Positions 1 to 64,000 of a stretch of DNA of 64,000 nucleotides are shown here, piece after piece. Source of the DNA: Escherichia coli. GTDB lineage: Bacteria; Pseudomonadota; Gammaproteobacteria; Enterobacterales; Enterobacteriaceae. The notes under the pieces were generated by a model. That model saw only the letters and a list, made by a program, of their open reading frames with translations. It did no database searches and was not told where the DNA came from. The stretch lies in NCBI RefSeq assembly GCF_024502345.1, contig NZ_JALDNN010000001.1, one strand, 5' to 3'. The translations under genes were made by a program, and so were the position numbers. How positions within the stretch are numbered: the stretch's first letter is position 1; each line of letters starts with the position of its first letter.

Positions 1-1158
1 GGCGAGGCACAAGAACGCATCATTCTTGAAACGTTTATCTGGTTTGAGGATGACGTCGGCAAACAGCTGCATGCGGCACTACTGGCAGCAGCGCAACGCG
101 GGGTTAAAGCGGAAGTCTTGCTGGATGGCTACGGTTCGCCGGATCTCAGCGATGAGTTTGTCAATGAACTGACGGCAGCTGGCGTGGTATTTCGCTACTA
201 CGATCCCCGCCCTCGCCTTTTTGGTATGCGCACCAATGTGTTTCGCCGGATGCATCGCAAAATTGTGGTGATCGACGCGCGTATAGCCTTTATTGGCGGG
301 CTGAATTACTCCGCCGAGCATATGTCCAGCTACGGTCCAGAGGCCAAACAGGATTACGCGGTACGCCTTGAAGGGCCGATTGTTGAAGATATCCTCCAGT
401 TTGAACTGGAAAATCTGCCAGGACAGAGCGCGGCACGACGCTGGTGGCGACGTCATCACAAAGCGGAAGAGAACCGCCAGCCGGGAGAAGCGCAGGTATT
501 GCTGGTCTGGCGCGATAACGAAGAACATCGCGATGATATTGAACGTCACTATCTGAAAATGCTCACTCAGGCGCGGCGAGAAGTCATTATCGCCAACGCC
601 TACTTCTTCCCCGGCTATCGATTTTTACACGCCTTGCGTAAAGCGGCACGGCGCGGGGTGCGGATCAAACTGATCATTCAGGGCGAACCGGATATGCCGA
701 TTGTCAGAGTCGGTGCGCGCTTGCTGTATAACTATCTGGTTAAAGGCGGCGTTCAGGTATTTGAGTACCGCCGCCGCCCGCTCCACGGCAAAGTGGCATT
801 GATGGACGATCACTGGGCGACAGTAGGGTCCAGTAATCTCGATCCGCTCAGTTTGTCACTGAATCTCGAAGCAAATGTCATCATCCACGATCGTCATTTT
901 AACCAGACGCTGCGCGATAATCTGAACGGCATTATTGCCGCAGATTGTCAGCAGGTCGATGAGACCATGCTGCCGAAACGCACCTGGTGGAACCTGACCA
1001 AAAGCGTGCTGGCGTTCCACTTTTTACGCCACTTCCCGGCGCTGGTTGGCTGGCTTCCGGCACACACACCACGTCTGACGCAGGTTGATCCCCCCGCACA
1101 ACCGACAATGGAAACGCAGGATCGGGTAGAAACTGAAAACACGGGGGTAAAACCCTGA
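1..1158 (+). CDS. clsB: Cardiolipin synthase B (PLD/HKD family), 5'-partial; start lies upstream of window
   Basis: Open frame from nt 1 to stop at 1156-1158; HxK(x)4D motif (HRKIVVID); matches remembered E. coli ClsB/YbhO C-terminal region. Confidence 0.9.
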   Translation, partial: GEAQERIILETFIWFEDDVGKQLHAALLAAAQRGVKAEVLLDGYGSPDLSDEFVNELTAAGVVFRYYDPRPRLFGMRTNVFRRMHRKIVVIDARIAFIGGLNYSAEHMSSYGPEAKQDYAVRLEGPIVEDILQFELENLPGQSAARRWWRRHHKAEENRQPGEAQVLLVWRDNEEHRDDIERHYLKMLTQARREVIIANAYFFPGYRFLHALRKAARRGVRIKLIIQGEPDMPIVRVGARLLYNYLVKGGVQVFEYRRRPLHGKVALMDDHWATVGSSNLDPLSLSLNLEANVIIHDRHFNQTLRDNLNGIIAADCQQVDETMLPKRTWWNLTKSVLAFHFLRHFPALVGWLPAHTPRLTQVDPPAQPTMETQDRVETENTGVKP

Positions 1159-2114
1159 TGAGTAAATCACACCCGCGCTGGCGCTTAGCAAAGAAGATCC
1201 TCACCTGGCTGTTTTTTATCGCGGTGATTGTGTTGCTGGTGGTCTACGCCAAAAAAGTGGACTGGGAAGAGGTCTGGAAGGTCATCCGCGACTACAATCG
1301 CGTTGCGCTGCTTAGTGCGGTCGGGCTGGTGGTCGTCAGCTATCTGATTTACGGCTGCTATGACCTGCTCGCCCGCTTTTACTGCGGTCACAAACTGGCG
1401 AAGCGCCAGGTGATGCTGGTGTCGTTTATCTGCTACGCCTTCAACCTGACGCTCAGTACCTGGGTCGGCGGCATTGGTATGCGCTATCGTTTGTACTCCC
1501 GACTAGGGTTACCGGGCAGCACTATTACGCGGATTTTCTCGCTCAGTATTACCACCAACTGGCTGGGCTATATTTTACTGGCAGGGATTATCTTTACCGC
1601 AGGCGTGGTGGAGTTGCCGGATCACTGGTATGTCGATCAAACTACGCTGCGTATTCTCGGCATTGGCTTACTGATGATTATCGCGGTTTATTTGTGGTTT
1701 TGCGCTTTCGCGAAGCACCGCCATATGACCATCAAAGGGCAAAAGCTGGTGCTGCCTTCATGGAAATTCGCCCTCGCTCAGATGCTGATTTCCAGCGTTA
1801 ACTGGATGGTAATGGGAGCGATAATCTGGCTGTTACTTGGTCAAAGCGTGAACTATTTCTTTGTACTGGGCGTGTTGCTGGTTAGTAGTATTGCTGGTGT
1901 CATCGTGCATATTCCGGCGGGAATTGGTGTGCTGGAAGCGGTGTTTATCGCGCTACTGGCTGGGGAGCATACATCCAAAGGCACAATTATCGCCGCCCTA
2001 CTCGCTTATCGCGTCCTGTATTACTTTATCCCGCTGCTGCTGGCGCTGATCTGTTACCTGCTACTGGAAAGCCAGGCGAAGAAGCTACGGGCGAAAAATG
2101 AAGCGGCGATGTGA
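1158..2114 (+). CDS. ybhN: Inner membrane protein YbhN (UPF0104 / lysyl-PG synthase-like)
   Basis: 318 aa multi-TM ORF; ATGA overlap with clsB stop; matches remembered K-12 YbhN. Confidence 0.9.
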   Translation: MSKSHPRWRLAKKILTWLFFIAVIVLLVVYAKKVDWEEVWKVIRDYNRVALLSAVGLVVVSYLIYGCYDLLARFYCGHKLAKRQVMLVSFICYAFNLTLSTWVGGIGMRYRLYSRLGLPGSTITRIFSLSITTNWLGYILLAGIIFTAGVVELPDHWYVDQTTLRILGIGLLMIIAVYLWFCAFAKHRHMTIKGQKLVLPSWKFALAQMLISSVNWMVMGAIIWLLLGQSVNYFFVLGVLLVSSIAGVIVHIPAGIGVLEAVFIALLAGEHTSKGTIIAALLAYRVLYYFIPLLLALICYLLLESQAKKLRAKNEAAM

Positions 2115-2149
2115 AGTTTAGTTAAGTTCTTTAGTATCTGCATTTACGA

Positions 2150-2863
2150 CTAATGAAAAAAACGCGTATGCCTTTGCCAGACAAGCGTTATAGCTATCGC
2201 GGCAAGTATCCCAAAGAAGCCGATAAAATAGTAATAGAGTGTTAATGCACCTGTAACAGCGCAACGAACCGGACTCCACAACTCTTCACTATGGCATTTT
2301 CCTGCCAGTTCAAGGAGCTTATTTCGTCCATGCGAGATAATGCCTGGCCATAACACAATCATTAAGCAACTTATTACCCAAACGGGTCGTTCACTCATTA
2401 ATGCGGCATTCATGATGATCACCAGGGCCAAACCTGTCAACGTCATCATAATGATAAAACGGTGAGAACCAGGATCAACATTAAATAATAAACCGGCCAG
2501 CATACTGATTAAAAACATCGCGCCCGCAGTGCTGAACACGACGATAATGGCAGGTACAGGAGCTAAACTTGCAACGACAATCGCCACCAAAGAGAGTAAA
2601 AACAGATATATTACGCCTGCGATGACGGCATTTATCTTGTTGATATCCTTACTTAAGCCATACATACAAAGTAATAATAACCCTATGGCGACATACATTG
2701 GTGGTGAATCATATTTGGTTGCCGTAATTTCGAGATACTTAGCACCCCAGGCCAGCCCTGCGGTTGCCACCAAACCTAAAGCGGTAATGAGCCATATACC
2801 GTTTAATATCCTGGTCTCGTGCTGAAAATCTAATTTATTGCTGTTTTGCAAGTATGATTCCAT
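2150..2863 (-). CDS. ybhM: Inner membrane protein YbhM (BAX inhibitor-1 family)
   Basis: 237 aa hydrophobic multi-TM ORF; position and length as in K-12. Confidence 0.85.
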   Translation of the reverse strand: MESYLQNSNKLDFQHETRILNGIWLITALGLVATAGLAWGAKYLEITATKYDSPPMYVAIGLLLLCMYGLSKDINKINAVIAGVIYLFLLSLVAIVVASLAPVPAIIVVFSTAGAMFLISMLAGLLFNVDPGSHRFIIMMTLTGLALVIIMNAALMSERPVWVISCLMIVLWPGIISHGRNKLLELAGKCHSEELWSPVRCAVTGALTLYYYFIGFFGILAAIAITLVWQRHTRFFH

Positions 2864-3026
2864 TCTTTTAGTTGTCCTTATAGAAAAATATTAATATTCA
2901 TCATGAATAAATTTAAACCCACGCATACAAAATACTTTTGTTTTTATGGATACGGAAAACGCTTCCGCTCGGCCATAAGGCATATTTTATACCTGGTACT
3001 TGTTAAGTGTCGTTTTTAGTAAGAAA

Positions 3027-3058
3027 AAAAATCCCGGCACCAGGCCGGGATCAGCAGG
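3027..3058 (-). terminator. Rho-independent terminator downstream of ybhL
   Basis: GC hairpin cccggcaccaggccggg followed by T-run on minus strand. Confidence 0.6.
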
Positions 3059-3068
3059 AAGAAGAGAA

Positions 3069-3773
3069 TTAACGACGATTGCCAAAAATTCGCAGCAACA
3101 TCAGGAACAGGTTGATGAAGTCCAGATACAAGGTTAACGCGCCAAGAATGGAATATTTGCGCAGGTTCGACGTGTCGCGAGTATCAATCTGCTCACCCAT
3201 ATTTTTCAATTTCTGAGTGTCATACGCCGTCAGTCCGACAAAGACAATCACGCCGATGTAGGTAACTGCCCACATCAATGCTTCGCTTTTCAGCCAGAAG
3301 TTGACCAGCGATGCCAGCACAATGCCGATTAACGCCATAAACAGCATATTGCCAAAGCCACTTAAATCGCGCTTCGTGGTGTAACCGTACAGGCTCATTG
3401 CGCCGAACATCCCGGCAGTAACGACGAAGGTACTGGCGATAGAAGCAGCGGTATAAACAATGAAAATACTGGAAAGCGTAAGACCCGTCAGCGCCGAATA
3501 AAGCATAAAGAGCATCGTCGTTACACCTGCGCTCAGCTTTTGAATCATCGCTGATAACACAATAACCAATGCTAATTGCGCGATGATCAGACCGATTAAA
3601 AAGACACGGTTAGTGAACAACAGCTCCATCACGGCCGCGGAATTAGCCGCATACCAGGCAACAAATGCGGTCAGCAACAAGCCAACGGTCATCCAGCCAT
3701 AGACTTGCGCCATATAAGTCTGCAAGCCAGCCCGGGGTTGTACAATTGAATCAGAACGTGGGAATCTGTCCAT
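3069..3773 (-). CDS. ybhL: Inner membrane protein YbhL (BAX inhibitor-1 family)
   Basis: ORF track 3069..3854; start placed at internal MDRFPRS to give 234 aa as remembered for K-12 YbhL. Confidence 0.85.
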   Translation of the reverse strand: MDRFPRSDSIVQPRAGLQTYMAQVYGWMTVGLLLTAFVAWYAANSAAVMELLFTNRVFLIGLIIAQLALVIVLSAMIQKLSAGVTTMLFMLYSALTGLTLSSIFIVYTAASIASTFVVTAGMFGAMSLYGYTTKRDLSGFGNMLFMALIGIVLASLVNFWLKSEALMWAVTYIGVIVFVGLTAYDTQKLKNMGEQIDTRDTSNLRKYSILGALTLYLDFINLFLMLLRIFGNRR

Positions 3774-3908
3774 GACGATCTCCTGAAGATATAAGGAATA
3801 TCTTAAGGATACTGCAAAATGATGAGGCTGTGCATCGACGCAGCGTAAACGCATGTACTGAGCGGTGAAATTGCCGGACGCAGCGGTGCCTTATCCGGCT
3901 AACAAAAA

Positions 3909-4361
3909 CTACCAGCGTTTTGCCGCCTGCTGATCGCTCTCCCGAGCTTCGACCCAGCGGTCGCCCTCCGGCGTGGCTTCGCGCTTCCAGAACGGTGCGC
4001 GGGTTTTGAGATAATCCATAATAAACTGCCCGGCTTCAAACGCACTGCTGCGATGCGCACTGGTGACACCGACAAAAACGATTTCATCGCCCGGCCATAA
4101 TTCCCCGATGCGGTGAATCACCGTGACGCGCCCCAGCGGCCAGCGGTTACGCGCTTCATCGACAATTTCTGCCAGTGCTTTTTCAGTCATCCCCGGATAG
4201 TGTTCGAGGGTTAATGCTTTGACGCTGTCGCCCAGGTTATGGTTGCGCACCTTACCGGTAAAGGTGACTACCGCACCGTCTTCGTCACGCTCCGCCAGCC
4301 ACGGGTACTCTTCTCCTACGCTGAACGGCTGCGGACCAACAACAATTTTGGTTTCTGCCAT
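3909..4361 (-). CDS. moaE: Molybdopterin synthase catalytic subunit MoaE
   Basis: 150 aa; sequence matches remembered MoaE; last gene of moaABCDE. Confidence 0.95.
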   Translation of the reverse strand: MAETKIVVGPQPFSVGEEYPWLAERDEDGAVVTFTGKVRNHNLGDSVKALTLEHYPGMTEKALAEIVDEARNRWPLGRVTVIHRIGELWPGDEIVFVGVTSAHRSSAFEAGQFIMDYLKTRAPFWKREATPEGDRWVEARESDQQAAKRW

Positions 4362-4362
4362 C

Positions 4363-4608
4363 TTAACCTCCGGTTACCGGCGGGAAGAAAGCTACTTCGT
4401 CGCCGTCAGTCAGCGGATGGTCAAAACTCACCAGCGTCTGGTTGACGGCAGCCAGTAATTTGCCATCTTCCAGCGCCAGCGCCCAGCGATCGCTCTGCGC
4501 AGCCAGGTGCTGGCGTAACGCTTCAACGGTTGGGAAATCCGCAGCCACTTCGGTTGCATCTGTTCCTACCAACTCGCGCACCTGGGCGAAAAAAAGAACT
4601 TTAATCAT
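4363..4608 (-). CDS. moaD: Molybdopterin synthase sulfur-carrier subunit MoaD
   Basis: 81 aa from [13 protein letters not shown] to C-terminal GG; ORF-track start is an upstream alternative start overlapping moaC. Confidence 0.9.
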
Positions 4609-5086
4609 CCGCTTCCACCTTAAAGTCACCCGACTTGCCGCCGCTCTTCGCCAGCAAACGTACCGGACCAATCACCATATCTTTTTGCACCGCTTTGCAC
4701 ATGTCATAAATGGTCAGCGCCGCCACGGAGGCCGCGGTTAACGCTTCCATTTCGACACCGGTTTTCCCGGTCAGGCGGCATAAGGTTTCTATACGCACCC
4801 GATTGTGCTCCGGCTCGGCCTGTAAATTGACTTCAACTTTGCTGAGCATCAGCGGATGACAGAGCGGGATCAGATCCCAGGTGCGTTTTGCCGCCTGAAT
4901 ACCGGCAATACGCGCAGTGGCAAATACGTCGCCTTTGTGGTGGCGACCATCAATAATCATCGCCAGCGTCTCGCTGCGCATGGTGACAAAGGCTTCCGCC
5001 CGCGCTTCACGCACGGTTTCCGCTTTGGCGGAGACATCCACCATGTGCGCTTCGCCAGCGGCGTTGATATGGGTCAGTTGCGACAT
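4601..5086 (-). CDS. moaC: Cyclic pyranopterin monophosphate synthase MoaC
   Basis: 161 aa; matches remembered MoaC; 8 nt overlap with moaD. Confidence 0.95.
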
Positions 5087-5088
5087 AC

Positions 5089-5601
5089 TTATTTCTTCAA
5101 ATGTGGATGGAAATTACACGGACGCGTACGGGCATCCAGCTGCGGCGCGATGATATTTTCCCATGCGGTACGGCACGCTTTGGTCGAACCCGGCATGGCG
5201 AAAATCAGCGTTTTGTTGGCGACGCCCGCTACCGCACGAGATTGCAACGTGGAAGTGCCAATCTCTTCAAAAGACAACATCCGGAACACTTCACCAAAAC
5301 CTTCAACTTCACGGTCGAACAACGGCAGCAATGCTTCGGGAGCCTGATCACCTTCCGTCAGGCCAGTACCACCCGTAATCAATACCACTTGTACATCGTC
5401 GCTGGCGATCCACGCAGATACCTGAGCGCGAATAGCGTAGCGGTTTTCTTTCACAATGGCTTTATCGACAACGTGATGGCCCGCTTCTTGCGCCGAATCG
5501 CGCAGATAGTGACCGGAGGTATCGTCTTCTTCACCGCGACGATTAGAAACCGTAAGAATAGCAATACGGGTCGGGATAAATTCAGTGCTTACCTGACTCA
5601 T
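5089..5601 (-). CDS. moaB: Molybdenum cofactor biosynthesis protein MoaB
   Basis: 170 aa MogA/MoaB-fold ORF in operon position. Confidence 0.95.
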
Positions 5602-5622
5602 CTGATCTCTCCTTTTGACGTT

Positions 5623-6612
5623 TTAGCCGCCAATGTACGATAAGTTTTGCGTAATACCGGTGTTGTTTTGATGCAGGAAATGGGTCTGTTTCTTCTCCCG
5701 CAGCGCCGCTGAAATACGCGCTTCCAGCGCCTGTTGCTGGGTATCGTCTTCCAGCAGATCGCGCAGGTTAACGCCGCCTTCACCAAACAGGCAGAGATGG
5801 AGTTTACCAATGGAGGAAACGCGCAGGCGGTTGCAAGTGGCGCAGAAGTCTTTTTCATACGGCATGATAAGGCCAATCTCTCCGGCGTAATCTGGATGGC
5901 AAAAGACTTGCGCGGGACCGTCGCTGCGTTGACGTAATTGGTGGATCCAGCCGCGACGCAGTAGCTCGTCACGCAGAACCTGACCAGAGATGTGATGCTT
6001 ACGGAAGAGCTCGCTGCCCTCGCCCGTTTCCATCAGTTCGATGAAACGCAGCTGGATAGGGCGATGCTGGATCCAGTTCAGAAAGGTGTCGAGCTGGTGA
6101 TGATTAACATCACGCATCAGCACGGTATTGACTTTGACCTTCTCAAAACCGGCCTCAAATGCAGCATCAATCCCCGCCATGACCTGGTTGAATTTATCCT
6201 GCCCGGTAATAGCGTGAAACTGGCGGGCGTCCAGACTGTCGACACTGACGTTAATGCCAGTAAGTCCCGCATCGCGCCAGTTCGCCACATCGCGTTCCAG
6301 ACGGTAACCATTGGTGGTGACCGCAATCTGGCGGATAGCGTCGTTTTCCCGCACAGCGGCGATGATATCGGTAAAGTCGCGGCGTAAAGACGGCTCACCG
6401 CCTGTCAGGCGCACTTTTTCGGTGCCCAGACTGGCGAAGGCGCGCGTAACCCGGCGAATTTCATCGACGGTAAGAAAGCCTTTATTGGTGACGCCGCTCG
6501 GTTTGTAGCCATCCGGCAGGCAGTAGGTGCAACGAAAGTTACACACATCGGTAATCGACAGGCGCAAGTAGTAAAACTTACGCGCAAATGCATCAGTCAG
6601 TTGTGAAGCCAT
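5623..6612 (-). CDS. moaA: GTP 3',8-cyclase MoaA (radical SAM)
   Basis: CNFRCTYC radical-SAM cysteine motif; start set at MASQLTDAF (329 aa) rather than upstream alternative start. Confidence 0.95.
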
Positions 6613-6760
6613 GTACACCTTTCCAGATACGGGAGGCGAAGTCATTTCTTCCTTCGCCCTGGTGGCAATCTTTACGAGCATTGTCACGGCCAAAGCACCG
6701 TATCAGTTGACCCAGGTGCAGAGGCTAGAGTGTTTAGTGGTTATGCCGATACTAGCGTGT
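6613..6760 (-). promoter_or_regulatory. moaA 5' leader; expected location of the molybdenum-cofactor (Moco) riboswitch
   Basis: Long structured leader directly upstream of moaA ending in ..ggaaaggtgtacATG; Moco RNA is known in E. coli moaA leader; exact boundaries not determined. Confidence 0.55.
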
Positions 6761-6948
6761 AAATGAGATTTTTACCATCCACACTTTCGCTATGTAATCA
6801 TGTATATAGCGTCATGATCGTGCTATTTCGCTACAGAATAAGGGAAAATGGCGGTTTTACTTTGATATACATCATCAGGGAGGCATAGCGTGCATCGTCC
6901 TTTAGAGGTAGAAGAAAATAGTTTGTATCCTCAATATTGGCAGGTTAA

Positions 6949-7917
<969 letters not shown>

Positions 7918-7974
7918 CGGAAATCCGAAGGAAAATTCCGGCTTCCTATTGAAGACAAAGTGCGCGTTGTTTAT

Positions 7975-8071
7975 GCCGGATGCGGCGTGAACGCCTTATC
8001 CGGCCTACAAACCGCGCAAATTCAATATATTGCGGAGAAAATGTAGGCCTGATAAGCGTAGCGCATCAGGC
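7975..8071. repeat. REP elements (pair) between ybhK and uvrB
   Basis: gccggatgcggcgtgaacgccttatccggcctac and gtaggcctgataagcgtagcgcatcaggc match the E. coli REP consensus family. Confidence 0.7.
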
Positions 8072-8108
8072 TGTTTTCCGTTTGTCATCAGTCTTCTTCG
8101 CTATCCTG

Positions 8109-10130
8109 TTACGATGCCGCGATAAACAGCTCACGCAGCTGATGCAACTGGTCACGAATTTGCGCCGCTTCTTCGAACTCCAGATTCTGCGCGTGTTGCA
8201 TCATCAACCCTTCCAGCTCATGGATTTTCTGCTGCAACGCTTTAGGCGACATATCCATCGGCACATTATCCGGCTCAACAATCGGGCGCGATTTTCCTCT
8301 GCCCTTCGCTTTGGTTTTGGCAATGTTCTGCCCCAGCGCCAGGATATCGACCACTTTCTTGTTCAAGCCTTGCGGCGTAATGCCGTGTTCCTCGTTGTAC
8401 TTCTGCTGTTTCTCACGGCGACGTTCGGTTTCGCCAATCGCTTTCGCCATTGATGGGGTGATCTTATCGCCGTAGAGAATCGCTTTACCGTTAACGTTAC
8501 GTGCCGCACGACCAATGGTCTGGATCAACGAACGTTCGGAACGCAGGAAGCCTTCTTTGTCAGCGTCGAGGATCGCCACCAGCGACACTTCCGGCATATC
8601 CAGACCTTCGCGCAGTAAGTTGATCCCTACCAGCACGTCGAACTCACCCAGACGCAAGTCGCGGATAATCTCCATACGTTCGACGGTGTCGATATCTGAG
8701 TGAAGATAACGCACGCGCTCGCCATGTTCTTCGAGATATTCGGTAAGATCTTCCGCCATCCGCTTGGTCAGTGTGGTGACCAGTACGCGTTCGTTAATTG
8801 CCGCTCGCTGACGAATCTCCGAAAGAAGATCATCAACCTGTGTCGCCACCGGCCGCACTTCGATAATCGGGTCAAGCAATCCGGTTGGACGCACCACCTG
8901 ATCCACCACATCGCCGCCGGATTTTTCCAGCTCATAATTACCCGGCGTCGCCGAAACATAGATGGTTTGCGGCGCTAATGCTTCGAACTCTTCAAACTTA
9001 AGCGGACGGTTATCCAGCGCTGATGGCAGGCGGAAGCCGTACTCCACCAGTGTCTCTTTACGCGCCCGGTCACCGCGATACATGCCGCCAATTTGTGGAA
9101 TGGTGACGTGAGATTCATCGACCACCAGCAGCCCATCAGCAGGGAGGTAATCAAACAGCGTCGGCGGTGGCTCACCCGGTCCACGACCGGAGAGGAAGCG
9201 CGAGTAGTTTTCAATCCCCGAACAGTAGCCCAGCTCGTTCATCATCTCCAGATCAAACTGGGTACGCTGGGTCAGCCGCTGCTCTTCCAGCAGTTTGTTG
9301 TTTTCCAACAGCACTTTGCGTCTGGCGGCCAGCTCTTCTTTGATCTCCTCCATCGCCTGTACGATGCGCTCGCGCGGTGTGACGTAGTGCGTTTTCGGGT
9401 AGATGGTAAAACGTGGAATAGTGGAAACAATCTGCCCGGTCAGCGGGTCAAATAACGACAATCGTTCCACTTCCTCGTCAAACAGTTCCACGCGAAGTGC
9501 AATGTCATCCGATTCTGCCGGGAAGATATCTATCACCTCGCCACGAACGCGGAAAGTACCACGCTGGAATGCTTGATCATTACGAGCGTATTGCAGCTCC
9601 GCCAGTCGGCGCAGAATCGCGCGCTGATCGATAATCATACCGACCGTGAGATGGAGCATCATCTTGAGATATAAATCAGGATCGCCCAGACCATAAATCG
9701 CGGAAACAGACGCCACCACAACCACATCACGCCGCTCCAGCATCGCTTTGGTGGCGGATAAACGCATCTGCTCAATATGTTCGTTAACCGAGGCATCTTT
9801 CTCAATGAAAGTGTCGGAACTCGGTACATAGGCTTCCGGCTGATAGTAGTCGTAGTAGGAGACGAAATACTCCACCGCGTTTTCCGGGAAGAACTCTTTC
9901 ATTTCGCCATACAGCTGGGCCGCCAGCGTTTTGTTGGGCGCAAGTACCATGGTTGGGCGCTGAAGGTCAGCAATGACATTGGCAATGGTGAAGGTTTTCC
10001 CTGAGCCAGTCACGCCAAGTAACGTCTGGTGCGCCAGGCCATCTTCCAGCCCCTCTTCGAGACGTCGAATCGCCTCTGGCTGATCGCCAGAAGGTTTAAA
10101 AGCGGAATTCAGTTTGAACGGTTTACTCAT
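8109..10130 (-). CDS. uvrB: Excinuclease ABC subunit B
   Basis: 673 aa; Walker A GSGKT and helicase motifs; matches remembered UvrB. Confidence 0.97.
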
Positions 10131-10204
10131 GAGTCGCTACCTGAAGGAGTTGGGCGGGCAGGTATGTAATTTTACTCGTCGTACTTAATTATGCCAACAA
10201 ATTA

Positions 10205-10224
10205 TACTGGATAAAAAAACAGTT
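10205..10224 (-). promoter_or_regulatory. LexA operator (SOS box) of uvrB
   Basis: tactggataaaaaaacagtt = CTG-N10-CAG palindrome about 75 bp upstream of uvrB start. Confidence 0.8.
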
Positions 10225-10708
10225 CATCACCATAATATTTCTGATACAGCGTAAACTCCGCTGTCAATCATGAGCAAAATTTACTCTGTGGCGAGATAAA
10301 ACTCCGGCCTTACCGGGTTATCCCCAAAGCAACGGCTTTTTTAACATTTGTCAAGATGAGTGATGACAGTTTTATGGCAAGAGATGCCTGTTCAGTGACT
10401 GCCATTGCATTTATCTAACCAGTTAAAAAATAAAAGATATTTCTTTGAGCCGTCTTTAACGCCAATTCGCGTGCAAGCCGCGTATTCTCTCGCTTGCCTC
10501 GTGTTTTCTAACTCTAATACACATGGTTATCCACAGGAATAGTGGATAACTGTCTCCAGCCCCTATCCCCCGCCGCCTGGGCAATTCCCACATTCGCCGC
10601 ATGAGGCGGAAGTAAAATTTTTTTCGTGATTATTTTAGAATTTAATTGGTTAAATTGCAGTCAATCGAAGACGCGATCTCGCTCGCAATTTAACCAAATA
10701 CAGGATGG

Positions 10709-11386
10709 CTACAACAAGGCAAGGTTTATGTACTTTCCGGTTGCCGCATTTTCTGGATTTTCTGCAAGCCAGGGGATCTCTCCCAGCAGCGGCGCGGGAA
10801 TCATGCGGGTGAGCGTGGTTATATATTCAGCGTGACGTTTTCCAGGAGGCGTGACATCATTCGCCACCCAACCCGCCAGCGTCAGTCCGGCGTGTTGTAT
10901 TGCCTGTGCAGTCAACATCGCGTGATTAATACAGCCGAGTTTCACGCCAACCACCAGTATTACCGGCAGTTGTTCCTGTGTTACCCAATCCGCAAAAGTG
11001 AAAGTGTCAGAAAGGGGCGTAAACCAGCCGCCAGCGCCTTCCACTAACACCCAGTCAGCCTGTTGTTCAAGCGCGCGTAATCCGGAGCTCATTACCGATG
11101 ATTCTATCGGCCTGCCCTCTTGCGCGCTGATGATGTGCGGTGAGGTGGGTTCTGCGAAGGTGTAAGGATTTACTGTTGCGTAATCCAGCTGCAGGCTGCT
11201 GTTGCGCTGTAACGCCAGCGCGTCGCTATTGCGTAAACCTTCCGGGGTCTTTTCGCTGCCAGAGGCGACCGGTTTATAACCTGCCGTCCGGTAGCCTGCT
11301 GCCTTTGCGGCTTGTAAAAGTGCACAACTGGCGACAGTTTTCCCCACTTCGGTATCCGTTCCGGTGACAAAATAACGTTTACTCAC
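10709..11386 (-). CDS. bioD: Dethiobiotin synthetase
   Basis: 225 aa with GTG start ([18 protein letters not shown]-loop); ORF track begins 2 codons upstream at TTG. Confidence 0.93.
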
Positions 11387-12134
11387 GAGCAATCACTCCC
11401 AAAAAAAGATGATACGTCAGAGGATATCGCCCCTGCTGTTGCGGCCAGGCCAGTTGCAATCGCTGCAACTGCGAACGCGTTAATATTCGCGGGTCGCGCC
11501 CTTCATGAAGATGCGTGGCACCGATGCCTTTCAGCGAACGCATGGCACTGAGCGCATCATCAAACCACAGCGTGATGGGCTGAATATGATGTTGATAATG
11601 CACGCCGTTCAGCGACTGTTCGATTTCATCTGGCGGTAAAAAGCGATTAGCATGCGGACGCTCGTCCACCGCCTGCCACGCCTGATGCAGTTCGGGTAAG
11701 GATCCCTGCACCAGCGTGGTAAACGCGACCACGCCTTTGGGGCGCACCACCCGATACAGCTCGCGGAGTGCCGTGGATAAATTACCGCACCACTGCACTG
11801 CGAGATTGCTCCATGCAAGATCGAACGTCGCAGTCGCTAACGGCAGGGATTCGATATCTCCCGCCAGATAATGGTCTGCGGCATCCTTCTGGCGTGCCTG
11901 AACAAGCATTGGCGGCGAGAGATCTAAGGCCGTCACCTGCGCGTGACGTTCCCGCCAGTGGCGGCTCATCCAGCCAGGTCCACAACCCGCGTCCAGTACG
12001 TGGGTGTATTTACGCTGTGGGAGCATTGCCAGTAAGACGTCAGCACTCTGGCGCTGTAGATCTGCGTGTTGCTCATAGAGTGCGGCTGCCCGACCAAATG
12101 CCGCTGCAATGGCTTGTTTATTAACCGTTGCCAT
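11379..12134 (-). CDS. bioC: Malonyl-ACP O-methyltransferase
   Basis: 251 aa from [17 protein letters not shown]; SAM-MTase motif LDAGCGPG; 8 nt overlap with bioD. Confidence 0.93.
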
Positions 12135-13275
12135 GCAGCACCTCCAGCAGACGGTCGATATCCTGCATTTCATGCGCTGCGGTTAGCGTTAAGCGCAGTC
12201 GCGCAGTACCAGCGGGTACGGTTGGCGGGCGAATCGCCGTGACCCAGCAGCCTTGCTGGCGCAGTTTTTCTGCCAGTTGTAACGCACGGCTGTTATCACC
12301 GACGATCAATGGCTGGATGGCGCTGCATGAATCAGCCAGCGTAAACGGCAAATCCTGTACTCCGGCACGAAAACGCGCAATGAGTGACACCAGTTTTTCG
12401 CGCCGTGCATCCCCCTCATCACGGCGAATGACCGCCAGTGACGCACGTAATGCCTGCGCCTGAGCGGGCGGCATACTGGTGCTGTAGATAAGGTGGCGGG
12501 CGAATTGCAGCAGATAATCCGCCACCGTACTTGAGCAAAGCACCGCAGCCCCACTGACGCCAAATCCTTTGCCAAAAGTCACTACCAGCAATTCTGGTTT
12601 TACCTTTTGCAGCCAGCAGCTGCCGCGCCCCTGCTCCCCGATAACGCCCGTGCCGTGGGCATCATCGACCATCAACCAGCCATTGTGCTGTTGCGTTACC
12701 TGCTGGATTTCCGCCAGTGGCGCACTATCGCCGTCCATGCTGAACACGCCTTCTGTCACCACCAGTTGCTGCCCCGGACAGGGGGAAGCAAGCAATCGCG
12801 CCAAATGAGTGACATCGTTATGAGCAAAACGGCGAAGCTGCGACGGGCTTAAACTGGCAGCTTCCAGCAATGAGGCATGGCTAAGCCGGTCGGCAGCAAT
12901 ACGGTCCTCTTTCGCCATCATCGCGGCAATAACTGCCTGATTAGCGGCAAAACCAGAGATAAACAGCAGTGCCCGCGAATAGCCAAGCCACTCGGCCAGC
13001 TCTTCTTCCAGTGCCTGATGCACCACGCTATAACCGCTGACGTGACCGGAGCCGCCGCTACCGATGCCAAATTGCTCCGCCCCCTGCTGCCAGGCACGGA
13101 TAATTTGCGGATGATGGCTTAAACCTAAATAATCGTTACTGGAAAAGTTCAGATACTGGCGATCATCCGCCACCAGCCAGCGTCCGGCTCCTTGCGCCAC
13201 CGGATAACGGCGACGCAGGGCATCGGCAGCACGCCGCGCATCGAGCGCCGCGTTGATTTTCTCCTGCCAGCTCAT
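12121..13275 (-). CDS. bioF: 8-amino-7-oxononanoate synthase
   Basis: 384 aa PLP-dependent acyltransferase; overlaps bioC and bioB. Confidence 0.95.
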
Positions 13276-14312
13276 AATGCTGCCGCGTTGTAATATTCGT
13301 CGGTGTCCGGGGTCATCAGCGCCTGTTCAAGACGTTGCTGTTGTTCGTTATCCCCTGCCAGCACGGCAGTTTGCTGCGGATTTAGCCCCAGTTTGCGGAA
13401 CAGTTGCAGGTCTTTATCTTCTTCCGGATTCGGCGTGGTCAGCAGTTTGCAACCGTAGAAAATCGAGTTTGCGCCTGCCATAAAGCACATCGCCTGAGTC
13501 TGTTCGTTCATCTGCTCGCGTCCGGCAGAAAGGCGCACGTAAGAGGTTGGCATCATGATCCGCGCGACCGCAATGGTGCGAATAAAATCAAAGGCATCGA
13601 CATCATCGTTATCGGCAAGCGGCGTGCCTTTCACCTTCACTAGCATGTTGATTGGCACGCTTTCCGGCGGCGTCGGCAGGTTTGCCAGTTGCAGCAATAA
13701 TCCGGCGCGATCTTTTACCGTTTCGCCTAAGCCCACAATGCCGCCAGAACAGACTTTGATCCCGGCATCGCGCACTTTTTCCAGCGTATCGAGGCGTTCC
13801 TGATAAGTGCGGGTGGTGATGATATTGCCGTAAAACTCCGGCGAGGTGTCCAGGTTGTGGTTGTAGTAATCCAGCCCGGCGTTCGCGAGGCGCTGCGCCT
13901 GAGATTCACTCAACGTGCCCAGCGTCATACACGCCTCCAGCCCTAAATCTTTTACCCCCTGCACCATCTGCTCCAGGTACGGCATATCGCGTTCGTTGGG
14001 ATTCTTCCACGCCGCGCCCATGCAAAAACGCGTCGATCCCGCCGCTTTCGCTTTGCGCGCCGACTCCAGCACCTGTTCAACTTCCATCAACCGCTCGGCT
14101 TCCAGCCCGGTTTTATAGCGCGAGCTTTGCGGGCAATATTTGCAATCTTCCGGACAAGCTCCGGTCTTAATCGACAGCAACGTGCTGACCTGGACCTGAC
14201 GAGGATCAAAATGCTGGCGATGGACCTGCTGCGCTTCAAACAGCAGATCCAGCAACGGTTTTTCAAATAATTCTGTGACTTGCGACAAGGTCCAGCGTGG
14301 GCGGTGAGCCAT
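13272..14312 (-). CDS. bioB: Biotin synthase (radical SAM)
   Basis: 346 aa; [10 protein letters not shown] radical-SAM motif. Confidence 0.95.
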
Positions 14313-14356
14313 GGGGCTTCTCCAAAACGTGTTTTTTGTTGTTAATTCGGTGTAGA

Positions 14357-14392
14357 CTTGTAAACCTAAATCTTTTCAATTTGGTTTACAAG
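14357..14392. promoter_or_regulatory. bioO: bio operator (BirA binding site) between divergent bioB and bioA
   Basis: Near-perfect palindrome cttgtaaacc-taaatcttttcaattt-ggtttacaag. Confidence 0.85.
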
Positions 14393-14398
14393 TCGATT

Positions 14399-15688
14399 AT
14401 GACAACGGACGATCTTGCCTTTGACCAACGCCATATCTGGCACCCATACACATCCATGACCTCCCCGCTGCCGGTTTATCCGGTGGTGAGCGCCGAAGGT
14501 TGCGAGCTGATTTTGTCTGACGGCAGACGCCTGGTTGACGGAATGTCGTCCTGGTGGGCGGCGATCCACGGCTACAATCACCCGCAGCTTAATGCGGCGA
14601 TGAAGTCGCAAATTGATGCCATGTCGCATGTGATGTTTGGCGGTATCACCCATGCGCCAGCCATTGAGCTGTGCCGCAAACTGGTGGCGATGACGCCGCA
14701 ACCGCTGGAGTGCGTTTTTCTCGCGGACTCCGGTTCCGTAGCGGTGGAAGTGGCGATGAAAATGGCGTTGCAGTACTGGCAAGCCAAAGGCGAAGCGCGC
14801 CAGCGTTTTCTGACCTTCCGCAATGGTTATCATGGCGATACCTTTGGCGCGATGTCGGTGTGCGATCCGGACAACTCAATGCACAGCCTGTGGAAAGGCT
14901 ATCTGCCAGAAAACTTGTTTGCTCCCGCCCCACAAAGCCGTATGGATGGCGAATGGGATGAGCGCGATATGGTGGGCTTTGCCCGCCTGATGGCGGCGCA
15001 TCGTCATGAAATCGCGGCGGTGATCATTGAGCCGATTGTCCAGGGCGCAGGCGGGATGCGCATGTACCATCCGGAATGGTTAAAACGAATCCGCAAAATA
15101 TGCGATCGCAAAGGTATCTTGCTGATTGCCGACGAGATCGCCACTGGATTTGGTCGTACCGGGAAACTGTTTGCCTGTGAACATGCAGAAATCGCGCCGG
15201 ACATTTTGTGCCTCGGTAAAGCCTTAACCGGCGGCACAATGACCCTTTCCGCCACACTCACCACGCGCGAGGTTGCAGAAACCATCAGTAACGGTGAAGC
15301 CGGTTGCTTTATGCATGGGCCAACTTTTATGGGCAATCCGCTGGCCTGCGCGGCAGCAAACGCCAGCCTGGCGATTCTCGAATCTGGCGACTGGCAGCAA
15401 CAGGTGGCGGATATTGAAGTACAGCTGCGCGAGCAACTTGCCCCCGCCCGTGATGCCGAAATGGTTGCCGATGTGCGCGTACTGGGGGCCATTGGCGTGG
15501 TCGAAACCACTCATCCGGTGAATATGGCGGCGCTGCAAAAATTCTTTGTCGAACAGGGTGTCTGGATCCGGCCTTTTGGCAAACTGATTTACCTGATGCC
15601 GCCCTATATTATTCTCCCGCAACAGTTGCAGCGTCTGACCGCAGCGGTTAACCGCGCGGTACAGGATGAAACATTTTTTTGCCAATAA
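14399..15688 (+). CDS. bioA: Adenosylmethionine-8-amino-7-oxononanoate aminotransferase
   Basis: 429 aa from [17 protein letters not shown]; ORF-track start upstream is an alternative start inside the operator region. Confidence 0.95.
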
Positions 15689-15746
15689 CGAGAAGTCCGC
15701 GTGAGGGTTTCTGGCTACACTTTCTGCAAACAAGAAAGGAGGGTTC

Positions 15747-16223
15747 ATGAAACTCATCAGTAACGATCTGCGCGATGGCGATAAATTGCCGCATCGTCAT
15801 GTCTTTAACGGCATGGGTTACGATGGCGATAATATTTCACCGCATCTGGCGTGGGATGATGTTCCTGCGGGAACGAAAAGTTTTGTTGTCACCTGCTACG
15901 ACCCGGATGCGCCAACCGGCTCCGGCTGGTGGCACTGGGTAGTTGTTAACTTACCCGCTGATACCCGCGTATTACCGCAAGGGTTTGGCTCTGGTCTGGT
16001 AGCAATGCCAGACGGCGTTTTGCAGACGCGTACCGACTTTGGTAAAACCGGGTACGATGGCGCAGCACCGCCGAAAGGCGAAACTCATCGCTACATTTTT
16101 ACCGTTCACGCGCTGGATATAGAACGTATTGATGTCGATGAAGGTGCCAGCGGCGCGATGGTCGGGTTTAACGTTCATTTCCACTCTCTGGCAAGCGCCT
16201 CGATTACTGCGATGTTTAGTTAA
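15747..16223 (+). CDS. ybhB: PEBP-family protein YbhB
   Basis: 158 aa; CYDPDAPTGSGWWHW PEBP signature. Confidence 0.9.
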   Translation: MKLISNDLRDGDKLPHRHVFNGMGYDGDNISPHLAWDDVPAGTKSFVVTCYDPDAPTGSGWWHWVVVNLPADTRVLPQGFGSGLVAMPDGVLQTRTDFGKTGYDGAAPPKGETHRYIFTVHALDIERIDVDEGASGAMVGFNVHFHSLASASITAMFS

Positions 16224-16374
16224 TCACTCTGCCAGATGGCGCAATGCCATCTGGTATCACTTAAAGGTATTAAAAACAACTTTTTGTCTTTTTACCTTCC
16301 CGTTTCGCTCAAGTTAGTATAAAAAAGCAGGCTTCAACGGATTCATTTTTCTATTTCATAGCCCGGAGCAACCT

Positions 16375-17658
16375 GTGAACACATTTTCAGTTTCCCGTCT
16401 GGCGCTGGCATTGGCTTTTGGCGTGACGCTGACCGCCTGTAGCTCAACCCCGCCCGATCAACGTCCTTCTGATCAAACCGCGCCTGGTACCTCTTCTCGC
16501 CCGATTCTGTCGGCAAAAGAAGCGCAGAATTTCGATGCTCAACACTATTTTGCATCCCTGACACCAGGTGCTGCAGCGTGGAATCCTTCCCCGATTACCC
16601 TGCCTGCGCAACCTGACTTTGTTGTCGGCCCGGCGGGCACTCAAGGTGTAACGCATACCACGATTCAGGCGGCGGTAGATGCGGCAATTATCAAGCGTAC
16701 CAACAAGCGCCAGTATATTGCCGTGATGCCTGGTGAGTATCAGGGAACGGTATATGTCCCTGCCGCTCCGGGTGGAATTACTCTGTACGGTACAGGTGAA
16801 AAACCGATTGATGTGAAGATTGGGCTTTCCCTTGATGGTGGCATGAGCCCTGCCGACTGGCGTCACGACGTCAACCCGCGCGGCAAATATATGCCAGGTA
16901 AACCAGCGTGGTATATGTACGATAGCTGCCAGAGCAAACGCAGCGACAGTATCGGTGTTCTCTGCTCTGCGGTCTTCTGGTCACAAAACAATGGCCTGCA
17001 ACTGCAAAATCTGACCATCGAAAACACGCTGGGCGATAGCGTAGATGCAGGTAACCATCCGGCGGTGGCACTGCGTACTGATGGTGACCAGGTACAGATT
17101 AACAACGTTAACATTCTCGGTCGTCAGAACACCTTCTTTGTCACCAACAGCGGTGTGCAGAACCGTCTGGAAACGAATCGTCAGCCGCGTACGCTGGTGA
17201 CCAACAGCTACATTGAAGGGGATGTGGATATCGTTTCTGGTCGCGGCGCAGTGGTGTTCGATAACACCGAATTCCGCGTGGTGAACTCACGTACTCAGCA
17301 AGAAGCGTATGTGTTTGCACCGGCTACGCTGTCCAACATTTACTACGGTTTCCTCGCCGTAAACAGCCGTTTCAATGCTTTCGGTGATGGTGTGGCGCAA
17401 CTGGGCCGCTCGCTGGATGTTGATGCCAATACCAACGGTCAGGTGGTGATCCGTGATAGCGCCATCAACGAAGGTTTTAACACGGCTAAACCGTGGGCCG
17501 ATGCGGTGATCTCTAATCGTCCGTTTGCGGGTAATACCGGCAGCGTAGATGATAACGACGAAATACAGCGCAATCTGAATGACACTAACTACAACCGCAT
17601 GTGGGAATACAATAACCGCGGCGTGGGTAGTAAAGTGGTTGCAGAGACGAAGAAGTAA
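16375..17658 (+). CDS. ybhC: Outer-membrane lipoprotein YbhC (pectinesterase-like fold)
   Basis: 427 aa; lipobox LTAC near N-terminus. Confidence 0.9.
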   Translation: MNTFSVSRLALALAFGVTLTACSSTPPDQRPSDQTAPGTSSRPILSAKEAQNFDAQHYFASLTPGAAAWNPSPITLPAQPDFVVGPAGTQGVTHTTIQAAVDAAIIKRTNKRQYIAVMPGEYQGTVYVPAAPGGITLYGTGEKPIDVKIGLSLDGGMSPADWRHDVNPRGKYMPGKPAWYMYDSCQSKRSDSIGVLCSAVFWSQNNGLQLQNLTIENTLGDSVDAGNHPAVALRTDGDQVQINNVNILGRQNTFFVTNSGVQNRLETNRQPRTLVTNSYIEGDVDIVSGRGAVVFDNTEFRVVNSRTQQEAYVFAPATLSNIYYGFLAVNSRFNAFGDGVAQLGRSLDVDANTNGQVVIRDSAINEGFNTAKPWADAVISNRPFAGNTGSVDDNDEIQRNLNDTNYNRMWEYNNRGVGSKVVAETKK

Positions 17659-17671
17659 GAGCAATTAACTA

Positions 17672-17878
<207 letters not shown>

Positions 17879-17891
17879 CACATGGCGCTTT

Positions 17892-20153
17892 TTACATCTG
17901 ACGGTTTTTATTGAAGTTAATCAAACTACCCGCCTTGATAATCTCGCGCTCTTCAGCAGTCAGACTTTCCATATAGAGCGTAATTTCCGTTACCGGCGCA
18001 TCTTCATGGATCACATAACCTTTAAACGTCGTACCCGGATTATCCAGCGCCGCTTTAATGCCAGGGATGTAAATGTAATCCCCCACTTCAAAGGTTGGCA
18101 CTTCCGCCATCTGCAGCGGTAACATCCCCCAGTTGATGACGTTAGAACGGTAGCGTTTAGTCGCGTACTCTTCGGCAATATTCGCTAGACCGCCAATCAC
18201 ACGCTGGCAGCTCGCCGCCTGTTCACGCGCAGAACCATCGCCTGGTTTCACCGCATATACCATGCTGCCAATTTCAGTTTGCAGCGGATCAATATGCTCC
18301 TGACCAGCAATCTGCTTAATGCGCGCAAACACCTCTGTCAGCTCGCTGACATTCCCCGCCAGACGCTGATTTTCCAGCTCAGCAGTCGCTTTACTTCTGC
18401 CAACATAACCGGGATCGCGGCGTGACAGGGTAAACTCCGCCAGACCAATCGGATTTGAACGATAAGAAGAGGTTTCACCGGAAGGAATCAGTTCGTCGGT
18501 GGTGGTCACTTCGTCGAGGATCTTCGAGCACACTTTCAGGACGATATTGTCAGTCAGCGCACCCAATTCCGGCCAGTCTTTAATGTTCGGTCCGTAAATC
18601 AGCGGTTGCTGAGTTGCCCCTTTCACAAAGCCCTGATAAACACGGTTTTTATACGGCGTTACATCGAAGGCGTACTCCGGCACGTTGTCCCAGCAATCAA
18701 GTTCGCTGGCAGAGGTTAAATAGCCACCGTTTGCCGCAGTCGCAGCGATAGAACGAGCGTCCATCAACGCCACCGCTGACATCTGCCCATTAGCTGGCTT
18801 AGAGCCTTCGCGGTTCGGGAAGTTACGCGTGGTGTGGCGAATACTCAAACCGTTGTTGATTGGCGTATCGCCCGCGCCAAAGCATGGGCCGCAGAACGCG
18901 GTTCTGATGATTGCGCCTGCGCCAATCAAATCTGCTACCACACCTTTTTTGGCGAGATCCATAAACACCGGCTGTGATGACGGGTAAACTGCCAGCGAGA
19001 AGGTGTCATTGCCACAGGATTGACCGCGCAGTGCATTCGCCGCCGCGATGACGTTTTCGTAGTTACCGCCAGAACAGCCCGCGATAATCCCCTGCTGCAC
19101 TTTCAGGCGACCATTTTCCACTTTATCCAGCAGCGAGAGTTTGGCTTTACCGTGCGCCACGCGTTCGGACTCAATTTCAATCTCACGCAGAATGTCGGTC
19201 AGGTTCTGGTTCAGTGTGTCGATTTCATACACGTTGCTCGGGTGGAACGGCAGCGCAATCATTGGTTTGATGGCGCTTAAATCAACGCTGATGCAGCCAT
19301 CGTAGTACGCCATCGGTTGAGGGTTAAGCTGGCAGTAATCCTGGCCGCGACCGTGCAGCGCCAGCCAGTTATGGACTTCTTCATCGGTTTGCCAGACAGA
19401 ACTTAAACAGGTCGTTTCCGTGGTCATAACGTCAACGCTGTTACGGAAATCGGTAGAGAGCGCAGCAACACCGGGACCTACGAATTCCATCACTTTGTTT
19501 TTGACGTAGCCGTTTTTGAACACGGCACCGATGATAGCCAGCGCCACATCCTGCGGCCCCACATACGGCGCTGGTTTTCCGGTCAGATGCACCGCAACCA
19601 CGCCCGGATAGTCGATATCCCAGGTGTCATTAAGCAGCTGTTTTACCAACTCACCGCCGCCCTCACCGACTGCCATTGTCCCTAATGCACCGTAACGGGT
19701 GTGGCTGTCTGACCCGAGGATCATTTTGCCGCCGCCTGCCATCATCTCACGCATATATTGATGGATGACCGCAATGTGCGGAGGCACAAAAATACCGCCA
19801 TAACGCTGGGCCGCCGATAAACCAAAAACATGGTCATCACCGTTAATAGTGCCGCCGACGGCGCAGAGTGAGTTATGGCAGTTGGTCAGCACATACGGCA
19901 GCGGGAAACGTTCCATACCGGACGCTTTAGCGGTCTGTACAATACCAACAAAGGTAATATCGTGAGAGGCTAATGAATCAAACTTAATTTTAAGTTTATC
20001 CATATTTCCGGACGTATTATGCGAAGAGAGAATAGACCAGGCAATAGTGCCTTTTTTGGCTTCTTCTTTTTTAATTTCGCCGGTGAAATGTTCTTCGGCA
20101 ATTATTTCGTTATTACTGGCGAGAAACACGCCTTTTTCAGATAACTTGATCAT
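17892..20153 (-). CDS. ybhJ: Aconitase-family (4Fe-4S hydro-lyase) protein YbhJ
   Basis: Aconitase-like Cys ligand context (CGPCFGAG); start placed at MIKLSEKG (753 aa) from memory of K-12 length. Confidence 0.85.
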
Positions 20154-20335
20154 CAAATGCTCCAGATATCTGCGCACCGTGAAGTGCGCAGAAAGATAAT
20201 AAATGGATATATTCTAAATAATTCGAGTTGCAGGAAGGCGACAAGTGAGTGAATCCCCAGGAGCTTACATAAGTAAGTGACTGGGGTGAGCGAACGCAAA
20301 CGCAGCACATGCAACTTGAAGTATGACGAGTATAT

Positions 20336-21769
20336 TTACAGCATGTTCCAGCCGATCAGCATATTCCACCACCACACGCCGAGGGTGATATGCACCAGGA
20401 AGGTTAATATCGTCAGTACCGCACCGACCAACCACCAGGATTTAATATCGTTGTAACCCACGCCAAAGATGACCGGACCTGCCGCGCCGCCATAGTGAGT
20501 AACCATGCCGCCATAGGAGTTGGAGAACAACAGTGCCAGCGCGGTTAACATTAACGGTGCGCCGGAGACGTTCGCCAGCATGGCAAATACCGGTAACATA
20601 GCAACGATATAGGCACTACCGGAAGCGAAGAAATAACGCACGATAATGCTGAGGAAAATAATAACGAAGAAAGCAACGTTACCGTGACCATCAAATGCCA
20701 GGTTATTTTTAAAGACTTCAGCTAACCATTCGAAGAATTTAACTTTCGATAATAAGGAGCTTAATCCGATAATACCGCCGTACCAGATTAAGGTATTCCA
20801 GCCGCCTTTATTTTTAACCACGTCTTCCCAGGTAACGATACCCAGCAGCAGCATGGTCGCCATAACAACGATTGCCACGGTGGATTCATCACCCCCCAGA
20901 GACTTACTGAAAATCCAGCCCAGCAGCGCCAGCACAAAGACACCGAGCAGCATTTTTTCGCGGATTTTCATCGGTCCCAGTTCGGCAAGGCCCGCTTTAG
21001 CGATGGTTTTATTATCCACCTTCTTAATTTCTGGCGGATACATGGTATAAATCACCAGCGGGGTGACCAGCAGCATAATGATGCCCGGCAATCCGGCGGC
21101 CAGTGCCCATCCACCCCAGCTAATTTGCAGGTGCAGAATGTCGTTGATCATTTTCAGCGCCAGAATGTTCCCCGCCATTGCGGTAAAGAACATATAGCTG
21201 GTGGTTTTGGTGACCATGTAAATGGACATCATCAGGTAATGTCCGACACGACGCGGACTTTTTTCCGGTTCGGACCCCAAAGCCACCGCCACGCTGTTGA
21301 TGATCGGTAACACAATGCCGCCCGCACGCGCGGTGTTAGACGGTGTTGCCGGAGCCAATACCAGATCGAGGAATACCGTAACGTAACCCAGACCCAGCGT
21401 GGTGTTACCGATTTTACCAATCAGCAGATAGGCAATACGTTTACCTAAACCGGTGGTCACAAATGCGGCGCTTAAGGTAAACGCCGAGAACACCAGCCAG
21501 GTAGTACCTGAAGAGTAACCGCTTAATACGGCGGTGGTCTTAAACGCACCGTCGGATAAGTTACCGACCACCACCATGGAGGCAGCAACGGCAATTAACA
21601 GTACGACAGGTTCCGGGAAAGGCTTGATAACCAGACCCACAATGGCCGCCAGGTAAATACCAAAAAGCACCCACGCCAGTTCGCTTAATCCTGCCGGAGC
21701 TGGCATAAAGCCAATAATACATGGGATCGCTAATATCACAATTAGCTTCCATAACGATTTCTTATTCAT
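20336..21769 (-). CDS. ybhI: DASS-family anion:sodium symporter YbhI
   Basis: 477 aa polytopic membrane protein. Confidence 0.9.
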   Translation of the reverse strand: MNKKSLWKLIVILAIPCIIGFMPAPAGLSELAWVLFGIYLAAIVGLVIKPFPEPVVLLIAVAASMVVVGNLSDGAFKTTAVLSGYSSGTTWLVFSAFTLSAAFVTTGLGKRIAYLLIGKIGNTTLGLGYVTVFLDLVLAPATPSNTARAGGIVLPIINSVAVALGSEPEKSPRRVGHYLMMSIYMVTKTTSYMFFTAMAGNILALKMINDILHLQISWGGWALAAGLPGIIMLLVTPLVIYTMYPPEIKKVDNKTIAKAGLAELGPMKIREKMLLGVFVLALLGWIFSKSLGGDESTVAIVVMATMLLLGIVTWEDVVKNKGGWNTLIWYGGIIGLSSLLSKVKFFEWLAEVFKNNLAFDGHGNVAFFVIIFLSIIVRYFFASGSAYIVAMLPVFAMLANVSGAPLMLTALALLFSNSYGGMVTHYGGAAGPVIFGVGYNDIKSWWLVGAVLTILTFLVHITLGVWWWNMLIGWNML

Positions 21770-21844
21770 TTAAAATCCTGTTCTTTCTGTATGACTCATA
21801 CAGAAGTCCTTTATTGATTGTCCTTATCCTGACAACGAATTTTT

Positions 21845-22897
21845 TCAGGGAAGATAAACTTCACCGGAAAATATTTTTCTGGTCGTCCGAATAACAGATG
21901 CGCGTAACGTCGTGGCATCCTGACCTTCATTACTTAAATGAACGTCGAGCGCACCACTGGGGTGTTCAATATTGATATTGCCATATCCTACAGAAGGGAC
22001 GATTTGTCGGGTGACGGTGCCTTCCAATGCACAACTACTGGAAATAGCAATAGCACCGGTTATCGCCAACGCGCGATGGCAAGAATGCGGCATAAAATAA
22101 CGCACATTAATTGCCCCGCCTTTCTGCGCTGGAGAAATAAGCACAGGTTTAGGGATAACCATATTACTGACATCACCTAAGCCCATTGCTTTACCCGCTT
22201 GTAGACGGATAGATTCAATGCGGGCTAATAATGCTTTGTCGGCATCCAGTTCCGCCGGTAATTCATAGCCTGTTTTTCCCAGATATTCAGCCGGAATAAT
22301 GACGACTGGCATCGCCATATCGATACAGGTCACCGGGACATCGTCAAAATAATCAATCTGATTATCAGTCGGGAAAACTTTTCCGGTTTTGGTTCCAGCG
22401 GCATTCAGGAAAGTGAGCGCAACCGGTGCGGCAGTACCCGGTACGCCGTCAATTCTGGCGCTACCCTCGTACTCGACAACACCATTTGGTGTTTGCACAT
22501 CAGCTTCGATAAACGTACCCGTATTGACGTTGCGGATACGTACGCGGGTAACTGGCGAAGTCGCTGCAATCAAACCATTTTCAATGGCGAATGCCCCAAC
22601 GCCAGACAGCATATTGCCGCAGTTAGGCGTGGTATCGACACGTTGCTCATGGACGATAACTTGAGCAAACAGATAATCGACATCAGCACGCGGATCGCTG
22701 GAACGGCTAATAATGGCGACTTTACTGGTCAGCGGATTACCGCCGCCAATACCGTCAATTTCCAGATCGTTACCGGAACCCATAATTGCCATCAATATTT
22801 TATCGCGCTGCGTTTGATCTTCGGGTAAATGTTCCGCTAACAGGAACGCGCCCCTCGAGGTTCCACCTCGCATCATCACGCAGGGTATTTTTTTCAT
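21845..22897 (-). CDS. ybhH: PrpF/AcnD-accessory-like isomerase YbhH
   Basis: 350 aa; gene order ybhH-ybhI-ybhJ as in K-12. Confidence 0.85.
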   Translation of the reverse strand: MKKIPCVMMRGGTSRGAFLLAEHLPEDQTQRDKILMAIMGSGNDLEIDGIGGGNPLTSKVAIISRSSDPRADVDYLFAQVIVHEQRVDTTPNCGNMLSGVGAFAIENGLIAATSPVTRVRIRNVNTGTFIEADVQTPNGVVEYEGSARIDGVPGTAAPVALTFLNAAGTKTGKVFPTDNQIDYFDDVPVTCIDMAMPVVIIPAEYLGKTGYELPAELDADKALLARIESIRLQAGKAMGLGDVSNMVIPKPVLISPAQKGGAINVRYFMPHSCHRALAITGAIAISSSCALEGTVTRQIVPSVGYGNINIEHPSGALDVHLSNEGQDATTLRASVIRTTRKIFSGEVYLP

Positions 22898-23080
22898 AAT
22901 AATGCCCTCAATTTAAAAACATAACTTATTGCGATATGGTTACATTAAGGGCAAAGCATCTCTAATGACTTTAGCTCAACGATTAATAACATTTTTTCAT
23001 TAATTTAAGTTGGCTAAATGCAGTTAAAATTTTTAACGGCCAGCCACCCAAAATCAACGCTTCCATTTTCCGGAGTAATA

Positions 23081-24034
23081 ATGAAGCATGAATTATCAAG
23101 TATGAAGGCATTTGTCATACTGGCAGAGTCCAGTTCATTTAACAATGCCGCTAAATTACTCAATATTACGCAACCTGCATTAACGCGAAGAATAAAAAAG
23201 ATGGAGGAAGATTTACATATTCAACTATTTGAGCGTACAACTCGCAAGGTTACGTTAACAAAAGCAGGAAAAAGGTTGCTCCCGGAGGCGCGGGAATTAA
23301 TAAAGAAATTCGATGAAACGCTTTTTAATATTCGTGATATGAATGCTTATCATCGTGGTATGGTGACGTTAGCGTGTATTCCGACCGCAGTATTTTATTT
23401 TTTACCGCTGGCAATCGGTAAATTTAATGAGCTGTATCCCAATATTAAAGTGCGGATTCTGGAACAAGGCACGAATAATTGCATGGAATCGGTGCTATGT
23501 AACGAATCAGACTTTGGCATAAACATGAACAACGTCACAAATTCATCCATTGATTTTAGCCCACTGGTCAACGAGCCGTTCGTGCTGGCCTGTCGGCGTG
23601 ACCATCCATTGGCCAAAAAGCAGCTTGTAGAATGGCAGGAGTTAGTGGGTTACAAAATGATTGGCGTACGCTCCTCCAGCGGCAACCGACTGTTGATAGA
23701 ACAACAGCTAGCCGACAAGCCCTGGAAGCTGGACTGGTTTTACGAAGTGCGTCATCTTTCGACGTCATTAGGACTGGTGGAGGCAGGACTGGGGATTTCA
23801 GCGCTTCCTGGTCTGGCAATGCCCCATGCGCCCTATTCTTCGATTATTGGTATCCCACTGGTGGAACCCGTTATACGTCGGACATTGGGGATTATTCGCC
23901 GCAAAGATGCCGTGCTTTCTCCGGCAGCTGAACGCTTTTTTGCCTTGCTGATTAATTTGTGGACTGACGATAAAGACAATTTGTGGACCAATATCGTCGA
24001 ACGCCAGAGACATGCGTTACAGGAGATAGGTTAA
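23081..24034 (+). CDS. ybhD: LysR-family transcriptional regulator YbhD
   Basis: N-terminal LysR HTH; divergent from ybhH; start placed at MKHELSS. Confidence 0.85.
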   Translation: MKHELSSMKAFVILAESSSFNNAAKLLNITQPALTRRIKKMEEDLHIQLFERTTRKVTLTKAGKRLLPEARELIKKFDETLFNIRDMNAYHRGMVTLACIPTAVFYFLPLAIGKFNELYPNIKVRILEQGTNNCMESVLCNESDFGINMNNVTNSSIDFSPLVNEPFVLACRRDHPLAKKQLVEWQELVGYKMIGVRSSSGNRLLIEQQLADKPWKLDWFYEVRHLSTSLGLVEAGLGISALPGLAMPHAPYSSIIGIPLVEPVIRRTLGIIRRKDAVLSPAAERFFALLINLWTDDKDNLWTNIVERQRHALQEIG

Positions 24035-24074
24035 TACACCGGCGCAGGAGAGACTGCGCCGGGTAAATCAGCGG

Positions 24075-25106
<1,032 letters not shown>

Positions 25107-25224
25107 CTAAAATTAGTCGCTTTTGGCGGTGAATGCTGAATTAAAACGCAGAATTTTGTCCGATAGTGGTATCGGTGTACCATTCGCGCAGAAGAAAATT
25201 CTTAACCTTAATCTGGAATACGCC

Positions 25225-26043
25225 ATGACCACACGCGTGATTGCTCTCGACTTAGACGGCACCTTATTGACCCCGAAAAAGACCTTGCTTCCATCATCGA
25301 TAGAAGCCCTGGCCCGCGCTCGCGAAGCAGGCTATCAATTAATCATCGTCACAGGTCGCCATCACGTCGCTATTCATCCTTTTTATCAGGCGCTGGCGCT
25401 GGATACACCTGCTATTTGCTGTAATGGCACCTATTTGTATGATTATCATGCAAAAACCGTGCTGGAAGCGGACCCAATGCCCGTTAATAAAGCCCTGCAA
25501 CTCATTGAGATGCTGAATGAACACCACATTCACGGTCTGATGTATGTCGATGATGCAATGGTCTATGAGCACCCGACCGGGCATGTCATTCGCACGTCTA
25601 ACTGGGCGCAAACCCTGCCGCCGGAACAGCGTCCGACTTTCACACAAGTCGCTTCTCTGGCTGAAACGGCGCAACAAGTTAACGCCGTATGGAAGTTCGC
25701 CCTGACGCACGATGACCTGCCGCAATTGCAGCATTTTGGTAAGCATGTCGAACATGAACTGGGACTGGAGTGTGAATGGTCCTGGCACGATCAGGTTGAT
25801 ATTACACGCGGCGGCAACAGCAAAGGTAAACGTTTGACGAAATGGGTTGAGGCGCAAGGCTGGTCGATGGAAAACGTCGTGGCGTTCGGCGATAACTTTA
25901 ATGATATCAGTATGCTGGAAGCCGCTGGTACAGGCGTGGCGATGGGCAACGCCGATGACGCGGTAAAAGCGCGCGCCAACATTGTGATTGGTGATAACAC
26001 CACCGACAGCATTGCCCAGTTCATTTATAGCCACCTGATTTAA
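25225..26043 (+). CDS. ybhA: HAD-family sugar/pyridoxal phosphate phosphatase YbhA
   Basis: HAD motif I (IALDLDGTL) immediately after start MTTRV; 272 aa. Confidence 0.9.
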   Translation: MTTRVIALDLDGTLLTPKKTLLPSSIEALARAREAGYQLIIVTGRHHVAIHPFYQALALDTPAICCNGTYLYDYHAKTVLEADPMPVNKALQLIEMLNEHHIHGLMYVDDAMVYEHPTGHVIRTSNWAQTLPPEQRPTFTQVASLAETAQQVNAVWKFALTHDDLPQLQHFGKHVEHELGLECEWSWHDQVDITRGGNSKGKRLTKWVEAQGWSMENVVAFGDNFNDISMLEAAGTGVAMGNADDAVKARANIVIGDNTTDSIAQFIYSHLI

Positions 26044-27102
26044 TCAGGCGGTTATCGACACACTTTTAATTTGCGCGTACAGCCACAGGCCAGGTTTGAT
26101 CGCCAGTTCATCCCTGGCCCACGGGCTGATACGCGCCCACAGCGTTTTACCGCCGACTTCCAGTTCCACTTCCACCTGGCCGTTGTCGTCATAACTATTA
26201 ACAACTTTTGCCCGCAATACGTTACGAATGCTGGTTTGCTGCGGCGGTTGTAAAACCAGAGAAACATCGGAAGCCTGAATGCGGATACGTAGCGCAGCTT
26301 GCAGCGGTTCGTCCAGCTTATTGACCCACAAATGCTGATCGCCCAGCGCCAGCGCGGTCATCGCGTAATGCGGATGATGCTCAAGCACCGTCACTTTCAG
26401 AATGCTACTTTGTTGCTCTTTCGGCAGCCACGGATTCATCACGCTACTACCCCAGACTTCTTCCAGCGCGCCAAAGGCTTTCACCTGACCGTTTTCCAGT
26501 ACCATCACTCTGTCTGCCAGATGGAGGATCTCATCCAGCGAATGGCTGACATACAACATCGGGATGTTGATTTCCCGCGTCAGACGTTGCAGATAAGGCA
26601 ACAGTTCGCGTTTACGCGGAATATCCAGTGACGCCAGCGGTTCATCCAGCAACAGCAATTCTGGTGCCGTCAGCAAAGCCCGCCCAATCGCTACGCGCTG
26701 TTTTTCGCCTCCGGACAGGCTGCCTGGTAAACGGTCAAGCAACGGTTCAATGCCTAAAAGCGCCAGCAGCTTATCGAACTGATCGACCATGCTTTTCGCC
26801 ATGCCGTAGCGCAGATTGCCACGCACTTTGTAATGCGGGAACAGCCGCGCATCCTGAAAAACATAGCCAACGCGACGCTTTTCCGGCGTCAGGCAGATAC
26901 CTTTTTCGGCATCATTTAGTACCCGCCCATTGAGGACAATCCGCCCTTTTTGCGGGCGCGTCAGTCCACTGATGGCGTTAATCAGCGAAGTTTTTCCGGC
27001 ACCGGAGACGCCAAAGATAGCAGTGATGCCATTGGCGGGCAGCGTTTCATTAATGGTCAGGCAATGGTTGCCCAACGTCTGGGAAAAATTCAGTTCCAGC
27101 AT
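26044..27102 (-). CDS. modC: Molybdate ABC transporter ATP-binding protein
   Basis: Walker [12 protein letters not shown] signature LSGGEKQR, C-terminal Mop/TOBE domain. Confidence 0.95.
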
Positions 27103-27104
27103 GA

Positions 27105-27794
27105 TTAGCGCCCCGCCCGTTCACGGCTGATTCTGGCCAGCCATTCTGAAATCAACAGGGAGATCATCGCCAGTGCAATAGAAATAATGCACAGTCTCGC
27201 CGCTCCACTTTCCCCGCCGGGGGTCTGGATCAGGGTATACATGGCAGAAGGAATGGTTCGCGTTTCACCAGGAATGTTCGACACAAAGGTGATGGTTGCA
27301 CCAAACTCACCGAGAGAACGAGCAAAAGCCAGTACCGTACCAACAATAATGCCCGGTAATGTCAGCGGTAACGTGATAGTAAAGAAAACGCGCCAGCGCC
27401 CGGCCCCCAGTGTTCTTGCGGCCTGTTCCAGTTTGACATCAACCCCTTCCAGCGCCAGACGAATTGCCCGCACCATCAGCGGAAACGACATGACGGCGGC
27501 AGCGAGAACCGCGCCGCGCCAGCTAAAGGCGAAGGTAATACCAAACCAGTCATACAGACGTTCACCGATAAATCCGCGCCGTCCCATCGAAACTAATAAT
27601 AAGTAACCGACGACCACGGGCGGTAACACCAGCGGTAGATGCAGTACGCTGTCGAGCAGAGCTTTGCCCGGAAACGTGCATCGCACCAGTAACCAGGCAA
27701 AAAAGATCCCAAACGGCAGGCTAAACAGCACAGCCAGGGAAGAAACTTTCAGGCTTAATAAAACTGCCTGCCATTCTGGATCGGTCAGTATCAT
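27105..27794 (-). CDS. modB: Molybdate ABC transporter permease
   Basis: 229 aa permease in operon position. Confidence 0.95.
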
Positions 27795-28567
27795 TACTTG
27801 GTTGTAAATCCGTAACGTTTAAAGATTTCCGCTGCCTGCGGTCCCTTCAGATAATCATAAAATGCTTTCACTGTCGCATTGTTATGCCCTTCCACAACAG
27901 CAACCGGATATTCCACTTTTTTATGTGAATCTTCCGGGAAGGTGGCAACCACTTTTACCCCTTTGCTGGCAACTGCGTCAGAACCGTAAACAATACCCAA
28001 CGGCGCTTCATTGCGTTCGACCAACGCCAGCGCGCCACGAACATCTTCCGCCGGAGCCAGTTTCGGGGAGAGCGTATCCCATGCGCCCAGTTTTTGCAGT
28101 GCTTCTTTTGCATAAATGCCAGCAGGGACATGTTCCGGATCGCCAACCGCGAGGCGACCGCCATTCAGCAGCGAAGTCCAGTTAGTTTTGCTGTCGATGA
28201 TGAAATCTTTCTGCTCGCTGGCTTTCGGTGCTACAACGACCAGGCTATTGCCGAGCAGTGTCTGGCGCGAAGCCGTATCGATCGCTTTTTTATCAACCGC
28301 ATAATCCATCCATTTCTGATCGGCAGAAATAAACAGATCCGCAGGCGCACCCGCTTCAATCTGACGGGCGAGTGTAGATGACGAAGCGAAAGAAGAAACC
28401 ACATCCACGCCTTTCTCTTTTTTATACTGCGTAGCAATGTCCTGCATTGCGTTAGTCAGTGATGCGGCGGCGAACACCGTGATTTTCCCTTCATCTGCCA
28501 GTGCATTGCCAGCAACAGCGAAAGAGAGTGCCGCCCCGGCAAACAAGTTCAACCATTTACGAGCCAT
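27794..28567 (-). CDS. modA: Molybdate-binding periplasmic protein
   Basis: 257 aa with signal peptide; first gene of modABC. Confidence 0.95.
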   Translation of the reverse strand: MARKWLNLFAGAALSFAVAGNALADEGKITVFAAASLTNAMQDIATQYKKEKGVDVVSSFASSSTLARQIEAGAPADLFISADQKWMDYAVDKKAIDTASRQTLLGNSLVVVAPKASEQKDFIIDSKTNWTSLLNGGRLAVGDPEHVPAGIYAKEALQKLGAWDTLSPKLAPAEDVRGALALVERNEAPLGIVYGSDAVASKGVKVVATFPEDSHKKVEYPVAVVEGHNNATVKAFYDYLKGPQAAEIFKRYGFTTK

Positions 28568-28575
28568 TGGTAACC

Positions 28576-28610
28576 CCTTAATGTAACGTTATGTAGGCGA
28601 CAATATAACG
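28576..28610 (-). promoter_or_regulatory. ModE operator at the modA promoter
   Basis: Minus strand reads cgttatattgtcgcctacataacgttacattaagg, matching the remembered ModE site (CGTTATATT / TACAT). Confidence 0.8.
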
Positions 28611-28693
28611 ACTAACTCGGAATTTTCCCAGCAGTTATTGCTAACCTTTGTGAGGTAGATAAGAAAAAATATCGGCAGGAAAAGCAGGAAGTT

Positions 28694-28726
28694 GAGAAAA
28701 AGAAAATGCCCGACTAAGCGGGCATT
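28694..28726 (-). terminator. Rho-independent terminator downstream of acrZ
   Basis: Hairpin aatgcccgcttagtcgggcatt followed by TTTTCTTTTT on minus strand. Confidence 0.65.
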
Positions 28727-28733
28727 CAGGGAA

Positions 28734-28901
<168 letters not shown>

Positions 28902-29011
28902 TCATGAGACTATTCTAACCGCTAAGCACAGAAAAGCACTCCCCTTTTGTGCGGTCAGCTTTGCGTGGCGTTCGTTTTCCGTCACAATAAGACTTTTGCC
29001 AGGACATTGTT

Positions 29012-29800
29012 ATGCAGGCCGAAATCCTTCTCACCCTTAAGCTCCAACAAAAATTATTCGCCGACCCGCGCCGCATTTCGCTACTAAAACACATTGCGCT
29101 TTCCGGTTCCATTAGCCAGGGAGCGAAAGATGCCGGTATCAGCTATAAAAGCGCCTGGGATGCCATTAACGAGATGAATCAGTTAAGTGAGCATATTCTG
29201 GTCGAGCGCGCAACAGGCGGTAAAGGTGGCGGCGGCGCAGTACTGACCCGCTATGGTCAGCAACTGATTCAGCTCTATGACTTACTGGCGCAAATCCAGC
29301 AAAAAGCCTTTGATGTGTTAAGTGACGATGACGCCCTGCCGCTGAACAGCCTGCTGGCCGCGATCTCACGTTTTTCACTGCAAACCAGCGCCCGTAACCA
29401 GTGGTTCGGCACCATCACCGCCCGCGATCATGATGACGTTCAACAGCATGTTGATGTCTTACTGGCTGACGGAAAAACACGCCTGAAAGTCGCAATTACC
29501 GCACAAAGCGGCGCGCGTCTGGGGCTGGATGAAGGCAAAGAAGTGTTGATATTGCTAAAAGCGCCGTGGGTAGGCATTACTCAGGACGAAGCGGTCGCGC
29601 AAAACGCTGACAACCAATTACCGGGTATTATTAGTCATATTGAGCGCGGCGCAGAGCAGTGCGAAGTATTAATGGCGCTACCGGACGGGCAAACACTGTG
29701 CGCCACAGTGCCGGTAAATGAAGCGACTTCTCTTCAGCAAGGACAGAATGTCACGGCCTACTTTAATGCCGACAGCGTGATTATCGCCACGCTGTGCTAA
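29012..29800 (+). CDS. modE: Molybdate-responsive transcriptional regulator ModE
   Basis: 262 aa; N-terminal HTH plus tandem Mop domains. Confidence 0.95.
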   Translation: MQAEILLTLKLQQKLFADPRRISLLKHIALSGSISQGAKDAGISYKSAWDAINEMNQLSEHILVERATGGKGGGGAVLTRYGQQLIQLYDLLAQIQQKAFDVLSDDDALPLNSLLAAISRFSLQTSARNQWFGTITARDHDDVQQHVDVLLADGKTRLKVAITAQSGARLGLDEGKEVLILLKAPWVGITQDEAVAQNADNQLPGIISHIERGAEQCEVLMALPDGQTLCATVPVNEATSLQQGQNVTAYFNADSVIIATLC

Positions 29801-29867
29801 GCGTGTTGACAATTTGTTATGAAACACGTATCCCTGTCAGTAATCGCTGCACAAAATGGGATATAAA

Positions 29868-31340
29868 ATGTCATCGTTGCAAATTTTGCAAGGCACGTTT
29901 CGTCTTAGCGACACAAAAACGCTGCAATTGCCTCAGCTAACGTTAAACGCGGGTGATAGTTGGGCGTTTGTCGGTTCGAATGGAAGCGGGAAATCGGCCC
30001 TGGCCCGCGCGCTGGCGGGGGAACTTCCGCTTTTGAAAGGTGAACGGCAAAGCCAGTTTTCCCACATCACTCGTCTCTCCTTCGAGCAATTGCAAAAGCT
30101 CGTCAGCGACGAATGGCAGCGCAATAACACCGATATGCTCGGCCCTGGCGAAGATGACACCGGGCGTACCACGGCTGAGATCATTCAGGATGAAGTTAAG
30201 GATGCACAGCGTTGCACGCAGCTGGCGCAGCAGTTCGGTATTACCGCCCTCCTCGACCGACGCTTTAAATACCTTTCCACTGGTGAAACGCGTAAAACCC
30301 TGCTCTGTCAGGCACTGATGTCGGAGCCTGACTTATTGATTCTTGATGAACCGTTCGATGGTCTGGATGTTGCCTCACGTCAGCAGTTGGCTGAGCTACT
30401 CGCCTCGTTACATCAGTCCGGTATTACCCTGGTACTGGTGCTCAATCGCTTCGATGAGATCCCGGAATTTGTCCAGTTTGCTGGCGTGCTGGCGGATTGC
30501 ACGTTAGCGGAAACGGGCGCTAAAGAGGAACTGCTCCAGCAAGCACTCGTCGCGCAACTGGCACATAGCGAACGGCTTGATGGCGTGCAACTGCCGGAAC
30601 CAGATGAACCTTCAGCACGTCACGCCTTACCCACCAACGAACCGCGCATTGTGCTGAATAATGGCGTGGTTTCTTATAATGATCGCCCCATTCTTAATAA
30701 CCTTAGCTGGCAGGTGAATCCTGGCGAGCACTGGCAAATTGTCGGACCAAATGGTGCGGGAAAATCGACGTTATTAAGCCTGATTACTGGCGATCATCCG
30801 CAAGGTTACAGCAACGATTTGACGCTTTTCGGACGACGTCGTGGCAGCGGCGAAACCATCTGGGATATCAAAAAGCATATCGGTTACGTCAGCAGTAGTT
30901 TGCATCTGGATTACCGGGTCAGTACTACTGTGCGTAATGTGATTCTTTCTGGCTATTTTGATTCGATTGGCATTTATCAGGCCGTTTCGGATCGCCAGCA
31001 AAAACTGGTGCAGCAGTGGCTGGATATTCTCGGCATTGATAAACGCACGGCTGACGCTCCGTTCCATAGTCTTTCCTGGGGACAGCAGCGTCTGGCGCTG
31101 ATTGTCCGCGCACTGGTGAAACATCCGACGTTGCTTATTCTCGATGAACCACTACAGGGGCTTGATCCGCTCAATCGCCAGCTTATCCGCCGTTTTGTTG
31201 ATGTGCTGATTAGCGAAGGTGAAACGCAATTGTTGTTTGTTTCGCACCACGCTGAAGATGCGCCTGCCTGTATTACCCATCGTCTTGAGTTCGTGCCGGA
31301 CGGTGGACTCTATCGCTATGTGCTGACAAAAATATATTGA
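29868..31340 (+). CDS. modF: ABC-family ATPase ModF (two NBDs)
   Basis: Two Walker A motifs (GSNGSGKS, GPNGAGKS); start at MSSLQILQG. Confidence 0.93.
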   Translation: MSSLQILQGTFRLSDTKTLQLPQLTLNAGDSWAFVGSNGSGKSALARALAGELPLLKGERQSQFSHITRLSFEQLQKLVSDEWQRNNTDMLGPGEDDTGRTTAEIIQDEVKDAQRCTQLAQQFGITALLDRRFKYLSTGETRKTLLCQALMSEPDLLILDEPFDGLDVASRQQLAELLASLHQSGITLVLVLNRFDEIPEFVQFAGVLADCTLAETGAKEELLQQALVAQLAHSERLDGVQLPEPDEPSARHALPTNEPRIVLNNGVVSYNDRPILNNLSWQVNPGEHWQIVGPNGAGKSTLLSLITGDHPQGYSNDLTLFGRRRGSGETIWDIKKHIGYVSSSLHLDYRVSTTVRNVILSGYFDSIGIYQAVSDRQQKLVQQWLDILGIDKRTADAPFHSLSWGQQRLALIVRALVKHPTLLILDEPLQGLDPLNRQLIRRFVDVLISEGETQLLFVSHHAEDAPACITHRLEFVPDGGLYRYVLTKIY

Positions 31341-31395
31341 GTCGGTAGTGCTGACCCTGCCGGAGGCGGCCTAAGCGCCCTCTCCGGCCAACGGT

Positions 31396-31430
31396 TCGAC
31401 GCATGCAGGCATGAAACCGCGTCTTTTTTT
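31396..31430 (+). terminator. Candidate terminator after modF
   Basis: Stem gacgc..gcgtc followed by T7 run; weak stem, low confidence. Confidence 0.4.
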
Positions 31431-31507
31431 CAGATAAAAAGCGCAATCATTCATAAACCCTCTGTTTTATAATCACTTAATCGCACATAAAAAATGGCTA
31501 AACTCTT

Positions 31508-31523
31508 GTGTAAACGATTCCAC
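31508..31523. promoter_or_regulatory. gal external operator OE (GalR/GalS)
   Basis: gtgtaaacgattccac matches the remembered gal OE sequence. Confidence 0.85.
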
Positions 31524-31590
31524 TAATTTATTCCATGTCACACTTTTCGCATCTTTGTTATGCTATGGTTATTTCATACCATAAGCCTAA
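31524..31590 (+). promoter_or_regulatory. gal P1/P2 promoter region with CRP site
   Basis: ttattccatgtcacactttt (CRP half-site TCACA), extended -10 tatgctatggtta upstream of galE. Confidence 0.7.
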
Positions 31591-31601
31591 TGGAGCGAAT
31601 T

Positions 31602-32618
31602 ATGAGAGTTCTGGTTACCGGTGGTAGCGGTTACATTGGAAGTCATACCTGCGTGCAACTACTGCAAAACGGTCATGATGTCATCATTCTTGATAACCTC
31701 TGTAACAGTAAGCGCAGCGTACTGCCTGTTATCGAGCGTTTAGGCGGCAAACATCCAACGTTTGTTGAAGGCGATATCCGTAACGAAGCGTTGATGACCG
31801 AGATCCTGCACGATCACGCTATCGACACCGTGATCCACTTCGCCGGGCTGAAAGCCGTTGGCGAATCGGTACAAAAACCGCTGGAATATTACGACAACAA
31901 TGTCAACGGTACTCTGCGCCTGATTAGCGCCATGCGCGCCGCTAACGTCAAAAACTTTATTTTTAGCTCCTCCGCCACCGTTTATGGCGATCAGCCCAAA
32001 ATTCCATACGTTGAAAGCTTCCCGACCGGCACACCGCAAAGCCCTTACGGCAAAAGCAAGCTGATGGTGGAACAGATCCTCACCGATCTGCAAAAAGCCC
32101 AGCCGGACTGGAGCATTGCCCTGCTGCGCTACTTCAACCCGGTTGGCGCGCATCCGTCGGGCGATATGGGCGAAGATCCGCAAGGCATTCCGAATAACCT
32201 GATGCCATACATCGCCCAGGTTGCTGTAGGCCGTCGCGACTCGCTGGCGATTTTTGGTAACGATTATCCGACCGAAGACGGTACTGGCGTACGCGATTAC
32301 ATCCACGTAATGGATCTGGCGGACGGTCACGTCGTGGCGATGGAAAAACTGGCGAACAAGCCAGGCGTACACATCTACAACCTCGGTGCTGGCGTAGGCA
32401 GCAGCGTGCTGGACGTGGTTAATGCCTTCAGCAAAGCCTGCGGCAAACCAGTTAACTATCATTTTGCACCGCGTCGCGAGGGCGACCTTCCGGCCTACTG
32501 GGCGGACGCCAGCAAAGCCGACCGTGAACTGAACTGGCGCGTAACGCGCACACTCGATGAAATGGCGCAGGACACCTGGCACTGGCAGTCACGCCATCCA
32601 CAGGGATATCCCGATTAA
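31602..32618 (+). CDS. galE: UDP-glucose 4-epimerase
   Basis: 338 aa from MRVLVTGGSGYIGSH (Rossmann GxxGxxG). Confidence 0.97.
   Translation: MRVLVTGGSGYIGSHTCVQLLQNGHDVIILDNLCNSKRSVLPVIERLGGKHPTFVEGDIRNEALMTEILHDHAIDTVIHFAGLKAVGESVQKPLEYYDNNVNGTLRLISAMRAANVKNFIFSSSATVYGDQPKIPYVESFPTGTPQSPYGKSKLMVEQILTDLQKAQPDWSIALLRYFNPVGAHPSGDMGEDPQGIPNNLMPYIAQVAVGRRDSLAIFGNDYPTEDGTGVRDYIHVMDLADGHVVAMEKLANKPGVHIYNLGAGVGSSVLDVVNAFSKACGKPVNYHFAPRREGDLPAYWADASKADRELNWRVTRTLDEMAQDTWHWQSRHPQGYPD
31621..31636. promoter_or_regulatory. gal internal operator OI
   Basis: gtggtagcggttacat inside the galE 5' coding region. Confidence 0.85.
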
Positions 32619-32627
32619 GGAACGACC

Positions 32628-33674
32628 ATGACGCAATTTAATCCCGTTGATCATCCACATCGCCGCTACAACCCGCTCACCGGGCAATGGATTCTGGTTT
32701 CACCGCACCGCGCTAAGCGCCCCTGGCAGGGGGCGCAGGAAACGCCAGCCAAACAGGTGTTACCTGCGCACGATCCAGATTGCTTCCTCTGCGCAGGTAA
32801 TGTGCGGGTGACAGGCGATAAAAACCCCGATTACACCGGGACTTACGTTTTCACTAATGACTTTGCGGCCTTAATGTCTGACACGCCAGATGCGCCAGAA
32901 AGCAACGATCCGCTGATGCGTTGCCAGAGCGCGCGCGGTACCAGCCGGGTGATCTGCTTTTCACCGGATCACAGTAAAACGCTGCCAGAGCTAAGTGTTG
33001 CGGCATTGACGGAAATCGTCAAAACCTGGCAGGAGCAAACCGCAGAACTGGGGAAAACGTACCCATGGGTGCAGGTCTTTGAAAACAAAGGCGCGGCGAT
33101 GGGCTGCTCTAACCCGCATCCGCACGGACAGGTTTGGGCAAATAGCTTCCTGCCTAACGAAGCTGAGCGCGAAGACCGCCTGCAAAAAGAATATTTTGCC
33201 GAGCAGAAATCACCAATGCTGGTGGATTATGTTCAGCGCGAGCTGGCAGACGGTAGCCGTACCGTTGTCGAAACCGAACACTGGTTAGCCGTAGTGCCTT
33301 ACTGGGCTGCCTGGCCGTTCGAAACGCTACTGCTGCCCAAAGCCCACGTTTTACGGATCACCGATTTGACCGACGCCCAGCGCAGCGATCTGGCGCTGGC
33401 GTTGAAAAAGCTGACCAGTCGTTATGACAACCTCTTCCAGTGCTCCTTCCCCTACTCTATGGGCTGGCACGGCGCGCCATTTAATGGCGAAGAGAATCAA
33501 CACTGGCAGCTGCACGCGCACTTTTATCCGCCTCTGTTGCGCTCCGCCACCGTACGTAAATTTATGGTTGGTTATGAAATGCTGGCAGAAACCCAGCGAG
33601 ACCTGACCGCAGAACAGGCAGCAGAGCGTTTGCGCGCAGTCAGCGATATCCATTTTCGCGAATCCGGAGTGTAA
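32628..33674 (+). CDS. galT: Galactose-1-phosphate uridylyltransferase
   Basis: 348 aa; HPHGQ active-site motif. Confidence 0.97.
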
Positions 33675-33677
33675 GAA

Positions 33678-34826
33678 ATGAGTCTGAAAGAAAAAACGCA
33701 ATCTCTGTTTGCCAACGCATTTGGCTACCCTGCCACTCACACCATTCAGGCGCCTGGCCGCGTGAATTTGATTGGTGAACACACCGACTACAACGACGGT
33801 TTCGTTCTGCCCTGCGCCATTGATTATCAAACCGTGATCAGTTGTGCGCCACGCGATGACCGTAAAGTTCGCGTAATGGCAGCCGATTATGAAAATCAGC
33901 TCGACGAGTTTTCCCTCGATGCGCCCATTGTCGCGCATGAAAACTATCAATGGGCGAACTACGTTCGTGGCGTGGTGAAACATCTGCAACTGCGTAACAA
34001 CAGCTTCGGCGGTGTGGACATGGTGATCAGCGGCAATGTGCCGCAGGGTGCCGGGTTAAGTTCTTCCGCTTCACTGGAAGTCGCGGTCGGAACCGTATTG
34101 CAGCAGCTTTATCATCTGCCGCTGGACGGCGCACAAATCGCGCTTAACGGTCAGGAAGCAGAAAACCAGTTTGTTGGCTGTAACTGCGGGATCATGGATC
34201 AGCTAATTTCCGCACTCGGCAAGAAAGATCATGCCTTGCTGATTGACTGTCGCTCACTGGGGACCAAAGCAGTTTCCATGCCGAAAGGTGTGGCTGTCGT
34301 CATCATCAACAGTAACTTCAAACGTACCCTGGTTGGCAGCGAATACAACACCCGTCGTGAACAGTGCGAAACCGGTGCGCGTTTCTTCCAGCAGCCAGCT
34401 CTGCGCGATGTCACCATTGAAGAGTTCAACGCTGTTGCACATGAGCTGGACCCAATCGTGGCGAAACGCGTGCGTCATATCCTGACTGAAAACGCCCGCA
34501 CCGTTGAAGCTGCCAGTGCGCTGGAGCAAGGCGACCTGAAACGTATGGGCGAGTTGATGGCGGAGTCTCATGCCTCTATGCGCGATGATTTCGAAATCAC
34601 CGTGCCGCAAATTGACACTCTGGTAGAAATCGTCAAAGCTGTGATTGGCGACAAAGGTGGCGTACGCATGACCGGCGGCGGATTTGGCGGCTGTATCGTC
34701 GCGCTGATCCCGGAAGAGCTGGTGCCTGCCGTACAGCAAGCTGTCGCTGAACAATATGAAGCAAAAACAGGTATTAAAGAGACTTTTTACGTTTGTAAAC
34801 CATCACAAGGAGCAGGACAGTGCTGA
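33678..34826 (+). CDS. galK: Galactokinase
   Basis: 382 aa GHMP kinase ([10 protein letters not shown]). Confidence 0.97.
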
Positions 34827-35860
34827 ACGAAACTCCCGCACTGGCACCCGATGGTCAGCCGTACCGACTGTTAACTTTGCGTAACAACGCAGGGATGGTA
34901 GTCACGCTGATGGACTGGGGTGCGACTTTACTTTCAGCCCGTATTCCGCTTTCCGATGGCAGCGTCCGCGAGGCGCTGCTCGGCTGTGCCAGCCCGGAAT
35001 GCTATCAGGATCAGGCCGCGTTTCTGGGGGCCTCTATTGGTCGTTATGCCAACCGCATCGCCAATAGCCGTTATACCTTTGACGGTGAAACCGTGACGCT
35101 TTCGCCAAGTCAGGGCGTTAACCAGCTGCACGGCGGCCCGGAAGGGTTCGACAAACGTCGCTGGCAGATTGTGAACCAGAACGATCGTCAGGTGCTGTTT
35201 GCCCTGACTTCAGATGATGGCGATCAGGGCTTCCCGGGTAATCTCGGCGCGACGGTGCAATATCGTCTGACCGACGATAACCGTATCTCCATTACTTATC
35301 GCGCCACAGTTGATAAACCTTGCCCGGTGAATATGACTAATCACGTCTATTTCAATCTTGACGGCGAGCAGTCTGACGTGCGCAATCACAAGTTGCAGAT
35401 TCTGGCGGACGAATATCTGCCGGTTGATGAAGGCGGCATTCCGCACGACGGCCTGAAATCTGTCGCCGGAACGTCTTTTGATTTCCGCAGCGCCAAAATC
35501 ATCGCCAGTGAGTTTCTTGCCGACGACGATCAGCGCAAAGTGAAAGGTTACGATCACGCGTTCTTGTTACAGGCCAAAGGCGATGGCAAGAAAGTGGCGG
35601 CGCATGTCTGGTCAGCAGATGAAAAATTGCAGCTGAAGGTCTACACCACCGCTCCGGCTCTGCAATTCTACTCCGGCAACTTCCTCGGCGGCACACCGTC
35701 GCGGGGAACCGAACCTTACGCCGACTGGCAAGGGCTGGCGTTGGAAAGCGAGTTTCTGCCGGACAGCCCGAACCACCCTGAATGGCCGCAACCGGACTGC
35801 TTCCTGCATCCTGGTGAAGAGTATTCCAGCCTGACGGAATATCAGTTTATTGCTGAGTAA
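34820..35860 (+). CDS. galM: Aldose 1-epimerase (galactose mutarotase)
   Basis: 346 aa; overlaps galK end by 7 nt. Confidence 0.96.
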
Positions 35861-35864
35861 GTTT

Positions 35865-35892
35865 AAGCCCTCGCGATGAGGGCTTTCCCCTT
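35865..35892 (+). terminator. Candidate gal operon terminator
   Basis: Hairpin aagccctcgcgatgagggctt just after galM stop; poor U-tract. Confidence 0.5.
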
Positions 35893-36020
35893 GTATTGTT
35901 CAAATCACCAGCAAACACCGACATATTTGCAACTCAATATTCACAACAACCTTACACTGCGACACTATTTTCGCTATGGTTATGCGTAAGCATTGCTGTT
36001 GCTTCGTCACGGCAATATAA

Positions 36021-36040
36021 TGAGAATTATTATCATTAAA
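36021..36040. promoter_or_regulatory. Candidate Fur box upstream of gpmA
   Basis: tgagaattattatcattaaa resembles the GATAATGATAATCATTATC consensus; gpmA is reported Fur-regulated. Confidence 0.4.
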
Positions 36041-36062
36041 AGATGATTTGAGGAGTAAGTAT

Positions 36063-36815
36063 ATGGCTGTAACTAAGCTGGTTCTGGTTCGTCATGGCGA
36101 AAGTCAGTGGAACAAAGAAAACCGTTTCACCGGTTGGTACGACGTGGATCTGTCTGAGAAAGGCGTAAGCGAAGCAAAAGCAGCAGGTAAGCTGCTGAAA
36201 GAGGAAGGTTACAGCTTTGACTTTGCTTACACCTCTGTGCTGAAACGTGCTATCCATACCCTGTGGAATGTGCTGGACGAACTGGATCAGGCATGGCTGC
36301 CCGTTGAGAAATCCTGGAAACTGAACGAACGTCACTACGGTGCGTTGCAGGGTCTGAACAAAGCGGAAACTGCTGAAAAGTATGGCGACGAGCAGGTGAA
36401 ACAGTGGCGTCGTGGTTTTGCAGTGACTCCGCCGGAACTGACCAAAGATGATGAGCGTTATCCGGGTCACGATCCGCGTTACGCGAAACTAAGCGAGAAA
36501 GAGCTGCCGCTGACTGAAAGCCTGGCGCTGACTATTGACCGCGTGATCCCTTACTGGAATGAAACCATTCTGCCGCGTATGAAGAGCGGTGAGCGCGTAA
36601 TCATCGCTGCACACGGTAACTCGTTACGTGCGCTGGTGAAATATCTCGATAACATGAGCGAAGAAGAGATTCTTGAGCTGAATATCCCGACCGGCGTGCC
36701 GCTGGTTTATGAGTTTGACGAGAACTTCAAACCGCTGAAACGCTATTATCTGGGTAATGCTGACGAGATCGCGGCGAAAGCAGCAGCCGTTGCGAACCAG
36801 GGTAAAGCGAAGTAA
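36063..36815 (+). CDS. gpmA: 2,3-bisphosphoglycerate-dependent phosphoglycerate mutase
   Basis: 250 aa; RHGESQWN phosphohistidine motif. Confidence 0.95.
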
Positions 36816-36837
36816 ACGTCATTCGTTTAAAAATGAG

Positions 36838-36872
36838 AAAGCCGACTGCAAGTGAGTCGGCTTTTTTGTTTG
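36838..36872 (+). terminator. Rho-independent terminator after gpmA
   Basis: aaagccgactgcaagtgagtcggcttttttg. Confidence 0.8.
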
Positions 36873-36896
36873 TCGTCGCTAACAATGGAGCACATT

Positions 36897-36975
36897 GCCT
36901 GATGCGACGCTGCGCGTCTTGTCAGGGCTACGGTGATTCATCGGATACGCCACTCTGACGGCGCATCCGACAATT
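36897..36975. repeat. REP element(s) between gpmA and aroG
   Basis: gcctgatgcgacgctgcgcgtcttgtcagggctac REP-type palindrome plus second copy. Confidence 0.6.
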
Positions 36976-36980
36976 AAACT

Positions 36981-38033
36981 TTACCCGCGACGCGCTTTCA
37001 CTGCGTTCGCCAGTTGACGTAACAGAGCATCGGTATCTTCCCAGCCGATGCAGGCATCGGTGATGCTCTTACCGTAGGCCAGCGGCTCCCCGCTCTCGAG
37101 GCTCTGATTGCCTTCCACCAGATGGCTTTCCACCATCACGCCAATAATGGCCTTTTCGCCACCGGCAATCTGCTGGCAAACGTCAGCACAAACATCCATC
37201 TGCTTTTTGAATTGTTTTGACGAGTTAGCATGGCTGAAATCGATCATCACCTGTGCTGGCAGGCCTGCTTTGTTCAGCCCTTCTTTCACTTCAGCAACGT
37301 GCTTCGCGCTGTAGTTAGGCTCTTTACCGCCGCGCAGAATGATATGGCAATCACCGTTACCGCTGGTATTCACAATCGCCGAATGCCCCCATTTCGTTAC
37401 GGACAGGAAGCAGTGCGGCGCACCGGCGGCATTAATGGCATCGATAGCCACTTTAATCGTACCGTCGGTGCCATTTTTGAAGCCGACCGGACAAGAAAGC
37501 CCTGATGCCAGTTCGCGGTGCACCTGCGATTCGGTGGTACGTGCGCCAATTGCGCCCCAGCTCATCAGGTCAGCGAGATATTGTGGGGTGATCATATCGA
37601 GAAACTCACCCGCCGCTGGCAGACCGCTGTCGTTAATATCAAGCAGCAATTTACGGGCTATACGCAGACCGTCGTTGATCTGGAAGCTGTTATCCATATG
37701 CGGATCGTTAATCAGCCCTTTCCAGCCCACCGTGGTACGCGGCTTTTCAAAATAGACGCGCATTACGATTTCCAGCTCATCTTTCAGCTCTTCACGCAGC
37801 GCCAGCAAGCGAGTGGCATACTCTTTAGCCGCGACAGGATCATGAATTGAGCACGGGCCAATCACCACCAACAGGCGATCATCATTCCCTTTCAGGATTT
37901 TATGGATCGCTTTTCGGACATGGGCAACCGTATTAGCGGCATTTTCAGTAGCGGGGAATTTTTCCAGCAATGCGACAGGAGGAAGTAACTCTTTGATTTC
38001 TTTGATGCGTAAATCGTCGTTCTGATAATTCAT
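36981..38033 (-). CDS. aroG: Phe-sensitive DAHP synthase
   Basis: 350 aa matching remembered AroG. Confidence 0.95.
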   Translation of the reverse strand: MNYQNDDLRIKEIKELLPPVALLEKFPATENAANTVAHVRKAIHKILKGNDDRLLVVIGPCSIHDPVAAKEYATRLLALREELKDELEIVMRVYFEKPRTTVGWKGLINDPHMDNSFQINDGLRIARKLLLDINDSGLPAAGEFLDMITPQYLADLMSWGAIGARTTESQVHRELASGLSCPVGFKNGTDGTIKVAIDAINAAGAPHCFLSVTKWGHSAIVNTSGNGDCHIILRGGKEPNYSAKHVAEVKEGLNKAGLPAQVMIDFSHANSSKQFKKQMDVCADVCQQIAGGEKAIIGVMVESHLVEGNQSLESGEPLAYGKSITDACIGWEDTDALLRQLANAVKARRG

Positions 38034-38103
38034 GTCTGTTCCAGTGTTGCCATACTTATCTTAGTGAATGCAATACCTCCAATCTATATCTTCCGTCAGA
38101 ATG

Positions 38104-38121
38104 TGTAAACGGGGTTTTACA
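38104..38121. promoter_or_regulatory. TyrR box upstream of aroG
   Basis: tgtaaacggggttttaca = TGTAAA-N6-TTTACA palindrome. Confidence 0.7.
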
Positions 38122-38348
38122 CTATGAACGGATTAATCCTGGAATTAGCAAGAAAAACGCCAGATTGTCGCGAAAAACGAGATCTCTCCTACAATTTCTA
38201 ACTGTAACTCCTTTGTTTGTTAATTATTTCAAGATTCTCTGCTGGATTTCTTTGCCTGGCTGAAATCTTAAACCAATGCCTTATATTCACCTGCAAATGC
38301 ACTGTTGGAAGAGGTTATCCGACATAACGACCATAACAGGAGCATCCT

Positions 38349-38729
38349 ATGAAAATGACAAAACTGGCCACACTATTTCTGACTGCCACTCTAAGCCTTG
38401 CCAGCGGTGCCGCACTGGCTGCCGATAGCGGAGCGCAAACCAATAACGGCCAGGCAAACGCCGCAGCTGATGCGGGCCAGGTAGCCCCTGACGCCCGTGA
38501 AAATGTCGCGCCAAATAACGTCGACAATAACGGGGTAAATACCGGTTCTGGCGGCACTATGCTGCATCCGGATGGTTCTTCAATGAACAATGACGGCATG
38601 ACCAAAGATGAAGAGCACAAGAACACCATGTGCAAAGATGGTCGCTGCCCGGATATCAATAAAAAGGTACAAACCGGTGATGGCATCAATAATGATGTCG
38701 ATACCAAAACCGACGGTACCACGCAGTAA
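38349..38729 (+). CDS. ybgS: Secreted protein YbgS
   Basis: 126 aa; signal peptide; low-complexity N/G/D-rich mature part. Confidence 0.9.
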
Positions 38730-38750
38730 CCCTGCAAAATAGCCAATAAT

Positions 38751-38781
38751 GGGAGAGCGGAGTCTCTCCCTTTTAATTTTT
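38751..38781 (+). terminator. Rho-independent terminator after ybgS
   Basis: gggagagcggagtctctccc hairpin + ttttaattttt. Confidence 0.75.
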
Positions 38782-38842
38782 CACTTCTAAAAGCAGTATG
38801 ATGTCATAAAGTTAAGTGAGAATAATTAAGGGATGACTCGTC

Positions 38843-39784
38843 ATGGCGCACTCACACTCACACACGTCCTCACACCTGCCAGAAGATAATAATGCTCGTC
38901 GCTTGTTGTATGCTTTCGGCGTGACTGCCGGGTTTATGCTGGTAGAAGTCATTGGTGGTTTTCTTTCTGGTTCTCTGGCTTTGCTGGCCGATGCGGGTCA
39001 TATGTTGACCGATACTGCCGCCCTGCTTTTCGCTCTACTCGCCGTGCAATTTTCACGTCGTCCTCCCACCATTCGCCACACTTTCGGTTGGCTAAGACTG
39101 ACCACGCTCGCGGCGTTTGTGAATGCCATCGCCCTGGTGGTGATTACCATTTTGATTGTCTGGGAGGCGATAGAACGCTTCCGCACACCGCGTCCGGTCG
39201 AGGGCGGCATGATGATGGCAATTGCCGTGGCTGGGTTGCTGGCAAATCTACTTTCTTTCTGGTTACTTCATCACGGCAGCGAAGAGAAAAACCTCAACGT
39301 ACGAGCAGCGGCACTGCATGTGCTCGGGGACCTGCTGGGTTCGGTTGGGGCTATTATTGCCGCGTTGATTATTATCTGGACCGGCTGGACACCTGCTGAC
39401 CCCATTCTCTCGATACTGGTGTCGCTTCTGGTTCTGCGTAGCGCGTGGCGACTGTTGAAAGATAGCGTGAATGAATTACTTGAGGGTGCACCGGTATCGC
39501 TGGATATCGCTGAACTGAAGCGTCGTATGTGCCGGGAAATCCCGGAAGTCCGCAATGTGCACCATGTGCATGTATGGATGGTAGGCGAGAAGCCGGTGAT
39601 GACGTTGCATGTGCAGGTGATCCCGCCACACGATCACGATGCCTTGTTGGATCAGATCCAACACTACCTGATGGATCACTATCAGATTGAGCACGCCACC
39701 ATTCAGATGGAATATCAACCTTGTCATGGGCCAGACTGCCACCTGAATGAAGGGGTGTCTGGCCATTCACATCATCACCATTAA
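38843..39784 (+). CDS. zitB: Zinc efflux CDF transporter
   Basis: 313 aa; His-rich termini (HSHSH / HSHHHH); six TM. Confidence 0.95.
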
Positions 39785-40500
39785 TGGGACAGCGCGCGTG
39801 AGCCTCTTTCACGTGCGCTGTTGATCCACATCCGGCTGCCGTTGAGCGCAATAAAGGTCAGGATGATGTACTCCAGAGACATGGCGTAAACGCCCTGAAG
39901 TGCAAAAATAACGACGCTAATCACGTTAATAATCACCCACAACAGCCAGTTTTCCACATACTTACGCGTCATCAGAATCATTGCCACGATAGATAACACC
40001 ATCATGCATGAATCCCAGAACGGGAAAGCGTCCGGTTGCAGTTCAGGCATCACAACCTGTAATCCTAATGCTTGCATGATCATGACTGCCACGCGGGTCA
40101 AAAATGCAAACACCGGATTGATAAATACCGTCATCAGACCAATCGAAACAACGCAAACCGCCAACCAGCTTAGCGCCTTCGGCAATGGCAACCAGCGAAT
40201 TTTCAACTCCGCCTCGTTCTGACTGGTTTGTCGCGACCACGCATACCAACCGTAAATATTCGCGGCAAAGAAAAACACCTGTAATAGCAGGCTGGCATAC
40301 AGCTGAATCTGAAAGAAAATAATGCCAAACAAGGTGACGTTGATCAGGCCAAAGAAGTAGTTGCTGATCTTCTCCAGACTGGCAAGGCCAATACACAGCA
40401 ACCCGGCGATCGTGCCTACCGCTTCGATCCATGAGAGATCATAACCGCCTGCTCCTATTGGTATATGTACCAGGATATTCTGCACACTAAAAAAATCCAT
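39781..40500 (-). CDS. pnuC: Nicotinamide riboside transporter
   Basis: 239 aa membrane protein downstream of nadA. Confidence 0.95.
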
Positions 40501-40537
40501 CTTTCCCCCAAAGCGTAACGTTACGCCTTATTATTCG

Positions 40538-41581
40538 TTATCCACGTAGTGTAGCCGCAAAATCCAGCATACGATTGAGCGGCACCAGCGCCCTCTCTCG
40601 CAGCCTTTCATCAACATGAACCTCGTGATTGCTTCCTTCCTGTTCTAATGCCTCTGCGATGGCCTGAAGGCCATTCATGGCCATCCACGGACAATGCGCG
40701 CAGCTGCGGCAGGTTGCACCCTCACCCGCGGTTGGTGCTTCCAGTAACTCTTTATCTGGCACCGCCTGCTGCATTTTGTAGAAAATACCCCGATCGGTTG
40801 CCACAATAAGCCTCTGATGTGGCAATGTTTTCGCAGCAGCGATCAGTTGACTGGTGGAACCGACCGCATCCGCCATATCGACAATAGCTTGTGGTGATTC
40901 TGGATGCACCAGTATGGCAGCATCCGGGTATTCTTCTTGCAAGCGGGTTAACGCCTGAGTCTTAAATTCATCATGCACAATGCAGGCACCCTGCCAGCAT
41001 AAAATGTCTGCGCCCGTCTGTTTTTGCACGTAACGCCCCAGATGTTTGTCGGGTGCCCAGATGATTTTTTCACCCAAACTATCCAGATGATCAATAAGTT
41101 CGACGGCAATGCTTGAAGTTACCACCCAATCTGCCCGCGCTTTTACCGCAGCAGAAGTGTTGGCGTAGACGACGACAGTATGATCGGGATGGGCATCGCA
41201 AAATGCGTTAAATTCTTCAACAGGGCAGCCGAGATCCAGTGAACATTCAGCCTGAAGTGTCGGCATCAGAATTGTTTTTTCCGGACTGAGAATTTTGGCG
41301 GTTTCTCCCATAAATCTCACCCCAGCGACTAACAACGTAGAGGCGGGATGCTTTGCACCGAAGCGCGCCATTTCCAAAGAATCAGAAATGCAGCCACCGG
41401 TTTCTTCTGCCAGTTGTTGAATTTCGGGATCGGTATAGTAGTGGGCAACCATCACCGCATTACGTTCTTTTAGCAGACGTTTTATCTTCTCGCGGTAATA
41501 CGCTTTTTCATCAATGCTTAACGGCGTCGGCTTCGGGGGGAAAGGATAAATCGCCGTGTCTGGATCAAACATCACGCTCAT
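40538..41581 (-). CDS. nadA: Quinolinate synthase A
   Basis: 347 aa; conserved Cys ligands; matches remembered NadA. Confidence 0.95.
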
Positions 41582-41653
41582 CTTACCATCTCGTTTTACA
41601 GGCTTAACGTTAAAACCGACATTAGCGTGATATTCGCTGTTATCGGTGTGATT

Positions 41654-41671
41654 TGTTTTATATGCTAAACA
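41654..41671. promoter_or_regulatory. NadR (NAD box) operator of nadA-pnuC
   Basis: tgttttatatgctaaaca = TGTTTA-N6-TAAACA palindrome. Confidence 0.7.
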
Positions 41672-41858
41672 AGATAGTCGAATGGTGGGGAAAAGTCACT
41701 CGAATTACGTATGAGATGCCGAATGCCACACTTTGCGTCTTATTCCTCCGACGTAAAGTTGTTTACGCAGCAAGCGCGGAGTATGTCATCAGGGTCAAGA
41801 ATTGAAATTGAGAGATGCCTGAATAGCAAAAAAGCGCCTTTAGGGCGCTTTTTTACAT

Positions 41859-41978
41859 TGGTGGGTCGTGCAGGATGACTCGCTTCGCTCGCCCTTCGGG
41901 CCGTCGCCGCGAGCGGCTCCGTTGTTTCGCTGCGCTCAACTCAAACCTGCTGCAGGTTCGAATCTTTGAGTATCGCAG
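41859..41978. repeat. tRNA-derived fragment block distal to lysQ
   Basis: 17 nt copy of tRNA-Lys 3' end (tggtgggtcgtgcagga) plus inverted T-arm-like gcaggttcgaatc; the 41823-41877 segment duplicates the terminator + tRNA 3' end at 41989-42031. Confidence 0.6.
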
Positions 41979-41984
41979 ATAGCA

Positions 41985-42010
41985 AAAAAGCGCCTTTAGG
42001 GCGCTTTTTT
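41985..42010 (-). terminator. Rho-independent terminator of the lysT tRNA operon
   Basis: aaaaaagcgcc-ctaa-aggcgctttttt hairpin directly 3' of last tRNA; second copy at about 41825-41850. Confidence 0.75.
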
Positions 42011-42014
42011 ACAT

Positions 42015-42090
42015 TGGTGGGTCGTGCAGGATTCGAACCTGCGACCAATTGATTAAAAGTCAACTGCTCTACCAACTGAGCTAACGACCC
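42015..42090 (-). tRNA. lysQ: tRNA-Lys (anticodon UUU)
   Basis: Exact 76 nt match to remembered E. coli tRNA-Lys incl. CCA; anticodon loop CUUUUAA. Confidence 0.95.
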
Positions 42091-42123
42091 CTTGCGGGAT
42101 TATGCTGCTTTAATCATTCAGGA

Positions 42124-42199
42124 TGGTGGGTCGTGCAGGATTCGAACCTGCGACCAATTGATTAAAAGTCAACTGCTCTACCAACTGAGCTAACGACCC
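42124..42199 (-). tRNA. lysZ: tRNA-Lys (anticodon UUU)
   Basis: Identical 76 nt tRNA-Lys copy. Confidence 0.95.
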
Positions 42200-42247
42200 A
42201 TACGGGTGTTACCTGAAAGATTTTTACTCGGGGCCAATCTTTAAGAT

Positions 42248-42323
42248 TGGTGGGTCGTGCAGGATTCGAACCTGCGACCAATTGATTAAAAGTCAACTGC
42301 TCTACCAACTGAGCTAACGACCC
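42248..42323 (-). tRNA. lysY: tRNA-Lys (anticodon UUU)
   Basis: Identical 76 nt tRNA-Lys copy. Confidence 0.95.
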
Positions 42324-42326
42324 GAG

Positions 42327-42402
42327 TGGTGGGTGATGACGGGATCGAACCGCCGACCCCCTCCTTGTAAGGGAGGTGCTCTCCCAGCTGAGCTAATCAC
42401 CC
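42327..42402 (-). tRNA. valZ: tRNA-Val (anticodon UAC)
   Basis: 76 nt match to remembered tRNA-Val(UAC); 3 nt spacer to lysY. Confidence 0.95.
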
Positions 42403-42453
42403 GATACTGCGCTAGATACTACAAACTACTTCCACCGAACCCACCGTAATTAG

Positions 42454-42529
42454 TGGTGGGTCGTGCAGGATTCGAACCTGCGACCAATTGATTAAAAGTC
42501 AACTGCTCTACCAACTGAGCTAACGACCC
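42454..42529 (-). tRNA. lysW: tRNA-Lys (anticodon UUU)
   Basis: Identical 76 nt tRNA-Lys copy. Confidence 0.95.
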
Positions 42530-42531
42530 GG

Positions 42532-42607
42532 TGGTGGGTGATGACGGGATCGAACCGCCGACCCCCTCCTTGTAAGGGAGGTGCTCTCCCAGCTGAGCTA
42601 ATCACCC
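42532..42607 (-). tRNA. valT: tRNA-Val (anticodon UAC)
   Basis: 76 nt tRNA-Val copy; 2 nt spacer to lysW. Confidence 0.95.
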
Positions 42608-42642
42608 GATACTACGCTGGATACTACAACTAACTATGTTAG

Positions 42643-42703
42643 TGGTGGGTCGTGCAGGATGACTCGACTTCGTCTCGCCCTTCGGGCCGTTGCTGATGCA
42701 ACG
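42643..42703 (-). repeat. tRNA-Lys 3'-end-derived pseudo-tRNA fragment in lysT-valT spacer
   Basis: tggtgggtcgtgcagga + tgactcg(a)cttcg(t)ctcgcccttcgggccg, near-identical to the fragment at 41859. Confidence 0.6.
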
Positions 42704-42742
42704 TTATCCTTCACGTTTTACTACCGCTTCCACCTTAGCGAT

Positions 42743-42818
42743 TGGTGGGTCGTGCAGGATTCGAACCTGCGACCAATTGATTAAAAGTCAACTGCTCTAC
42801 CAACTGAGCTAACGACCC
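42743..42818 (-). tRNA. lysT: tRNA-Lys (anticodon UUU)
   Basis: Identical 76 nt tRNA-Lys copy; first gene of operon. Confidence 0.95.
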
Positions 42819-42982
42819 ACTTTTTCGTTGCTTTCGGTTTGTTTGATATCCCGTGGCAACGGCGGCATATATTACTGATTTCAGACTTGAGCGCAACAAA
42901 AATTTCGATGTAGATCACTCAACTGCTTATGATTCGCACGACACGACCAGAAATAATGCGACTTCTGGTCGTGTGTTATGCA

Positions 42983-43774
42983 TTACATCGCGTTCAGACG
43001 TTTTTGTGCCTGTTTAGCGCCATCAGTACCAGGGTATTTACTGATAACCTGCTGGTATACGGCTTTCGCTTTTGCGGTGTCACCTTTGTCCTGCATGATG
43101 ACGCCGACTTTAAACATCGCATCTGCAGCCTTTGGTGACTTCGGATAGTTTTTCACTACCGAAGCAAAATAGTACGCCGCATCATCTTTTTTACCCTTGT
43201 TGTAGTTTAACTGACCCAGCCAATAATTGGCGTTTGGCAGGTAAGTTGAATCAGGGTAATTTTTGATGAAATTCTGAAATGCCACCATTGCGTCATCCTG
43301 GCGGGATTTATCCTGCACCAGCGCAATAGCTGCATTGTAATCCGTGTTTGCATCACCGCTTTTCACCGGCGCGCCAGCATTCGCAGTACCAGCATCAGCT
43401 GTCGGCGTCGTTGATGCCGCCGCACCGCTTTGATCGACGCTGGTTGATTGCGCCGCTGCACCACCGCTGCTGAGGCTATCGATCTGCAACAGGATCTGCT
43501 TTTGCCGCTCCACGACCTGATTCAGTTGATACTGATTTTCCTGAATCTGACCACGCAGGGAATCAATATCGGATTGATTATCAGAGAGTTGTTGCTGGAG
43601 TTGGGTTAAAAGCTGGCTGTGAGCATTAGAAATACGCTCAAGTTGAGTGACGCGGTCTTCGACCGAGCCTGAGCCGACACTACTGATTGGTGCCTGAGCA
43701 AAAGCGGCCCAGGGGGCCGCTATACCAACCAGTAACGACAGACTCAATAGTTGATGTCTGAAGTTACTGCTCAT
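42983..43774 (-). CDS. cpoB: Cell division coordinator CpoB (YbgF), TPR protein
   Basis: 263 aa; signal peptide, coiled-coil, C-terminal TPR. Confidence 0.93.
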   Translation of the reverse strand: MSSNFRHQLLSLSLLVGIAAPWAAFAQAPISSVGSGSVEDRVTQLERISNAHSQLLTQLQQQLSDNQSDIDSLRGQIQENQYQLNQVVERQKQILLQIDSLSSGGAAAQSTSVDQSGAAASTTPTADAGTANAGAPVKSGDANTDYNAAIALVQDKSRQDDAMVAFQNFIKNYPDSTYLPNANYWLGQLNYNKGKKDDAAYYFASVVKNYPKSPKAADAMFKVGVIMQDKGDTAKAKAVYQQVISKYPGTDGAKQAQKRLNAM

Positions 43775-43783
43775 GCAATTCTC

Positions 43784-44329
<546 letters not shown>

Positions 44330-44339
44330 TTAATTATTA

Positions 44340-45632
44340 TCACAGATACGGCGACCAGGCAGGGAATTTGACCTGTCCATCAGTTGCCGGAAGACGCGCT
44401 TTGAAACGCCCATCTGTAGAAACCAAATTCAGCACGGCTCCCATCCCCTGAGAAGAGCTGTAGATTACCATAGTGCCGTTAGGTGCCAGACTTGGCGTTT
44501 CATCCAGGAACGTGGACGACAGAACTTGTACGCCTCCCGTTGCCAGATCTTGTTTGGCAATGTGCTGCTGCCCACCATTGGAGCTGACCATTACCATAAA
44601 TTTACCGTCGCTGCTGACATCCGCATCCTGGTTCTGCGAACCTTCCCAGGTAATACGTTGTGGCGCACCGCCGTTGATATTCACTTTATAAACCTGGGGA
44701 CGACCGGCCTGGTCAGAAGTAAATGCCAGGTTCTGGCTGTCCGGGAACCAGGTCGGTTCGGTATTGTTACTGCGACCATCAGTCACCTGGCGGATCTGAC
44801 CAGAAGCCAAATCCATTACGTACAGGTTCAGGCTACCGGTTTTCGACAAGGCGAATGCCAGTTTGCTGCCGTCTGGCGAGAATGCAGGTGCACCGTTGTG
44901 ACGCGGGAATGAAGCCACCTGGCGTACAGCGCCATTTGCCAGCGTTTGGATGACCAGCGCGGAACGACCGCTTTCGAAGGTCACATAAGCCAGTTTAGAA
45001 CCGTCTGGTGACCACGCCGGAGACATCAGCGGCTGTGGTGAACGGTGAACGACAAACTGGTTGTAACCGTCATAGTCAGATACGCGCAGTTCATACGGGA
45101 ACTGACCGCCGTTGGTCTGAACAACGTAGGCAATACGGGTACGGAACGCACCTTTAATGCCGGTCAGTTTTTCAAACACTTCATCACTGGCGGTATGACC
45201 AGCATAACGCAGCCACTGCTTGTTCACTTTGTACGAGTTCTGAGCAAGTACAGTACCCGGTGCGCCGCCAGTGTCAACAAGTTGATAAGCAACATTGTAA
45301 GAACCATCCGGATTCGGAGTGACCTGACCGACAACTACAGCGTCAATGCCCAGTGCGGACCATGCAGCTGGTTGTACTTCCTGCGCACTACCCGGCTGCT
45401 GTGGCAGACGAGCGCGATCTAACGGATTAAATTTACCGCTGTTACGCAAGTCAGCAGCAACGATGCCGCCAATATCTTCAGGTGCTGCACCAGGACCCGC
45501 CCACTGGAAAGGAACAACGCCAATAGGACGACCGGAATCTACACCGCTGTCGATCACAATGCGGACTTCAGCATGCAGAACTGATGCCCACAGTATGAGA
45601 AAACCAAATGCTACTCGTAATGCCTGCTTCAT
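44340..45632 (-). CDS. tolB: Tol-Pal system periplasmic beta-propeller protein TolB
   Basis: 430 aa from [12 protein letters not shown]. Confidence 0.95.
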
Positions 45633-45764
45633 CATATCTCCCTTATCTGGACCGATGGCCCACGATAATTTAGCAGAATGTTAACAAACTAAAATACACA
45701 AAACTACCAGAACCCTGTGGCAACCGGTGCCTGATGTTGACCGTCGGAACAGTCACCATCACGA

Positions 45765-47030
45765 TTACGGTTTGAAGTCCAATGGCGCGTTTTTGAACAC
45801 TTCATATACTGCCTGGCTTGGTGGTTTCGGGATCTTCGCAAGTTTAGCTGCTGCCAACGCAGCCTGACAAAGTGCGGGATCGCCACCTTCAGGTTTGATA
45901 TCCAGTAACATACCATCGGGTGCCAGTTTTATGCGCAGCGTACAGGTTTTGCCTGCATAGGACGATGCGTCATAGAACTTACTTTCGATAGCAGATTTAA
46001 TCTGTCCGGCATAGTTATTGATATCGGCCCCTGATGCGCCATTGTTTTTAGTATTACCACTCCCGGCAGGCGAAGCATTGTTCCCTTTCGCCCCTCCCCC
46101 CGTTTTCGGTGCATTCTTACCAGAGCTTAGCTCACCGAAAATATCATCTGCCTCTGCGGCCGCTTTTGCTGCAGCGGCTTTTTCAGCTGCAGCTTTTGCC
46201 GCTGCCGCTTTTTTGTCTGCGGCGGCTTTTTCTGCCGCTGCTTTCTTATCAGCTGCTGCCTTTTCAGCAGCCGCTTTTTCTGCTGCTTTTTTGTCGGCTG
46301 CAGCTTTCTCTGCTGCCGCTTTCTTATCAGCTGCAGCCTTTTCAGCAGCCGCTTTCTTCTCAGCTTCTGCTTTGGCTTTTTCAGCAGCTTCAGTTGCCGC
46401 TTTCTTTCTTGCTTCAGCTGCAGCTGCTTCTGCCGCTTCCGCTTTCTTCTTCAGTGCCGCAGCGGCTGCCTCGGCTTTTTTCTGCGCTTCGGCTGCGGCT
46501 TTGGCGGCTTCTGCTTCTGCTTTTTTCTTTGCGTCTGCAGCCGCTTTCTTCGCTGCTTCTTCCGCAGCTTTAGCATCTGCTTCGGCCTTCGCTTTAGCAT
46601 CTGCCGCCGCTTTCGCTGCCGCCTCTTCAGCTTGCTTCTGCTTTAACTCGGCCTGTTTTGCGGCTTCTTCAGCCTGCTTTTTCTGCTCCTGAGCCGCTAA
46701 CCGCTCTTTCTCAAGTTGCTTCAGGCGTTCCTGTTCAGCCGCTTGTTTCTCACGCAGTTCTTCAGCAGCCTGCTGTTCCTTCATCTTGCGCTGTTCATCA
46801 GAACGCTTCGCGCTTGATTCCTGGCTTTGCATGCGTTTGTACTGCTCAACTACCGCACCTGAATCAACCATGACAGCGTCGATGGACGAACCACCGCCGC
46901 CTCCGGCTGAAGCTTCTATATTCTCATCGAACGAACTCCAGATCAGCGCCGCAAATAAGATGACATGCAGCACTGCTGAAATAATTATCGCCCGCTTGAG
47001 CTTGTCGTTTTGTTCGGTTGCCTTTGACAC
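45765..47030 (-). CDS. tolA: Tol-Pal system protein TolA
   Basis: 421 aa; long Ala/Lys/Glu-rich helical domain with AAEKAAADKKAA repeats. Confidence 0.95.
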   Translation of the reverse strand: MSKATEQNDKLKRAIIISAVLHVILFAALIWSSFDENIEASAGGGGGSSIDAVMVDSGAVVEQYKRMQSQESSAKRSDEQRKMKEQQAAEELREKQAAEQERLKQLEKERLAAQEQKKQAEEAAKQAELKQKQAEEAAAKAAADAKAKAEADAKAAEEAAKKAAADAKKKAEAEAAKAAAEAQKKAEAAAAALKKKAEAAEAAAAEARKKAATEAAEKAKAEAEKKAAAEKAAADKKAAAEKAAADKKAAEKAAAEKAAADKKAAAEKAAADKKAAAAKAAAEKAAAAKAAAEADDIFGELSSGKNAPKTGGGAKGNNASPAGSGNTKNNGASGADINNYAGQIKSAIESKFYDASSYAGKTCTLRIKLAPDGMLLDIKPEGGDPALCQAALAAAKLAKIPKPPSQAVYEVFKNAPLDFKP

Positions 47031-47094
47031 TCTCGGTTTCCAAAAACTGTTCGCCTGTTACCCGCTCTCTTTCAAGCAAGGGAAACGCAGATGT

Positions 47095-47523
47095 TTAGAT
47101 AGGCTGCGTCATTAAACCAACCGATTTCACACCCGCACTATGTAACAAGTTCAGTGCTTTAATTATTTCATCGTAAGGCACATCTTTTGCGCCACCGATC
47201 AGAAAGACCGTTTTCGGGTTGGCCTTGAAACGGCTGGACACTTCCGCCACCACCTGCTCTGGTGGTAAACGCTCCAGGCGATCTTTCTCAACCACCACGG
47301 TGTACTGACCAATACCAGACACTTCAACAATCACTGGCGGATTATCGTTACTGCTCACCGCCTGTGATTCAGTAGCGTCTGGCAGATCGACCTCCACGCT
47401 CTGGGTGATGATGGGCGCTGTCGCCATAAAGATCAGCAACAGCACCAGCAGTACGTCCAGCAACGGTACAATGTTGATTTCGGACTTGAGATCGCGACGA
47501 CCTCGTCCACGCGCTCTGGCCAT
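47095..47523 (-). CDS. tolR: Tol-Pal system protein TolR
   Basis: 142 aa ExbD/TolR family. Confidence 0.95.
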   Translation of the reverse strand: MARARGRGRRDLKSEINIVPLLDVLLVLLLIFMATAPIITQSVEVDLPDATESQAVSSNDNPPVIVEVSGIGQYTVVVEKDRLERLPPEQVVAEVSSRFKANPKTVFLIGGAKDVPYDEIIKALNLLHSAGVKSVGLMTQPI

Positions 47524-47526
47524 GGC

Positions 47527-48620
<1,094 letters not shown>

Positions 48621-48769
48621 TTTACATCCCGGTAATGCAACAAAAGTTAGAGCTTTTAAACGCTGCTACTATACGCGCGCGATTGAGGTTTGGGAATGAG
48701 GGCAAGTTAAGGGAGCGTAAAAATTTATGGGCCTGGAGCGGCCCATAATTTTTTAAAGAGAATTCTGAT

Positions 48770-49063
48770 TTAAAAGAAGAAGAAAATCAGCCCGACAATG
48801 AGAACAATATCGGCAAGCAATGGGCAAAAAATCCCTTGCCAAAGAACCTTCTGCGGACGAAAGCCCACGCCGTGAATCACACCAGCACAGACGGCCCACA
48901 TCAGCAATAAACCATGCCAGATTTCCAGTTCACTGGTCTTCGCGGCAAAACGAGATGGGTCCCAAAACATACATCCTGCTAACAGAAGCGCCATCACGAA
49001 GGAAAGCGCCCGCAGGGGGCGCTTGTCCATTACCGCATACAAAGTCGCGATAATCTTACTCAT
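48770..49063 (-). CDS. ybgE: cyd-operon membrane protein YbgE
   Basis: 97 aa hydrophobic ORF downstream of cydX. Confidence 0.88.
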   Translation of the reverse strand: MSKIIATLYAVMDKRPLRALSFVMALLLAGCMFWDPSRFAAKTSELEIWHGLLLMWAVCAGVIHGVGFRPQKVLWQGIFCPLLADIVLIVGLIFFFF

Positions 49064-49176
49064 CAGATGTCTTCTTGACCGGCTTTGCCTGATTCGACGT
49101 GTTCAAGCGCCAGCGCGGTGATTACCCCAAACGAACAGGCAAGAAGCGTTCCCAGAATCCATGCGAAATACCACAT
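49063..49176 (-). CDS. cydX: Cytochrome bd-I small subunit CydX (37 aa)
   Basis: Hand-translated (below ORF-track cutoff): MWYFAWILGTLLACSFGVITALALEHVESGKAGQEDI; stop overlaps ybgE start (TGATG). Confidence 0.9.
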   Translation of the reverse strand: MWYFAWILGTLLACSFGVITALALEHVESGKAGQEDI

Positions 49177-49190
49177 TTTTAGCTCCTTAC

Positions 49191-50330
49191 TTAGTACAGA
49201 GAGTGGGTGTTACGTTCAATATCTTCTTTGGTGATACGACCGAACATTTTCCAGTAACACCAGGCGGTGTAGAGCAGAATGATCGGTACCAGAACCACCG
49301 CAACCCAGGTCATGACGTTAAGCGTCAGCTGGCTGGAAGTTGCATCCCACATTGTCAGACTTGCGTTCATCATGGTGCTGGACGGCATCACAAACGGGAA
49401 CATTGCGATACCGGCTGTCAGGATGATGCAGGCCAGCGCCAGGGAGGAGAACACAAACGCCCACGCGGCTTTATCCATACGTGCAGTCAGGATGGTCAGC
49501 AGCGGCAGAACCACACCCAGTGCCGGAATAGCCCACAGAATTGGCGTGTTGTTGAAGTTAACCAGCCATGCGCCAGCTTCACGAACCACTTCTTTATTCA
49601 GTGGGTTAGAGGCTGCGTAATGGTCCATTGTCGATTTCACGACATAACCATCGATACCGTACATCACCCATACGCCAGCCAGTGCGAAACAGACCAGTGT
49701 CACCAGCGCAGCCACCTGAGCCGTTGCACGGGTACGCAGGTGCAGTTCGCCCACGGTACGCATTTGCAGATAGGTTGCGCCCTGAGTAATGATCATCCCT
49801 ACGCTCACCACGCCTGCCAGCAGGCCGAACGGGTTAAGCAACTGGAAGAAGTTACCGGTGTAGTACAGACGCAGATATTCATCAACGTTGAACGGTACGC
49901 CCTGCAACAGGTTACCGAACGCTACACCAATTACCAGCGGCGGAACGAAGCTACCAATGAAGATGCCCCAGTCCCACATGTTACGCCAGCGGGTTTCTTC
50001 AATCTTGGAGCGGTAGTCAAAACCGACCGGACGGAAGAACAAAGACGCCAGCACGAGGATCATCGCCACATAGAAGCCGGAGAACGCAGCGGCATAGACC
50101 ATCGGCCAGGCAGCAAAGAGTGCGCCGCCCGCGGTGATCAGCCAAACCTGGTTACCGTCCCAGTGTGGTGCAATGGAGTTAATCATAATTCGACGCTCGG
50201 TGTCGTTACGACCGAGGAAACGGGTGAGCATGCCCACCCCCATGTCGAAACCGTCAGTGACTGCAAAACCAATCAGCAGAACGCCAACCAGCAGCCACCA
50301 GATAAAACGCAATACTTCATAATCGATCAT
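49191..50330 (-). CDS. cydB: Cytochrome bd-I ubiquinol oxidase subunit II
   Basis: 379 aa polytopic membrane protein. Confidence 0.95.
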   Translation of the reverse strand: MIDYEVLRFIWWLLVGVLLIGFAVTDGFDMGVGMLTRFLGRNDTERRIMINSIAPHWDGNQVWLITAGGALFAAWPMVYAAAFSGFYVAMILVLASLFFRPVGFDYRSKIEETRWRNMWDWGIFIGSFVPPLVIGVAFGNLLQGVPFNVDEYLRLYYTGNFFQLLNPFGLLAGVVSVGMIITQGATYLQMRTVGELHLRTRATAQVAALVTLVCFALAGVWVMYGIDGYVVKSTMDHYAASNPLNKEVVREAGAWLVNFNNTPILWAIPALGVVLPLLTILTARMDKAAWAFVFSSLALACIILTAGIAMFPFVMPSSTMMNASLTMWDATSSQLTLNVMTWVAVVLVPIILLYTAWCYWKMFGRITKEDIERNTHSLY

Positions 50331-50345
50331 TTGACGACTCCTGTC

Positions 50346-51914
50346 TTAGCGTGCCGGCTGAGTAGTCGTGGAAGACTGCTCAAAGTGATAGCGACCGGTT
50401 TTCAGGCTGCTTGGGCCGAGGCGTGCAAACTTGAACATTAAGAACAATTCTGCCACCAGGAACAGGGTATACAGGCCGCAAATCAGCACCATTGAGAAGA
50501 TGAGATCGCCTGCGGTCAGTGACGAGTTCGCCACAGCTGTCGGCAGCACTTCACCGATAGCCCACGGTTGGCGGCCATATTCAGCCACGAACCAGCCCGC
50601 TTCTACAGCAATCCACGGCAGCGGAATACCGTACAGCGCGGCGCGCAGCAGCCATTTTTTCTCGCCAATGCGGTTGCGGATGACACTCCAGAAAGAGAGC
50701 GCGATGATTGCCAGCAGCAGGAAGCCACACGCCACCATGATACGGAACGCGAAGTACAGCGGCGCTACACGCGGAATGGAGTCTTTGGTTGCCTGTTGAA
50801 TCTGCGCTTCAGTCGCATCAGCCACGTTTGGCGTATAGCGTTTCAGCAGCAGACCGTAACCGAGGTCTTTCTTCATGCTATTGAACTGGTCACGAACTGC
50901 CTGGTCGGTAGAACCAGAACGCAGTTGCTCGAGCAGAGAGTACGCCTTCATCCCGTTACGAATGCGTTCTTCATGCTGCACCATCAGTTCTTTCAGGCCG
51001 ATAACTGGAGTATCCACGGAACGCGTTGCAATGATGCCCAGCGCGTAAGGGATCTGGATCGCAAATTTGTTCGTCTCCTCTTCCTGATCAGGAATGCCGA
51101 ACAGAGTAAAGGCAGCAGGCGCAGGTTGCGTTTCCCACTCGGCTTCAATAGCAGCCAGTTTGGTTTTCTGCACGTCGCCCATTTCGTAACCAGATTCATC
51201 ACCCAGAACAATAACAGACAGAACGGCAGCCATACCGAAGCTGGCAGCGATAGCAAAGGAGCGTTTAGCGAAGGCGAAGTCACGACCTTTCAGCATATAC
51301 CATGCGCTGATACCGAGGATGAACATCGCGCCAGTCACATAACCAGACGCTACAGTGTGAACGAATTTCACCTGAGCAACCGGGTTAAGCACCAGCTCGG
51401 AGAAGCTCACCATCTCCATACGCATAGTTTCAAAGTTGAAATCGGACGCGATTGGGTTTTGCATCCAGCCGTTCGCAACCAGAATCCACAGTGCGGACAG
51501 GTTTGAACCGAGCGCCACCAGCCAGGTGACACACATATGCTGAACTTTACCCAGACGATCCCAACCGAAGAAGAACAGACCTACAAAGGTGGATTCGAGG
51601 AAGAAGGCCATCAGACCTTCGATTGCCAGCGGCGCACCGAAGATATCCCCTACATAGTGGGAATAGTAAGACCAGTTAGTCCCGAACTGGAACTCCATGG
51701 TCAGACCGGTAGCCACACCCAGAGCGAAGTTGATACCAAACAACTTGCCCCAGAACTTGGTCATATCTTTATAAATCTGTTTGCCGGAAAGGACGTAGAC
51801 CGTTTCCATAATGGCCAGCAGGAACGCCATACCGAGCGTCAGTGGCACAAAAAGGAAGTGGTACATCGCGGTCAAGGCAAACTGTAAGCGCGACAGTTCG
51901 ACTATATCTAACAT
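50346..51914 (-). CDS. cydA: Cytochrome bd-I ubiquinol oxidase subunit I
   Basis: 522 aa from [15 protein letters not shown]. Confidence 0.95.
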
Positions 51915-52251
51915 CATGACTCCTTGCTCATCGCATGAAGACTCCGAGAGTGAACCCCGTTAGAAAGGGTCACACGCATGCCCCAATACAAAATTATTTG
52001 CTCGCCTCTATCGTTGCCATTTCATCAAAAGAGGAAAAGACAATGATAAAAAAGTTACAAATATGTTAATGAATAAACCAAATTGATCCCGTAATTATAT
52101 TACGCCGCAAAATCCTTACAATAAACAGGTTTTTATTGAGCAAATTTGCATTTTTCGACAGTGATCAATTTATAGCGAAATTGTCACGATCTCACCAATT
52201 TGATCTACGACAATTTATCGTGTTTTGCAGATTTTTTTCAAGAATTAAAAA

Positions 52252-52265
52252 TTGATTTATATCAA
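52252..52265. promoter_or_regulatory. FNR-type box in the cydA upstream region
   Basis: ttgatttatatcaa = TTGAT-N4-ATCAA about 340 bp upstream of cydA. Confidence 0.55.
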
Positions 52266-52719
52266 AACCAACCAAATATGTTAATTATGTATAAACCATA
52301 GATCATTGGTGATTTTATTGTTAATTTATTGTGAAATATTTATGCAACACAATTATTACAATGAAAAGGTATAGATAAAAAACCAGTGTTTTATTTAACA
52401 GAACCGCCCAATCAACTTTTTATAATACCAATTGATTAGAGTAGCCAATTTGTTGCTATTTTACATAACATATTTTTATCAAAGTTAATTGATTGTTGCC
52501 TTTATGAGCACCGACCGTAAGCCCGTTATGTTATTGTTTCATTAGTAATAATCACTTAAATGTATCGATGAAACAGGTATGACTTACCGGGAGTGATTGT
52601 TTCTGAGTGAACAGAGGCCACTTTCGCCTGATAAATGAAAAATGAGCGATTTTTGCAAGTTAGTTTTTCTATAGCCGAGTACGCTCAGCGCCTCGCTTGA
52701 TTACAATGAGGTTGCTGCT

Positions 52720-53664
52720 ATGAGTCCTGATAATATCGGTTCGGCTGTCAATCGCTTCTCAGGTTGGCCATCTAATGATCCTCTAAAAACAGATGAAGAA
52801 TCAATGAAATCACCCGTGACTGTGCAAGTAATAAAGATGATTGCCGCCATCCTTGACCCACATCGGATAGTCGTTGGAATTGATACACTTTATACAACGC
52901 AGCGCGAAACATTTACCTCAGAGAGTCAACAGCTCATTGAATCAGCATTGCAAACACTTCATGTGATGAATTTAAATAATCTGGAAACAAATCGCGATGA
53001 AGAAGGTCACTATCTGGCTTTTGAATATAACGTTGACACCTCTGACAGAATAACCGTTTCTGCTTATAATGAAAAAAAGCCTGGCTGCTATGGCCAATGT
53101 CTTTTAATACAGGATGACGAAACAGACTTATTTAACCTGATAAAAATTAAAATTTTCGAAGCCAGGCATAATTATGTCGCTCAATTGATGAGCGATCCGG
53201 AATTTATGTTCAAATTCAGTTATAGCGCTCAACAAAATAGATTAGAACCTCATCTTCTGGTTCCCGCTTATTTCCCTCTAAAAACAAACGAACCGGTTAC
53301 GCAAGAGGATGTACTGTTACTTTATCGTTTCTTTAAAATGAATGATGATTTTAATAAATTAACATCAGAGGAATACATGAGTATCATGACTCCTCTGATG
53401 AAGTGTGAGCGTAGCGTCCACGACAACAACAGGTATGTGACGGGCAAAGATACCCATCTTCTGGACTATCCTCCTTCTGGTAACCAGATACATTTCCATA
53501 TTTTTCCTGACGAATCAGCAACACTAGTCCTTTATTTTTCAAACAATGACCTTGAATGTTTCGTCTTTGAAAGAGATATTCCTAGCCAGTATCGCTTTTT
53601 CAAAATGTTTACCAATCTGGCACTGGTTATAGATCAGTTAACCGAAGCCAATAAAATACTTTAA
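52720..53664 (+). CDS. Hypothetical protein (314 aa), AT-rich accessory gene, no recognised domain
   Basis: Intact ORF with SD (gagg) 9 nt upstream; visibly AT-rich codon usage; no TM segment, signal peptide or P-loop; Ser/Asn/Pro-rich N-terminus. Confidence 0.6.
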   Translation: MSPDNIGSAVNRFSGWPSNDPLKTDEESMKSPVTVQVIKMIAAILDPHRIVVGIDTLYTTQRETFTSESQQLIESALQTLHVMNLNNLETNRDEEGHYLAFEYNVDTSDRITVSAYNEKKPGCYGQCLLIQDDETDLFNLIKIKIFEARHNYVAQLMSDPEFMFKFSYSAQQNRLEPHLLVPAYFPLKTNEPVTQEDVLLLYRFFKMNDDFNKLTSEEYMSIMTPLMKCERSVHDNNRYVTGKDTHLLDYPPSGNQIHFHIFPDESATLVLYFSNNDLECFVFERDIPSQYRFFKMFTNLALVIDQLTEANKIL

Positions 53665-53744
53665 TTTTCTATATATCCCTATGGCAAATATTGCTAAACA
53701 ATGCCTGGGGATTAATTTTTATTACTCACGGAAAGATTTAAATA

Positions 53745-54167
53745 ATGATACCATCTCAGATCTCTTTCAATACCCTTCCAGTCAATGCAACATACGCTTC
53801 AGAGACAACAGTTGACACACAAAAATTCTCTGACATCCTCTACTCAGCGGGGTGTTCCCTAAAGGATATGGCTTATCTGAGCAGATGTCTGGCATCAATA
53901 CACCCGACTCTCGCCAAAAACATTTATGAAACAGAAAATCTCAGCGATCAAAAATTACTGCATATTGATTGCCGTAGTACAAATGACATCAAGATAAATA
54001 TCTTTTTTGGTCAGCAACGAGAAGGATTAATTGAAATTAGTTCTGACACAGTTATTTTTTCGATACTGTCTTCATTGATTGACTCCGCCATTTCTAAATT
54101 TCAACATCAAAACCCCGTTAACGGTTCAGTTAATCCTGAACTATTGTATAAGGATTATACTGATTAA
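53745..54167 (+). CDS. Hypothetical protein (140 aa), AT-rich accessory gene, no recognised domain
   Basis: Intact ORF 80 bp downstream of the 314 aa ORF, same strand, SD-like ggaaag; Ser/Thr/Asn-rich N-terminus. Confidence 0.55.
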   Translation: MIPSQISFNTLPVNATYASETTVDTQKFSDILYSAGCSLKDMAYLSRCLASIHPTLAKNIYETENLSDQKLLHIDCRSTNDIKINIFFGQQREGLIEISSDTVIFSILSSLIDSAISKFQHQNPVNGSVNPELLYKDYTD

Positions 54168-54714
54168 ACCCACCCAGTCGCGAAAAATGGCCTGCGTTAT
54201 TGCCAGACGTAATAAAACCGTTGATTAACGTTACTCATACTGGTAGCACCTTCATGTACCTCTCTTTTTTACGAAAAATCAAAAGAGCTAACTAAGGTCA
54301 TAATTCGCATGAATCATTAACCATTTGTTATTTTCAACATTATTTTTACATTAAGCAGAAATGAATTGCAGTGAAATTCGACTTAAATCTTATGAAATGC
54401 ATTTACTCATGGCTAAAACCACGTCACAAAAATGCAAATTAGAAGTAGATCACAATTATCTCAATACATTAAATCAAGTTAATTTTAAAAATTTAACATT
54501 CATGTCATTAGTTGACATAACACACTGAATTAACATGGAAATTTAAAAACACACTTTAAACAATCATTTCCCGAAAGACATTTTGAAAATAGATCAATTG
54601 CAACATTACGGTCAGATAAAGACACTCCTGTGATATTAAACCTGTGCCGTTATGAACGGCCATAAATACGACGTGTGTAACTTATTTTACTCTCTGTCTT
54701 ACAAAGGATTACCC

Positions 54715-55164
54715 ATGAAGAAAGCAACACTTGTGATTGGCGTTATTGGCGCGGACTGCCATGCAGTAGGCAATAAAGTTCTGGACCGCGTTTTTAGCAA
54801 CCACGACTTCAGAGTCATTAATCTGGGCGTAATGGTCAGCCAGGACGAATATATTGATGCTGCCATCGAAACTGGCGCTGACGCGATTATCGTCTCCTCT
54901 ATCTATGGGCATGGCGATATCGACTGTCTGGGCATGCGCGAACGCTGCATCGAGCGTGGACTGGGTGACATCCTCCTCTATGTGGGCGGTAACCTGGTGG
55001 TCGGAAAACATGACTTCGCTGACGTGGAAACCAAGTTCAAAGAGATGGGATTTGATCGCGTCTTTGCCCCAAGTCATGACTTAGAAGATGTTTGTCAGCT
55101 GATGGCCCACGATATCAATCAACGTCATGACGTTGATACTCGTATTCTTGAAGAGGCTATCTGA
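54715..55164 (+). CDS. glmS: Glutamate mutase sigma subunit (B12-binding)
   Basis: Cobalamin-binding DxHxxG motif ([10 protein letters not shown]); close match to remembered Clostridium GlmS/MutS; start at MKKATLVIG. Not the GlcN-6-P synthase glmS. Confidence 0.88.
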
Positions 55165-56552
55165 TGCAAATCGTCTCTGTCGATATTGGATCGACGTGGA
55201 CCAAAGCTGCCCTCTTCACCCGGGAGGGGGACGCGTTAACGTTGGTTAACCACGTACTGACCCCAACCACCACCCATCATCTGGCGAAGGGGTTTTTCTC
55301 CAGCCTGAACCAGGTGTTAAACGTAGATAATGCCCTCCCCCTGTTAAACAGCGGTGAGGTTGCATTGAAGTATTCCTCCTCTGCCAAAGGTGGGCTGGCG
55401 GTTGCCGCAATGGGATTGGTGCCTTCTATCACCCTGGAAACCGCGAAAGTAACCGCTCACTCTGCGGGGGCTAAAATTGCGCAATATTACGCCTACAAGC
55501 TGAACCGCCGTGATATCCAGGCACTGGAAGAAACGCAGCCCGATATTCTCTTGTTCACCGGCGGCACCGACGGCGGAGAAGAAAGCTACGGACTGAATAA
55601 CGCCCGTGTGCTGGCAGAATCCAAACTCGACTGCGCCATTATTTATGCCGGAAACCGGGATATTCAGGACGAGGTGCAGGAGATCCTCGGGCATAAAGAC
55701 CTGACCATCGTCGACAATGTTCTGCCCGATCTTGACCATCCGAACCCTTTAGCCGCACGCCAGGCTATTTGCGACATATTCCTTAAACGCATCGTTAAAG
55801 GGAAAGGGCTGGATGTCATTGTTGATAAAACAGGCGAAGAACCAATGCCGACACCATGGACGGTCTTTGAACTGGTCAAGGCAATCAGTAACGTCGATCA
55901 CAGCTGGAAAGAGTTCATGCTGATCGACATGGGCGGCGCAACCACCGATGTTTATTCCGCCGGTGCCAACACGCTCTCGCCCGACACCGTTTTACACGGC
56001 GTACCGGAACCCTTCGTAAAACGGACGGTGGAAGGCGATCTGGGAATGCGCGTCTCGGCAGTGGTGGTTGGTGAAAGTGCGAAAGAGTTAGTCAATGTGA
56101 ATTTTGCTCAGCAACCCGCACAGCTGGACGCTTTTTATCATTACCTCCGTCATCTAGTCGCTCATCCCGACTACTTACCCGCAAATGCAGAAGAGAAATA
56201 TTTCGATACCGTCCTGGCCGGACTGTGTGTGGGTTATGCCACCGAAAGACATGCGGGCACCAAAAAAGAGGTCTGCACCTGCGTCGGCAATGTCGATTTA
56301 CAGATGGGACGTGACCTGACAACCGTGCGTAAAGTCGTCGGATCCGGCGGATGGCTCTCGCGTGCCAGTCAGTTCGATATGCATCACTGGTTGAAATACC
56401 GCGAGTTAAACGACGACGGTAAACGCATTCTCTTACCGACCGAATTTGAATATTACCGCGATTCCCGGGGGCTATTACCACTGCTGGCAAACGTCGCCAG
56501 AGTCGATCCGCTGGCCGCCGCGCGCACCAGTATTCAATGCTTAACCCTATAA
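55164..56552 (+). CDS. glmL: Glutamate mutase-associated protein GlmL/MutL (actin-like ATPase fold)
   Basis: 462 aa; N-terminal VDIGSTWTKAALF phosphate-1 motif; sits between S and E subunit genes; ATGA overlap with glmS. Confidence 0.8.
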   Translation: MQIVSVDIGSTWTKAALFTREGDALTLVNHVLTPTTTHHLAKGFFSSLNQVLNVDNALPLLNSGEVALKYSSSAKGGLAVAAMGLVPSITLETAKVTAHSAGAKIAQYYAYKLNRRDIQALEETQPDILLFTGGTDGGEESYGLNNARVLAESKLDCAIIYAGNRDIQDEVQEILGHKDLTIVDNVLPDLDHPNPLAARQAICDIFLKRIVKGKGLDVIVDKTGEEPMPTPWTVFELVKAISNVDHSWKEFMLIDMGGATTDVYSAGANTLSPDTVLHGVPEPFVKRTVEGDLGMRVSAVVVGESAKELVNVNFAQQPAQLDAFYHYLRHLVAHPDYLPANAEEKYFDTVLAGLCVGYATERHAGTKKEVCTCVGNVDLQMGRDLTTVRKVVGSGGWLSRASQFDMHHWLKYRELNDDGKRILLPTEFEYYRDSRGLLPLLANVARVDPLAAARTSIQCLTL

Positions 56553-56570
56553 CAATTAAGGCTGCAATCA

Positions 56571-58016
56571 ATGGAACTTCGAAATAAGAAATTAACCCAT
56601 GACGAATTCATGACCGAGCGGCAACAGGTACTGAAAACCTGGGAAACCGGCAAGGATGTTGAAAACTTTGAAGATGGCGTTAAATACCAACAAAACATTC
56701 CTGAGCATAAACGCTTCTCTCATGCCCTGCTGAAAGCAGACAAGGAAGGTAAAACCCTTAGCCAACCGCGCGCAGGTGTGGCGCTGATGGACGAACACAT
56801 CGAACTGCTGAAAACACTACAAGAAGAGTGCGATCTGCTGCCAAGCACCATCGATGCATATACCCGTCTGAATCGGTACGAAGAAGCGGCTGTAGGGATT
56901 AAAAAATCCATCGAAGCCGGAACCTCTAAACTGAACGGTTTACCGGTAGTTAACCATGGTGTCGCAGCTTGCCGTCGCCTCACCGAAACCCTGCAAAAAC
57001 CGCTACAGATCCGCCACGGCACGCCAGATGCGCGTCTGCTGGCTGAAATCTCAATGGCCAGCGGCTTTACCAGTTATGAAGGCGGTGGCATTTCCTACAA
57101 CATTCCGTATGCCAAACGTGTAACGCTGGAAAAATCGATCCGCGACTGGCAGTACTGCGACCGTTTAATGGGGATGTACGAAGAACACGGGATCCGCATC
57201 AACCGCGAACCGTTTGGCCCACTAACGGGTACGCTGATCCCGCCGTTTATCTCGCACTCTATCGCGATAATCGAAGGCTTGCTGGCGCTGGAACAGGGTG
57301 TGAAATCTATCACCGTTGGTTATGGCCAGGTCGGCAGCCTGACGCAGGATGTTGCGGCGATCCAGTCTCTGCGTGAACTTGCACACGAATACTTTCAGAG
57401 CTATGGCTATACCGACTATGAATTAAGTACCGTGTTTCACCAGTGGATGGGCGGCTTTCCGGAAGACGAATCGAAAGCGTTCGCTATTATCTCCTGGGGC
57501 GCAGCCGTCGCGGGGATGTCTGGTGCCACCAAACTCATCACCAAAAGTCCGCACGAAGCCTGGGGCATTCCGACTGCCGCTGCCAACATTCAGGGGCTGA
57601 AAGCCTCCCGCCAGATGCTCAACATGGTCAATGAGCAGAAATTCCCGCCGTGCCCTGCGGTTGAACTGGAAATTGAACTGATTAAGAGCGAGGTTCGCGC
57701 AGTACTGAATAAAGTGTTCGAACTGGGTAATGGTGATATTGCGCGCGGAACGGTGCTGGCATTTGAAGCGGGCGTACTGGATGTGCCGTTTGCGCCAGCC
57801 GCCTGCAACGCGGGCAAAATTCTTCCGGTCCGTGACAACACCGGCGCGATACGCGTACTGGAAGCCGGAGCCGTTCCATTGCCAAAAGATATTCTCGACC
57901 TCCACCACGATTACGTTGCGGAACGCGCACGCTGTGAAGGACGCCAACCGACATTCCAGATGGTTGTAGATGACATCAATGCTGTATCCCACAGTAAATT
58001 AATAGGAAGACCATAA
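56571..58016 (+). CDS. glmE: Glutamate mutase epsilon (catalytic) subunit
   Basis: 481 aa; extensive identity to remembered Clostridium GlmE (LPSTIDAYTR, HGTPD, VFHQWMGGFP, KTPHEA). Confidence 0.9.
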   Translation: MELRNKKLTHDEFMTERQQVLKTWETGKDVENFEDGVKYQQNIPEHKRFSHALLKADKEGKTLSQPRAGVALMDEHIELLKTLQEECDLLPSTIDAYTRLNRYEEAAVGIKKSIEAGTSKLNGLPVVNHGVAACRRLTETLQKPLQIRHGTPDARLLAEISMASGFTSYEGGGISYNIPYAKRVTLEKSIRDWQYCDRLMGMYEEHGIRINREPFGPLTGTLIPPFISHSIAIIEGLLALEQGVKSITVGYGQVGSLTQDVAAIQSLRELAHEYFQSYGYTDYELSTVFHQWMGGFPEDESKAFAIISWGAAVAGMSGATKLITKSPHEAWGIPTAAANIQGLKASRQMLNMVNEQKFPPCPAVELEIELIKSEVRAVLNKVFELGNGDIARGTVLAFEAGVLDVPFAPAACNAGKILPVRDNTGAIRVLEAGAVPLPKDILDLHHDYVAERARCEGRQPTFQMVVDDINAVSHSKLIGRP

Positions 58017-59257
58017 TGAAAATAAAACAGGCCCTGTTCACCGCTGGCTATTCCTCATTCTATTTCGATGACCAGCAGGCGATAAAAAACGGAGCGGGTC
58101 ATGACGGCTTTTTTTATACCGGGGAGCCGGTAACACAGGGGTTTAACGCCGTTCGTCAGGCCGGGGAGTGCGTATCGGTACAGTTGATTCTGGAAAACGG
58201 CGCGGTCGCCGTAGGTGACTGTACTGCCGTACAGTATTCCGGGGCAGGCGGTCGCGATCCACTGTTCCTCGCAGAGCACTTTATTCCGTTCCTCAACGAC
58301 CATATCAAGCCATTACTGGTAGGCCGCGATGTGGATGCTTTCCTGCCGAATGCCCGTTTCTTCGACAAATTGCGTATTGACGGCAACTTGCTGCATACCG
58401 CCGTGCGCTACGGATTATCACAGGCGCTGCTTGATGCTACCGCGCTGGCAACCGGCCGTCTGAAAACTGAAGTGGTCTGTGATGAATGGCAGTTGCCACG
58501 CGTGGCGGAATCCATTCCATTATTTGGTCAGAGCGGCGACGATCGATATATCGCCGTCGATAAGATGATCCTTAAAGGCATCGACGTGCTGCCCCATGCG
58601 CTGATTAATAACGTCGAAGAGAAGCTGGGCTTTAAAGGTGAAAAACTGCGCGAATATGTCCACTGGCTGTCGGATCGCATTCTGAGCAAGCGCACCAGCG
58701 CACGCTACCACCCAACCCTGCACATCGATGTATACGGCACTATCGGTCTGATCTTCGATATGGATCCGCTTCGCTGTGCGCAATACATCGCCAGCCTGGA
58801 AAAAGAAGCGCAAGGCCTGCCGCTCTACATCGAAGGGCCGGTCGATGCCGGTAACAAGCCCGATCAAATTCGCCTGCTGACCGCGATTACCAAAGAGCTG
58901 ACGCGCCTCGGTTCCGGCGTGAAAATTGTGGCCGATGAATGGTGTAACACCTACCAGGATATTGTTGATTTCACTGATGCTGCCAGTTGTCACATGGTGC
59001 AAATCAAAACCCCGGATCTGGGCAGTATTCACAACATCGTCGATGCGGTTCTTTACTGCAACAGCCACAGCATGGAAGCGTACCAGGGCGGCACCTGCAA
59101 TGAAACTGATGTCAGTGCCCGCACCTGTGTCCACGTCGCCCTTGCCGCTCGCCCTATGCGTATGCTGGTAAAACCAGGGATGGGCTTTGACGAAGGCCTC
59201 GATATCGTCTTCAACGAAATGAATCGTACTATCGCGCTGTTGCAGGCTAAGGATTAA
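58016..59257 (+). CDS. mal: 3-methylaspartate ammonia-lyase
   Basis: 413 aa; enolase-superfamily; strong identity to remembered Clostridium MAL (GAGHDGF, VQYSGAGGRDPLFLA, HMVQIKTPDLG); ATGA overlap with glmE. Confidence 0.92.
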   Translation: MKIKQALFTAGYSSFYFDDQQAIKNGAGHDGFFYTGEPVTQGFNAVRQAGECVSVQLILENGAVAVGDCTAVQYSGAGGRDPLFLAEHFIPFLNDHIKPLLVGRDVDAFLPNARFFDKLRIDGNLLHTAVRYGLSQALLDATALATGRLKTEVVCDEWQLPRVAESIPLFGQSGDDRYIAVDKMILKGIDVLPHALINNVEEKLGFKGEKLREYVHWLSDRILSKRTSARYHPTLHIDVYGTIGLIFDMDPLRCAQYIASLEKEAQGLPLYIEGPVDAGNKPDQIRLLTAITKELTRLGSGVKIVADEWCNTYQDIVDFTDAASCHMVQIKTPDLGSIHNIVDAVLYCNSHSMEAYQGGTCNETDVSARTCVHVALAARPMRMLVKPGMGFDEGLDIVFNEMNRTIALLQAKD

Positions 59258-59260
59258 CAA

Positions 59261-60631
59261 ATGGCTCGTTCTTTTAAAGTCTTATCGCCAACGGCAATCC
59301 TCGGGTATGGATTCCCGGAAGAGAGCTTCCGCAAAGCGATGGCAGAATCGCCCGATCTGATCGCCGTTGATGCAGGCTCTTCCGATCCAGGCCCCCACTA
59401 CCTCGGGGCAGGCAAACCGTTTACCGATCGCGCAGGGGTCAAGCGCGATCTGCGCTATATGATCACCGCAGGCGTGCAAAATAATATACCGGTGGTGATC
59501 GGAACGGCTGGCGGTTCTGGTGCCGCACCACACCTGGAGTGGTGCCGAGAAATAATTCATGAGATTGCCCGGGAAGAGCACCTCTCGTTCTCGATGGCGC
59601 TGATCCCGGCAGACGTTGACAAAGCCATCGTCCACCAGGCGCTGGATAACGGCAAAATCACGGCGCTGGAGTTTGTCCCGCCGTTAACCCACGACGCGAT
59701 TGACGAAAGTACGTATATCGTCGCGCAAATGGGCATCGAACCCTTCCAGCGTGCGCTAAAAGAAGGCGCGCAAGTGGTGCTGGGTGGGCGCGCTTACGAC
59801 CCGGCCTGCTTTGCTGCGCTACCGATCATGCAAGGCTTTGATGAAGGTCTGGCGCTGCATTGTGGGAAAATCCTTGAGTGCGCAGCAATCGCCGCAACGC
59901 CCGGCTCAGGCTCTGACTGTGCGATGGGCATCATTGATGACAACGGCTTTACGCTGAAGACATTTAATCCGAAGCGTAAATTTACCGAAACGTCAGCAGC
60001 TGCACACACACTGTATGAGAAATCCGATCCTTACTTCCTGCCAGGACCTGGCGGCGTGTTGAATCTGAAAGGCTGCACATTTAAAGCGGTCAATAACGGC
60101 GAAGTGTACGTCAGCGGTTCTAAGCATGAAGAAACGCCGTATGCCCTGAAACTGGAAGGTGCACGACGGGTGGGCTTCCGCTGTCTGACCATCGCCGGAA
60201 CGCGCGACCCGATTATGATCGCCGGGATCGATAAAATCATCGATGAAGTCAAAACCAGCGTTTCGCGTAACCTGTCGCTCGACGATGACAGCATTCGCAT
60301 CAATTTCCACCTGTACGGCAAAAACGGGGTGATGGGAGACCATGAACCGATGCAAACTGCCGGGCATGAGCTGGGGATTGTCCTTGATGTAGTTGCACCG
60401 ACCCAGGAAATTGCCAACAGCGTTTGCTCGCTGGTGCGCTCTACCATGCTGCACTACGGCTATGAAAACCGCATCGCTACCGCAGGCAATCTGGCGTTCC
60501 CGTTCTCCCCTTCTGATATCCAGGGCGGGCCGGTATACGAATTTTCCATATATCACCTGATTGAAGCCAACGACGCTCTGCGTTTTGATTTCCATATTGA
60601 ACAGGTGACGCCAGAAGGAGTTCAGGCATGA
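59261..60631 (+). CDS. DUF1446 (AtuA N-terminal domain-like) protein of unknown function
   Basis: 456 aa ORF 4 nt after mal; family assignment from memory, not searched. Confidence 0.7.
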   Translation: MARSFKVLSPTAILGYGFPEESFRKAMAESPDLIAVDAGSSDPGPHYLGAGKPFTDRAGVKRDLRYMITAGVQNNIPVVIGTAGGSGAAPHLEWCREIIHEIAREEHLSFSMALIPADVDKAIVHQALDNGKITALEFVPPLTHDAIDESTYIVAQMGIEPFQRALKEGAQVVLGGRAYDPACFAALPIMQGFDEGLALHCGKILECAAIAATPGSGSDCAMGIIDDNGFTLKTFNPKRKFTETSAAAHTLYEKSDPYFLPGPGGVLNLKGCTFKAVNNGEVYVSGSKHEETPYALKLEGARRVGFRCLTIAGTRDPIMIAGIDKIIDEVKTSVSRNLSLDDDSIRINFHLYGKNGVMGDHEPMQTAGHELGIVLDVVAPTQEIANSVCSLVRSTMLHYGYENRIATAGNLAFPFSPSDIQGGPVYEFSIYHLIEANDALRFDFHIEQVTPEGVQA

Positions 60632-60945
60632 AACAGTCAATTGTCTCACTGGCGCAAGTCATTCGTTCGAAAAATGCCGGACCTTACGAACTGGTTTTAG
60701 ATATTTTATTTAAAACGAAAGAAAACTATGAGCGAGTTAAATCATCAGGGCAATTAACCCCAGAACTGATTGCGCGCTTATATCATGTTGAACCTGACTT
60801 TATTCATCGTATTGTCTGGTTTGATCCTTCTAACGCAGTAAAAATCGTCATGCCACGAGATATTATCTCCGGGAATGTAGGTGACAATGATGTCTATGGT
60901 GCACAGCAACATGCACCTTTATTAAATATGAGTTTCGATTTGTAA
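60628..60945 (+). CDS. DUF4387 (AtuA C-terminal domain-like) small protein
   Basis: 105 aa ORF overlapping preceding ORF by 4 nt (ATGA); family assignment from memory. Confidence 0.65.
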   Translation: MKQSIVSLAQVIRSKNAGPYELVLDILFKTKENYERVKSSGQLTPELIARLYHVEPDFIHRIVWFDPSNAVKIVMPRDIISGNVGDNDVYGAQQHAPLLNMSFDL

Positions 60946-61028
60946 AAATCCGAATACTTTTAGCCAACTGACATCCCGTCACTTATTACAGTTCAACACT
61001 TCAGCTATTTGTAAGGTTGTAATAGCAG

Positions 61029-61060
61029 GTAGATGCCTGAATCTCTATTCAGGCATCTAC
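61029..61060 (+). terminator. Inverted repeat / possible attenuator between DUF4387 gene and transporter gene
   Basis: gtagatgcctgaatctctattcaggcatctac perfect 14 bp stem; no clean U-tract. Confidence 0.4.
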
Positions 61061-61084
61061 TTCTCCTGATTCTGATTTATCGCC

Positions 61085-61378
61085 GTGCACCTGATGGAGG
61101 AAAAAATGAAGAAAATAAGTTTAACCACGATGATTCTTTTGGCGCTGGTACTTGGAATGATTATCGGCGTAGTGCTCAATAACACTGTTTCACCGGAAAC
61201 AGCAAAACTCTATGCGCAAGAAATATCGATATTCACGACGATTTTCTTACGACTGATAAAAATGATTATCGCTCCGTTAGTGGTCTCTACCCTGGTGGTA
61301 GGTATTGCTAAAATGGGAGATGCCAAAGCCCTTGGTCGTATTTTTTCTAAAACACTCTTTTTATTTATTTGCGCCTCA
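61085..61378 (+). pseudogene. 5' fragment (98 codons) of a DAACS-family (GltP/DctA-like) dicarboxylate/amino acid:cation symporter gene, truncated by IS1
   Basis: [30 protein letters not shown] matches the GltP N-terminal signature; reading frame runs into IS1 and stops after 8 IS1-encoded codons. Confidence 0.85.
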
Positions 61379-61433
61379 GGTGATGCTGCCAACTTACTGA
61401 TTTAGTGTATGATGGTGTTTTTGAGGTGCTCCA

Positions 61434-61709
61434 GTGGCTTCTGTTTCTATCAGCTGTCCCTCCTGTTCAGCTACTGACGGGGTGGTGCGTAACGGCAAAA
61501 GCACCGCCGGACATCAGCGCTATCTCTGCTCTCACTGCCGTAAAACATGGCAACTGCAGTTCACTTACACCGCTTCTCAACCCGGTACGCACCAGAAAAT
61601 CATTGATATGGCCATGAATGGCGTTGGATGCCGGGCAACCGCCCGCATTATGGGCGTTGGCCTCAACACGATTTTCCGCCATTTAAAAAACTCAGGCCGC
61701 AGTCGGTAA
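61434..61709 (+). CDS. insA: IS1 protein InsA
   Basis: 91 aa; zinc-finger CPSC..CSHC; matches remembered InsA. Confidence 0.95.
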
Positions 61710-62131
61710 CCTCGCGCATACAGCCGGGCAGTGACGTCATCGTCTGCGCGGAAATGGACGAACAGTGGGGATACGTCGGGGCTAAATCGCGCCAGCGCTG
61801 GCTGTTTTACGCGTATGACAGGCTCCGGAAGACGGTTGTTGCGCACGTATTCGGTGAACGCACTATGGCGACGCTGGGGCGTCTTATGAGCCTGCTGTCA
61901 CCCTTTGACGTGGTGATATGGATGACGGATGGCTGGCCGCTGTATGAATCCCGCCTGAAGGGAAAGCTGCACGTAATCAGCAAGCGATATACGCAGCGAA
62001 TTGAGCGGCATAACCTGAATCTGAGGCAGCACCTGGCACGGCTGGGACGGAAGTCGCTGTCGTTCTCAAAATCGGTGGAGCTGCATGACAAAGTCATCGG
62101 GCATTATCTGAACATAAAACACTATCAATAA
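61628..62131 (+). CDS. insB: IS1 transposase InsB (expressed as InsAB' by -1 frameshift)
   Basis: 167 aa ORF in -1 frame relative to insA. Confidence 0.93.
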
Positions 62132-62146
62132 GTTGGAGTCATTACC

Positions 62147-62555
62147 AATCGCCGTTATTAGCTAAAGAATGAATATTAACAATAATATCGGGATGTAACT
62201 TTGTGAATTCATGTAAATTTGGGATTAACCAGTGGGTACTAAAAGTAGGATTAACGGCAAGTTCAATAACCTGAACCGTAGGCTGCCAGGTCATAATGGT
62301 ATTGGTATCGCGTTCCAGCTTATTTAATGTTTCTTTTACTATCCCCAGGTAATACTTCCCTGCATCATTAAGAAAAATGCGTTTTTTAGAGTGTGAAAAT
62401 AACGGAGTACGTAAAAATTCCTCCAGCGCACTTACTTGTCTGAATACTGCACTTTGGGTTAACGCTAACTCCTCTGCCGCTCTGGTATAACTTTCATGAC
62501 GTGCGACGACCTCAAAAGTCACCAGCAGTTCCGTTTTAGGTATTTTCCCTCGCAT
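62147..62555 (-). pseudogene. LysR-family regulator, 3'-truncated by IS1 (only about 135 N-terminal codons remain)
   Basis: LysR HTH (TFEVVARHESYTRAAEELALTQSAVFRQVSALE); last codon and stop are supplied by the IS1 end. Confidence 0.85.
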
Positions 62556-63118
62556 AATGCCGTCCCTTAAAAATAGTTTAAACCATCAAAAATACATTAC
62601 TTATTACGAAGTAATGGTAACAAAGCAGCAATAAATAATTTATAAGAATCATGATTGACATTTATAAACCAGTAAGGCTGGCGTGACAAATATCTTAATC
62701 AGATAATAATAATCCGAAAAGCACAGCGCCTTTCGAATTATCCGGAATCACATTAAGTGAAAATTATTAAATTGATATCATTTATCATATCTGTGGATAT
62801 TATGATAAACAATCAACAAAGATTTTATTTTTGATTTATAGCATATCCATCTAAGAATTTTTGCGATGCTGCAATATCCGGGGTAAAGACCCGATCCTGG
62901 CTGACAAATGGCACGACTTGACGAAAAGCGGTGAACATCGCTTTTGTTGATTTACTTAACGCTACGGTCAAACGCTGGGAAGCCAGTGCATCAGGTAACG
63001 ATTCGAAATTCGCCGTCGTTCTTATTCGTGGCTTGCGGTCGGTCGCGGCAATCCACAGTGGCTGTGGTCATGCAGTCAAGCCTGCAGTCAGATTTCGACC
63101 GTGGTTAACCGTTTAAGG

Positions 63119-63220
63119 TATAAAAAAGGCCATCATACGATGGCCAACCATGTCGAAACCGACAGCCCTTCGCCATTCCTGTAGAGGGAAGCGGCGAGGG
63201 CTATTTCTTATTACAGATAT
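63119..63220 (-). ncRNA. sdhX: sucD 3'UTR with terminator; expected location of 3'UTR-derived sRNA SdhX
   Basis: Immediately after sucD stop; ends in hairpin ggccatcgtatgatggcc + T6; SdhX is reported to derive from the sdh-suc operon 3' end. Confidence 0.55.
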
Positions 63221-64000
63221 TTATTTCAGAACAGTTTTCAGTGCTTCACCGATATCCGCCAGGCTGCGAACGGTTTTCACGCCTGCGGCTTCCAGAGCAG
63301 CGAATTTCTCATCCGCAGTCCCTTTCCCACCGGCAATGATGGCACCCGCGTGGCCCATACGTTTGCCTTTCGGCGCAGTCACACCAGCGATGTAACCCAC
63401 AACTGGCTTGGTAACGTGCTCTTTGATGTACGCAGCTGCTTCTTCTTCAGCGCTACCGCCGATCTCACCGATCATCACGATCGCTTCGGTCTGCGGATCT
63501 TTTTCGAACATTTCGAGAATGTCGATAAAGTTAGAGCCAGGGATCGGGTCACCGCCGATACCGACACAGGTCGACTGACCGAAACCGTAATCCGTGGTCT
63601 GTTTAACCGCTTCATAGGTCAGTGTACCGGAACGGGAAACGATACCCACTTTACCCGGTTTGTGAATGTGACCCGGCTGGATACCGATTTTGCATTCACC
63701 CGGAGTGATAACGCCCGGGCAGTTCGGGCCGATCATACGAACGCCGGCTTCGTCCAGTTTCACTTTCACAGTCAGCATATCCAGCGTCGGGATGCCTTCA
63801 GTGATGGTGATAATCAGTTTGATGCCTGCATCAATAGCTTCCAGAATGGAGTCTTTGCAGAACGGTGCTGGTACGTAGATAACAGAAGCGGTAGCGCCAG
63901 TAGCAGCAACAGCTTCACGCACGGTGTTGAACACCGGCAGGCCGAGGTGGGTAGTACCGCCTTTACCTGGGGTTACGCCGCCAACCATTTTAGTGCCGTA
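63221..64000 (-). CDS. sucD: Succinyl-CoA synthetase alpha subunit, 5'-partial (start beyond window end)
   Basis: Frame open to window edge; matches remembered SucD through C-terminal ..ALKTVLK. Confidence 0.95.

Follow-up and report, generated by a model that had tools for sequence, protein, structure and literature searches.

The leader of moaABCDE in Escherichia coli is very probably the known molybdenum cofactor riboswitch: architecture, covariation and regulatory setting

What kind of element lies upstream of moaA in Escherichia coli, and by which route may it act on the operon that it precedes? The window considered here is a stretch of 64,000 nucleotides (RefSeq assembly GCF_024502345.1, contig NZ_JALDNN010000001.1), in which the spacer between moaA and the divergent yvcK gene covers 6613..7008. 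An earlier note, made from the letters alone, had read positions 6613-6760 as a structured leader consistent with the molybdenum cofactor (Moco) riboswitch, and had named the lack of a match to the Moco covariance model as the result that would speak against this reading. The whole window was scanned against Rfam 15 at gathering thresholds, and the minus strand of 6744..6600 was identified as a full-length match to the Moco RNA motif RF01055 (Molybdenum/Tungsten riboswitch aptamer), covering model positions 1-135 of 135 and scoring 103.6 bits where the gathering score is 36 (E 1.1e-24). No second RF01055 match was found anywhere in the window. Furthermore, the window contains a single copy of the core pattern GAAA-N8-CCTCCC-N6-GGAAAGG, where shuffles predict 0.00.

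Of 5426 complete E. coli genomes, 5424 carry the segment 7010..6560, and 5077 carry it with an identity of at least 99%. Compared with E. coli K-12 MG1655, the sole difference in 7020..6560 is base 6980, which is located far upstream and outside the RNA and is likewise the sole difference from the best E. coli matches. The 145-nt riboswitch is identical in E. coli strain E2865, where the homologous 145 nt carry the RefSeq label “molybdenum cofactor riboswitch.” The earlier note had also stated that this riboswitch was defined in the E. coli moaA leader; the sequence studied here equals that K-12 leader, and published experiments on the K-12 moaA leader thus apply without reservation. We conclude that the stretch is very probably the moaA Moco riboswitch of E. 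coli, acting in cis as a translational OFF switch in the moaABCDE leader. The moaA Moco riboswitch is already known; it is the type example of its riboswitch class, which was described in 2008. Everything that we tested is alike in our RNA and in the Moco RNA motif RF01055 (Regulski et al., 2008), of which E. coli moaA is the representative: stems P1-P5, the GAAA tetraloop, the presence of P3, the ribosome binding site in P1, the place before moaABCDE and the sequence identity to K-12.

The feature belongs to the minus strand, which corrects the earlier note; the approximate place proposed there stands but the exact limits do not, since the RNA starts 16 nt inside the upstream limit and ends 13 nt into the moaA coding sequence. 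Nor is the leader “G/C-rich,” as had been stated: its G+C content of 51% equals the window mean of 50.7% and is higher only than that of the rest of the spacer (40.9%). The embedded ribosome binding site was found as described (ggaaaggtgtacATG, minus strand 6624..6610, with the ATG at 6612..6610). The riboswitch is situated directly upstream of moaA and on the same strand, as a Moco motif before a Moco biosynthesis gene (Table 1). An open reading frame on the opposite strand (6611..6766, +, 51 aa) was rejected as a mechanical complement of the riboswitch with no support.

Table 1. Features of the moaA leader, its putative control sites and the adjoining genes, in window coordinates.
Feature	Position	Strand	Basis or remark
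Moco riboswitch, aptamer with built-in expression platform	6600..6744	-	RF01055, RefSeq annotation, K-12 identity
P1, outer pairs	6742-6739 with 6609-6606	-	Rfam consensus mapping
P1, inner pairs, U6729 bulged	6734-6728 with 6619-6614	-	Rfam consensus mapping
P1, 5' strand	6728..6742	-	Rfam consensus mapping
P2, with internal loops	6689..6725 (6725-6715 with 6699-6689; distal hairpin 6711-6702)	-	
P3 stem-loop, GUG-A-CAAU...AUUG-C-CAC	6662..6687	-	
P4	6634..6659 (GAAA tetraloop 6648-6645; GGA motif 6652-6650)	-	
P5 mini-hairpin, CC-N7-GG	6623..6633 (6633-6632 with 6624-6623)	-	Within the CCUCCC...GGAAAGG core
Shine-Dalgarno purines AAAGGUGUA	6614..6622	-	GGUGUA 6619-6614 is the inner P1 3' strand
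moaA start codon AUG	6610..6612	-	Flanked by inner P1 and the 3' strand of outer P1 (6609-6606)
Probable proximal transcription start S1, ModE-dependent	6742..6743	-	Literature distance and primer
ModE-operator-like TATAT-N7-TACAT in palindrome CGCTATATACATGATTACATAGCG	6792..6808	-	Pattern match
FNR-box-like ATGATgtatATCAA	6862..6875	-	One mismatch to TTGAT-N4-ATCAA; upstream of distal start S2
Abundant RNA 3' end, K-12 coordinate 817052	6604	-	Term-seq, supplement of Adams et al., 2021 (PMC7815308)
Regulated operon moaA-moaB-moaC-moaD-moaE	3909..6612	-	
moaA, 329-aa ORF	6612-5623	-	NCBIfam equivalog TIGR02666 MoaA, 369.7 bits, cutoff 284
moaB	5601-5089	-	NCBIfam equivalog match
moaC	5086-4601	-	NCBIfam equivalog match
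moaD	4608-4363	-	One residue (L/M) off the RefSeq-annotated protein of E2865
moaE	4361-3909	-	Identical to the RefSeq-annotated protein of E2865
yvcK/ybhK, divergent from moaA	starts 7009	+	

The Rfam consensus structure was mapped onto the sequence, with RNA position p corresponding to window position 6745-p, and all five stems could be placed. As for the secondary-structure check suggested in the earlier note, the consensus stems are placeable but the single-sequence minimum free energy (MFE) fold does not reproduce the aptamer. The sequestration of the ribosome binding site, which the note had given as established, agrees with the location of this site in the 3' strand of P1. Since the Shine-Dalgarno (SD) sequence is part of this strand and the AUG lies between the two parts of the stem, a closed P1 buries both. 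The same arrangement in E. coli has been described before (Regulski et al., 2008; PMC2408646), and this spacing recurs in the other gammaproteobacteria that we examined. The junction nucleotides (AGC..., GCC, AGGG and CCUCCC...GGAAAGG) are invariant in 25 species, including the CCUCCC...GGAAAGG core of the P5 region in 25 of 25 aligned species. Non-canonical in E. coli are three pairs in P2, one in P3, two in P4 and one in P1.

Compared with the RF01055 consensus, Escherichia and Citrobacter are peculiar in that P1 contains a bulged U, P2 has a U-rich internal loop and the tetraloop receptor is a variant. The receptor in P2 (6715-6710 and 6701-6697) reads CCUGGG...UACGG in these two genera, against the canonical 11-nt motif CCUAAG...UAUGG in the majority of Moco RNAs from other gammaproteobacteria. 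The GAAA loop is in place on P4; the receptor in P2 is a sequence variant, which may or may not dock. The presence of P3 assigns the RNA to the Moco subclass as opposed to Tuco, as judged from sequence by a criterion proposed earlier (Regulski et al., 2008; PMC2408646). The variants proposed to sense the tungsten cofactor (Tuco/Wco) share the core junction, P1, P2, P4 and P5 with the moaA RNA but lack P3, which the moaA RNA has at 6687-6662, in keeping with an E. coli reporter without tungstate response.

Conservation of the structure was assessed in 25 gammaproteobacterial moaA leaders, which were aligned with MAFFT, a structure-blind method, and onto which the Rfam structure was projected via the E. 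coli row. Between 76.9 and 81.5% of the cells were paired in this structure, as compared to 35-49% when the 3' partners were slid by 1-3 columns. The number of cells changed on both sides was 163, versus 70 ± 7 in shuffles, none of 500 of which reached 163. Changes on both sides were seen in 24-25 pairs across the 25 leaders, including 8 of the 11 proximal pairs of P2, 4 of the 5 pairs of P3 and 7 of the 11 pairs of P4, the latter with 88.7% of its cells paired. Only 44-56% of the cells in P1 were paired in the E. coli register versus 73.6% in the majority register, the low score being due to the bulged U of the enteric sequences, which shifts the register by one column. Without prior structure, RNAalifold recovered P2, P4 and a P5-like hairpin one column off the Rfam P5 from the 25-leader alignment. 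P1 and P3 were not recovered by RNAalifold from this alignment, P3 because its length varies and MAFFT aligns it poorly.

The core pattern was also searched for as an exact pattern in one genome per species, which returned at least 120 loci in many phyla. Complementary bases flank the GAAA, i.e., form the P4 stem, in nearly all of the listed loci as judged by eye, and three of the listed loci (L020, L040 and L062) look, again by eye, like chance matches. Among the matches listed, 40 of 123 motif instances are followed on the same strand by a MoaA homolog that begins no more than 400 nt away, and the moaA start codon is located within about 6 nt of GGAAAGG in all gammaproteobacterial instances listed. 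Some genomes contain many Moco motifs (L053, L064, L101 and several MAGs, L009-L014, L030-L034 and L090-L094), and tandem or closely spaced pairs were seen in Geothermobacter (L053, two copies 388 nt apart), Syntrophomonas (L064) and an actinomycetotal genome (L101). Multi-copy and tandem arrangements were described already in 2008.

The thermodynamic signal of the single sequence is weak. The MFE is -42 kcal/mol, versus -26.6 when only the canonical consensus pairs are taken and -33.2 with these pairs enforced, and the MFE fold differs from the aptamer. Relative to shuffles its z-score is -1.51, and 15 of 200 shuffles fold as well or better, which is what one might expect if the stretch were an unremarkable spacer that resembles a riboswitch by chance. 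The single-sequence MFE was rejected as a structure criterion, as neither the tertiary contacts nor the ligand are modelled. Against a chance resemblance stand the model match with an E-value of 1e-24, the covariation in 25 species and the identity to an experimentally characterized RNA, and we consider this explanation, already refuted by these results, to have a negligible probability.

We regard the stretch as the Moco riboswitch, and the question is then how it would act. The leader of moaABCDE would fold into an aptamer of five stems, in which the GAAA tetraloop of P4 would meet its receptor in P2. At high levels of Moco, or of a close product of the Moco pathway, the aptamer would be stabilized and P1 would close; with the SD in its 3' strand and the AUG between its inner and outer pairs, ribosomes could then not start on moaA, and the block would provide feedback on cofactor synthesis. 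The identity, architecture, covariation and gene context of the RNA come from the present analysis. Other parts of the scheme come from published work on the identical sequence. A translational moaA'-'lacZ fusion behind a constitutive promoter was repressed more than threefold on induction of the moa operon, and repression was lost in the P3 mutant M1, in which the stem is disrupted, and regained in M2, in which it is restored (Regulski et al., 2008; PMC2408646). Repression furthermore depends on the transport of molybdate and on the enzymes leading to Moco, yet not on MobA, and tungstate does not elicit it (Regulski et al., 2008; PMC2408646).

The direct binding of Moco to the RNA would be the inferred step in this scheme. 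Moco might instead be sensed by a protein that binds the conserved, structured leader, since the instability of Moco barred a binding test and the authors themselves left a protein factor possible (Regulski et al., 2008; PMC2408646). A 2024 paper still terms the exact effector unidentified, and only ligand-free folding work is mentioned for the Moco RNA in a 2023 review. The aptamer is indeed bound by one protein at least, CsrA, according to a review (PMC7652899). However, decades of moa genetics have yielded no such factor (Regulski et al., 2008; PMC2408646), and the motif is spread over many phyla. The forms with and without P3 track Moco versus tungsten-cofactor metabolism, as expected of a direct sensor (PMC2408646), and the conserved core of the junction looks like a pocket for a ligand. 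All in all, we find a protein sensor very improbable.

In the published mechanism, CsrA provides a second input to the Moco-responsive translational switch. The 145 nt contain exactly two GGA motifs, one in P4 (6652-6650) and one in P5 beside the SD (6624-6622). CsrA has been described to occupy two sites in the aptamer and to activate the translation of moaA, apparently by exposing the SD (PMC7652899, a review citing Patterson-Fortin, 2013), and the two GGA motifs would be the putative footprinted sites. In the proposed scheme, CsrA would thus bind at two sites of the aptamer and open the SD. The moaA leader, with its two GGA motifs, is in this respect like other CsrA-activated leaders, such as that of ymdA, in which CsrA on GGA motifs exposes the SD. 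It is also like the translational OFF riboswitches of E. coli, such as the TPP riboswitch of thiM and the cobalamin riboswitch of btuB, in placing the SD in a helix, whereas its fold is unrelated to the TPP and cobalamin aptamers. The combination of a cofactor-sensing aptamer and CsrA on one RNA domain was reported as the first dual control of this kind (PMC7652899).

Could the main output of the leader be premature termination or RNA processing, Rho-dependent or otherwise, rather than a block of translation? The abundant 3' end detected by Term-seq maps to 6604, as obtained by placing the K-12 coordinate on the window via the colinear K-12 alignment, which is 2 nt past the last pair of P1 and 9 nt into moaA. 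A Rho-dependent region has been located around 6320 inside moaA, and a moaA fusion is more than twofold up in a rho mutant (Adams et al., 2021; PMC7815308). However, the same study gave this 3' end at 6604 a Rho score of 1.24 and scored it “No” (PMC7815308). Our terminator scan identified none between the moaA promoters and moaA; the sole terminator-like site on the moaA strand is weak (7024-7011, a 5-pair stem), lies upstream of both promoters and falls where yvcK begins on the other strand. The SD and the AUG are, moreover, inside P1. An effect of Rho inside moaA is also the expected result if blocked translation exposes the untranslated mRNA to Rho, so that coupling of the two mechanisms is more probable than rivalry between them. 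We therefore think it improbable that termination or processing is the main output, and retain the translational block as the preferred reading. As a separate observation, the 3' end at 6604 implies that a stable fragment of riboswitch size, about 139 nt, is present in cells.

Transcription of the operon is set separately, by ModE in response to molybdate at the start site S1 and by FNR in response to anaerobiosis at S2. The ModE operator has the consensus TATAT-N7-TAYAT and the FNR box the consensus TTGAT-N4-ATCAA. Patterns similar to the ModE operator occur twice in the window against 0.15 expected, one copy in the moaA-yvcK spacer and one before modA. FNR-like patterns number 5 against 2.6 expected in the window, and the site upstream of moaA is thus not significant alone. 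A scan of 6500-7100 for the sigma-70 consensus gave no promoter-like site, which says little because the moa promoters depend on the activators ModE and FNR.

In previous work, S1 was reported to precede the start codon by 131 nt (Regulski et al., 2008; PMC2408646; Anderson, 2000), and a forward primer used for cloning moaA starts with AACCAC, at window position 6742 (Adams et al., 2021; PMC7815308). From these data, we infer that S1 is at 6742-6743, at the 5' edge of the Rfam match, which would give a proximal leader of 130-131 nt. ModE was reported to activate S1, and the FNR-dependent S2 was placed at -87 (Regulski et al., 2008; PMC2408646), which would correspond to a position near 6830. 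The ModE-like and FNR-like sites fit the reported control of S1 by ModE and of S2 by FNR, as far as pattern matches can indicate.

Elsewhere in the window, where the mod and cyd genes were named by NCBIfam on the open reading frames (the coordinate counterpart in E2865 being a prophage), the second ModE pattern lies at 28591-28607 (-), 24 nt upstream of modA (28567..27794), with modB (27794..27105) next and modE (29012..29800) divergent. The modABC genes of E. coli are without a Moco riboswitch, unlike in some other bacteria. A perfect FNR consensus (TTGATTTATATCAA) is present at 52252-52265, about 335 nt upstream of cydA (51917..50346, -), the product of which is cytochrome bd-I subunit I by NCBIfam.

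Several other RNA elements were recorded in the window. The strongest RNA-family match is the CpoB/ybgF intercistronic RNA thermometer RF02782 at 43745-43883 (-), full length and with 140.4 bits. Seven tRNA genes of two repeated sequence types (five at 79.2 bits and two at 65.9 bits) are clustered at 41859-42818 (-), and RtT-element matches (RF00391) lie in or beside this cluster at 42811-42643 and 41984-41859. Borderline matches, in both cases probably REP-type repeats, were obtained for naRNA4/CssrE at 17727-17797 (-; 60.7 bits versus a gathering score of 59.5) and for ES036/CssrF in the yvcK-uvrB spacer at 8009-8050 (+; 43.4 versus 37.6).

The mismatch between the aptamer and the predicted fold of the free RNA can be described further. 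For the S1 transcript, the predicted ensemble has the SD segment GGUGU (6619-6615) paired to 94% with GCACC (6719-6715) in the 5' strand of P2 and to 4% with P1. According to the energy model, the alternative partner is dominant among the 25 leaders in E. coli, E. albertii and Citrobacter and takes a different form in Idiomarina, as compared to a dominant pairing of the SD with P1 in Enterobacter, Vibrio, Aeromonas, Kangiella and most others. Escherichia and Citrobacter, with the alternative partner, are the same clade that has the deviant tetraloop receptor. According to in-line probing, the free RNA does not form P2 as drawn (Regulski et al., 2008; PMC2408646). The predicted pairing of the SD with P2 would agree with this result, a lead only, taken from an energy model and four sequences.

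The identification itself adds nothing new, as the NCBI pipeline already annotates the moaA riboswitch in E. coli genomes. The value of the locus is that of a positive control, in that a reading from sequence only placed a real regulatory RNA within about 15 nt. With regard to the biology of the leader, one speculative reading, which we hold to be rather unlikely, is that in Escherichia and Citrobacter the ligand-free leader is also closed, by the pairing of the SD with GCACC, and that the leader would be a three-state rather than a two-state device. The states would be an alternative closed fold, a fold opened by CsrA and an aptamer locked by Moco. If true, the three-state model may account for the need for an activator, CsrA, and for P2 not being seen by in-line probing.

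Follow-up and report, generated by a model that had tools for sequence, protein, structure and literature searches.

Background

trans-Aconitate, a plant acid and the stable isomer of cis-aconitate, a tricarboxylic acid (TCA) cycle intermediate, is plentiful in grasses; we know of no growth of Escherichia coli on this compound. Acidaminococcus fermentans ferments it by way of citrate, oxaloacetate and pyruvate (Hartel and Buckel 1996, as cited in PMC3035267), and the genome paper of that organism places a transporter/aconitase pair like that considered here under the trans-aconitate pathway (PMC3035267). In Bacillus velezensis, TarR senses trans-aconitate and the product of the Tar system enters the TCA cycle (PMC11495376). 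Aconitate isomerization is also established for the PrpF family, as illustrated by Adi1 and by the crystallization of PrpF with trans-aconitate (PMC12492653, PMC5690661).

The ybhD/ybhH-ybhI-ybhJ locus of E. coli was analysed here within a window of 64,000 nucleotides (the whole stretch of DNA under study). An earlier note, made from the sequence alone, had called the module functionally unassigned, and the searchable literature indeed defines no substrate for it. Binding of YbhD at ybhH/ybhI has been detected by ChIP-exo, and the strong increase of ybhH in a ybhD deletion mutant marks YbhD as a repressor of ybhH (PMC9068703), a published result that the earlier note had overlooked. The only phenotype reported for a ybhD mutant concerns growth with L-malate; regulation of the operon by Nac is also reported (PMC9068703).

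Results and discussion

Organization and conservation of the locus

The four genes are real and intact, and their proposed arrangement holds: ybhD (23081..24034, plus strand), encoding a 317-residue LysR-type regulator with Pfam HTH_1 and LysR_substrate domains, diverges from three minus-strand genes, ybhH (21845..22897), ybhI (20336..21769) and ybhJ (17892..20153). The range 20336-24034, which had been titled with ybhJ as well, holds only ybhI, ybhH and ybhD; ybhJ lies outside it. The K-12 record annotates identical genes with identical spacing, at least 80% of the region is present in 5233 of 5426 complete E. coli genomes (96%), and purifying selection on all four genes is strong (dN/dS 0.03-0.04 against E. 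albertii). An ATG at 23018, which opens the longest ybhD ORF, was rejected in favour of the start at 23081, which has a GGAG ribosome-binding site and is that of K-12 (annotated at 954 nt); similarly, a GTG at 20177 was rejected for ybhJ, whose start at 20153 gives a protein of 753 residues.

The description of the minus-strand genes as an operon stands more firmly for one junction than for the other. In the 75-bp ybhH-ybhI spacer (21770..21844, minus strand), an AGGA ribosome-binding site accompanies a hairpin with a 10-bp stem (21784-21806); a T-run is lacking, and the two genes are therefore probably co-transcribed. The 182-bp gap between ybhI and ybhJ (20154..20335, minus strand) is filled for the most part by an ERIC/IRU repeat, whose core (20249-20292) agrees with the consensus at all 44 of its 44 bases (chance expectation, 0 matches), and a second hairpin lies just 5' of the ybhJ ribosome-binding site. 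The spacer RNA has a predicted fold of -51.6 kcal/mol (z = -4.6), and no T-run was found after either hairpin. Across this gap, co-transcription of ybhJ with ybhHI is no more than plausible. The divergent ybhD/ybhH control region (22898..23080) contains a candidate YbhD operator, the dyad ATTAAT-N11-ATTAAT at 22982-23004, which is kept in E. albertii, Citrobacter and Edwardsiella and, in its left half, in Klebsiella; in Dickeya dadantii, an identical dyad is situated upstream of the gene for the YbhH-like protein.

An isomerase, a transporter and an aconitase-like protein

YbhH (350 residues), which matches Pfam PrpF over its full length (E 3e-168), is a PrpF-family allylic (double-bond-shifting) isomerase and is predicted to be an aconitate delta-isomerase. 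Among solved structures it matches PDB 6OTV best, an entry titled 'Putative isomerase YbhH' (E 2e-232, all 350 residues aligned, with identity across the first 135), and then LigU, Mii and PrpF; LigU is thus the closest characterized structure (E 3e-93) and Mii, 3-methylitaconate isomerase (PDB 3G7K), the second-closest characterized relative (E 2e-67). Lys59 and Cys93 of YbhH align without gaps with the positions that vary among the three deposited LigU chains. Against OMA_tautomer, the curated NCBI equivalog model for 4-oxalomesaconate tautomerase, YbhH scores 515 bits (cutoff 440), but it is not a PrpF equivalog (187 bits versus 441).

YbhI (477 residues), a predicted tricarboxylate importer or exchanger, matches Pfam Na_sulph_symp (E 1e-193) and TIGR00785 dass. 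Its description as a DASS anion symporter holds as to family; 'symporter', however, is a family name only, and the closest characterized relatives are the E. coli antiporters CitT (citrate:succinate) and TtdT (tartrate:succinate), which are 33-35% identical to YbhI over its full length and 45% identical to each other.

YbhJ is an aconitase-superfamily [4Fe-4S] hydro-lyase, predicted to hydrate cis-aconitate, with Pfam Aconitase (E 5e-88) and Aconitase_C domains and a score of 1541 bits against NCBIfam NF008503 'hydratase', the alignment beginning at residue 9 of the longest ORF. In the alignment the cluster cysteines C360, C421 and C424 are kept, together with S641, H93, H131, D149-S150-H151, E246, R443, R448, R643 and R565; in pig aconitase numbering, the kept residues include the catalytic Ser, His101/147/167, Asp165, Glu262 and Arg447/452/644. 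Unlike YbhJ, the degenerate aconitase paralogues P0148 and P0155 have lost the cluster and catalytic residues. At the site of Arg565 ('SYRSN'), which is invariant in the YbhJ family, E. coli AcnA reads 'SRRGN' and a 650-residue aconitase-family paralogue 'SMRSN', while LeuD carries Gln ('GQQPN'). Arg565 corresponds to the arginine of aconitases that binds the third carboxylate, and a substrate with a third carboxylate would therefore fit. At positions that all other aconitase and isopropylmalate isomerase branches conserve, the YbhJ family alone is changed (Cys for Asp100, Val for Asn258, Thr for Asn446 and CSG for CTN), so that its specificity or chemistry may differ. Against the AcnD model (cutoff 1420), YbhJ reaches just 63 bits. 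An Edwardsiella orthologue bears the name '2,3-dimethylmalate dehydratase large subunit' in one database.

Blank et al. 2002 reportedly showed no more than that inactivating ybhJ did not alter the aconitase activity remaining in an acnAB mutant, in a setting where the ybh operon was probably repressed. With reference to that study, YbhJ has been termed a 'catalytically inactive paralog' of aconitase, and deletion of ybhJ has been found to lower both NADPH and H2O2 tolerance (PMC4054840). A biofilm screen grouped ybhJ among oxidative-stress hits (PMC10645362).

Genomic context in other bacteria

A scan of 100,044 species genomes for YbhJ relatives confirmed at least 599 among at least 600 matched stretches. 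The best 80 of these include proteins, 65-72% identical, from strict gut and rumen anaerobes; still among the best 80, genes for citrate synthase (at least 12 loci), isocitrate-dehydrogenase-like proteins (at least 15 loci) and citrate lyase (citDEF, at least 5 loci) lie within 6 kb. At one locus (L022) the YbhJ-like gene is followed by citrate synthase (NF010635, 587 bits) and then isocitrate dehydrogenase, and at another (L023) a LysR gene diverges from YbhJ-citDEFGC (CitF TIGR01584, 654 bits). In A. fermentans (L075), a LysR gene diverges from a PrpF-like gene, a MatC/CitMHS transporter gene and a YbhJ gene. Firmicute PrpF-like genes are only 37-41% identical to YbhH, so that the isomerase part of the A. 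fermentans module should be regarded as an analogue and not as a strict orthologue. In a further cluster, recurrent in firmicutes (L014, L043), two or three aconitase paralogues accompany a PrpF-like gene and a gene for an Iso_dh-family dehydrogenase.

The ybh unit relocates as a four-gene block between unrelated chromosomal sites, and the citrate fermentation genes citAB-oadGAB-citS-citC lie 2 kb from the module in Klebsiella aerogenes, K. variicola and K. oxytoca. The Dickeya YbhH relative (62% identical), divergent from a LysR gene whose product is 59% identical to YbhD, heads an operon encoding an MFS transporter, an FAA-hydrolase-family protein and citC-citD-citE-citF. In Pseudomonas, a LysR gene (55% identical to YbhD at the protein level) diverges from a YbhH-like gene, and next to this pair come genes for two carboxylate transporters and then a porin of the OprD family. 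The Dickeya and Pseudomonas contexts provide independent support from the isomerase side. Citramalate and itaconate enzymes were absent from all contexts of YbhJ and YbhH relatives examined, the informative ones all containing citrate enzymes.

Proposed use of trans-aconitate, and alternatives

Collectively, these data make it quite likely that the module serves the uptake, allylic isomerization and Fe-S-dependent hydration of an unsaturated tricarboxylate. The core of the earlier proposal, which had allowed for di- or tricarboxylates, is thereby retained in its aconitate-like form. That the substrate is trans-aconitate itself is, judging from sequence comparison, an even proposition. YbhI would bring in trans-aconitate, possibly in exchange for succinate; YbhH, using the Lys59/Cys93 pair of its PrpF fold, would catalyse a 1,3-proton shift that moves the double bond to give cis-aconitate; and YbhJ, as a divergent [4Fe-4S] aconitase, would convert this to citrate or isocitrate, which may then pass to citrate lyase (citCDEFXG, anaerobically) or the TCA cycle. 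YbhD, acting on the ATTAAT-N11-ATTAAT dyad, would hold the operon repressed as long as no effector is present, the effector presumably being the substrate or cis-aconitate. We give roughly equal weight to accepting and to doubting that the locus is such a repressor-controlled, normally silent trans-aconitate module. The hypothesis explains neither the L-malate phenotype nor the Nac regulation.

YbhH might instead be a true 4-oxalomesaconate isomerase of the LigU/GalD type, acting on a plant-polyphenol ring-cleavage product, with YbhJ replacing the LigJ/GalB hydratase to form 4-carboxy-4-hydroxy-2-oxoadipate. The OMA_tautomer score, the proximity of LigU and the Lys/Cys pair common to both proteins favour this reading, and oxalomesaconate is a tricarboxylate one carbonyl away from aconitate. 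It is nevertheless improbable: in the window and in Klebsiella, Edwardsiella, Dickeya and Pseudomonas, YbhH has no gallate/protocatechuate dioxygenase, LigJ/GalB hydratase or adjacent aldolase next to it, its partners being carboxylate transporters, citrate lyase and aconitase-like genes; citrate synthase and isocitrate dehydrogenase lie near close relatives of YbhJ; and ring cleavage requires O2, yet strict anaerobes form the centre of the YbhJ family (best 80 of at least 599). Also unlikely is an AcnD/PrpF-like pair, in which YbhJ would remove water from an imported hydroxy-tricarboxylate, for example one of the citrate analogues methylcitrate, homocitrate and hydroxycitrate, to leave an 'out-of-register' aconitate, and YbhH would shift the double bond so as to let housekeeping aconitase rehydrate the product. 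AcnD/PrpF is precisely such a combination of an aconitase-family dehydratase and a PrpF isomerase (PMC5690661), a substituted substrate could account for the altered YbhJ active site, and the recurrent firmicute cluster with its aconitase paralogues is in keeping with it. However, genes for methylcitrate synthase and methylisocitrate lyase are absent from the window and from the Klebsiella, Edwardsiella and Dickeya loci, YbhJ falls far below the AcnD cutoff, and no dedicated dehydratase accompanies the isomerase and transporters of the Dickeya and Pseudomonas modules, in which the isomerase must act directly on whatever is imported.

Conversion of the C5 dicarboxylates itaconate or mesaconate through citraconate to citramalate or methylmalate is very unlikely. 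Mii is a close relative of YbhH, the database name of the Edwardsiella YbhJ orthologue points this way, and a methylaspartate (mesaconate-forming) island, which might feed the pathway, truly lies in the window (54652-59257). Against this, the arginine that marks tricarboxylate substrates is invariant in the YbhJ family where the dicarboxylate/alkyl-specific LeuD has Gln, and the contexts hold citrate enzymes in place of those for citramalate or itaconate. Cross-talk with the island, as the earlier note had suggested, also finds no backing: the island, about 31 kb from the module, occurs in 1135 of 5426 genomes (21%) as against 96% for the ybh region, and the two are thus not co-inherited. To our knowledge, K-12 has the module but lacks the island. 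Most doubtful is a role apart from aconitate, with YbhI/YbhH serving L-malate or 2-oxoglutarate-type dicarboxylates under nitrogen limitation and YbhJ being non-catalytic or moonlighting in oxidative stress and NADPH supply. The ybhD mutant phenotype and Nac regulation (PMC9068703), the effects of ybhJ deletion and the description of YbhJ as inactive (PMC4054840) and the biofilm screen (PMC10645362) would all suit it, but no cluster ligand or catalytic residue is missing from YbhJ, whose dN/dS is 0.03, malate use requires neither an allylic isomerase nor an aconitase, and the four genes travel together.

Comparison with known systems

Within E. coli, the L-tartrate fermentation locus ttdR/ttdA-ttdB-ttdT shares with the ybh locus a LysR gene divergent from an operon for an Fe-S hydro-lyase and a DASS carrier. 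The ttd and citT-citCDEFXG systems both ferment carboxylates anaerobically as far as oxaloacetate and employ succinate antiport, and their carriers belong to the CitT/TtdT/YbhI group, although YbhI stands further from CitT and TtdT than these do from each other. TtdAB, in contrast, is a class I fumarase-like rather than an aconitase-like hydro-lyase, and neither system has an isomerase. LigU/GalD, the (4E)-oxalomesaconate delta-isomerase, is the closest characterized YbhH relative in sequence and structure, with the catalytic Lys and Cys kept and a 1,3-allylic proton shift on a tricarboxylate, but YbhH and its 62-64% identical relatives have citrate lyase or carboxylate transporters as neighbours instead of gallate/protocatechuate 4,5-cleavage genes. 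The AcnD/PrpF pair of the Shewanella oneidensis 2-methylcitrate cycle resembles YbhJ/YbhH in joining an aconitase-superfamily enzyme to a Lys/Cys isomerase of the PrpF fold, by which the double bond of an aconitate is shifted (PMC5690661). By their model scores, YbhJ is not AcnD and YbhH is not PrpF; prp genes are absent near the ybh module, and dehydration precedes isomerization in AcnD/PrpF, whereas the proposed ybh order is isomerization, then hydration.

TarA, which we take to belong to an isomerase family other than PrpF, related to periplasmic binding proteins, acts in a system without a dedicated aconitase, and TarR is an activator whereas YbhD is a reported repressor. Like ybhD, tarR is a LysR gene divergent from an aconitate isomerase gene and an importer gene; the importer is described only as a membrane importer (PMC11495376). 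The A. fermentans module differs in its MatC/CitMHS-type transporter, where YbhI is a DASS protein, and in an isomerase only 41% identical to YbhH, and its genes are linked to the pathway by annotation rather than genetics. It shares with the ybh locus a LysR gene divergent from genes for a PrpF-like protein, a carboxylate transporter and a hydratase of the YbhJ family (67% identity with the E. coli protein), and its route leads via citrate to citrate lyase, an enzyme that E. coli also encodes.

Organization and conservation of the ybh module

The window carries, in order, ybhC, ybhJ, ybhI, ybhH, ybhD, pgl, ybhA, modCBA and modEF, followed by the gal, tol-pal and cyd genes. Within this order the LysR regulator gene ybhD (23081-24034, plus strand; 317 aa, with the same extent in K-12) is divergent from three minus-strand genes: ybhH (21845-22897), encoding a full-length PrpF domain; ybhI (20336-21769), encoding a DASS transporter (Na_sulph_symp, E 1e-193); and ybhJ (17892-20153), whose 753-aa product matches the Pfam domains Aconitase and Aconitase_C and the NCBIfam 'hydratase' model NF008503 (1541 bits). 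The start of ybhD was placed at 23081 because, in the longest open reading frame, residue 27 is the first of the LysR helix-turn-helix and a GGAG lies ahead of the ATG at that position; that of ybhJ was placed at 20153 because the NF008503 alignment opens at residue 9 of its longest frame. Domain searches thus uphold the four-gene module of the earlier note as to the families of all its members, ybhJ included, but its range of 20336-24034 was too short, holding only ybhI, ybhH and ybhD and leaving ybhJ outside.

At least 80% of the region is present in 5233 of 5426 complete E. coli genomes (96%), and dN/dS values of 0.03-0.04 against E. albertii for each of the four genes indicate strong purifying selection. 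Across 17600-24100 the closest of these 5426 genomes is 99.1% identical, the majority being 95-99% identical, and none of them is a near-identical match to the source strain. In Klebsiella aerogenes, K. variicola and K. oxytoca the module is flanked by rihC on one side and by the citrate-fermentation locus citAB-oadGAB-citS-citC on the other, and in Edwardsiella tarda it stands near a phage integrase; the module moves as a block. These unrelated chromosomal sites, together with the low G+C of ybhD-ybhH (0.42-0.47 across 22000-24000, vs 0.50-0.55 in the flanks), fit horizontal acquisition. The E. tarda ybhI orthologue (locus L003, 8483-9915) is split by a frameshift, its ybhD, ybhH and ybhJ being intact, and the Klebsiella species have a second LysR gene downstream of ybhJ (locus L001). 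Between the convergent ybhC and ybhJ of the window lie four REP-like palindromes in two 92/93-bp tandem units (17668-17876), a cluster that also gives rise to a spurious 135-aa frame with a repeated peptide.

Intergenic spacers and the YbhD control region

The 75-bp spacer between ybhH and ybhI has a hairpin lacking a T-run and an AGGA ribosome-binding site. The 182-bp spacer between ybhI and ybhJ (20154-20335) is mostly an ERIC/IRU repeat, the core of which (20249-20292) matches the ERIC primer sequences at 44 of 44 bases, where none would be expected by chance. Its RNA folds at -51.6 kcal/mol (z = -4.6), and a second, perfect hairpin lies directly 5' of the ybhJ ribosome-binding site. E. albertii has a spacer like that of the window, and the ERIC repeat is found both there and in K-12; the spacer of Citrobacter is only about 68 bp long and is free of it. 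In Klebsiella, a gene for an extra 420-aa DASS/CitMHS transporter occupies the place of the repeat (L001, 8683-9945), its product scoring 205 bits against the DASS model and sharing only 20% identity with YbhI. The repeat might set different mRNA levels for ybhHI and ybhJ.

YbhD has the hallmarks of a LysR-type regulator: an N-terminal HTH_1 and a LysR effector domain (Pfam), a divergent target operon and a T-N11-A dyad. Cross-species alignment and a T-N11-A scan pointed to a candidate operator, ATTAAT-N11-ATTAAT, at 22982-23004 within the ybhD-ybhH control region (22898-23080). The dyad is kept in Escherichia, Citrobacter and Edwardsiella and occurs in Dickeya, while Klebsiella keeps the left half. 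A default inverted-repeat search of the control region returned a single 10-nt pair (23020-23040), and promoter and terminator scans of 17600-24200 gave no excess over shuffled sequence (7 vs 9.7 expected and 10 vs 7.9, respectively). YbhD is a published repressor of ybhH: its deletion strongly up-regulates ybhH, one ChIP-exo site has been mapped, and regulation by Nac is cited in the same 2022 study (PMC9068703).

The isomerase and the transporter

Residues 1-350 of YbhH cover all 371 positions of the PF04303 profile (1-371; E 3e-168), and its top match among solved structures is PDB 6OTV, deposited as the crystal structure of 'Putative isomerase YbhH' from E. coli. We take this entry to come from the same depositors as the structure paper on the PrpF-fold isomerase LigU. 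Taking LigU K66/C100 and PrpF K73/C107 as the catalytic references, YbhH K59 and C93 fall, in a gap-free alignment, on the two LigU positions at which the three deposited chains vary (Lys/Met and Cys/Ser), and Mii, another isomerase of this fold, has Lys and Cys at the matching positions. Members of the PrpF family are established aconitate isomerases: Adi1 is one (PMC12492653), and PrpF has been crystallised with trans-aconitate (PMC5690661). YbhI scores 552 bits against the DASS model TIGR00785 and is 33-35% identical over about 480 residues to the E. coli antiporters CitT and TtdT, a likeness that makes exchange against succinate plausible. A literature search found no transport data for YbhI.

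A distinct active site in YbhJ

YbhJ consists of aconitase domains 1-3 and the swivel domain (PF00330, residues 49-478, E 5e-88; PF00694, E 3e-6). The [4Fe-4S] ligands C360, C421 and C424 (pig aconitase C358, C421 and C424) show no variation across the aligned family, and S641, H93, H131, H151, D149, E246, R443, R448 and R643 correspond to pig Ser642, His101/147/167, Asp165, Glu262 and Arg447/452/644. Against this conserved background, Cys92, Val242 and Thr442 replace Asp100, Asn258 and Asn446 (pig numbering) in every catalytic family member aligned. The three replaced residues are conserved in the mitochondrial, AcnA, 650-aa and LeuC branches, the YbhJ family alone differing, which marks YbhJ as a distinct subfamily whose exact chemistry is not guaranteed to be that of its relatives.

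R565 bears on the substrate. This residue was placed by a MAFFT alignment with AcnA, LeuD, a 650-aa aconitase-family paralogue and a fragment of the pig sequence. At the level of this alignment, the family-invariant R565 ('SYRSN') falls in line with 'SRRGN' of E. coli AcnA and 'SMRSN' of the paralogue, LeuD having 'GQQPN'. The position is presumably that of pig Arg580, the arginine binding the third (gamma) carboxylate of citrate, and its retention argues for a tricarboxylate, and against a C5 dicarboxylate, as the substrate of YbhJ.

Two distant YbhJ-like proteins, P0148 and P0155 (37-39% identical to YbhJ; L015, 8001-10115, and L016, 1175-3436), lack both the CGPC cluster motif and the DSH catalytic motif, and the gene for each is followed immediately by a Macro-domain gene. 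They were set aside as degenerate and are probably non-catalytic derivatives.

Relatives of YbhJ and YbhH in other genomes

A scan of one genome per species gave at least 600 stretches matching YbhJ, 599 of them confirmed, and the best 80 were examined by calling open reading frames, comparing these with reference proteins and counting as near anything within 6 kb. Behind E. albertii and Citrobacter, the 80 top-ranked of at least 599 relatives belong to strict gut and rumen anaerobes at 65-72% identity, including Enterocloster, Hungatella, Blautia, Butyrivibrio, Clostridium, Megasphaera, Acidaminococcus fermentans, Collinsella and Ellagibacter. Among these 80 loci, a citrate synthase gene lies within 6 kb at 12, an isocitrate-dehydrogenase-like gene at 15, citrate lyase citDEF at five, a PrpF-like gene at five and a LysR gene at 17; about half of the roughly 44 loci outside Collinsella and the enterics have at least one citrate enzyme. 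Two loci illustrate the arrangement by NCBIfam matches: in L022 the YbhJ-like gene is followed by citrate synthase (587 bits, cutoff 426) and isocitrate dehydrogenase, and in L023 a LysR gene is divergent from YbhJ-citDEFGC (CitF 654 bits, cutoff 501). Citrate being common to all of these contexts, true aconitase function is the most economical reading of YbhJ.

Collinsella contributes about 34 of the best 80 loci, and these were uninformative as to function. In one of them (L050, 5430-12301) a lone YbhJ-like gene lies directly downstream of the dnaK-grpE-dnaJ-hspR heat-shock operon; the other Collinsella loci among the 80 had no citrate-related, PrpF-like or transporter reference match within 6 kb. 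A recurrent Firmicute cluster (L014, 199-10202; L043, 9265-16340) brings together genes for a PrpF-like isomerase, a LysR regulator, a 650-aa member of the aconitase family, a 393-aa dehydrogenase of the Iso_dh family and one or two paralogues of YbhJ; L043 adds a 2HCT carrier. It looks like a separate, uncharacterised pathway of tricarboxylate catabolism.

Independent support comes from YbhH, whose nearest non-enteric relatives are found in Pseudomonas, Dickeya and Azotobacter (62-64% identity). In Dickeya dadantii the ybhH-like gene shares with E. coli both a divergent LysR gene (product 59% identical to YbhD) and the ATTAAT-N11-ATTAAT dyad, and heads an operon of an MFS transporter, an FAA-hydrolase-family protein and citC, citD, citE and citF. 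In Pseudomonas, genes for an SDF transporter, a CitMHS transporter and an OprD-family porin come after the ybhH-like gene and its LysR partner, the product of which shares 55% identity with YbhD.

Weighing the possible substrates

The general proposal of the earlier note, namely uptake, isomerization and hydration of an unsaturated carboxylate, is sound. YbhH scores above the cutoff of the 4-oxalomesaconate tautomerase equivalog model (NF033377; 515 bits, cutoff 440), which would favor a substrate of the oxalomesaconate type. No genes for gallate/protocatechuate 4,5-cleavage (dioxygenase, hydratase, aldolase) adjoin ybhH in the window or in the Klebsiella, Edwardsiella, Dickeya and Pseudomonas loci, and the sole RraA-like gene of the Dickeya locus lies 7 kb from the isomerase with eleven called genes of unrelated families between. 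From the lack of cleavage genes at these loci, the NCBI name '4-oxalomesaconate tautomerase' is probably an over-extension for the YbhH clade, and we regard such a substrate as improbable. We judge unlikely, too, a route in the manner of AcnD and PrpF, in which a substituted citrate would be dehydrated and then isomerized by a like pairing of aconitase relative and PrpF-fold protein. YbhH was rejected as PrpF proper (2-methylaconitate isomerase), scoring 187 bits against TIGR02334 (cutoff 441) with the prp genes absent nearby.

The earlier note had further extended its proposal to C5 dicarboxylates, with cross-talk to the mesaconate-forming methylaspartate island of the same window (54652-59257: B12-binding glmS, glmL, glmE and methylaspartate ammonia-lyase). 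This extension did not hold up. The island is present in 1135 of the 5426 genomes vs 5233 for the ybh region, the two are about 31 kb apart, and none of the ybh-type contexts examined has a pointer to C5 acids; taken with R565, these observations leave C5 dicarboxylates very unlikely. Beyond the ammonia-lyase gene are an AtuA-family gene of unknown role and an IS1 transposase (61628-62131), the whole region spanning 54652-62131. Highly improbable in our estimation is a malate-related or regulatory role with a non-catalytic YbhJ, a reading at odds with the retained cluster ligands and active-site residues. In its favor, the sole literature statement on activity terms ybhJ a 'catalytically inactive paralog' of aconitase and refers to Blank et al. 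2002 (PMC4054840). Blank and colleagues reportedly found only that an acnAB mutant had the same residual aconitase activity when ybhJ, too, was inactivated; that evidence is weak if the operon was repressed under the growth conditions used. The 2022 study of YbhD, which defines no substrate, reports that growth with L-malate is affected and proposes the label 'L-malate utilisation related' (PMC9068703); the aconitate route accounts for neither this phenotype nor the regulation by Nac. In the K-12 record ybhD is annotated as a putative regulator, ybhH as a putative isomerase, ybhI as a putative tricarboxylate transporter and ybhJ as a putative hydratase.

A candidate route for trans-aconitate

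We consider it likely that the ybh module handles an unsaturated tricarboxylate, and give an even chance to trans-aconitate as that compound, by the following route. YbhI would bring trans-aconitate into the cell, plausibly in exchange for succinate; YbhH would convert it to cis-aconitate; and YbhJ would add water to yield citrate or isocitrate, which citrate lyase (the K-12 cit locus) or the TCA cycle could take onward. YbhD would keep the operon repressed until its effector arrives. A broader and distinctly tentative proposal is that YbhJ represents an unrecognised, widespread aconitase lineage whose active site has been rewired by the replacement of Asp100, Asn258 and Asn446 with Cys, Val and Thr, respectively. 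In many strict gut anaerobes, among them Lachnospiraceae, Clostridium, Acidaminococcus and Collinsella, it would supply the aconitase of a TCA branch or of citrate fermentation. This lineage may have passed horizontally to the Enterobacteriaceae and been joined there to an older proteobacterial YbhD-YbhH unit, perhaps giving core-genome E. coli a cryptic anaerobic fermentation of trans-aconitate into citrate lyase.

In the rumen, bacteria turn trans-aconitate into tricarballylate, a compound implicated in grass tetany. trans-Aconitate itself, a major organic acid in sugar cane and forage grasses, inhibits aconitase (PMC11495376), and phenotypes on it are tabulated for Cronobacter, Franconibacter and Siccibacter species (PMC4179279). 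If the assignment is true, a dedicated route of uptake, isomerase and insensitive hydratase in enterics and gut anaerobes would bear on carbon flow in the gut, the aconitases would gain a new subfamily in which the surroundings of the cluster are unusual, and two systematic database names could be mended: '4-oxalomesaconate tautomerase', carried by thousands of YbhH-clade proteins, and 'hydratase', for the YbhJ family. One concrete and testable hypothesis now covers four core-genome genes of E. coli that have gone without an assigned function for decades. The module was already known as a set of unassigned y-genes; what is new is the specific, well-supported assignment to trans-aconitate, along with the recognition of the YbhJ family as large and centred on gut anaerobes.

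A parallel among known systems is Acidaminococcus fermentans, the classic fermenter of trans-aconitate by way of citrate, oxaloacetate and pyruvate, in which the genome paper assigns a gene pair, 'MatC carrier / aconitate hydratase domain protein', to that pathway (PMC3035267). In its L075 locus a LysR gene is divergent from genes for a PrpF-like protein, a MatC/CitMHS transporter and a YbhJ-family protein, in that order. The architecture is therefore like that of E. coli, but the transporter is drawn from a different family, MatC/CitMHS in place of DASS.

Follow-up and report, generated by a model that had tools for sequence, protein, structure and literature searches.

How do two genes that meet tail to tail, with no DNA between them, end their transcripts? 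The question is raised by zitB and pnuC in a 64,000-nucleotide stretch of the Escherichia coli contig NZ_JALDNN010000001.1 (assembly GCF_024502345.1), which we call the window. The original prediction, made from the sequence alone, was that these convergent genes share overlapping stop codons with no intervening terminator and that their mRNAs overlap in antisense at the 3' ends.

zitB and pnuC share bases of their stop codons

Positions 39780-39785 of the plus strand read a-TTAA-t, and the tetramer at 39781-39784 holds both stop codons. zitB ends with TAA at 39782-39784, and pnuC with the TAA read on the opposite strand from 39783 to 39781, which gives a 4-nt overlap of the coding sequences and stops with 2 nt in common. 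zitB (38843-39784, plus strand) encodes a 313-residue zinc exporter of the CDF family, identified from the list of open reading frames, Pfam, and the RefSeq annotation of K-12 and O145. The protein contains Pfam domains Cation_efflux at residues 21-213 (E = 6e-51) and ZT_dimer at residues 227-290. pnuC (39781-40500, minus strand) encodes a nicotinamide riboside transporter of 239 residues, identified from the open reading frames, Pfam and identity to K-12 PnuC, with the NMN_transporter domain at residues 23-226 (E = 2e-49). The Pfam scores of both proteins are above the gathering score. zitB and pnuC are genuine, unrelated transporter genes on opposite strands, and with two real genes lying tail to tail and TTAA as the junction tetramer, the arrangement is a 4-nt convergent stop-codon overlap.

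The comparison with K-12 that had been suggested as a check gave the same result. PnuC of the window is 100% identical to K-12 PnuC (WP_000345410.1), and at the K-12 locus (L001) RefSeq places zitB at 1944..2885 on the plus strand and pnuC at 2882..3601 on the minus strand, an identical 4-nt overlap with no difference from the window. RefSeq also has the two genes in the same overlapping arrangement in O145:H28. The gene names, coordinates, TTAA palindrome and shared stops of the original prediction are all correct by direct reading, the open reading frames and the K-12 annotation. If one of the genes truly stopped elsewhere, there would be no real overlap. However, both stops are the first in-frame stops past conserved tails, PGAP annotation gives the same ends, and full-length homologues share the end position in the 92 sequences described below. 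We rule out a mis-annotated stop because the gene ends are conserved, and see practically no chance of it.

nadA (40538-41581, minus strand; open reading frames and RefSeq annotation) precedes pnuC on the minus strand with a gap of 37 nt. The two are presumably transcribed together as a nadA-pnuC operon, which would be the source of the transcript reading into zitB. Downstream of nadA, 41859-42818 of the minus strand holds seven tRNA genes and two RtT RNA matches, followed after the cluster by a CpoB/ybgF thermometer element (43745-43883, minus strand; 140 bits). The tRNA genes are annotated as Lys and Val in related genomes, and the copy number and order of tRNA-Lys and tRNA-Val vary among the E. 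coli strains inspected. On the other side of the pair, an open reading frame for 143 residues (38315-38746, minus strand) runs antisense to ybgS (38349-38729, plus strand), a gene rich in Ala, Gly and Asn, and is almost certainly a spurious shadow of it.

The zero-spacer junction is old

An 801-nt query spanning the junction was compared with 5426 complete E. coli genomes. A match was found in 5425 of them, and in 5424 it covers at least 80% of the query length. The best match is the O145:H28 strain RM12761 (99.9% identity), and K-12 strains match at 99.5%. zitB of RM12761 (L002, 1950-2885) is 6 nt, or two codons, shorter than zitB of the window (38843-39784) and of K-12; the indel maps before L002 position 2501, upstream of the 801-nt query and outside the C-terminal third of the gene. 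Strain 2015C-3108 (NZ_CP027307.1; L003 2505-3471) has a deletion of about 630 bp across the junction, judging from its shortened CDS lengths. This deletion takes the 3' ends of zitB and pnuC, both annotated as pseudogenes, so simultaneous loss of the two transporters is tolerated.

To reach relatives, species-representative genomes were scanned at the DNA level with a back-translated PnuC motif, which yielded 120 loci. The comparison set contains 92 sequences, the window plus 91 species representatives from Enterobacteriaceae and Erwiniaceae, with pnuC and zitB adjacent and matched over their full length. Its genera include Citrobacter, Salmonella, Klebsiella, Raoultella, Enterobacter, Kosakonia, Kluyvera, Lelliottia, Buttiauxella, Cedecea, Pluralibacter, Siccibacter, Pantoea, Erwinia and Tatumella. 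The junction spacing lies between -9 and +2 nt in 92/92 sequences, and 69 of the 92 have the 4-nt overlap, as TTAA (36), CTAA (17), TTAG (9) or CTAG (7). TCAnTGA (-7) is found in 12 sequences, directly abutting stops in 7, a gap of +1 or +2 in 3 and a spacing of -9 in 1. Over the same set, PnuC identity to E. coli drops to about 68%, so the zero-spacer junction is ancient and stable while the stop codons themselves drift. Judged from these sequences, the tightness of the junction exceeds chance, and the two genes appear to have lain tail to tail without a spacer since before Enterobacteriaceae and Erwiniaceae split.

Several other loci showed unusual arrangements. L101 and L106 have seemingly loose junctions and frameshifted matches, and L118 has a 36-nt spacer between the genes. 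One open reading frame apparently extends 122-222 nt into its partner in L014 (Pantoea stewartii), L059 (Erwinia persicina NBRC 102418) and L123; such run-on frames could come from the loss of a stop codon, from a frameshift or from misassembly. In another E. persicina strain (L036) the overlap is the normal 4 nt, and its longer pnuC tail carries a different GC-rich hairpin. A 440-nt contig in the assembly of the actinobacterium Rothia nasisuis (L015) encodes a PnuC fragment 86% identical to that of E. coli next to a Salmonella-like zitB tail, and is most likely enterobacterial contamination. Kushneria pakistanensis (L023) has a PnuC with 78% identity and no adjacent zitB, which suggests transfer or contamination.

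Conservation of this kind could have a neutral origin, in which the overlap results from stop-codon drift without regulatory meaning and any hairpins at the junction are side effects of conserved C-terminal peptides. Overlaps of four bases are the modal class of overlaps, with CTAA, TTAA, CTAG and TTAG as the convergent tetramers, and they fit a model of stop-codon mutation (Lillo and Krakauer 2007; PMC2174442). The junction of zitB and pnuC does drift among these four tetramers, TCAnTGA, abutting stops and gaps of +1 or +2, in keeping with such an origin. What weighs against it is found in the hairpins themselves.

A GC-rich stem-loop lies past each stop codon

The statement that there is no intervening terminator is literally true, but it is misleading: directly 3' of each stop, in the coding tail of the partner gene, lies a GC-rich stem-loop resembling a terminator. 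The first, H1 (39788-39822, plus strand), begins 3 nt past the zitB stop, within the last 13 codons of pnuC and beyond the NMN_transporter domain. Its 15-bp GC-rich stem pairs 39788-39802 with 39808-39822 around a 5-nt loop. In the zitB sense, H1 has a folding energy of -26.7 kcal/mol (z = -4.9), versus -20.2 kcal/mol (z = -2.7) in the pnuC sense, and one pair that is G-U in the zitB sense becomes an A-C mismatch in the other. The second, H2 (39729-39764, minus strand), starts 16 nt past the end of pnuC, where zitB encodes G-P-D-C...S-G-H beyond its last Pfam domain. It has a stem of GGCCAGAC and GUCUGGCC with an internal loop; the GC-rich stem is 8 bp in E. coli and reaches 11-12 bp in relatives. 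Both hairpins are supported by folding, pair counts and synonymous controls. Within 38000-41800, no Rfam family matches at E up to 1.

One way to read these hairpins is as canonical Rho-independent terminators embedded in the partner's coding region, each stopping a transcript precisely at the hairpin. In E. coli, 58 convergent overlaps were counted; any Rho-independent terminator must then sit in the partner's coding sequence, and one is predicted in 21/58 (PMC2174442). The first half of an intrinsic terminator, a GC-rich stem-loop shortly past the stop, is present at both sites, at 3 nt and 16 nt. The second half, a U-rich tract of about 7-8 nt immediately following the stem, is absent at both: the tail of H1 is UUGAUCC, a weak U tract, and that of H2 is CAUGACAAGG, with no U tract. 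In most species, 1-3 U are found in the 8 nt after the hairpins. Erwinia, Buttiauxella and Cedecea relatives do have UUUU after H1, and H1 of several Erwinia species, a short GC stem with UUUU after it, comes close to a canonical terminator. A consensus terminator scan called neither H1 nor H2; on the plus strand, its call closest to the junction marks the end of ybgS (38751-38770). For MG1655 783,600-784,099, where the junction falls at about 783,882-783,885, the Term-seq tables of Adams et al. (PMC7815308) contain neither a 3' end nor a Rho-termination region; low expression may account for the missing 3' end. We regard precise stops at embedded Rho-independent terminators as unlikely.

Other records of 3' ends and sequence signals were also consulted. 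Neither zitB nor pnuC is mentioned in the SMRT-Cappable-seq supplements or in the transcriptional-interference supplements (PMC10349824). Any C-over-G bias of the kind seen at rut sites is weak downstream of H1 and H2. The only nearby Term-seq entry is the primary 3' end of ybgS (PMC7815308), at MG1655 784,890 on the minus strand, 67 nt upstream of zitB. This end agrees with the ybgS intrinsic terminator of the window (38751-38780, plus strand; GGGAGAG-CGGAGT-CTCTCCC then TTTTAATTTT), which lies 60-70 nt upstream of the zitB start.

As for terminators inside the coding regions, the finding named beforehand as able to overturn the original prediction, the outcome is divided. H1 and H2 lie there as predicted hairpins, conserved with covariation and stabilized at synonymous sites, but they have no canonical U tracts. 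Each has the form of a protective stem-loop of a Rho-dependent transcript, being stable, close to the gene end and lacking a U tract.

The stems are maintained at synonymous sites

RNAalifold, run on the ragged 92-sequence alignment, returned no consensus pairs, and pairs were instead counted on the named structures. The species are related by phylogeny, hence these counts are not independent, and with that reservation 81.8% of cells are paired in the H1 alignment (A1, 92 sequences) versus 25-35% when the partner is slid by an odd number of positions. Slides of 2 nt leave about 60% paired, reflecting the GC-repeat of the stem. Seven H1 pairs have changes on both sides. In the H2 alignment (A2, 64 Enterobacteriaceae), 81.7% of cells are paired versus 23-47% for slid partners, with a covariation score of 0.266 versus 0.03-0.10. 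Both sides have changed in 54 cells of H2 versus 12-27 for slid partners, and 6 pairs show such changes; one example pair is GC in 28 sequences, CG in 13, AU in 3, GU in 4 and UG in 4. Compensatory changes are already visible within Escherichia, where the window and L032 differ in H1 (ACAGCG...CGCTGT versus ATAGCG...CGCTAT) and in H2 (GGCCAGAC...GTCTGGCC versus GGCCGGAT...ATCCGGCC).

In our reading of A1 and A2, third codon positions in both stems pair with third positions, and first with second, so that the pairs that covary are synonymous sites, free of constraint from the peptide. H1 and H2 thus have the compensatory changes beyond coding that mark a conserved structured RNA element, among species that are related and in an alignment with no RNAalifold consensus.

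The two stems also differ in the strand that they favor. The central stem of H1 has 61 G-U pairs in the zitB sense versus 10 A-C (A-C being G-U in the pnuC sense), and H2 has 60 G-U pairs in the pnuC sense versus 17 A-C. Since these asymmetries point in opposite directions within only about 50 nt of each other, no uniform strand bias can account for both. A single shared bidirectional terminator was considered as well, and is ruled out by two hairpins with opposite strand preference.

Synonymous controls were made by redrawing the codons of the last 16 positions of pnuC and the last 25 of zitB, species by species, keeping the peptide and taking codon usage from pnuC and zitB themselves. Against these shuffles, the terminal windows overall have a mean z of -1.4 to -1.7, and 92-96% of species are more stable than their controls. 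For H1 in the zitB sense, the real sequence beats the controls in 93-96% of species (mean z -1.6 to -1.7), with a mean energy of -21.4 versus -14.9 kcal/mol. For H2 in the pnuC sense, it does so in 92% of species (mean z -1.5 to -1.6; -29.1 versus -23.5 kcal/mol). Nine interior windows of the same genes have a mean z of about -0.7 to +0.6, with about 26-74% of species above their controls in stability. The signal of each terminal window is stronger in the sense of the partner's transcript. The H2 controls are themselves more stable in the pnuC sense (-23.5 versus -18.1 kcal/mol), so composition explains some of the strand asymmetry.

These results bear directly on the neutral origin raised above. 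Both tail peptides, SARERGSRA of PnuC and the Cys/His-rich GPDC...SGH of ZitB, are conserved and account for some of the pairing on their own, and the energy of synonymous controls is still about -15 kcal/mol. The peptides could be kept for protein reasons. Against drift with side effects, the real sequences exceed peptide-preserving controls in stability in 92-96% of species while interior windows do not, and compensatory double changes occur at third-to-third pairs. Providencia adds a further point, as its tail retains a similar peptide but not the hairpin. In three genomes of this genus, pnuC has no zitB next to it and the homologous PnuC tail is W-I-K-S-A-K-x-N-G-S-x-P-L-S. Arg-to-Lys and Ala-to-Pro differences abolish the GC palindrome, and the folding energy of this tail is only -4 to -15 kcal/mol. 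We therefore doubt that neutral compaction explains the locus. The comparisons above give us moderate to good confidence that H1 and H2 are under selection at the RNA level.

Pantoea was seen to differ at the position of H2. ZitB tails of this genus (L056, L067, L049 and others) are without GPDC...SGH and carry a different, perfect 10-bp inverted repeat, CAGCGCAGCA ... TGCTGCGCTG, in the place of H2, about 25-60 nt before the zitB stop. It looks as if Pantoea has replaced the hairpin, not lost it.

Antisense overlap of the two mRNAs

The mutual 3' antisense overlap of the mRNAs that was originally predicted follows from the geometry of the genes and agrees with a published survey. ExcludonFinder, an RNA-seq survey of 2025, counts pnuC-zitB as one of 165 convergent pairs whose transcripts overlap in at least 50% of 58 MG1655 transcriptomes (PMC12288877). 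Because the coding sequences overlap, this criterion is satisfied almost automatically whenever zitB and pnuC are both expressed.

Being named among the convergent excludons of MG1655 (PMC12288877), the pair might be thought to repress itself mutually, with the obligatory antisense overlap acting on zitB and nadA-pnuC through polymerase collision or RNase III cleavage of a 3' duplex. The geometry would supply complementarity of at least 4 nt and probably about 94 nt. However, inclusion in the survey needs only that both overlapping genes be expressed, and hairpins right after the stops would limit read-through, not promote it. Zinc export and nicotinamide riboside uptake have no functional link that we know of, which also counts against mutual repression. 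The literature searched contained no data for pnuC-zitB on reciprocal, mutually exclusive expression or on processing of their duplex by RNase III. An excludon acting in this manner seems to us rather improbable.

A model for 3'-end formation

The explanation that we favor, and consider probable, is that H1 and H2 are 3'-end-defining or protective stem-loops, each placed in the tail of the partner gene of an ancient zero-spacer pair. With no DNA between zitB and pnuC, the signals for the 3' end of either transcript would have to sit inside the coding tail of the other gene, beyond its Pfam-defined domain. A polymerase on zitB would pass the stop codon and immediately transcribe H1 (39788-39822), and a polymerase on nadA-pnuC would pass the pnuC stop and transcribe H2 (39764-39729). 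Most likely, the stem-loops would then define or protect the mature 3' ends of the mRNAs. From the folding and covariation, we propose H1 as a candidate 3' stem-loop of zitB mRNA and H2 as the corresponding candidate for nadA-pnuC mRNA.

Two routes to such ends can be imagined. H1 and H2 may be weak intrinsic terminators. More likely, they would act as exonuclease barriers, with termination, probably by Rho, occurring downstream in the untranslated antisense RNA and the transcript then being trimmed back to the hairpin. In Rho-dependent E. coli mRNAs, steady-state 3' ends are marked by stem-loops without U tracts (Dar and Sorek 2018; PMC6061677), and this model is favored because the U tracts of H1 and H2 are weak. 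The analysis shows the overlap and its conservation, and the two hairpins with their covariation and synonymous-site signal; the role of the hairpins in RNA 3'-end formation and the termination route are what we infer from these. If both mRNAs do end at the hairpins, they would be complementary over about 94 nt (39729-39822).

A stronger version of this model can be formulated, in which the locus is a reciprocal, interlocked 3'-end module. The coding of each protein tail beyond its domain would have been molded into a stem-loop by which the partner's mRNA ends or is stabilized, and mutual dependence would fix the zero-spacer junction in both Enterobacteriaceae and Erwiniaceae. Through the duplex of about 94 nt, zinc export and NAD-precursor uptake could even be coupled after transcription. 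We offer this version as speculation that is probably wrong in its full form.

The overlap as first described matters little, being a 4-nt tail-to-tail arrangement of a textbook type. What the analysis adds is modest: a clean example of how genes without a spacer may solve the 3'-end problem, with stem-loops in the partner's extra-domain tail that have long been kept by covariation at synonymous sites. The absence of an intergenic spacer should not be read as the absence of a terminator. The mRNA of a neighboring gene can constrain C-terminal tails and synonymous sites that look neutral. This would matter in the design of recoded genomes or deletions, where altering the 3' end of pnuC would remove the stem-loop of zitB, and altering that of zitB would remove the stem-loop of pnuC.

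Comparison with known systems

The overlap of zitB and pnuC is real, ancient and ordinary, and is already annotated and listed as an overlapping pair. Its geometry, with 2 nt of the stops shared, is identical to that of the 4-nt convergent overlaps described earlier (PMC2174442), with no difference in kind. The additions made here are the depth of conservation, over two families of Enterobacterales, and the evidence of selection on both embedded hairpins.

The pair is itself listed among convergent excludons (PMC12288877). The regulatory meaning of an excludon lies in exclusive expression or RNase III processing, whereas for pnuC-zitB the survey reports overlapping transcripts. Protective stem-loops of Rho-dependent transcripts (PMC6061677) resemble H1 and H2 in being GC-rich, stable, close to a stop codon and without a U-rich tail. 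The 3' ends in that study were mapped and depend on Rho and exonucleases, whereas H1 and H2 are known from sequence and lie inside the coding sequence of another gene.

Bidirectional intrinsic terminators provide the last comparison, since there, too, one short region serves 3'-end formation of both convergent transcripts. Providencia has a canonical one in the spacer downstream of pnuC, made of an A-tract, a GC-stem and a U-tract. In contrast, zitB and pnuC have no spacer; they have two hairpins, one per transcript, neither flanked by A and U tracts and each tuned by its G-U pairs to one strand.

Follow-up and report, generated by a model that had tools for sequence, protein, structure and literature searches.

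Two tRNA-Lys-like fragments within and behind the lysT operon of this Escherichia coli window (the whole stretch of 64,000 nucleotides that was analysed) are best explained, with a probability of about 0.9, as ancestral members of the tRNA-linked repeat (TLR) family, RtT in Rfam (RF00391), that is, as co-oriented modules of about 100-120 nt which lie behind a stable-RNA gene and end in a copy of the last 18-19 nt of that gene. They are of an already known type and unremarkable for a family that has been on record since 1978 and that standard pipelines annotate. The suggestion of the original prediction that they might be ancestral pseudo-tRNA spacers of the kind known from E. coli tRNA operons was right. 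TLRs were first seen in tyrT in 1978, their 3' end matches that of the preceding tRNA or rRNA gene exactly over 18-19 bp, and 22 of them are found in K-12 at ten loci, with one to five at each (PMC8144298). The published view is that they have no known function, an early claim of a role in amino-acid starvation having been withdrawn (PMC8144298).

Using ARAGORN on the window, we found five tRNA-Lys(UUU) genes, identical to one another, and two tRNA-Val(UAC) genes, all on the minus strand, between 42015 and 42818, in the gene order of the K-12 lysT operon. The features of this region, in the direction of transcription, are the following:

42743-42818, minus strand: lysT, tRNA-Lys(UUU), first gene of the operon (ARAGORN; Rfam tRNA model, 79.2 bits; K-12 order)
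42643-42742, minus strand: slot 1 TLR, short form, directly 3' of lysT (Rfam RtT, 60.2 bits)
42608-42642, minus strand: native 35-nt spacer upstream of valT, constant with or without a TLR
42532-42607, minus strand: valT, tRNA-Val(UAC) (ARAGORN)
42454-42529, minus strand: lysW, tRNA-Lys(UUU) (ARAGORN)
42403-42453, minus strand: empty TLR slot 2, 51-nt spacer (in K-12, a 98-nt TLR directly 3' of lysW)
42327-42402, minus strand: valZ, tRNA-Val(UAC) (ARAGORN)
42248-42323, minus strand: lysY, tRNA-Lys(UUU) (ARAGORN)
42200-42247, minus strand: empty TLR slot 3, 48-nt spacer (98-nt TLR in K-12 and 7 other sampled strains)
42124-42199, minus strand: lysZ, tRNA-Lys(UUU) (ARAGORN)
42091-42123, minus strand: empty TLR slot 4, 33-nt spacer (99-nt TLR in K-12, REL606 and FDAARGOS_1280)
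42015-42090, minus strand: lysQ, tRNA-Lys(UUU), final gene of the operon (ARAGORN)
41979-42014, minus strand: operon terminator T1 (hairpin 41984-42010, AAAAAAGCGCC-CUAAA-GGCGCUUUUUU; fold of -19.1 kcal/mol, z -6.7)
41859-41978, minus strand: trailer TLR, long form, between both terminators (Rfam RtT, 46.7 bits; annotated by PGAP as "RtT sRNA" in relatives)
41823-41858, minus strand: terminator copy T2 (hairpin 41828-41854, from folding and from the 54-nt repeat)

The trailer TLR and T2 together form one tandem unit of 156 bp. Neither of these minus-strand terminators was called by the terminator scanner and both are clear from folding, the miss being probably due to an A/U extension of the stem that uses up the U tract. 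A Rho-independent terminator, identical to that of valU, has been described for the lysT operon (PMC4176162).

The repeated letters that first drew attention to this region are real. The 17-mer TGGTGGGTCGTGCAGGA occurs seven times in the window, in the five tRNA-Lys genes and at 41859 and 42643, and was not found on the opposite strand of the window. The original prediction of a 17-nt tRNA-Lys 3' end followed by a similar tail at these two places is confirmed and can be slightly extended, the identity with the tRNA 3' end being really of 18 nt (ATCCTGCACGACCCACCA in RNA sense, at 41859-41876 and 42643-42660); the extra copies are identical to each other over 24 bases and continue to match over 47 of 49 aligned columns, with two 1-nt gaps, as far as ...GGGCCGT. 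A 54-nt block combining the terminator and the tRNA 3' end, ATAGCAAAAAAGCGCCTTTAGGGCGCTTTTTTACATTGGTGGGTCGTGCAGGAT, is 100% identical between 41823-41876 and 41979-42032, with a spacing of 156 and 102 nt in between; the duplication had therefore been correctly recognised, but its second copy had been placed at 41989, 10 nt away from its true start at 41979. Finally, the T-arm-like piece said to lie in opposite orientation within 41859-41978 is present: GCAGGTTCGAATC is found on the plus strand only at 41952-41964, and its reverse complement is found in all five Lys genes. An exact match of 13 nt within 120 nt has a chance expectation of about 4e-6, and none of these tRNA-Lys-derived repeats can be explained by chance.

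Position, 3' end, structured core and covariance score all place both fragments in the TLR family. Both are on the same strand as the operon and belong to it, 42643-42742 beginning with the base next to lysT and 41859-41978 following lysQ and its terminator, and both end in ATCCTGCACGACCCACCA, with 18 of 18 nt identical to the 3' end of tRNA-Lys. The hairpin core is complete in the slot 1 copy (CGTTGC-ATCA-GCAACG-GCCCGAAGGG), and the trailer copy keeps ACGGCCCGAAGGGCGAGCGAAGCGAGTCA with a different first hairpin; as this core is not part of the tRNA-derived 18 nt, the Rfam matches are unlikely to be due to those 18 nt alone. According to the RtT covariance model, for which the gathering score is 45, the two loci score 60.2 bits (42643-42811) and 46.7 bits (41859-41984); the first match runs into lysT and takes lysT sequence for the 5' half of the model, and the second is marginal with respect to the threshold, its closing helix being mostly unpaired in the Rfam alignment. 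An "RtT sRNA" is annotated by PGAP/RefSeq at the trailer position in MEI003, in K-12 AB1157 and in other strains.

The common TLR layout consists of a 5' segment that pairs with the copied 3' end, three small conserved hairpins and the 3'-end copy itself. In slot 1 the hairpins are CGUUGC-AUCA-GCAACG, GCCC-GAA-GGGC and GAC-GAAG-UC, preceded by a 5' segment with a D-arm-like remnant, and the element folds at -34.7 kcal/mol (z -2.77) with the helices GUGAAGGAU:AUCCUGCAC and GGUGG:CCACC enclosing the three hairpins. In the trailer, GAUUCGAACCUGC (plus strand 41952-41964) is a T-arm copied in inverse orientation and pairs with the 5' half of a T-arm in direct orientation, GCAGGUUUGAG, which has decayed slightly; this hairpin is followed by GAGCGCAGCGAAACAA, a divergent first hairpin, GCCC-GAA-GGGC, GC-GAAG-C and the 18-nt tRNA-Lys 3' end at 41859-41876. 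Long-form elements of every type show the order GAG-AACC-NNN, loop, NNN-GGUUCGA, then YCGAGCG and the core, in which GAG-AACC-NNN repeats the cognate T-arm in inverted form and pairs with NNN-GGUUCGA, the 5' half of a direct T-arm. This layout was read from examples, as an upstream window of 75 nt enters the tRNA gene and miscounts the short-form Lys copies as long. The inverted T-arm at 41952 is this family-wide feature in its least decayed state, and the Rfam alignment places it there.

The 5' strand of the closing helix is GUGAAGGAU in Lys-linked, GGGGAAGGAU in Tyr-linked and CAGGGGGGAU in Arg-linked elements, and in the Lys- and Tyr-linked ones it pairs best with the 3' end of its own tRNA (8.9 of 10 pairs for Lys, against at most 7.5 with others, and 9.2 for Tyr, against at most 8.4); Pro and Arg closing helices, the 3' strands of which are alike, do not distinguish the cognate strand from that of the other. 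Pairing in the third hairpin is kept across 76 stem/loop sequences, with a mean perfect stem of 4.15 bp compared to 2.93 +/- 0.16 bp after shuffling.

It could be argued that the fragments are plain tRNA-Lys pseudogenes, left over from tandem duplication, independently decayed and of no family, as several of their parts are derived from tRNA-Lys (the 18-nt 3' end, the T-arm half and, in some copies, the D-arm-like UGGUAGAG) and as strains have anywhere from 4 to 6 Lys genes. However, the core that is not derived from tRNA (CGUUGC-N-GCAACG, GCCCGRAGGG and the third hairpin) is common to elements linked to Tyr, Pro, Arg and 5S genes and is what the RtT model recognises; independent decay would not converge on such a core, which makes this explanation very improbable.

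Comparison with the K-12 lysT operon, as the original prediction had proposed, showed the same two elements at the same positions, the trailer element being identical to that of MG1655 over 120 of 120 nt, and three further TLRs in K-12 at the places where the spacers of the window are short. Each long spacer of K-12 consists, in transcription sense, of a 98-99 nt unit plus the short spacer of the window, the unit beginning directly after the Lys gene and ending in the 17/18-nt repeat. In the window, such units are present after lysT and lysQ and absent after lysW, lysY and lysZ. The RtT model finds five matches in the K-12 lysT operon and four in tyrT, and the former is presumably the five-member locus of the published count.

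We then parsed the architecture of the operon in 15 E. coli genomes. The native spacers of 35, 51, 48 and 33 nt are invariant in this set, and a TLR is either present or absent at each of the five slots, with its edges falling cleanly on the tRNA 3'-end repeat; the 156-bp trailer unit is present in 0, 1 or 2 copies and the Lys genes number 4 to 6, giving 13 different layouts among the 15 genomes. The slot 1 element is found in 10 of them, and AR_0077 and DCE7 have no TLR in any slot. Each slot has its own characteristic TLR 5' part, common to the strains in which that slot is filled, which indicates that the filled state is orthologous; an empty slot would, on these alignments, most simply be a deletion between direct repeats. 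Singleton mutations within E. coli are no less frequent in the 3' copies than elsewhere in the element, which argues against strong selection on these copies, even though they remain cognate over long times; the tRNA genes carry no such changes. The original prediction had opposed to an integrase origin a picture of identical fragments in all E. coli, K-12 included, with no inserted element; this picture is found in part, as slot occupancy varies between strains but it is only the repeat itself that varies. The block between the flanks of the operon measures from 711 to 1290 bp among the 59 genomes listed (996 bp here). The lysT operon is a structural hot spot, on which naive alignments fail and by which island finders keyed to tRNA 3'-end repeats can be misled.

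The same repeats had been proposed to be the footprint of a tRNA-targeting integrase, in other words attL/attR-type scars left when an element inserted in tRNA-Lys by a tyrosine integrase was later lost, leaving displaced tRNA 3' ends. The duplicated segment does extend from the T-loop to the CCA end, as is often the case in tRNA att sites, and the 54-nt direct repeats enclose DNA that looks foreign. By contrast, the 102 nt between these repeats hold no credible gene and only chance ORFs, the same elements are present in K-12, and the sequence adjoining the 3' copy is a conserved structured core that also accompanies Tyr, Pro, Arg and 5S genes across many genera, a distribution for which a single integrase is no explanation. 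Searching for an island with two 2-kb flanks from which the operon had been cut out, and taking flanks as joined when the gap was at most 2.5 kb, we found them joined in 5407 of 5425 complete E. coli genomes, which therefore have no island there. The flanks-only query was used because a 10-kb spanning query made only 112 genomes seem intact, the repeated tRNA genes causing the flank alignments to overlap on the query and to stay unjoined. One of the 18 exceptions was inspected: lysT is joined there to the rrnD leader beside yrdA, and another assembly of that strain is normal, so this case is a rearrangement or a misassembly and not an island. No intact element at the lysT operon was seen among the 5407 joined genomes and this inspected exception.

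The search for an integrase was equally negative, none being found in the roughly three quarters of the window checked with the annotation of a related genome and partial gene lists. Positions 16310-61378 are collinear with core genes of MEI003. The lambda-type integrase of MEI003 was considered as a candidate and rejected, since positions 1-16400 of the window correspond to the uvrB-bio-clsB core genome with no prophage genes listed. An IS1 is located at 61434-62131. In the phage collection searched, the 192-nt block occurs in no phage record and no attP matching the repeats was found, the only matches being two of 40 nt to the core, in unannotated fragments of less than 2 kb. The integrase footprint was thus not borne out, we regard an integrase origin as extremely unlikely, and these fragments should not count as evidence of a lost island.

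Members of the TLR family reach far beyond E. coli. Scanning one genome per species for the core CGTTGC-N3-5-GCAACGRCCCGNAGGG, we obtained at least 120 gammaproteobacterial loci, the matches listed including Enterobacterales, Orbales, Oceanospirillales, Pseudomonas, Stenotrophomonas and Marinobacter. Among these listed matches, 96 of 163 are followed within about 4-30 nt by a 3'-end copy of the nearest upstream tRNA (counted at 12 nt or more and mostly of 18-19 nt), the cognate tRNAs being Lys(UUU), Tyr(GUA), Pro(CGG/UGG/GGG) and Arg(ACG/CCG); many of the remaining ones adjoin the 3' side of 5S rRNA and end in AACTGCCAGGCAT. In a Pantoea, the orthologous Lys operon linked to cpoB has seven RtT matches, and Lys trailer arrays with the same period of 156 nt are found in Klebsiella and Pantoea. 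Together with the wide distribution of the core, these Lys-operon elements indicate that the elements at the lysT operon predate the genus.

The three-hairpin core might be, or have been, a small non-autonomous insertion module targeting the T-loop of tRNA gene copies (position 58/59) or the 3' region of 5S rRNA genes, in which case TLRs, including both of those described here, would be decayed landing sites and not simple duplication debris. In Citrobacter and Kosakonia, a near full-length tRNA-Tyr-like gene carries a module of about 68 nt exactly between GGTTCGA and AATCC of the T-loop; all tRNA-linked copies among the matches listed resume at T-loop position 58/59; in the long forms both cognate T-arm halves flank the module; and free-standing tandem repeats of the core, of about 74 nt, are found among the matches listed in Pectobacterium, Pseudomonas, Alcanivorax and Marinobacter. 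However, no transposase or other mobilising enzyme was found for the module, and we know of none. Moreover, the filled slots are orthologous within E. coli, where deletion explains the polymorphism, and all tRNAs involved have GGTTCGAATCCT, so that recombination between T-arms could spread the module without transposition. We consider such mobility doubtful; it concerns the origin of the family and is compatible with the explanation that we retain for its present state, namely ancestral TLR/RtT elements.

Small arginine-rich peptides, like the Tpr of the tyrT repeats, were also considered as the product of these elements, since the ORFs 41853-41939 (28 aa, MSAAKQRSRSRRRPEGRAKRVILHDPPM) and 42634-42714 (26 aa) read the core in the frame of K-12 tpr (…RRQRPEGRSAQR). 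Both ORFs start with TTG or GTG, however, and their richness in arginine is automatic with G+C-rich hairpins, while the stems covary as RNA helices and not as codons and the slots are dispensable in many strains. Coding of Tpr-like peptides at TLRs was rejected on account of these starts, of the helix covariation and of the dispensable slots, and is scarcely credible.

In K-12, the lysT operon gives a single transcript of more than 1100 nt that contains the long spacers; processing falls mainly to RNase P, which first removes the terminator just past the CCA, and RNase E cleaves the long spacers when RNase P is lacking (PMC4176162). The slot 1 element would be transcribed within this polycistronic precursor and cut out as a by-product. 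By analogy with the T1-TLR-T2 arrangement of rrnB (PMC8144298), the trailer element may be reached only by read-through of T1, and its transcript would end at T2 in the exact context of lysQ, CCA-AUG-terminator. Because a TLR reproduces this tRNA 3' context, the RNases responsible for tRNA maturation may also release its RNA. Copy number is likely to shift by homologous recombination or slippage between direct repeats, whether of 18 nt, of 54 nt or of the 76-nt tRNA genes, and the empty slots would mostly be losses. As the elements are partly or wholly missing in many strains (wholly in AR_0077 and DCE7), no essential role is expected for TLRs. For the window itself the significance of all this is small; the family-wide anatomy, with its cognate inverted T-arm, T-loop module, covarying helices and free-standing relatives of the core, leads to testable hypotheses.

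Several known systems can be compared with these elements. Like the attL/attR sites of tRNA genes, they have a tRNA 3' segment, starting in the T-loop, as a direct repeat; unlike them, they came with no element, integrase or island-bearing strain in the data searched, and the repeat adjoins a conserved structured module found behind several RNA genes. The 3'ETS-leuZ and other tRNA-operon spacer RNAs (Lalaouna 2015, cited in PMC8144298) are similar in being RNAs putatively released during precursor processing, but the sequence of 3'ETS-leuZ is unrelated to the Lys TLRs, for which no target or sponge activity is known. Closer are the rrA, rrB and rrF elements, found between T1 and T2 of rrnA, rrnB and rrnD (PMC8144298), where a TLR also lies between two terminators, to be reached, as would be the case here by analogy, by read-through; copies of the upstream RNA's 3' end lie about 150 bp apart (156 bp here) and the core, AACGTTGC-N-GCAACGGCCCGRAGGG, is the same. 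These elements differ in being linked to 5S rRNA, in having two different terminators where those of the window are identical, and in that their third and 5' hairpins have GGA loops and are bound in vitro by CsrA and Hfq (PMC8144298); tRNA-linked TLRs scored below 0.01 for CsrA binding in the same study (PMC8144298).

Compared with the TLR/RtT elements of the tyrT operon, those described here are linked to tRNA-Lys and not to tRNA-Tyr, the spacer copy is a short form without the T-arm hairpin, the trailer unit is of 156 bp and not of 178 bp and has its first hairpin replaced, and the scores of 47-60 bits are far from the 133-137 bits of the tyrT copies. The tyrT RNA was reportedly described by Egan and Landy in 1978, by Bösl and Kersten in 1991 and by Rudd in 1999, the last of whom is also said to have catalogued TLRs in that year. 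In all other respects compared, the two systems agree: the element lies directly behind a tRNA gene in an operon, has a hairpin core and a 3'-end copy of 18-19 nt that takes part in the closing helix, is repeated in tandem in the trailer, and has an Rfam score above the threshold.

The lysT operon, which in the window comprises five tRNA-Lys and two tRNA-Val genes, is a structural hot spot in E. coli, with 13 different layouts in a sample of 15 genomes (loci L007-L018 among them). The number of Lys genes per operon in this sample ranges from four to six, with six in E2348/69 and four in an O157-like strain, and strain 51489 is without one Val-Lys pair.

In one assembly of E. coli IH5 (NZ_CP168949.1; comparison locus L006, 5530-6000), lysT runs directly into a reverse-complemented rrn leader adjoining yrdA, and the remaining operon and nadA are therefore located elsewhere; another IH5 assembly (NZ_CP168269.1) has the normal arrangement, and the junction reflects an inversion or, alternatively, a misassembly. 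The lysT gene of K-12 AB1157 (L002, 3478-3553) has the 3' end ...ACGACTCACCA versus ...ACGACCCACCA in MG1655, a C-to-T difference at position 71 of the acceptor stem; the laboratory strain may truly carry this mutation, or the assembly may be wrong here. A 50-kb E. coli plasmid (NZ_CP098226.1, 20408-20599) carries tRNA-Val and tRNA-Lys genes with a 98% match to the lysT operon.

The related E. coli strain MEI003 carries a lambdoid prophage with an integrase and an excisionase adjoining ybhC (equivalent to about 16300 in the window), which has no match in the window. The prophage site seems to be empty in the strain of the window, since positions 1-16400 correspond to the uvrB-bio-clsB core genome and match contiguously in 5420 genomes. 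Collinearity of the window with MEI003 ends at 61378, and a dicarboxylate/amino acid:cation symporter gene, the N-terminal part of which lies at 61085-61405, is broken by a copy of IS1 with InsA and InsB frames (61434-62131). Past IS1 lie:

62142-62555, truncated fragment of a LysR-type regulator
63221-63988, sucD

In K-12 and Pantoea (L005, 1-128; L076, 256-394), the intergenic region between pal and cpoB is matched by the Rfam model for the CpoB/ybgF thermometer (RF02782), and the corresponding place in the window is about 43750-43900.

Outside E. coli, a tRNA-Tyr-like gene of almost complete length lies just 5' of the true tyrT in Kosakonia cowanii and in two Citrobacter genomes:

L047, about 9850-10030, minus strand
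L023, about 380-530
L053, about 1020-1180

The anticodon of this gene is GCA, not GUA, and the hairpin module of the tRNA-linked repeats (TLRs), about 68 nt long, interrupts its T-loop between GGTTCGA and AATCC. Pectobacterium, Pseudomonas and Alcanivorax carry the TLR core CGTTGC/GCAACG-GCCCGNAGGG in tandem repeats of about 74 nt that stand on their own:

L090, 3276-3448
L130, 1186-1283
L038, 3710-3809
L082, 6387-6489

Another hairpin of these repeats is A/U-rich, and the loops of a third contain GGA; at these four loci no tRNA lies nearby and no Rfam family reaches its gathering threshold.

Each of the two TLRs of the window contains a short arginine-rich ORF:

41853-41939, minus strand, 28 aa, TTG start
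42634-42714, minus strand, 26 aa, GTG start

Both ORFs take the conserved TLR core in the reading frame used by K-12 tpr, which is annotated as a "protamine-like protein", and have RPEGR in common with it.

Follow-up and report, generated by a model that had tools for sequence, protein, structure and literature searches.

The 805 bp between cydA and the next gene in this stretch of Escherichia coli DNA (64 kb, referred to as the window) very probably consist of the transcriptional control region of cydAB, which encodes cytochrome bd-I, together with 163 bp that belong to a neighboring orphan-gene module, and the control allele carried by the window would be the ancestral Escherichia form. E. 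coli depends on cytochrome bd-I for low-oxygen growth and gut colonization, and the cydAB control region is a standard model of combined regulation by ArcA, FNR and H-NS. The spacer appears ordinary apart from the difference between an apparently ancestral Escherichia allele here and a strongly diverged replacement in K-12.

Location and Composition of the Spacer

The spacer extends from 51915 to 52719 and separates cydA on the minus strand from a hypothetical gene on the plus strand. Gene starts were taken from the RefSeq-style annotation of a 99.7%-identical genome, that of strain F9792. The cydA gene is 97.6–100% identical to its K-12 counterpart. The GC content of the spacer is 33.3%, and that of 51989–52556 only 27.6–29.0%, compared with 50.7% for the whole window. 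No ORF of at least 60 aa is found in the spacer, and ORFs of 44–50 aa only touch its edges. The candidate of a structured RNA element was rejected, since an Rfam scan of 51700–52900 at E ≤ 1 matched no family and the RNA of the proximal leader folds like shuffled sequences (z = 0.25). A tRNA scan of 48000–64000 returned none.

A reading made from the sequence alone had described an AT-rich, ORF-free region of about 800 bp between cydA and an island, and the size and composition agree with the 805 bp and 33% GC seen here. The same reading took the region to be the multi-promoter control region of cydAB, and this is supported by FNR and ArcA sites in positions that match those of K-12. The features of the region are as follows:

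50346–51914, minus strand: cydA coding sequence (cytochrome bd-I subunit I), start codon at 51914–51912, from the ORF list and the F9792 annotation
51915–51988, minus strand: proximal cydA leader of 74 nt with Shine-Dalgarno sequence, from the alignments, the identity table and the invariant blocks
51989–52339, minus strand: core control region, alignable to K-12 and strongly diverged
52052–52069, plus strand: ArcA box AAGTTACAAATATGTTAA, 20.2 bits, 146.5 bp upstream of the ATG, counterpart of K-12 cydA3
52094–52121, minus strand: sigma-70 promoter-like TTGTAA-16-TATAAT, 10 of 12 matches, from the promoter scan
52200–52213, no strand assigned: second, half-consensus FNR-type site TTGATCTACGACAA, from sequence, alignment and the invariant block 52196–52205
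52212–52241, minus strand: P1-like promoter TTGAAA-18-TAAATT, from the promoter scan
52252–52265, no strand assigned: perfect FNR palindrome TTGATTTATATCAA, counterpart of Fnr site 1 of cydA P1 at −53.5
52278–52335, plus strand: three ArcA boxes of 16.2, 14.7 and 20.6 bits, 372–413 bp upstream, counterpart of K-12 cydA2
52340–52556, minus strand: distal control segment, Escherichia-type allele, without pairwise similarity to K-12
52465–52499: distal ArcA pair, TTGATAAAAATATGTTAT on the minus strand (17.3 bits) and AAGTTAATTGATTGTTGC on the plus strand (14.0 bits)
52557–52719, plus strand: DNA specific to the hyp314 module, 163 bp, presumed leader and promoter, GC 42%
52720–53664, plus strand: hyp314 (314 aa)
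53745–54167, plus strand: hyp140

Leader, Promoters and FNR Sites

The 74-nt leader is identical to that of K-12 and near-invariant across the compared Escherichia and Citrobacter, with a single substitution each in E. albertii and three Citrobacter. The core control region upstream of it is 85–100% identical to other Escherichia. Secondary sources describe the K-12 spacer as bound by H-NS and as having five promoters, with P1–P4 controlled by oxygen, ArcA and Fnr. Two promoter-like elements could be identified in the window allele. The TTGTAA-16-TATAAT element has a predicted start ≈173 nt upstream of the ATG. Its position within the region's most conserved block, where 52096–52105 and 52109–52134 are invariant, makes it probable that this is one of P2–P4, the downstream promoters of cydAB. 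For the P1-like element the predicted start is close to position 52205, or 291 nt upstream of the ATG.

The FNR palindrome TTGATTTATATCAA is the sole match to TTGAT-N4-ATCAA in the 64 kb, where 0.07 matches would be expected; 7 of 100 shuffled sequences gave one. In a three-way alignment, TTGATAAATATCAA of K-12 occupies the same columns as TTGATTTATATCAA, and perfect FNR half-sites are present 342–347 bp from the ATG in all 16 sequences from Escherichia, Citrobacter and Pseudocitrobacter. K-12 has an FNR ChIP-seq peak at 770,404, and its cydAB FNR site is listed at −53.5 (Myers et al., 2013; PMC3688515). The center of the palindrome in the window, 52258.5, falls at exactly −53.5 if the predicted start at 52205 holds. 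The perfect FNR-type palindrome noticed in the earlier reading is thus confirmed, being unique in the 64 kb and aligned with the known K-12 site, and its sequence and alignment mark TTGATTTATATCAA as the established FNR site of cydA P1.

P1 reportedly has two Fnr sites, and we take TTGATCTACGACAA at 52200–52213 to be the second. It is centered at −1.5 from the predicted P1 start, and the CAATTTGATC within it is invariant across genera.

ArcA Boxes

ArcA boxes were scored with a position weight matrix (PWM) made from 112 boxes in Table S3 of Park et al. (2013; PMC3798270), the three cydA boxes being excluded. Seven boxes of at least 14 bits were found in the spacer against 0.11 expected, and none of 200 shuffled sequences had as many. 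They are located 146.5, 372.5, 401.5, 412.5, 438.5, 559.5 and 576.5 bp upstream of the ATG. Three ArcA ChIP-seq regions have been mapped at K-12 cydA, namely cydA1 (770081–770111, the strongest), cydA2 (770260–770311) and cydA3 (770526–770556) (Park et al., 2013; PMC3798270). The corresponding K-12 sites lie 581.5, 378–410 and 143.5 bp upstream, respectively.

The proximal box scores 20.2 bits here and 14.8 bits in K-12. The middle boxes of K-12 also score lower than those of the window (12.8, 10.4 and 12.3 bits), with 20.6 bits here set against 12.3 bits there. The distal pair, 559.5 and 576.5 bp upstream, is the counterpart of cydA1 by position only, as the sequences there are unalignable. 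Proximal and middle boxes are kept in all 16 sequences from the three genera, and GTTAATTGATTGTT in the distal pair is invariant in the seven Escherichia-type sequences (7/7). The FNR and ArcA sites are thus present and enriched in the spacer, and their positions are conserved across genera. Because the ArcA-box clusters are found at equivalent distances in both alleles, the regulatory logic has probably been kept between them.

Proposed Regulatory Mechanism

A mechanism may be proposed from the K-12 system and the conservation of the sites. The site functions given here for the window allele are putative ones carried over from K-12 by alignment or PWM, and the occupancy and effect of its FNR and ArcA sites would follow the same analogy. 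H-NS would bind the AT-rich control DNA and silence it. Under microaerobic conditions, phosphorylated ArcA would occupy three clusters of direct-repeat boxes ≈146, 372–413 and 560–577 bp upstream, and this occupancy would relieve the repression by H-NS and activate P1 from its predicted start near 52205. In K-12, ArcA is thought to activate cydAB by antagonizing H-NS. At full anaerobiosis, FNR bound to the palindrome at −53.5 and to the weaker site over the start (52200–52213) would repress P1, and the remaining transcription would come from downstream promoters such as the one at 52094–52121.

Homology Boundaries and Haplotypes

The homology of the spacer ends at three nested boundaries rather than at one: 51988, ≈52339 and 52556/52557. 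The first, 74 bp upstream of cydA, is where near-identity to K-12 ends. Identity between the window and K-12 is 100% up to 51988, 59.6% for 51989–52082, 87.9% for the promoter block 52083–52180 and 65.4% for 52181–52339, after which it is 37%. The second is the point at which sensitive blastn loses K-12 (52339, corresponding to L001:5637). Alignment of 52340–52556 to K-12 L001:5638–5876 gave z = −0.57 globally and z = −0.35 locally, compared with z = 42 for the B2 control. Direct homology of the two distal segments was therefore not demonstrable, the alignment to K-12 being at the level of shuffled sequences. Orthology of 52340–52556 with the K-12 distal segment is argued from position, from the ArcA boxes and from the partial similarity of each segment to Citrobacter. 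The strongest ArcA site of K-12, cydA1, sits in K-12-specific DNA.

At the third boundary, homology to 1107 B2-type E. coli genomes ends at 52555, and homology to four other Escherichia species ends at about the same point (52555–52570). The position 52556/52557 is the true junction with the hyp314/hyp140 module, 163 bp before hyp314. The segment 52340–52556 is common to B2 E. coli, E. albertii, E. whittamii, Escherichia sp. E1V33 and MOD1-EC7003, with 79–95% identity. Past the junction, the B2 haplotype (for example in APEC O1, ST131 and FDAARGOS_1260) continues with a TPR pseudogene and then sucD.

The sequence-only reading had placed the boundary of an island in the distal part of the spacer. 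A junction does exist there, at 52556/52557, but the DNA up to 52556 is not island. It had also looked to alignment with K-12 to locate the exact breakpoint, a fully collinear 800 bp counting against it. No single breakpoint emerged, since identity already falls at 51989, and the spacer is not collinear throughout, since nothing aligns beyond ≈52339.

A census of 5426 complete E. coli genomes gave the following distribution:

Full spacer as in the window: 1138 genomes
B2-type, common only to 52555: 1107 genomes
K-12-type distal segment: 3178 genomes (59%)

No genome carries both the window-type (2245 genomes) and the K-12-type (3178 genomes) distal segment, and 5423 of the 5426 have one or the other. 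The K-12-type segment is at least 95% identical in 3176 of its 3178 genomes, while the window type has ≈81% identity between its two subtypes.

Origin of the K-12 Allele

A genome scan with the pattern TTTATTGTAAGGA-N10-TAATATA (window 52096–52125), for which an exact match was required, found 31 loci in a sample without E. fergusonii, Salmonella and other genera, and 29 of the 31 were cydA loci. The window-type distal segment is found, up to ≈52556, in E. albertii, E. whittamii, E1V33, MOD1-EC7003 and E. coli E69 (82–95% by blastn). Among the outgroup loci, matches to the K-12 distal segment are confined to Citrobacter (C. amalonaticus, C. sedlakii and sp. NCU1), where they are collinear with 70–74% identity. 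The distal ArcA boxes point the same way: those of K-12 are at 581.5(−)/626.5(+), four of seven Citrobacter have a similar arrangement at 581–585(−)/625–629(+), and the Escherichia layout of 559.5(−)/576.5(+) is unlike that of K-12. In no segment is K-12 nearer to Escherichia than to Citrobacter. The window allele appears to be the ancestral Escherichia form and the K-12 type the outlier.

The K-12 control region might be a xenologous replacement that arrived in one event, in an ancestor of the K-12-type E. coli, and brought a Citrobacter-like architecture, in which case the alleles would differ in the oxygen response of cydAB; we put this forward as a tentative reading. The K-12 type most likely arose by a recombination event whose breakpoints fall in the 3′ part of mngB and within or close to the cydA leader. 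Such recombination would remove the ≈14-kb cluster, with everything that lay between mngB and cydA, and replace ≈570 bp of control DNA, and the replacement tract in K-12 would measure ≈770 bp, starting at the 3′ end of mngB and stopping 74 bp short of cydA. The K-12-type allele abuts mngB directly. The flanking cyd and tol genes are 97.6–100% identical between K-12 and the window, and mngR-mngA-mngB are 95–100% identical between K-12 and an island-type strain, with the exception of the 3′ end of mngB, where identity is 86% and further on 79.6%.

We also considered whether the 3′ end of K-12 mngB is clearly nearer to Citrobacter, and this was not decisive (68% against 62–65% for the island-type copy). 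A simple insertion model predicts that the K-12 distal DNA should lie beside mngB in an island-type genome, and there it is absent; only the K-12 REP cluster has matches, elsewhere in the window at 7922–8094. Identity between K-12 and the sampled Citrobacter is 44–49% in the distal and 59–69% in the proximal part, and no donor was identified among them. A narrow, targeted literature search found no paper describing the allelic structure at cydA.

Because no close donor of the K-12 allele was found, the apparent import could instead be an old polymorphism, with both alleles ancient in Escherichia, or with the K-12 type ancestral and kept in some E. coli. K-12 shares its distal ArcA layout and the adjacency of mngB with C. 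sedlakii, C. amalonaticus S646 and Pseudocitrobacter, and this arrangement could be ancestral. We nevertheless consider such a polymorphism unlikely. All four sampled non-coli Escherichia species as well as the B2 E. coli carry the window type. The K-12 type is near-uniform in E. coli while the window type is deeply split, and the flanking genes are near-identical right up to the tract, as for a bounded replacement.

The hyp314/hyp140 Module and the Glutamate-Fermentation Cluster

Between the cydA control DNA and glmS lies a low-GC (37%) orphan module of two genes, hyp314 and hyp140. Neither had a match in Pfam, NCBIfam or PADLOC, and a search for homologs found them in close Escherichia relatives only. 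The genes are intact in E. coli and degraded in MOD1-EC7003 and E. albertii. E. whittamii and E1V33 lack them, and relative to these two the window has extra DNA from ≈52556 to 54309 and 54016, respectively. The 163 bp at 52557–52719 are present only together with hyp314, that is, in E. coli of the window type, MOD1-EC7003 and E. albertii. A search for repeats flanking the module gave one 24-nt inverted repeat with 79% complementarity, which was judged to be due to chance because its right arm lies in DNA common to module-free species.

The gene order of the interval is sucD-mngR-mngA-mngB, followed by RtcB, LysR, cobO, fumD, a symporter, DUF4387 and AtuA, then methylaspartate ammonia-lyase, glmE, glmL, glmS, hyp140 and hyp314, and finally cydA. 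No integrase is found among the annotated genes between mngB and cydA. In E. whittamii, E1V33 and ≈15 Citrobacter-type loci, the genes glmS-glmL-glmE are divergent from cydA at a distance of 1.2–1.35 kb; in MOD1-EC7003 the distance is larger, the degraded hyp314/hyp140 lying in between. The GC content of the glm cluster is 52% and core-like, that of hyp314/hyp140 (37%) foreign-looking. The methylaspartate cluster is present in 21% of the complete E. coli genomes and absent from 79%. Its synteny with cydA across genera, its core-like GC content and the lack of tRNA, integrase and flanking repeats suggest that the glutamate-fermentation cluster is probably an old syntenic neighbor of cydA that was lost in many lineages, and not a recent insertion.

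The divergent arrangement of cydA and glmS is conserved across Escherichia and Citrobacter, the distal ArcA pair is 221–255 bp from the start of hyp314, and FumD and glutamate mutase are oxygen-sensitive or anaerobic enzymes. The spacer could accordingly be pictured as a shared bidirectional control region, in which the FNR and distal ArcA sites also govern hyp314/hyp140 and the glutamate-fermentation operon. We regard this as improbable. No consensus sigma-70-like promoter for hyp314 was found on the plus strand of 52440–52719, i.e., within 280 bp of the gene, and the FNR site is at least 455 bp from hyp314 and ≈2.4 kb from glmS. The control module is, moreover, unchanged where its neighbor is mngB, the TPR pseudogene or sucD. 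No methylaspartate ammonia-lyase activity was detected in the cultivated O157:H7 strain of Kronen and Berg (PMC4682846).

A K-12-like control region cut by a recent accessory island at a single distal junction, with distal ArcA DNA perhaps lost or perturbed, is very improbable: it would fit with DNA past ≈52339 that is unrelated to K-12, with the position of cydA1, the strongest ArcA ChIP-seq site of K-12, in the K-12-specific part and with the absence of the cluster from 79% of E. coli genomes, but 52340–52556 is also found in cluster-less B2 E. coli and E. albertii and, with any neighbor, in three further Escherichia species, it has a conserved ArcA pair at an equivalent distance, the divergence from K-12 begins at 51989 and not distally, the glm cluster has 52% GC and adjoins cydA in Citrobacter and E. 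whittamii, and there is no tRNA, no flanking repeat and no integrase among the annotated genes of the interval.

The sequence-only reading had placed an island of accessory genes beside cydA and suggested that these genes may share or perturb cydA regulatory DNA. Recent insertion of the methylaspartate cluster is not shown, as glmS-glmL-glmE adjoin cydA in other Escherichia and in Citrobacter, and it is the separate hyp314/hyp140 module that abuts the control region.

Significance and Comparison with Known Systems

Approximately 41% of the complete E. coli genomes (including O157:H7/O55:H7-type and B2/ExPEC strains) carry a non-K-12 control allele. The window allele differs from K-12 by 12–40% in the alignable part and wholly in the distal part. 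Because the allele is so diverged, the validity of K-12 site maps and promoter fusions should not be taken for granted in strains with a non-K-12 allele. Since the FNR and ArcA sites keep their positions, the same qualitative logic is nevertheless predicted. If the K-12 region is indeed a xenologous replacement, the respiratory regulation of K-12 would not be directly transferable to O157:H7 and ExPEC. The glutamate-fermentation cluster can be reread as a neighbor that many E. coli have lost rather than as a pathogen-specific insertion.

Control of cydAB in K-12 is said to involve promoters P1–P5, two Fnr sites and H-NS. The K-12 region is an 847-bp spacer between mngB and cydA with three ArcA-P regions. 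The window shares with it the same downstream gene, an identical 74-nt leader and a very low GC content. In both, a perfect FNR palindrome is equally far from cydA and another FNR-like site overlaps the start of P1; both have a P1-like promoter element, further promoter elements downstream of it, and ArcA clusters ≈145, 375–410 and 560–580 bp upstream. Unlike K-12, the window has only ≈60–88% identity to the K-12 sequence over 51989–52339 and a distal 217 bp that cannot be aligned to it, and its distal ArcA pair is at 559.5(−)/576.5(+) instead of 581.5(−)/626.5(+). It also lacks the REP cluster and the mngB terminator at this place, and its far neighbor is a divergent orphan gene, where K-12 has the convergent end of mngB.

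A glutamate-fermentation (methylaspartate/mesaconate) cluster with FumD has been described in O157:H7 and found in 26.5% of E. coli (Kronen and Berg, 2015; PMC4682846). The same cluster starts ≈2 kb to the right of the spacer and runs from glmS, glmL, glmE and methylaspartate ammonia-lyase to fumD. Kronen and Berg (PMC4682846) say nothing on cydA or on the junction. What is new here in relation to their work is that cydA is the conserved divergent neighbor of the cluster in other Escherichia and in Citrobacter, and that hyp314/hyp140 lie between the two in E. coli.

The region resembles a classical genomic island in its sharp loss of homology and in the low GC content of the adjacent two-gene module. 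It differs from one in having no tRNA, integrase or flanking repeats, and in that the large cluster combines a core-like GC content with synteny across genera. The interval between sucD and cydA is variable, and its variation has the appearance of differential loss or replacement.

Conserved Blocks in the cydAB Control Region

The 74 nt directly upstream of the cydA start codon (window 51915–51988, with cydA on the minus strand) are nearly invariant among the Escherichia and Citrobacter sequences compared, with one substitution in E. albertii and one in each of three Citrobacter. The CydA protein, in contrast, differs by 4–8% in Citrobacter. Immediately 5' of this leader the identity is down to about 60%. 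The RNA structure predicted for the leader does not rise above that of shuffled sequences, and a search of Rfam gave zero matches to it. Control of translation and a role as a small RNA target are both possibilities for the constraint on the leader.

Conserved blocks were also seen inside the otherwise variable distal segment of the spacer (52340–52556), at 52370–52382 and 52437–52511. One such block, TATAGATAAAAAA, is invariant in all seven Escherichia-type sequences and partly kept in C. amalonaticus. ArcA and FNR motifs do not account for the blocks at these two positions, which could be sites for another factor.

The K-12 Spacer and the 3' End of mngB

The mngB-cydA spacer of K-12 contains a cluster of REP-like repeats (5877–6052 of the K-12 locus, L001), whereas the spacer in the window has no such cluster. 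The K-12 cluster matches the window at 7922–8094 on the minus strand (77% identity). Between K-12 and an island-type strain, which carries the glutamate-fermentation cluster between mngB and cydA, the identity of mngB falls steadily toward its 3' end, from 95% to 90% and then 80% (L004:7228–8226 compared with L005), and the remainder of mngRAB has 95–100% identity. The proposed K-12-type replacement of control DNA, with one end in or near the cydA leader, may have its other end here, at the 3' end of mngB.

The hyp314/hyp140 Module

Window 52720–54167 is a low-GC orphan module of two plus-strand genes, hyp314 (52720–53664) and hyp140 (53745–54167), for which Pfam, NCBIfam and PADLOC give no family. 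Homologs are confined to Escherichia (64–97% identity). The module is whole in E. coli that share the full haplotype of the window. Only fragments of it are left in E. albertii and Escherichia sp. MOD1-EC7003, and E. whittamii and E1V33 lack it. Contig DXKH01000067.1 (L018) of a Citrobacter MAG has 98–100% identity to the E. coli window, hyp314 included. The same MAG holds a second cydA contig (L017) with a genuine Citrobacter cydA, and L018 probably got into the bin as contaminating E. coli DNA.

The sucD-cydA Interval in Other Genomes

Among the loci found in the genome scan by their conserved promoter block (L006–L036), several Escherichia species and about 15 loci of Citrobacter type have the glutamate mutase genes glmS-glmL-glmE divergently beside cydA (e.g., L035 of E. 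whittamii, L030, L008, L010, L019, and L024). The interval between sucD and cydA varies in content: it can be empty, or hold the glm cluster, mngRAB, hyp314 or a TPR pseudogene. C. amalonaticus AUH (L025) has remnants of both the mngB C-terminus and mngR between cydA and glmS, at the equivalent of window 52604–52994. The order of genes here is not that of E. coli, which suggests that rearrangements of the sucD-cydA interval occurred independently.
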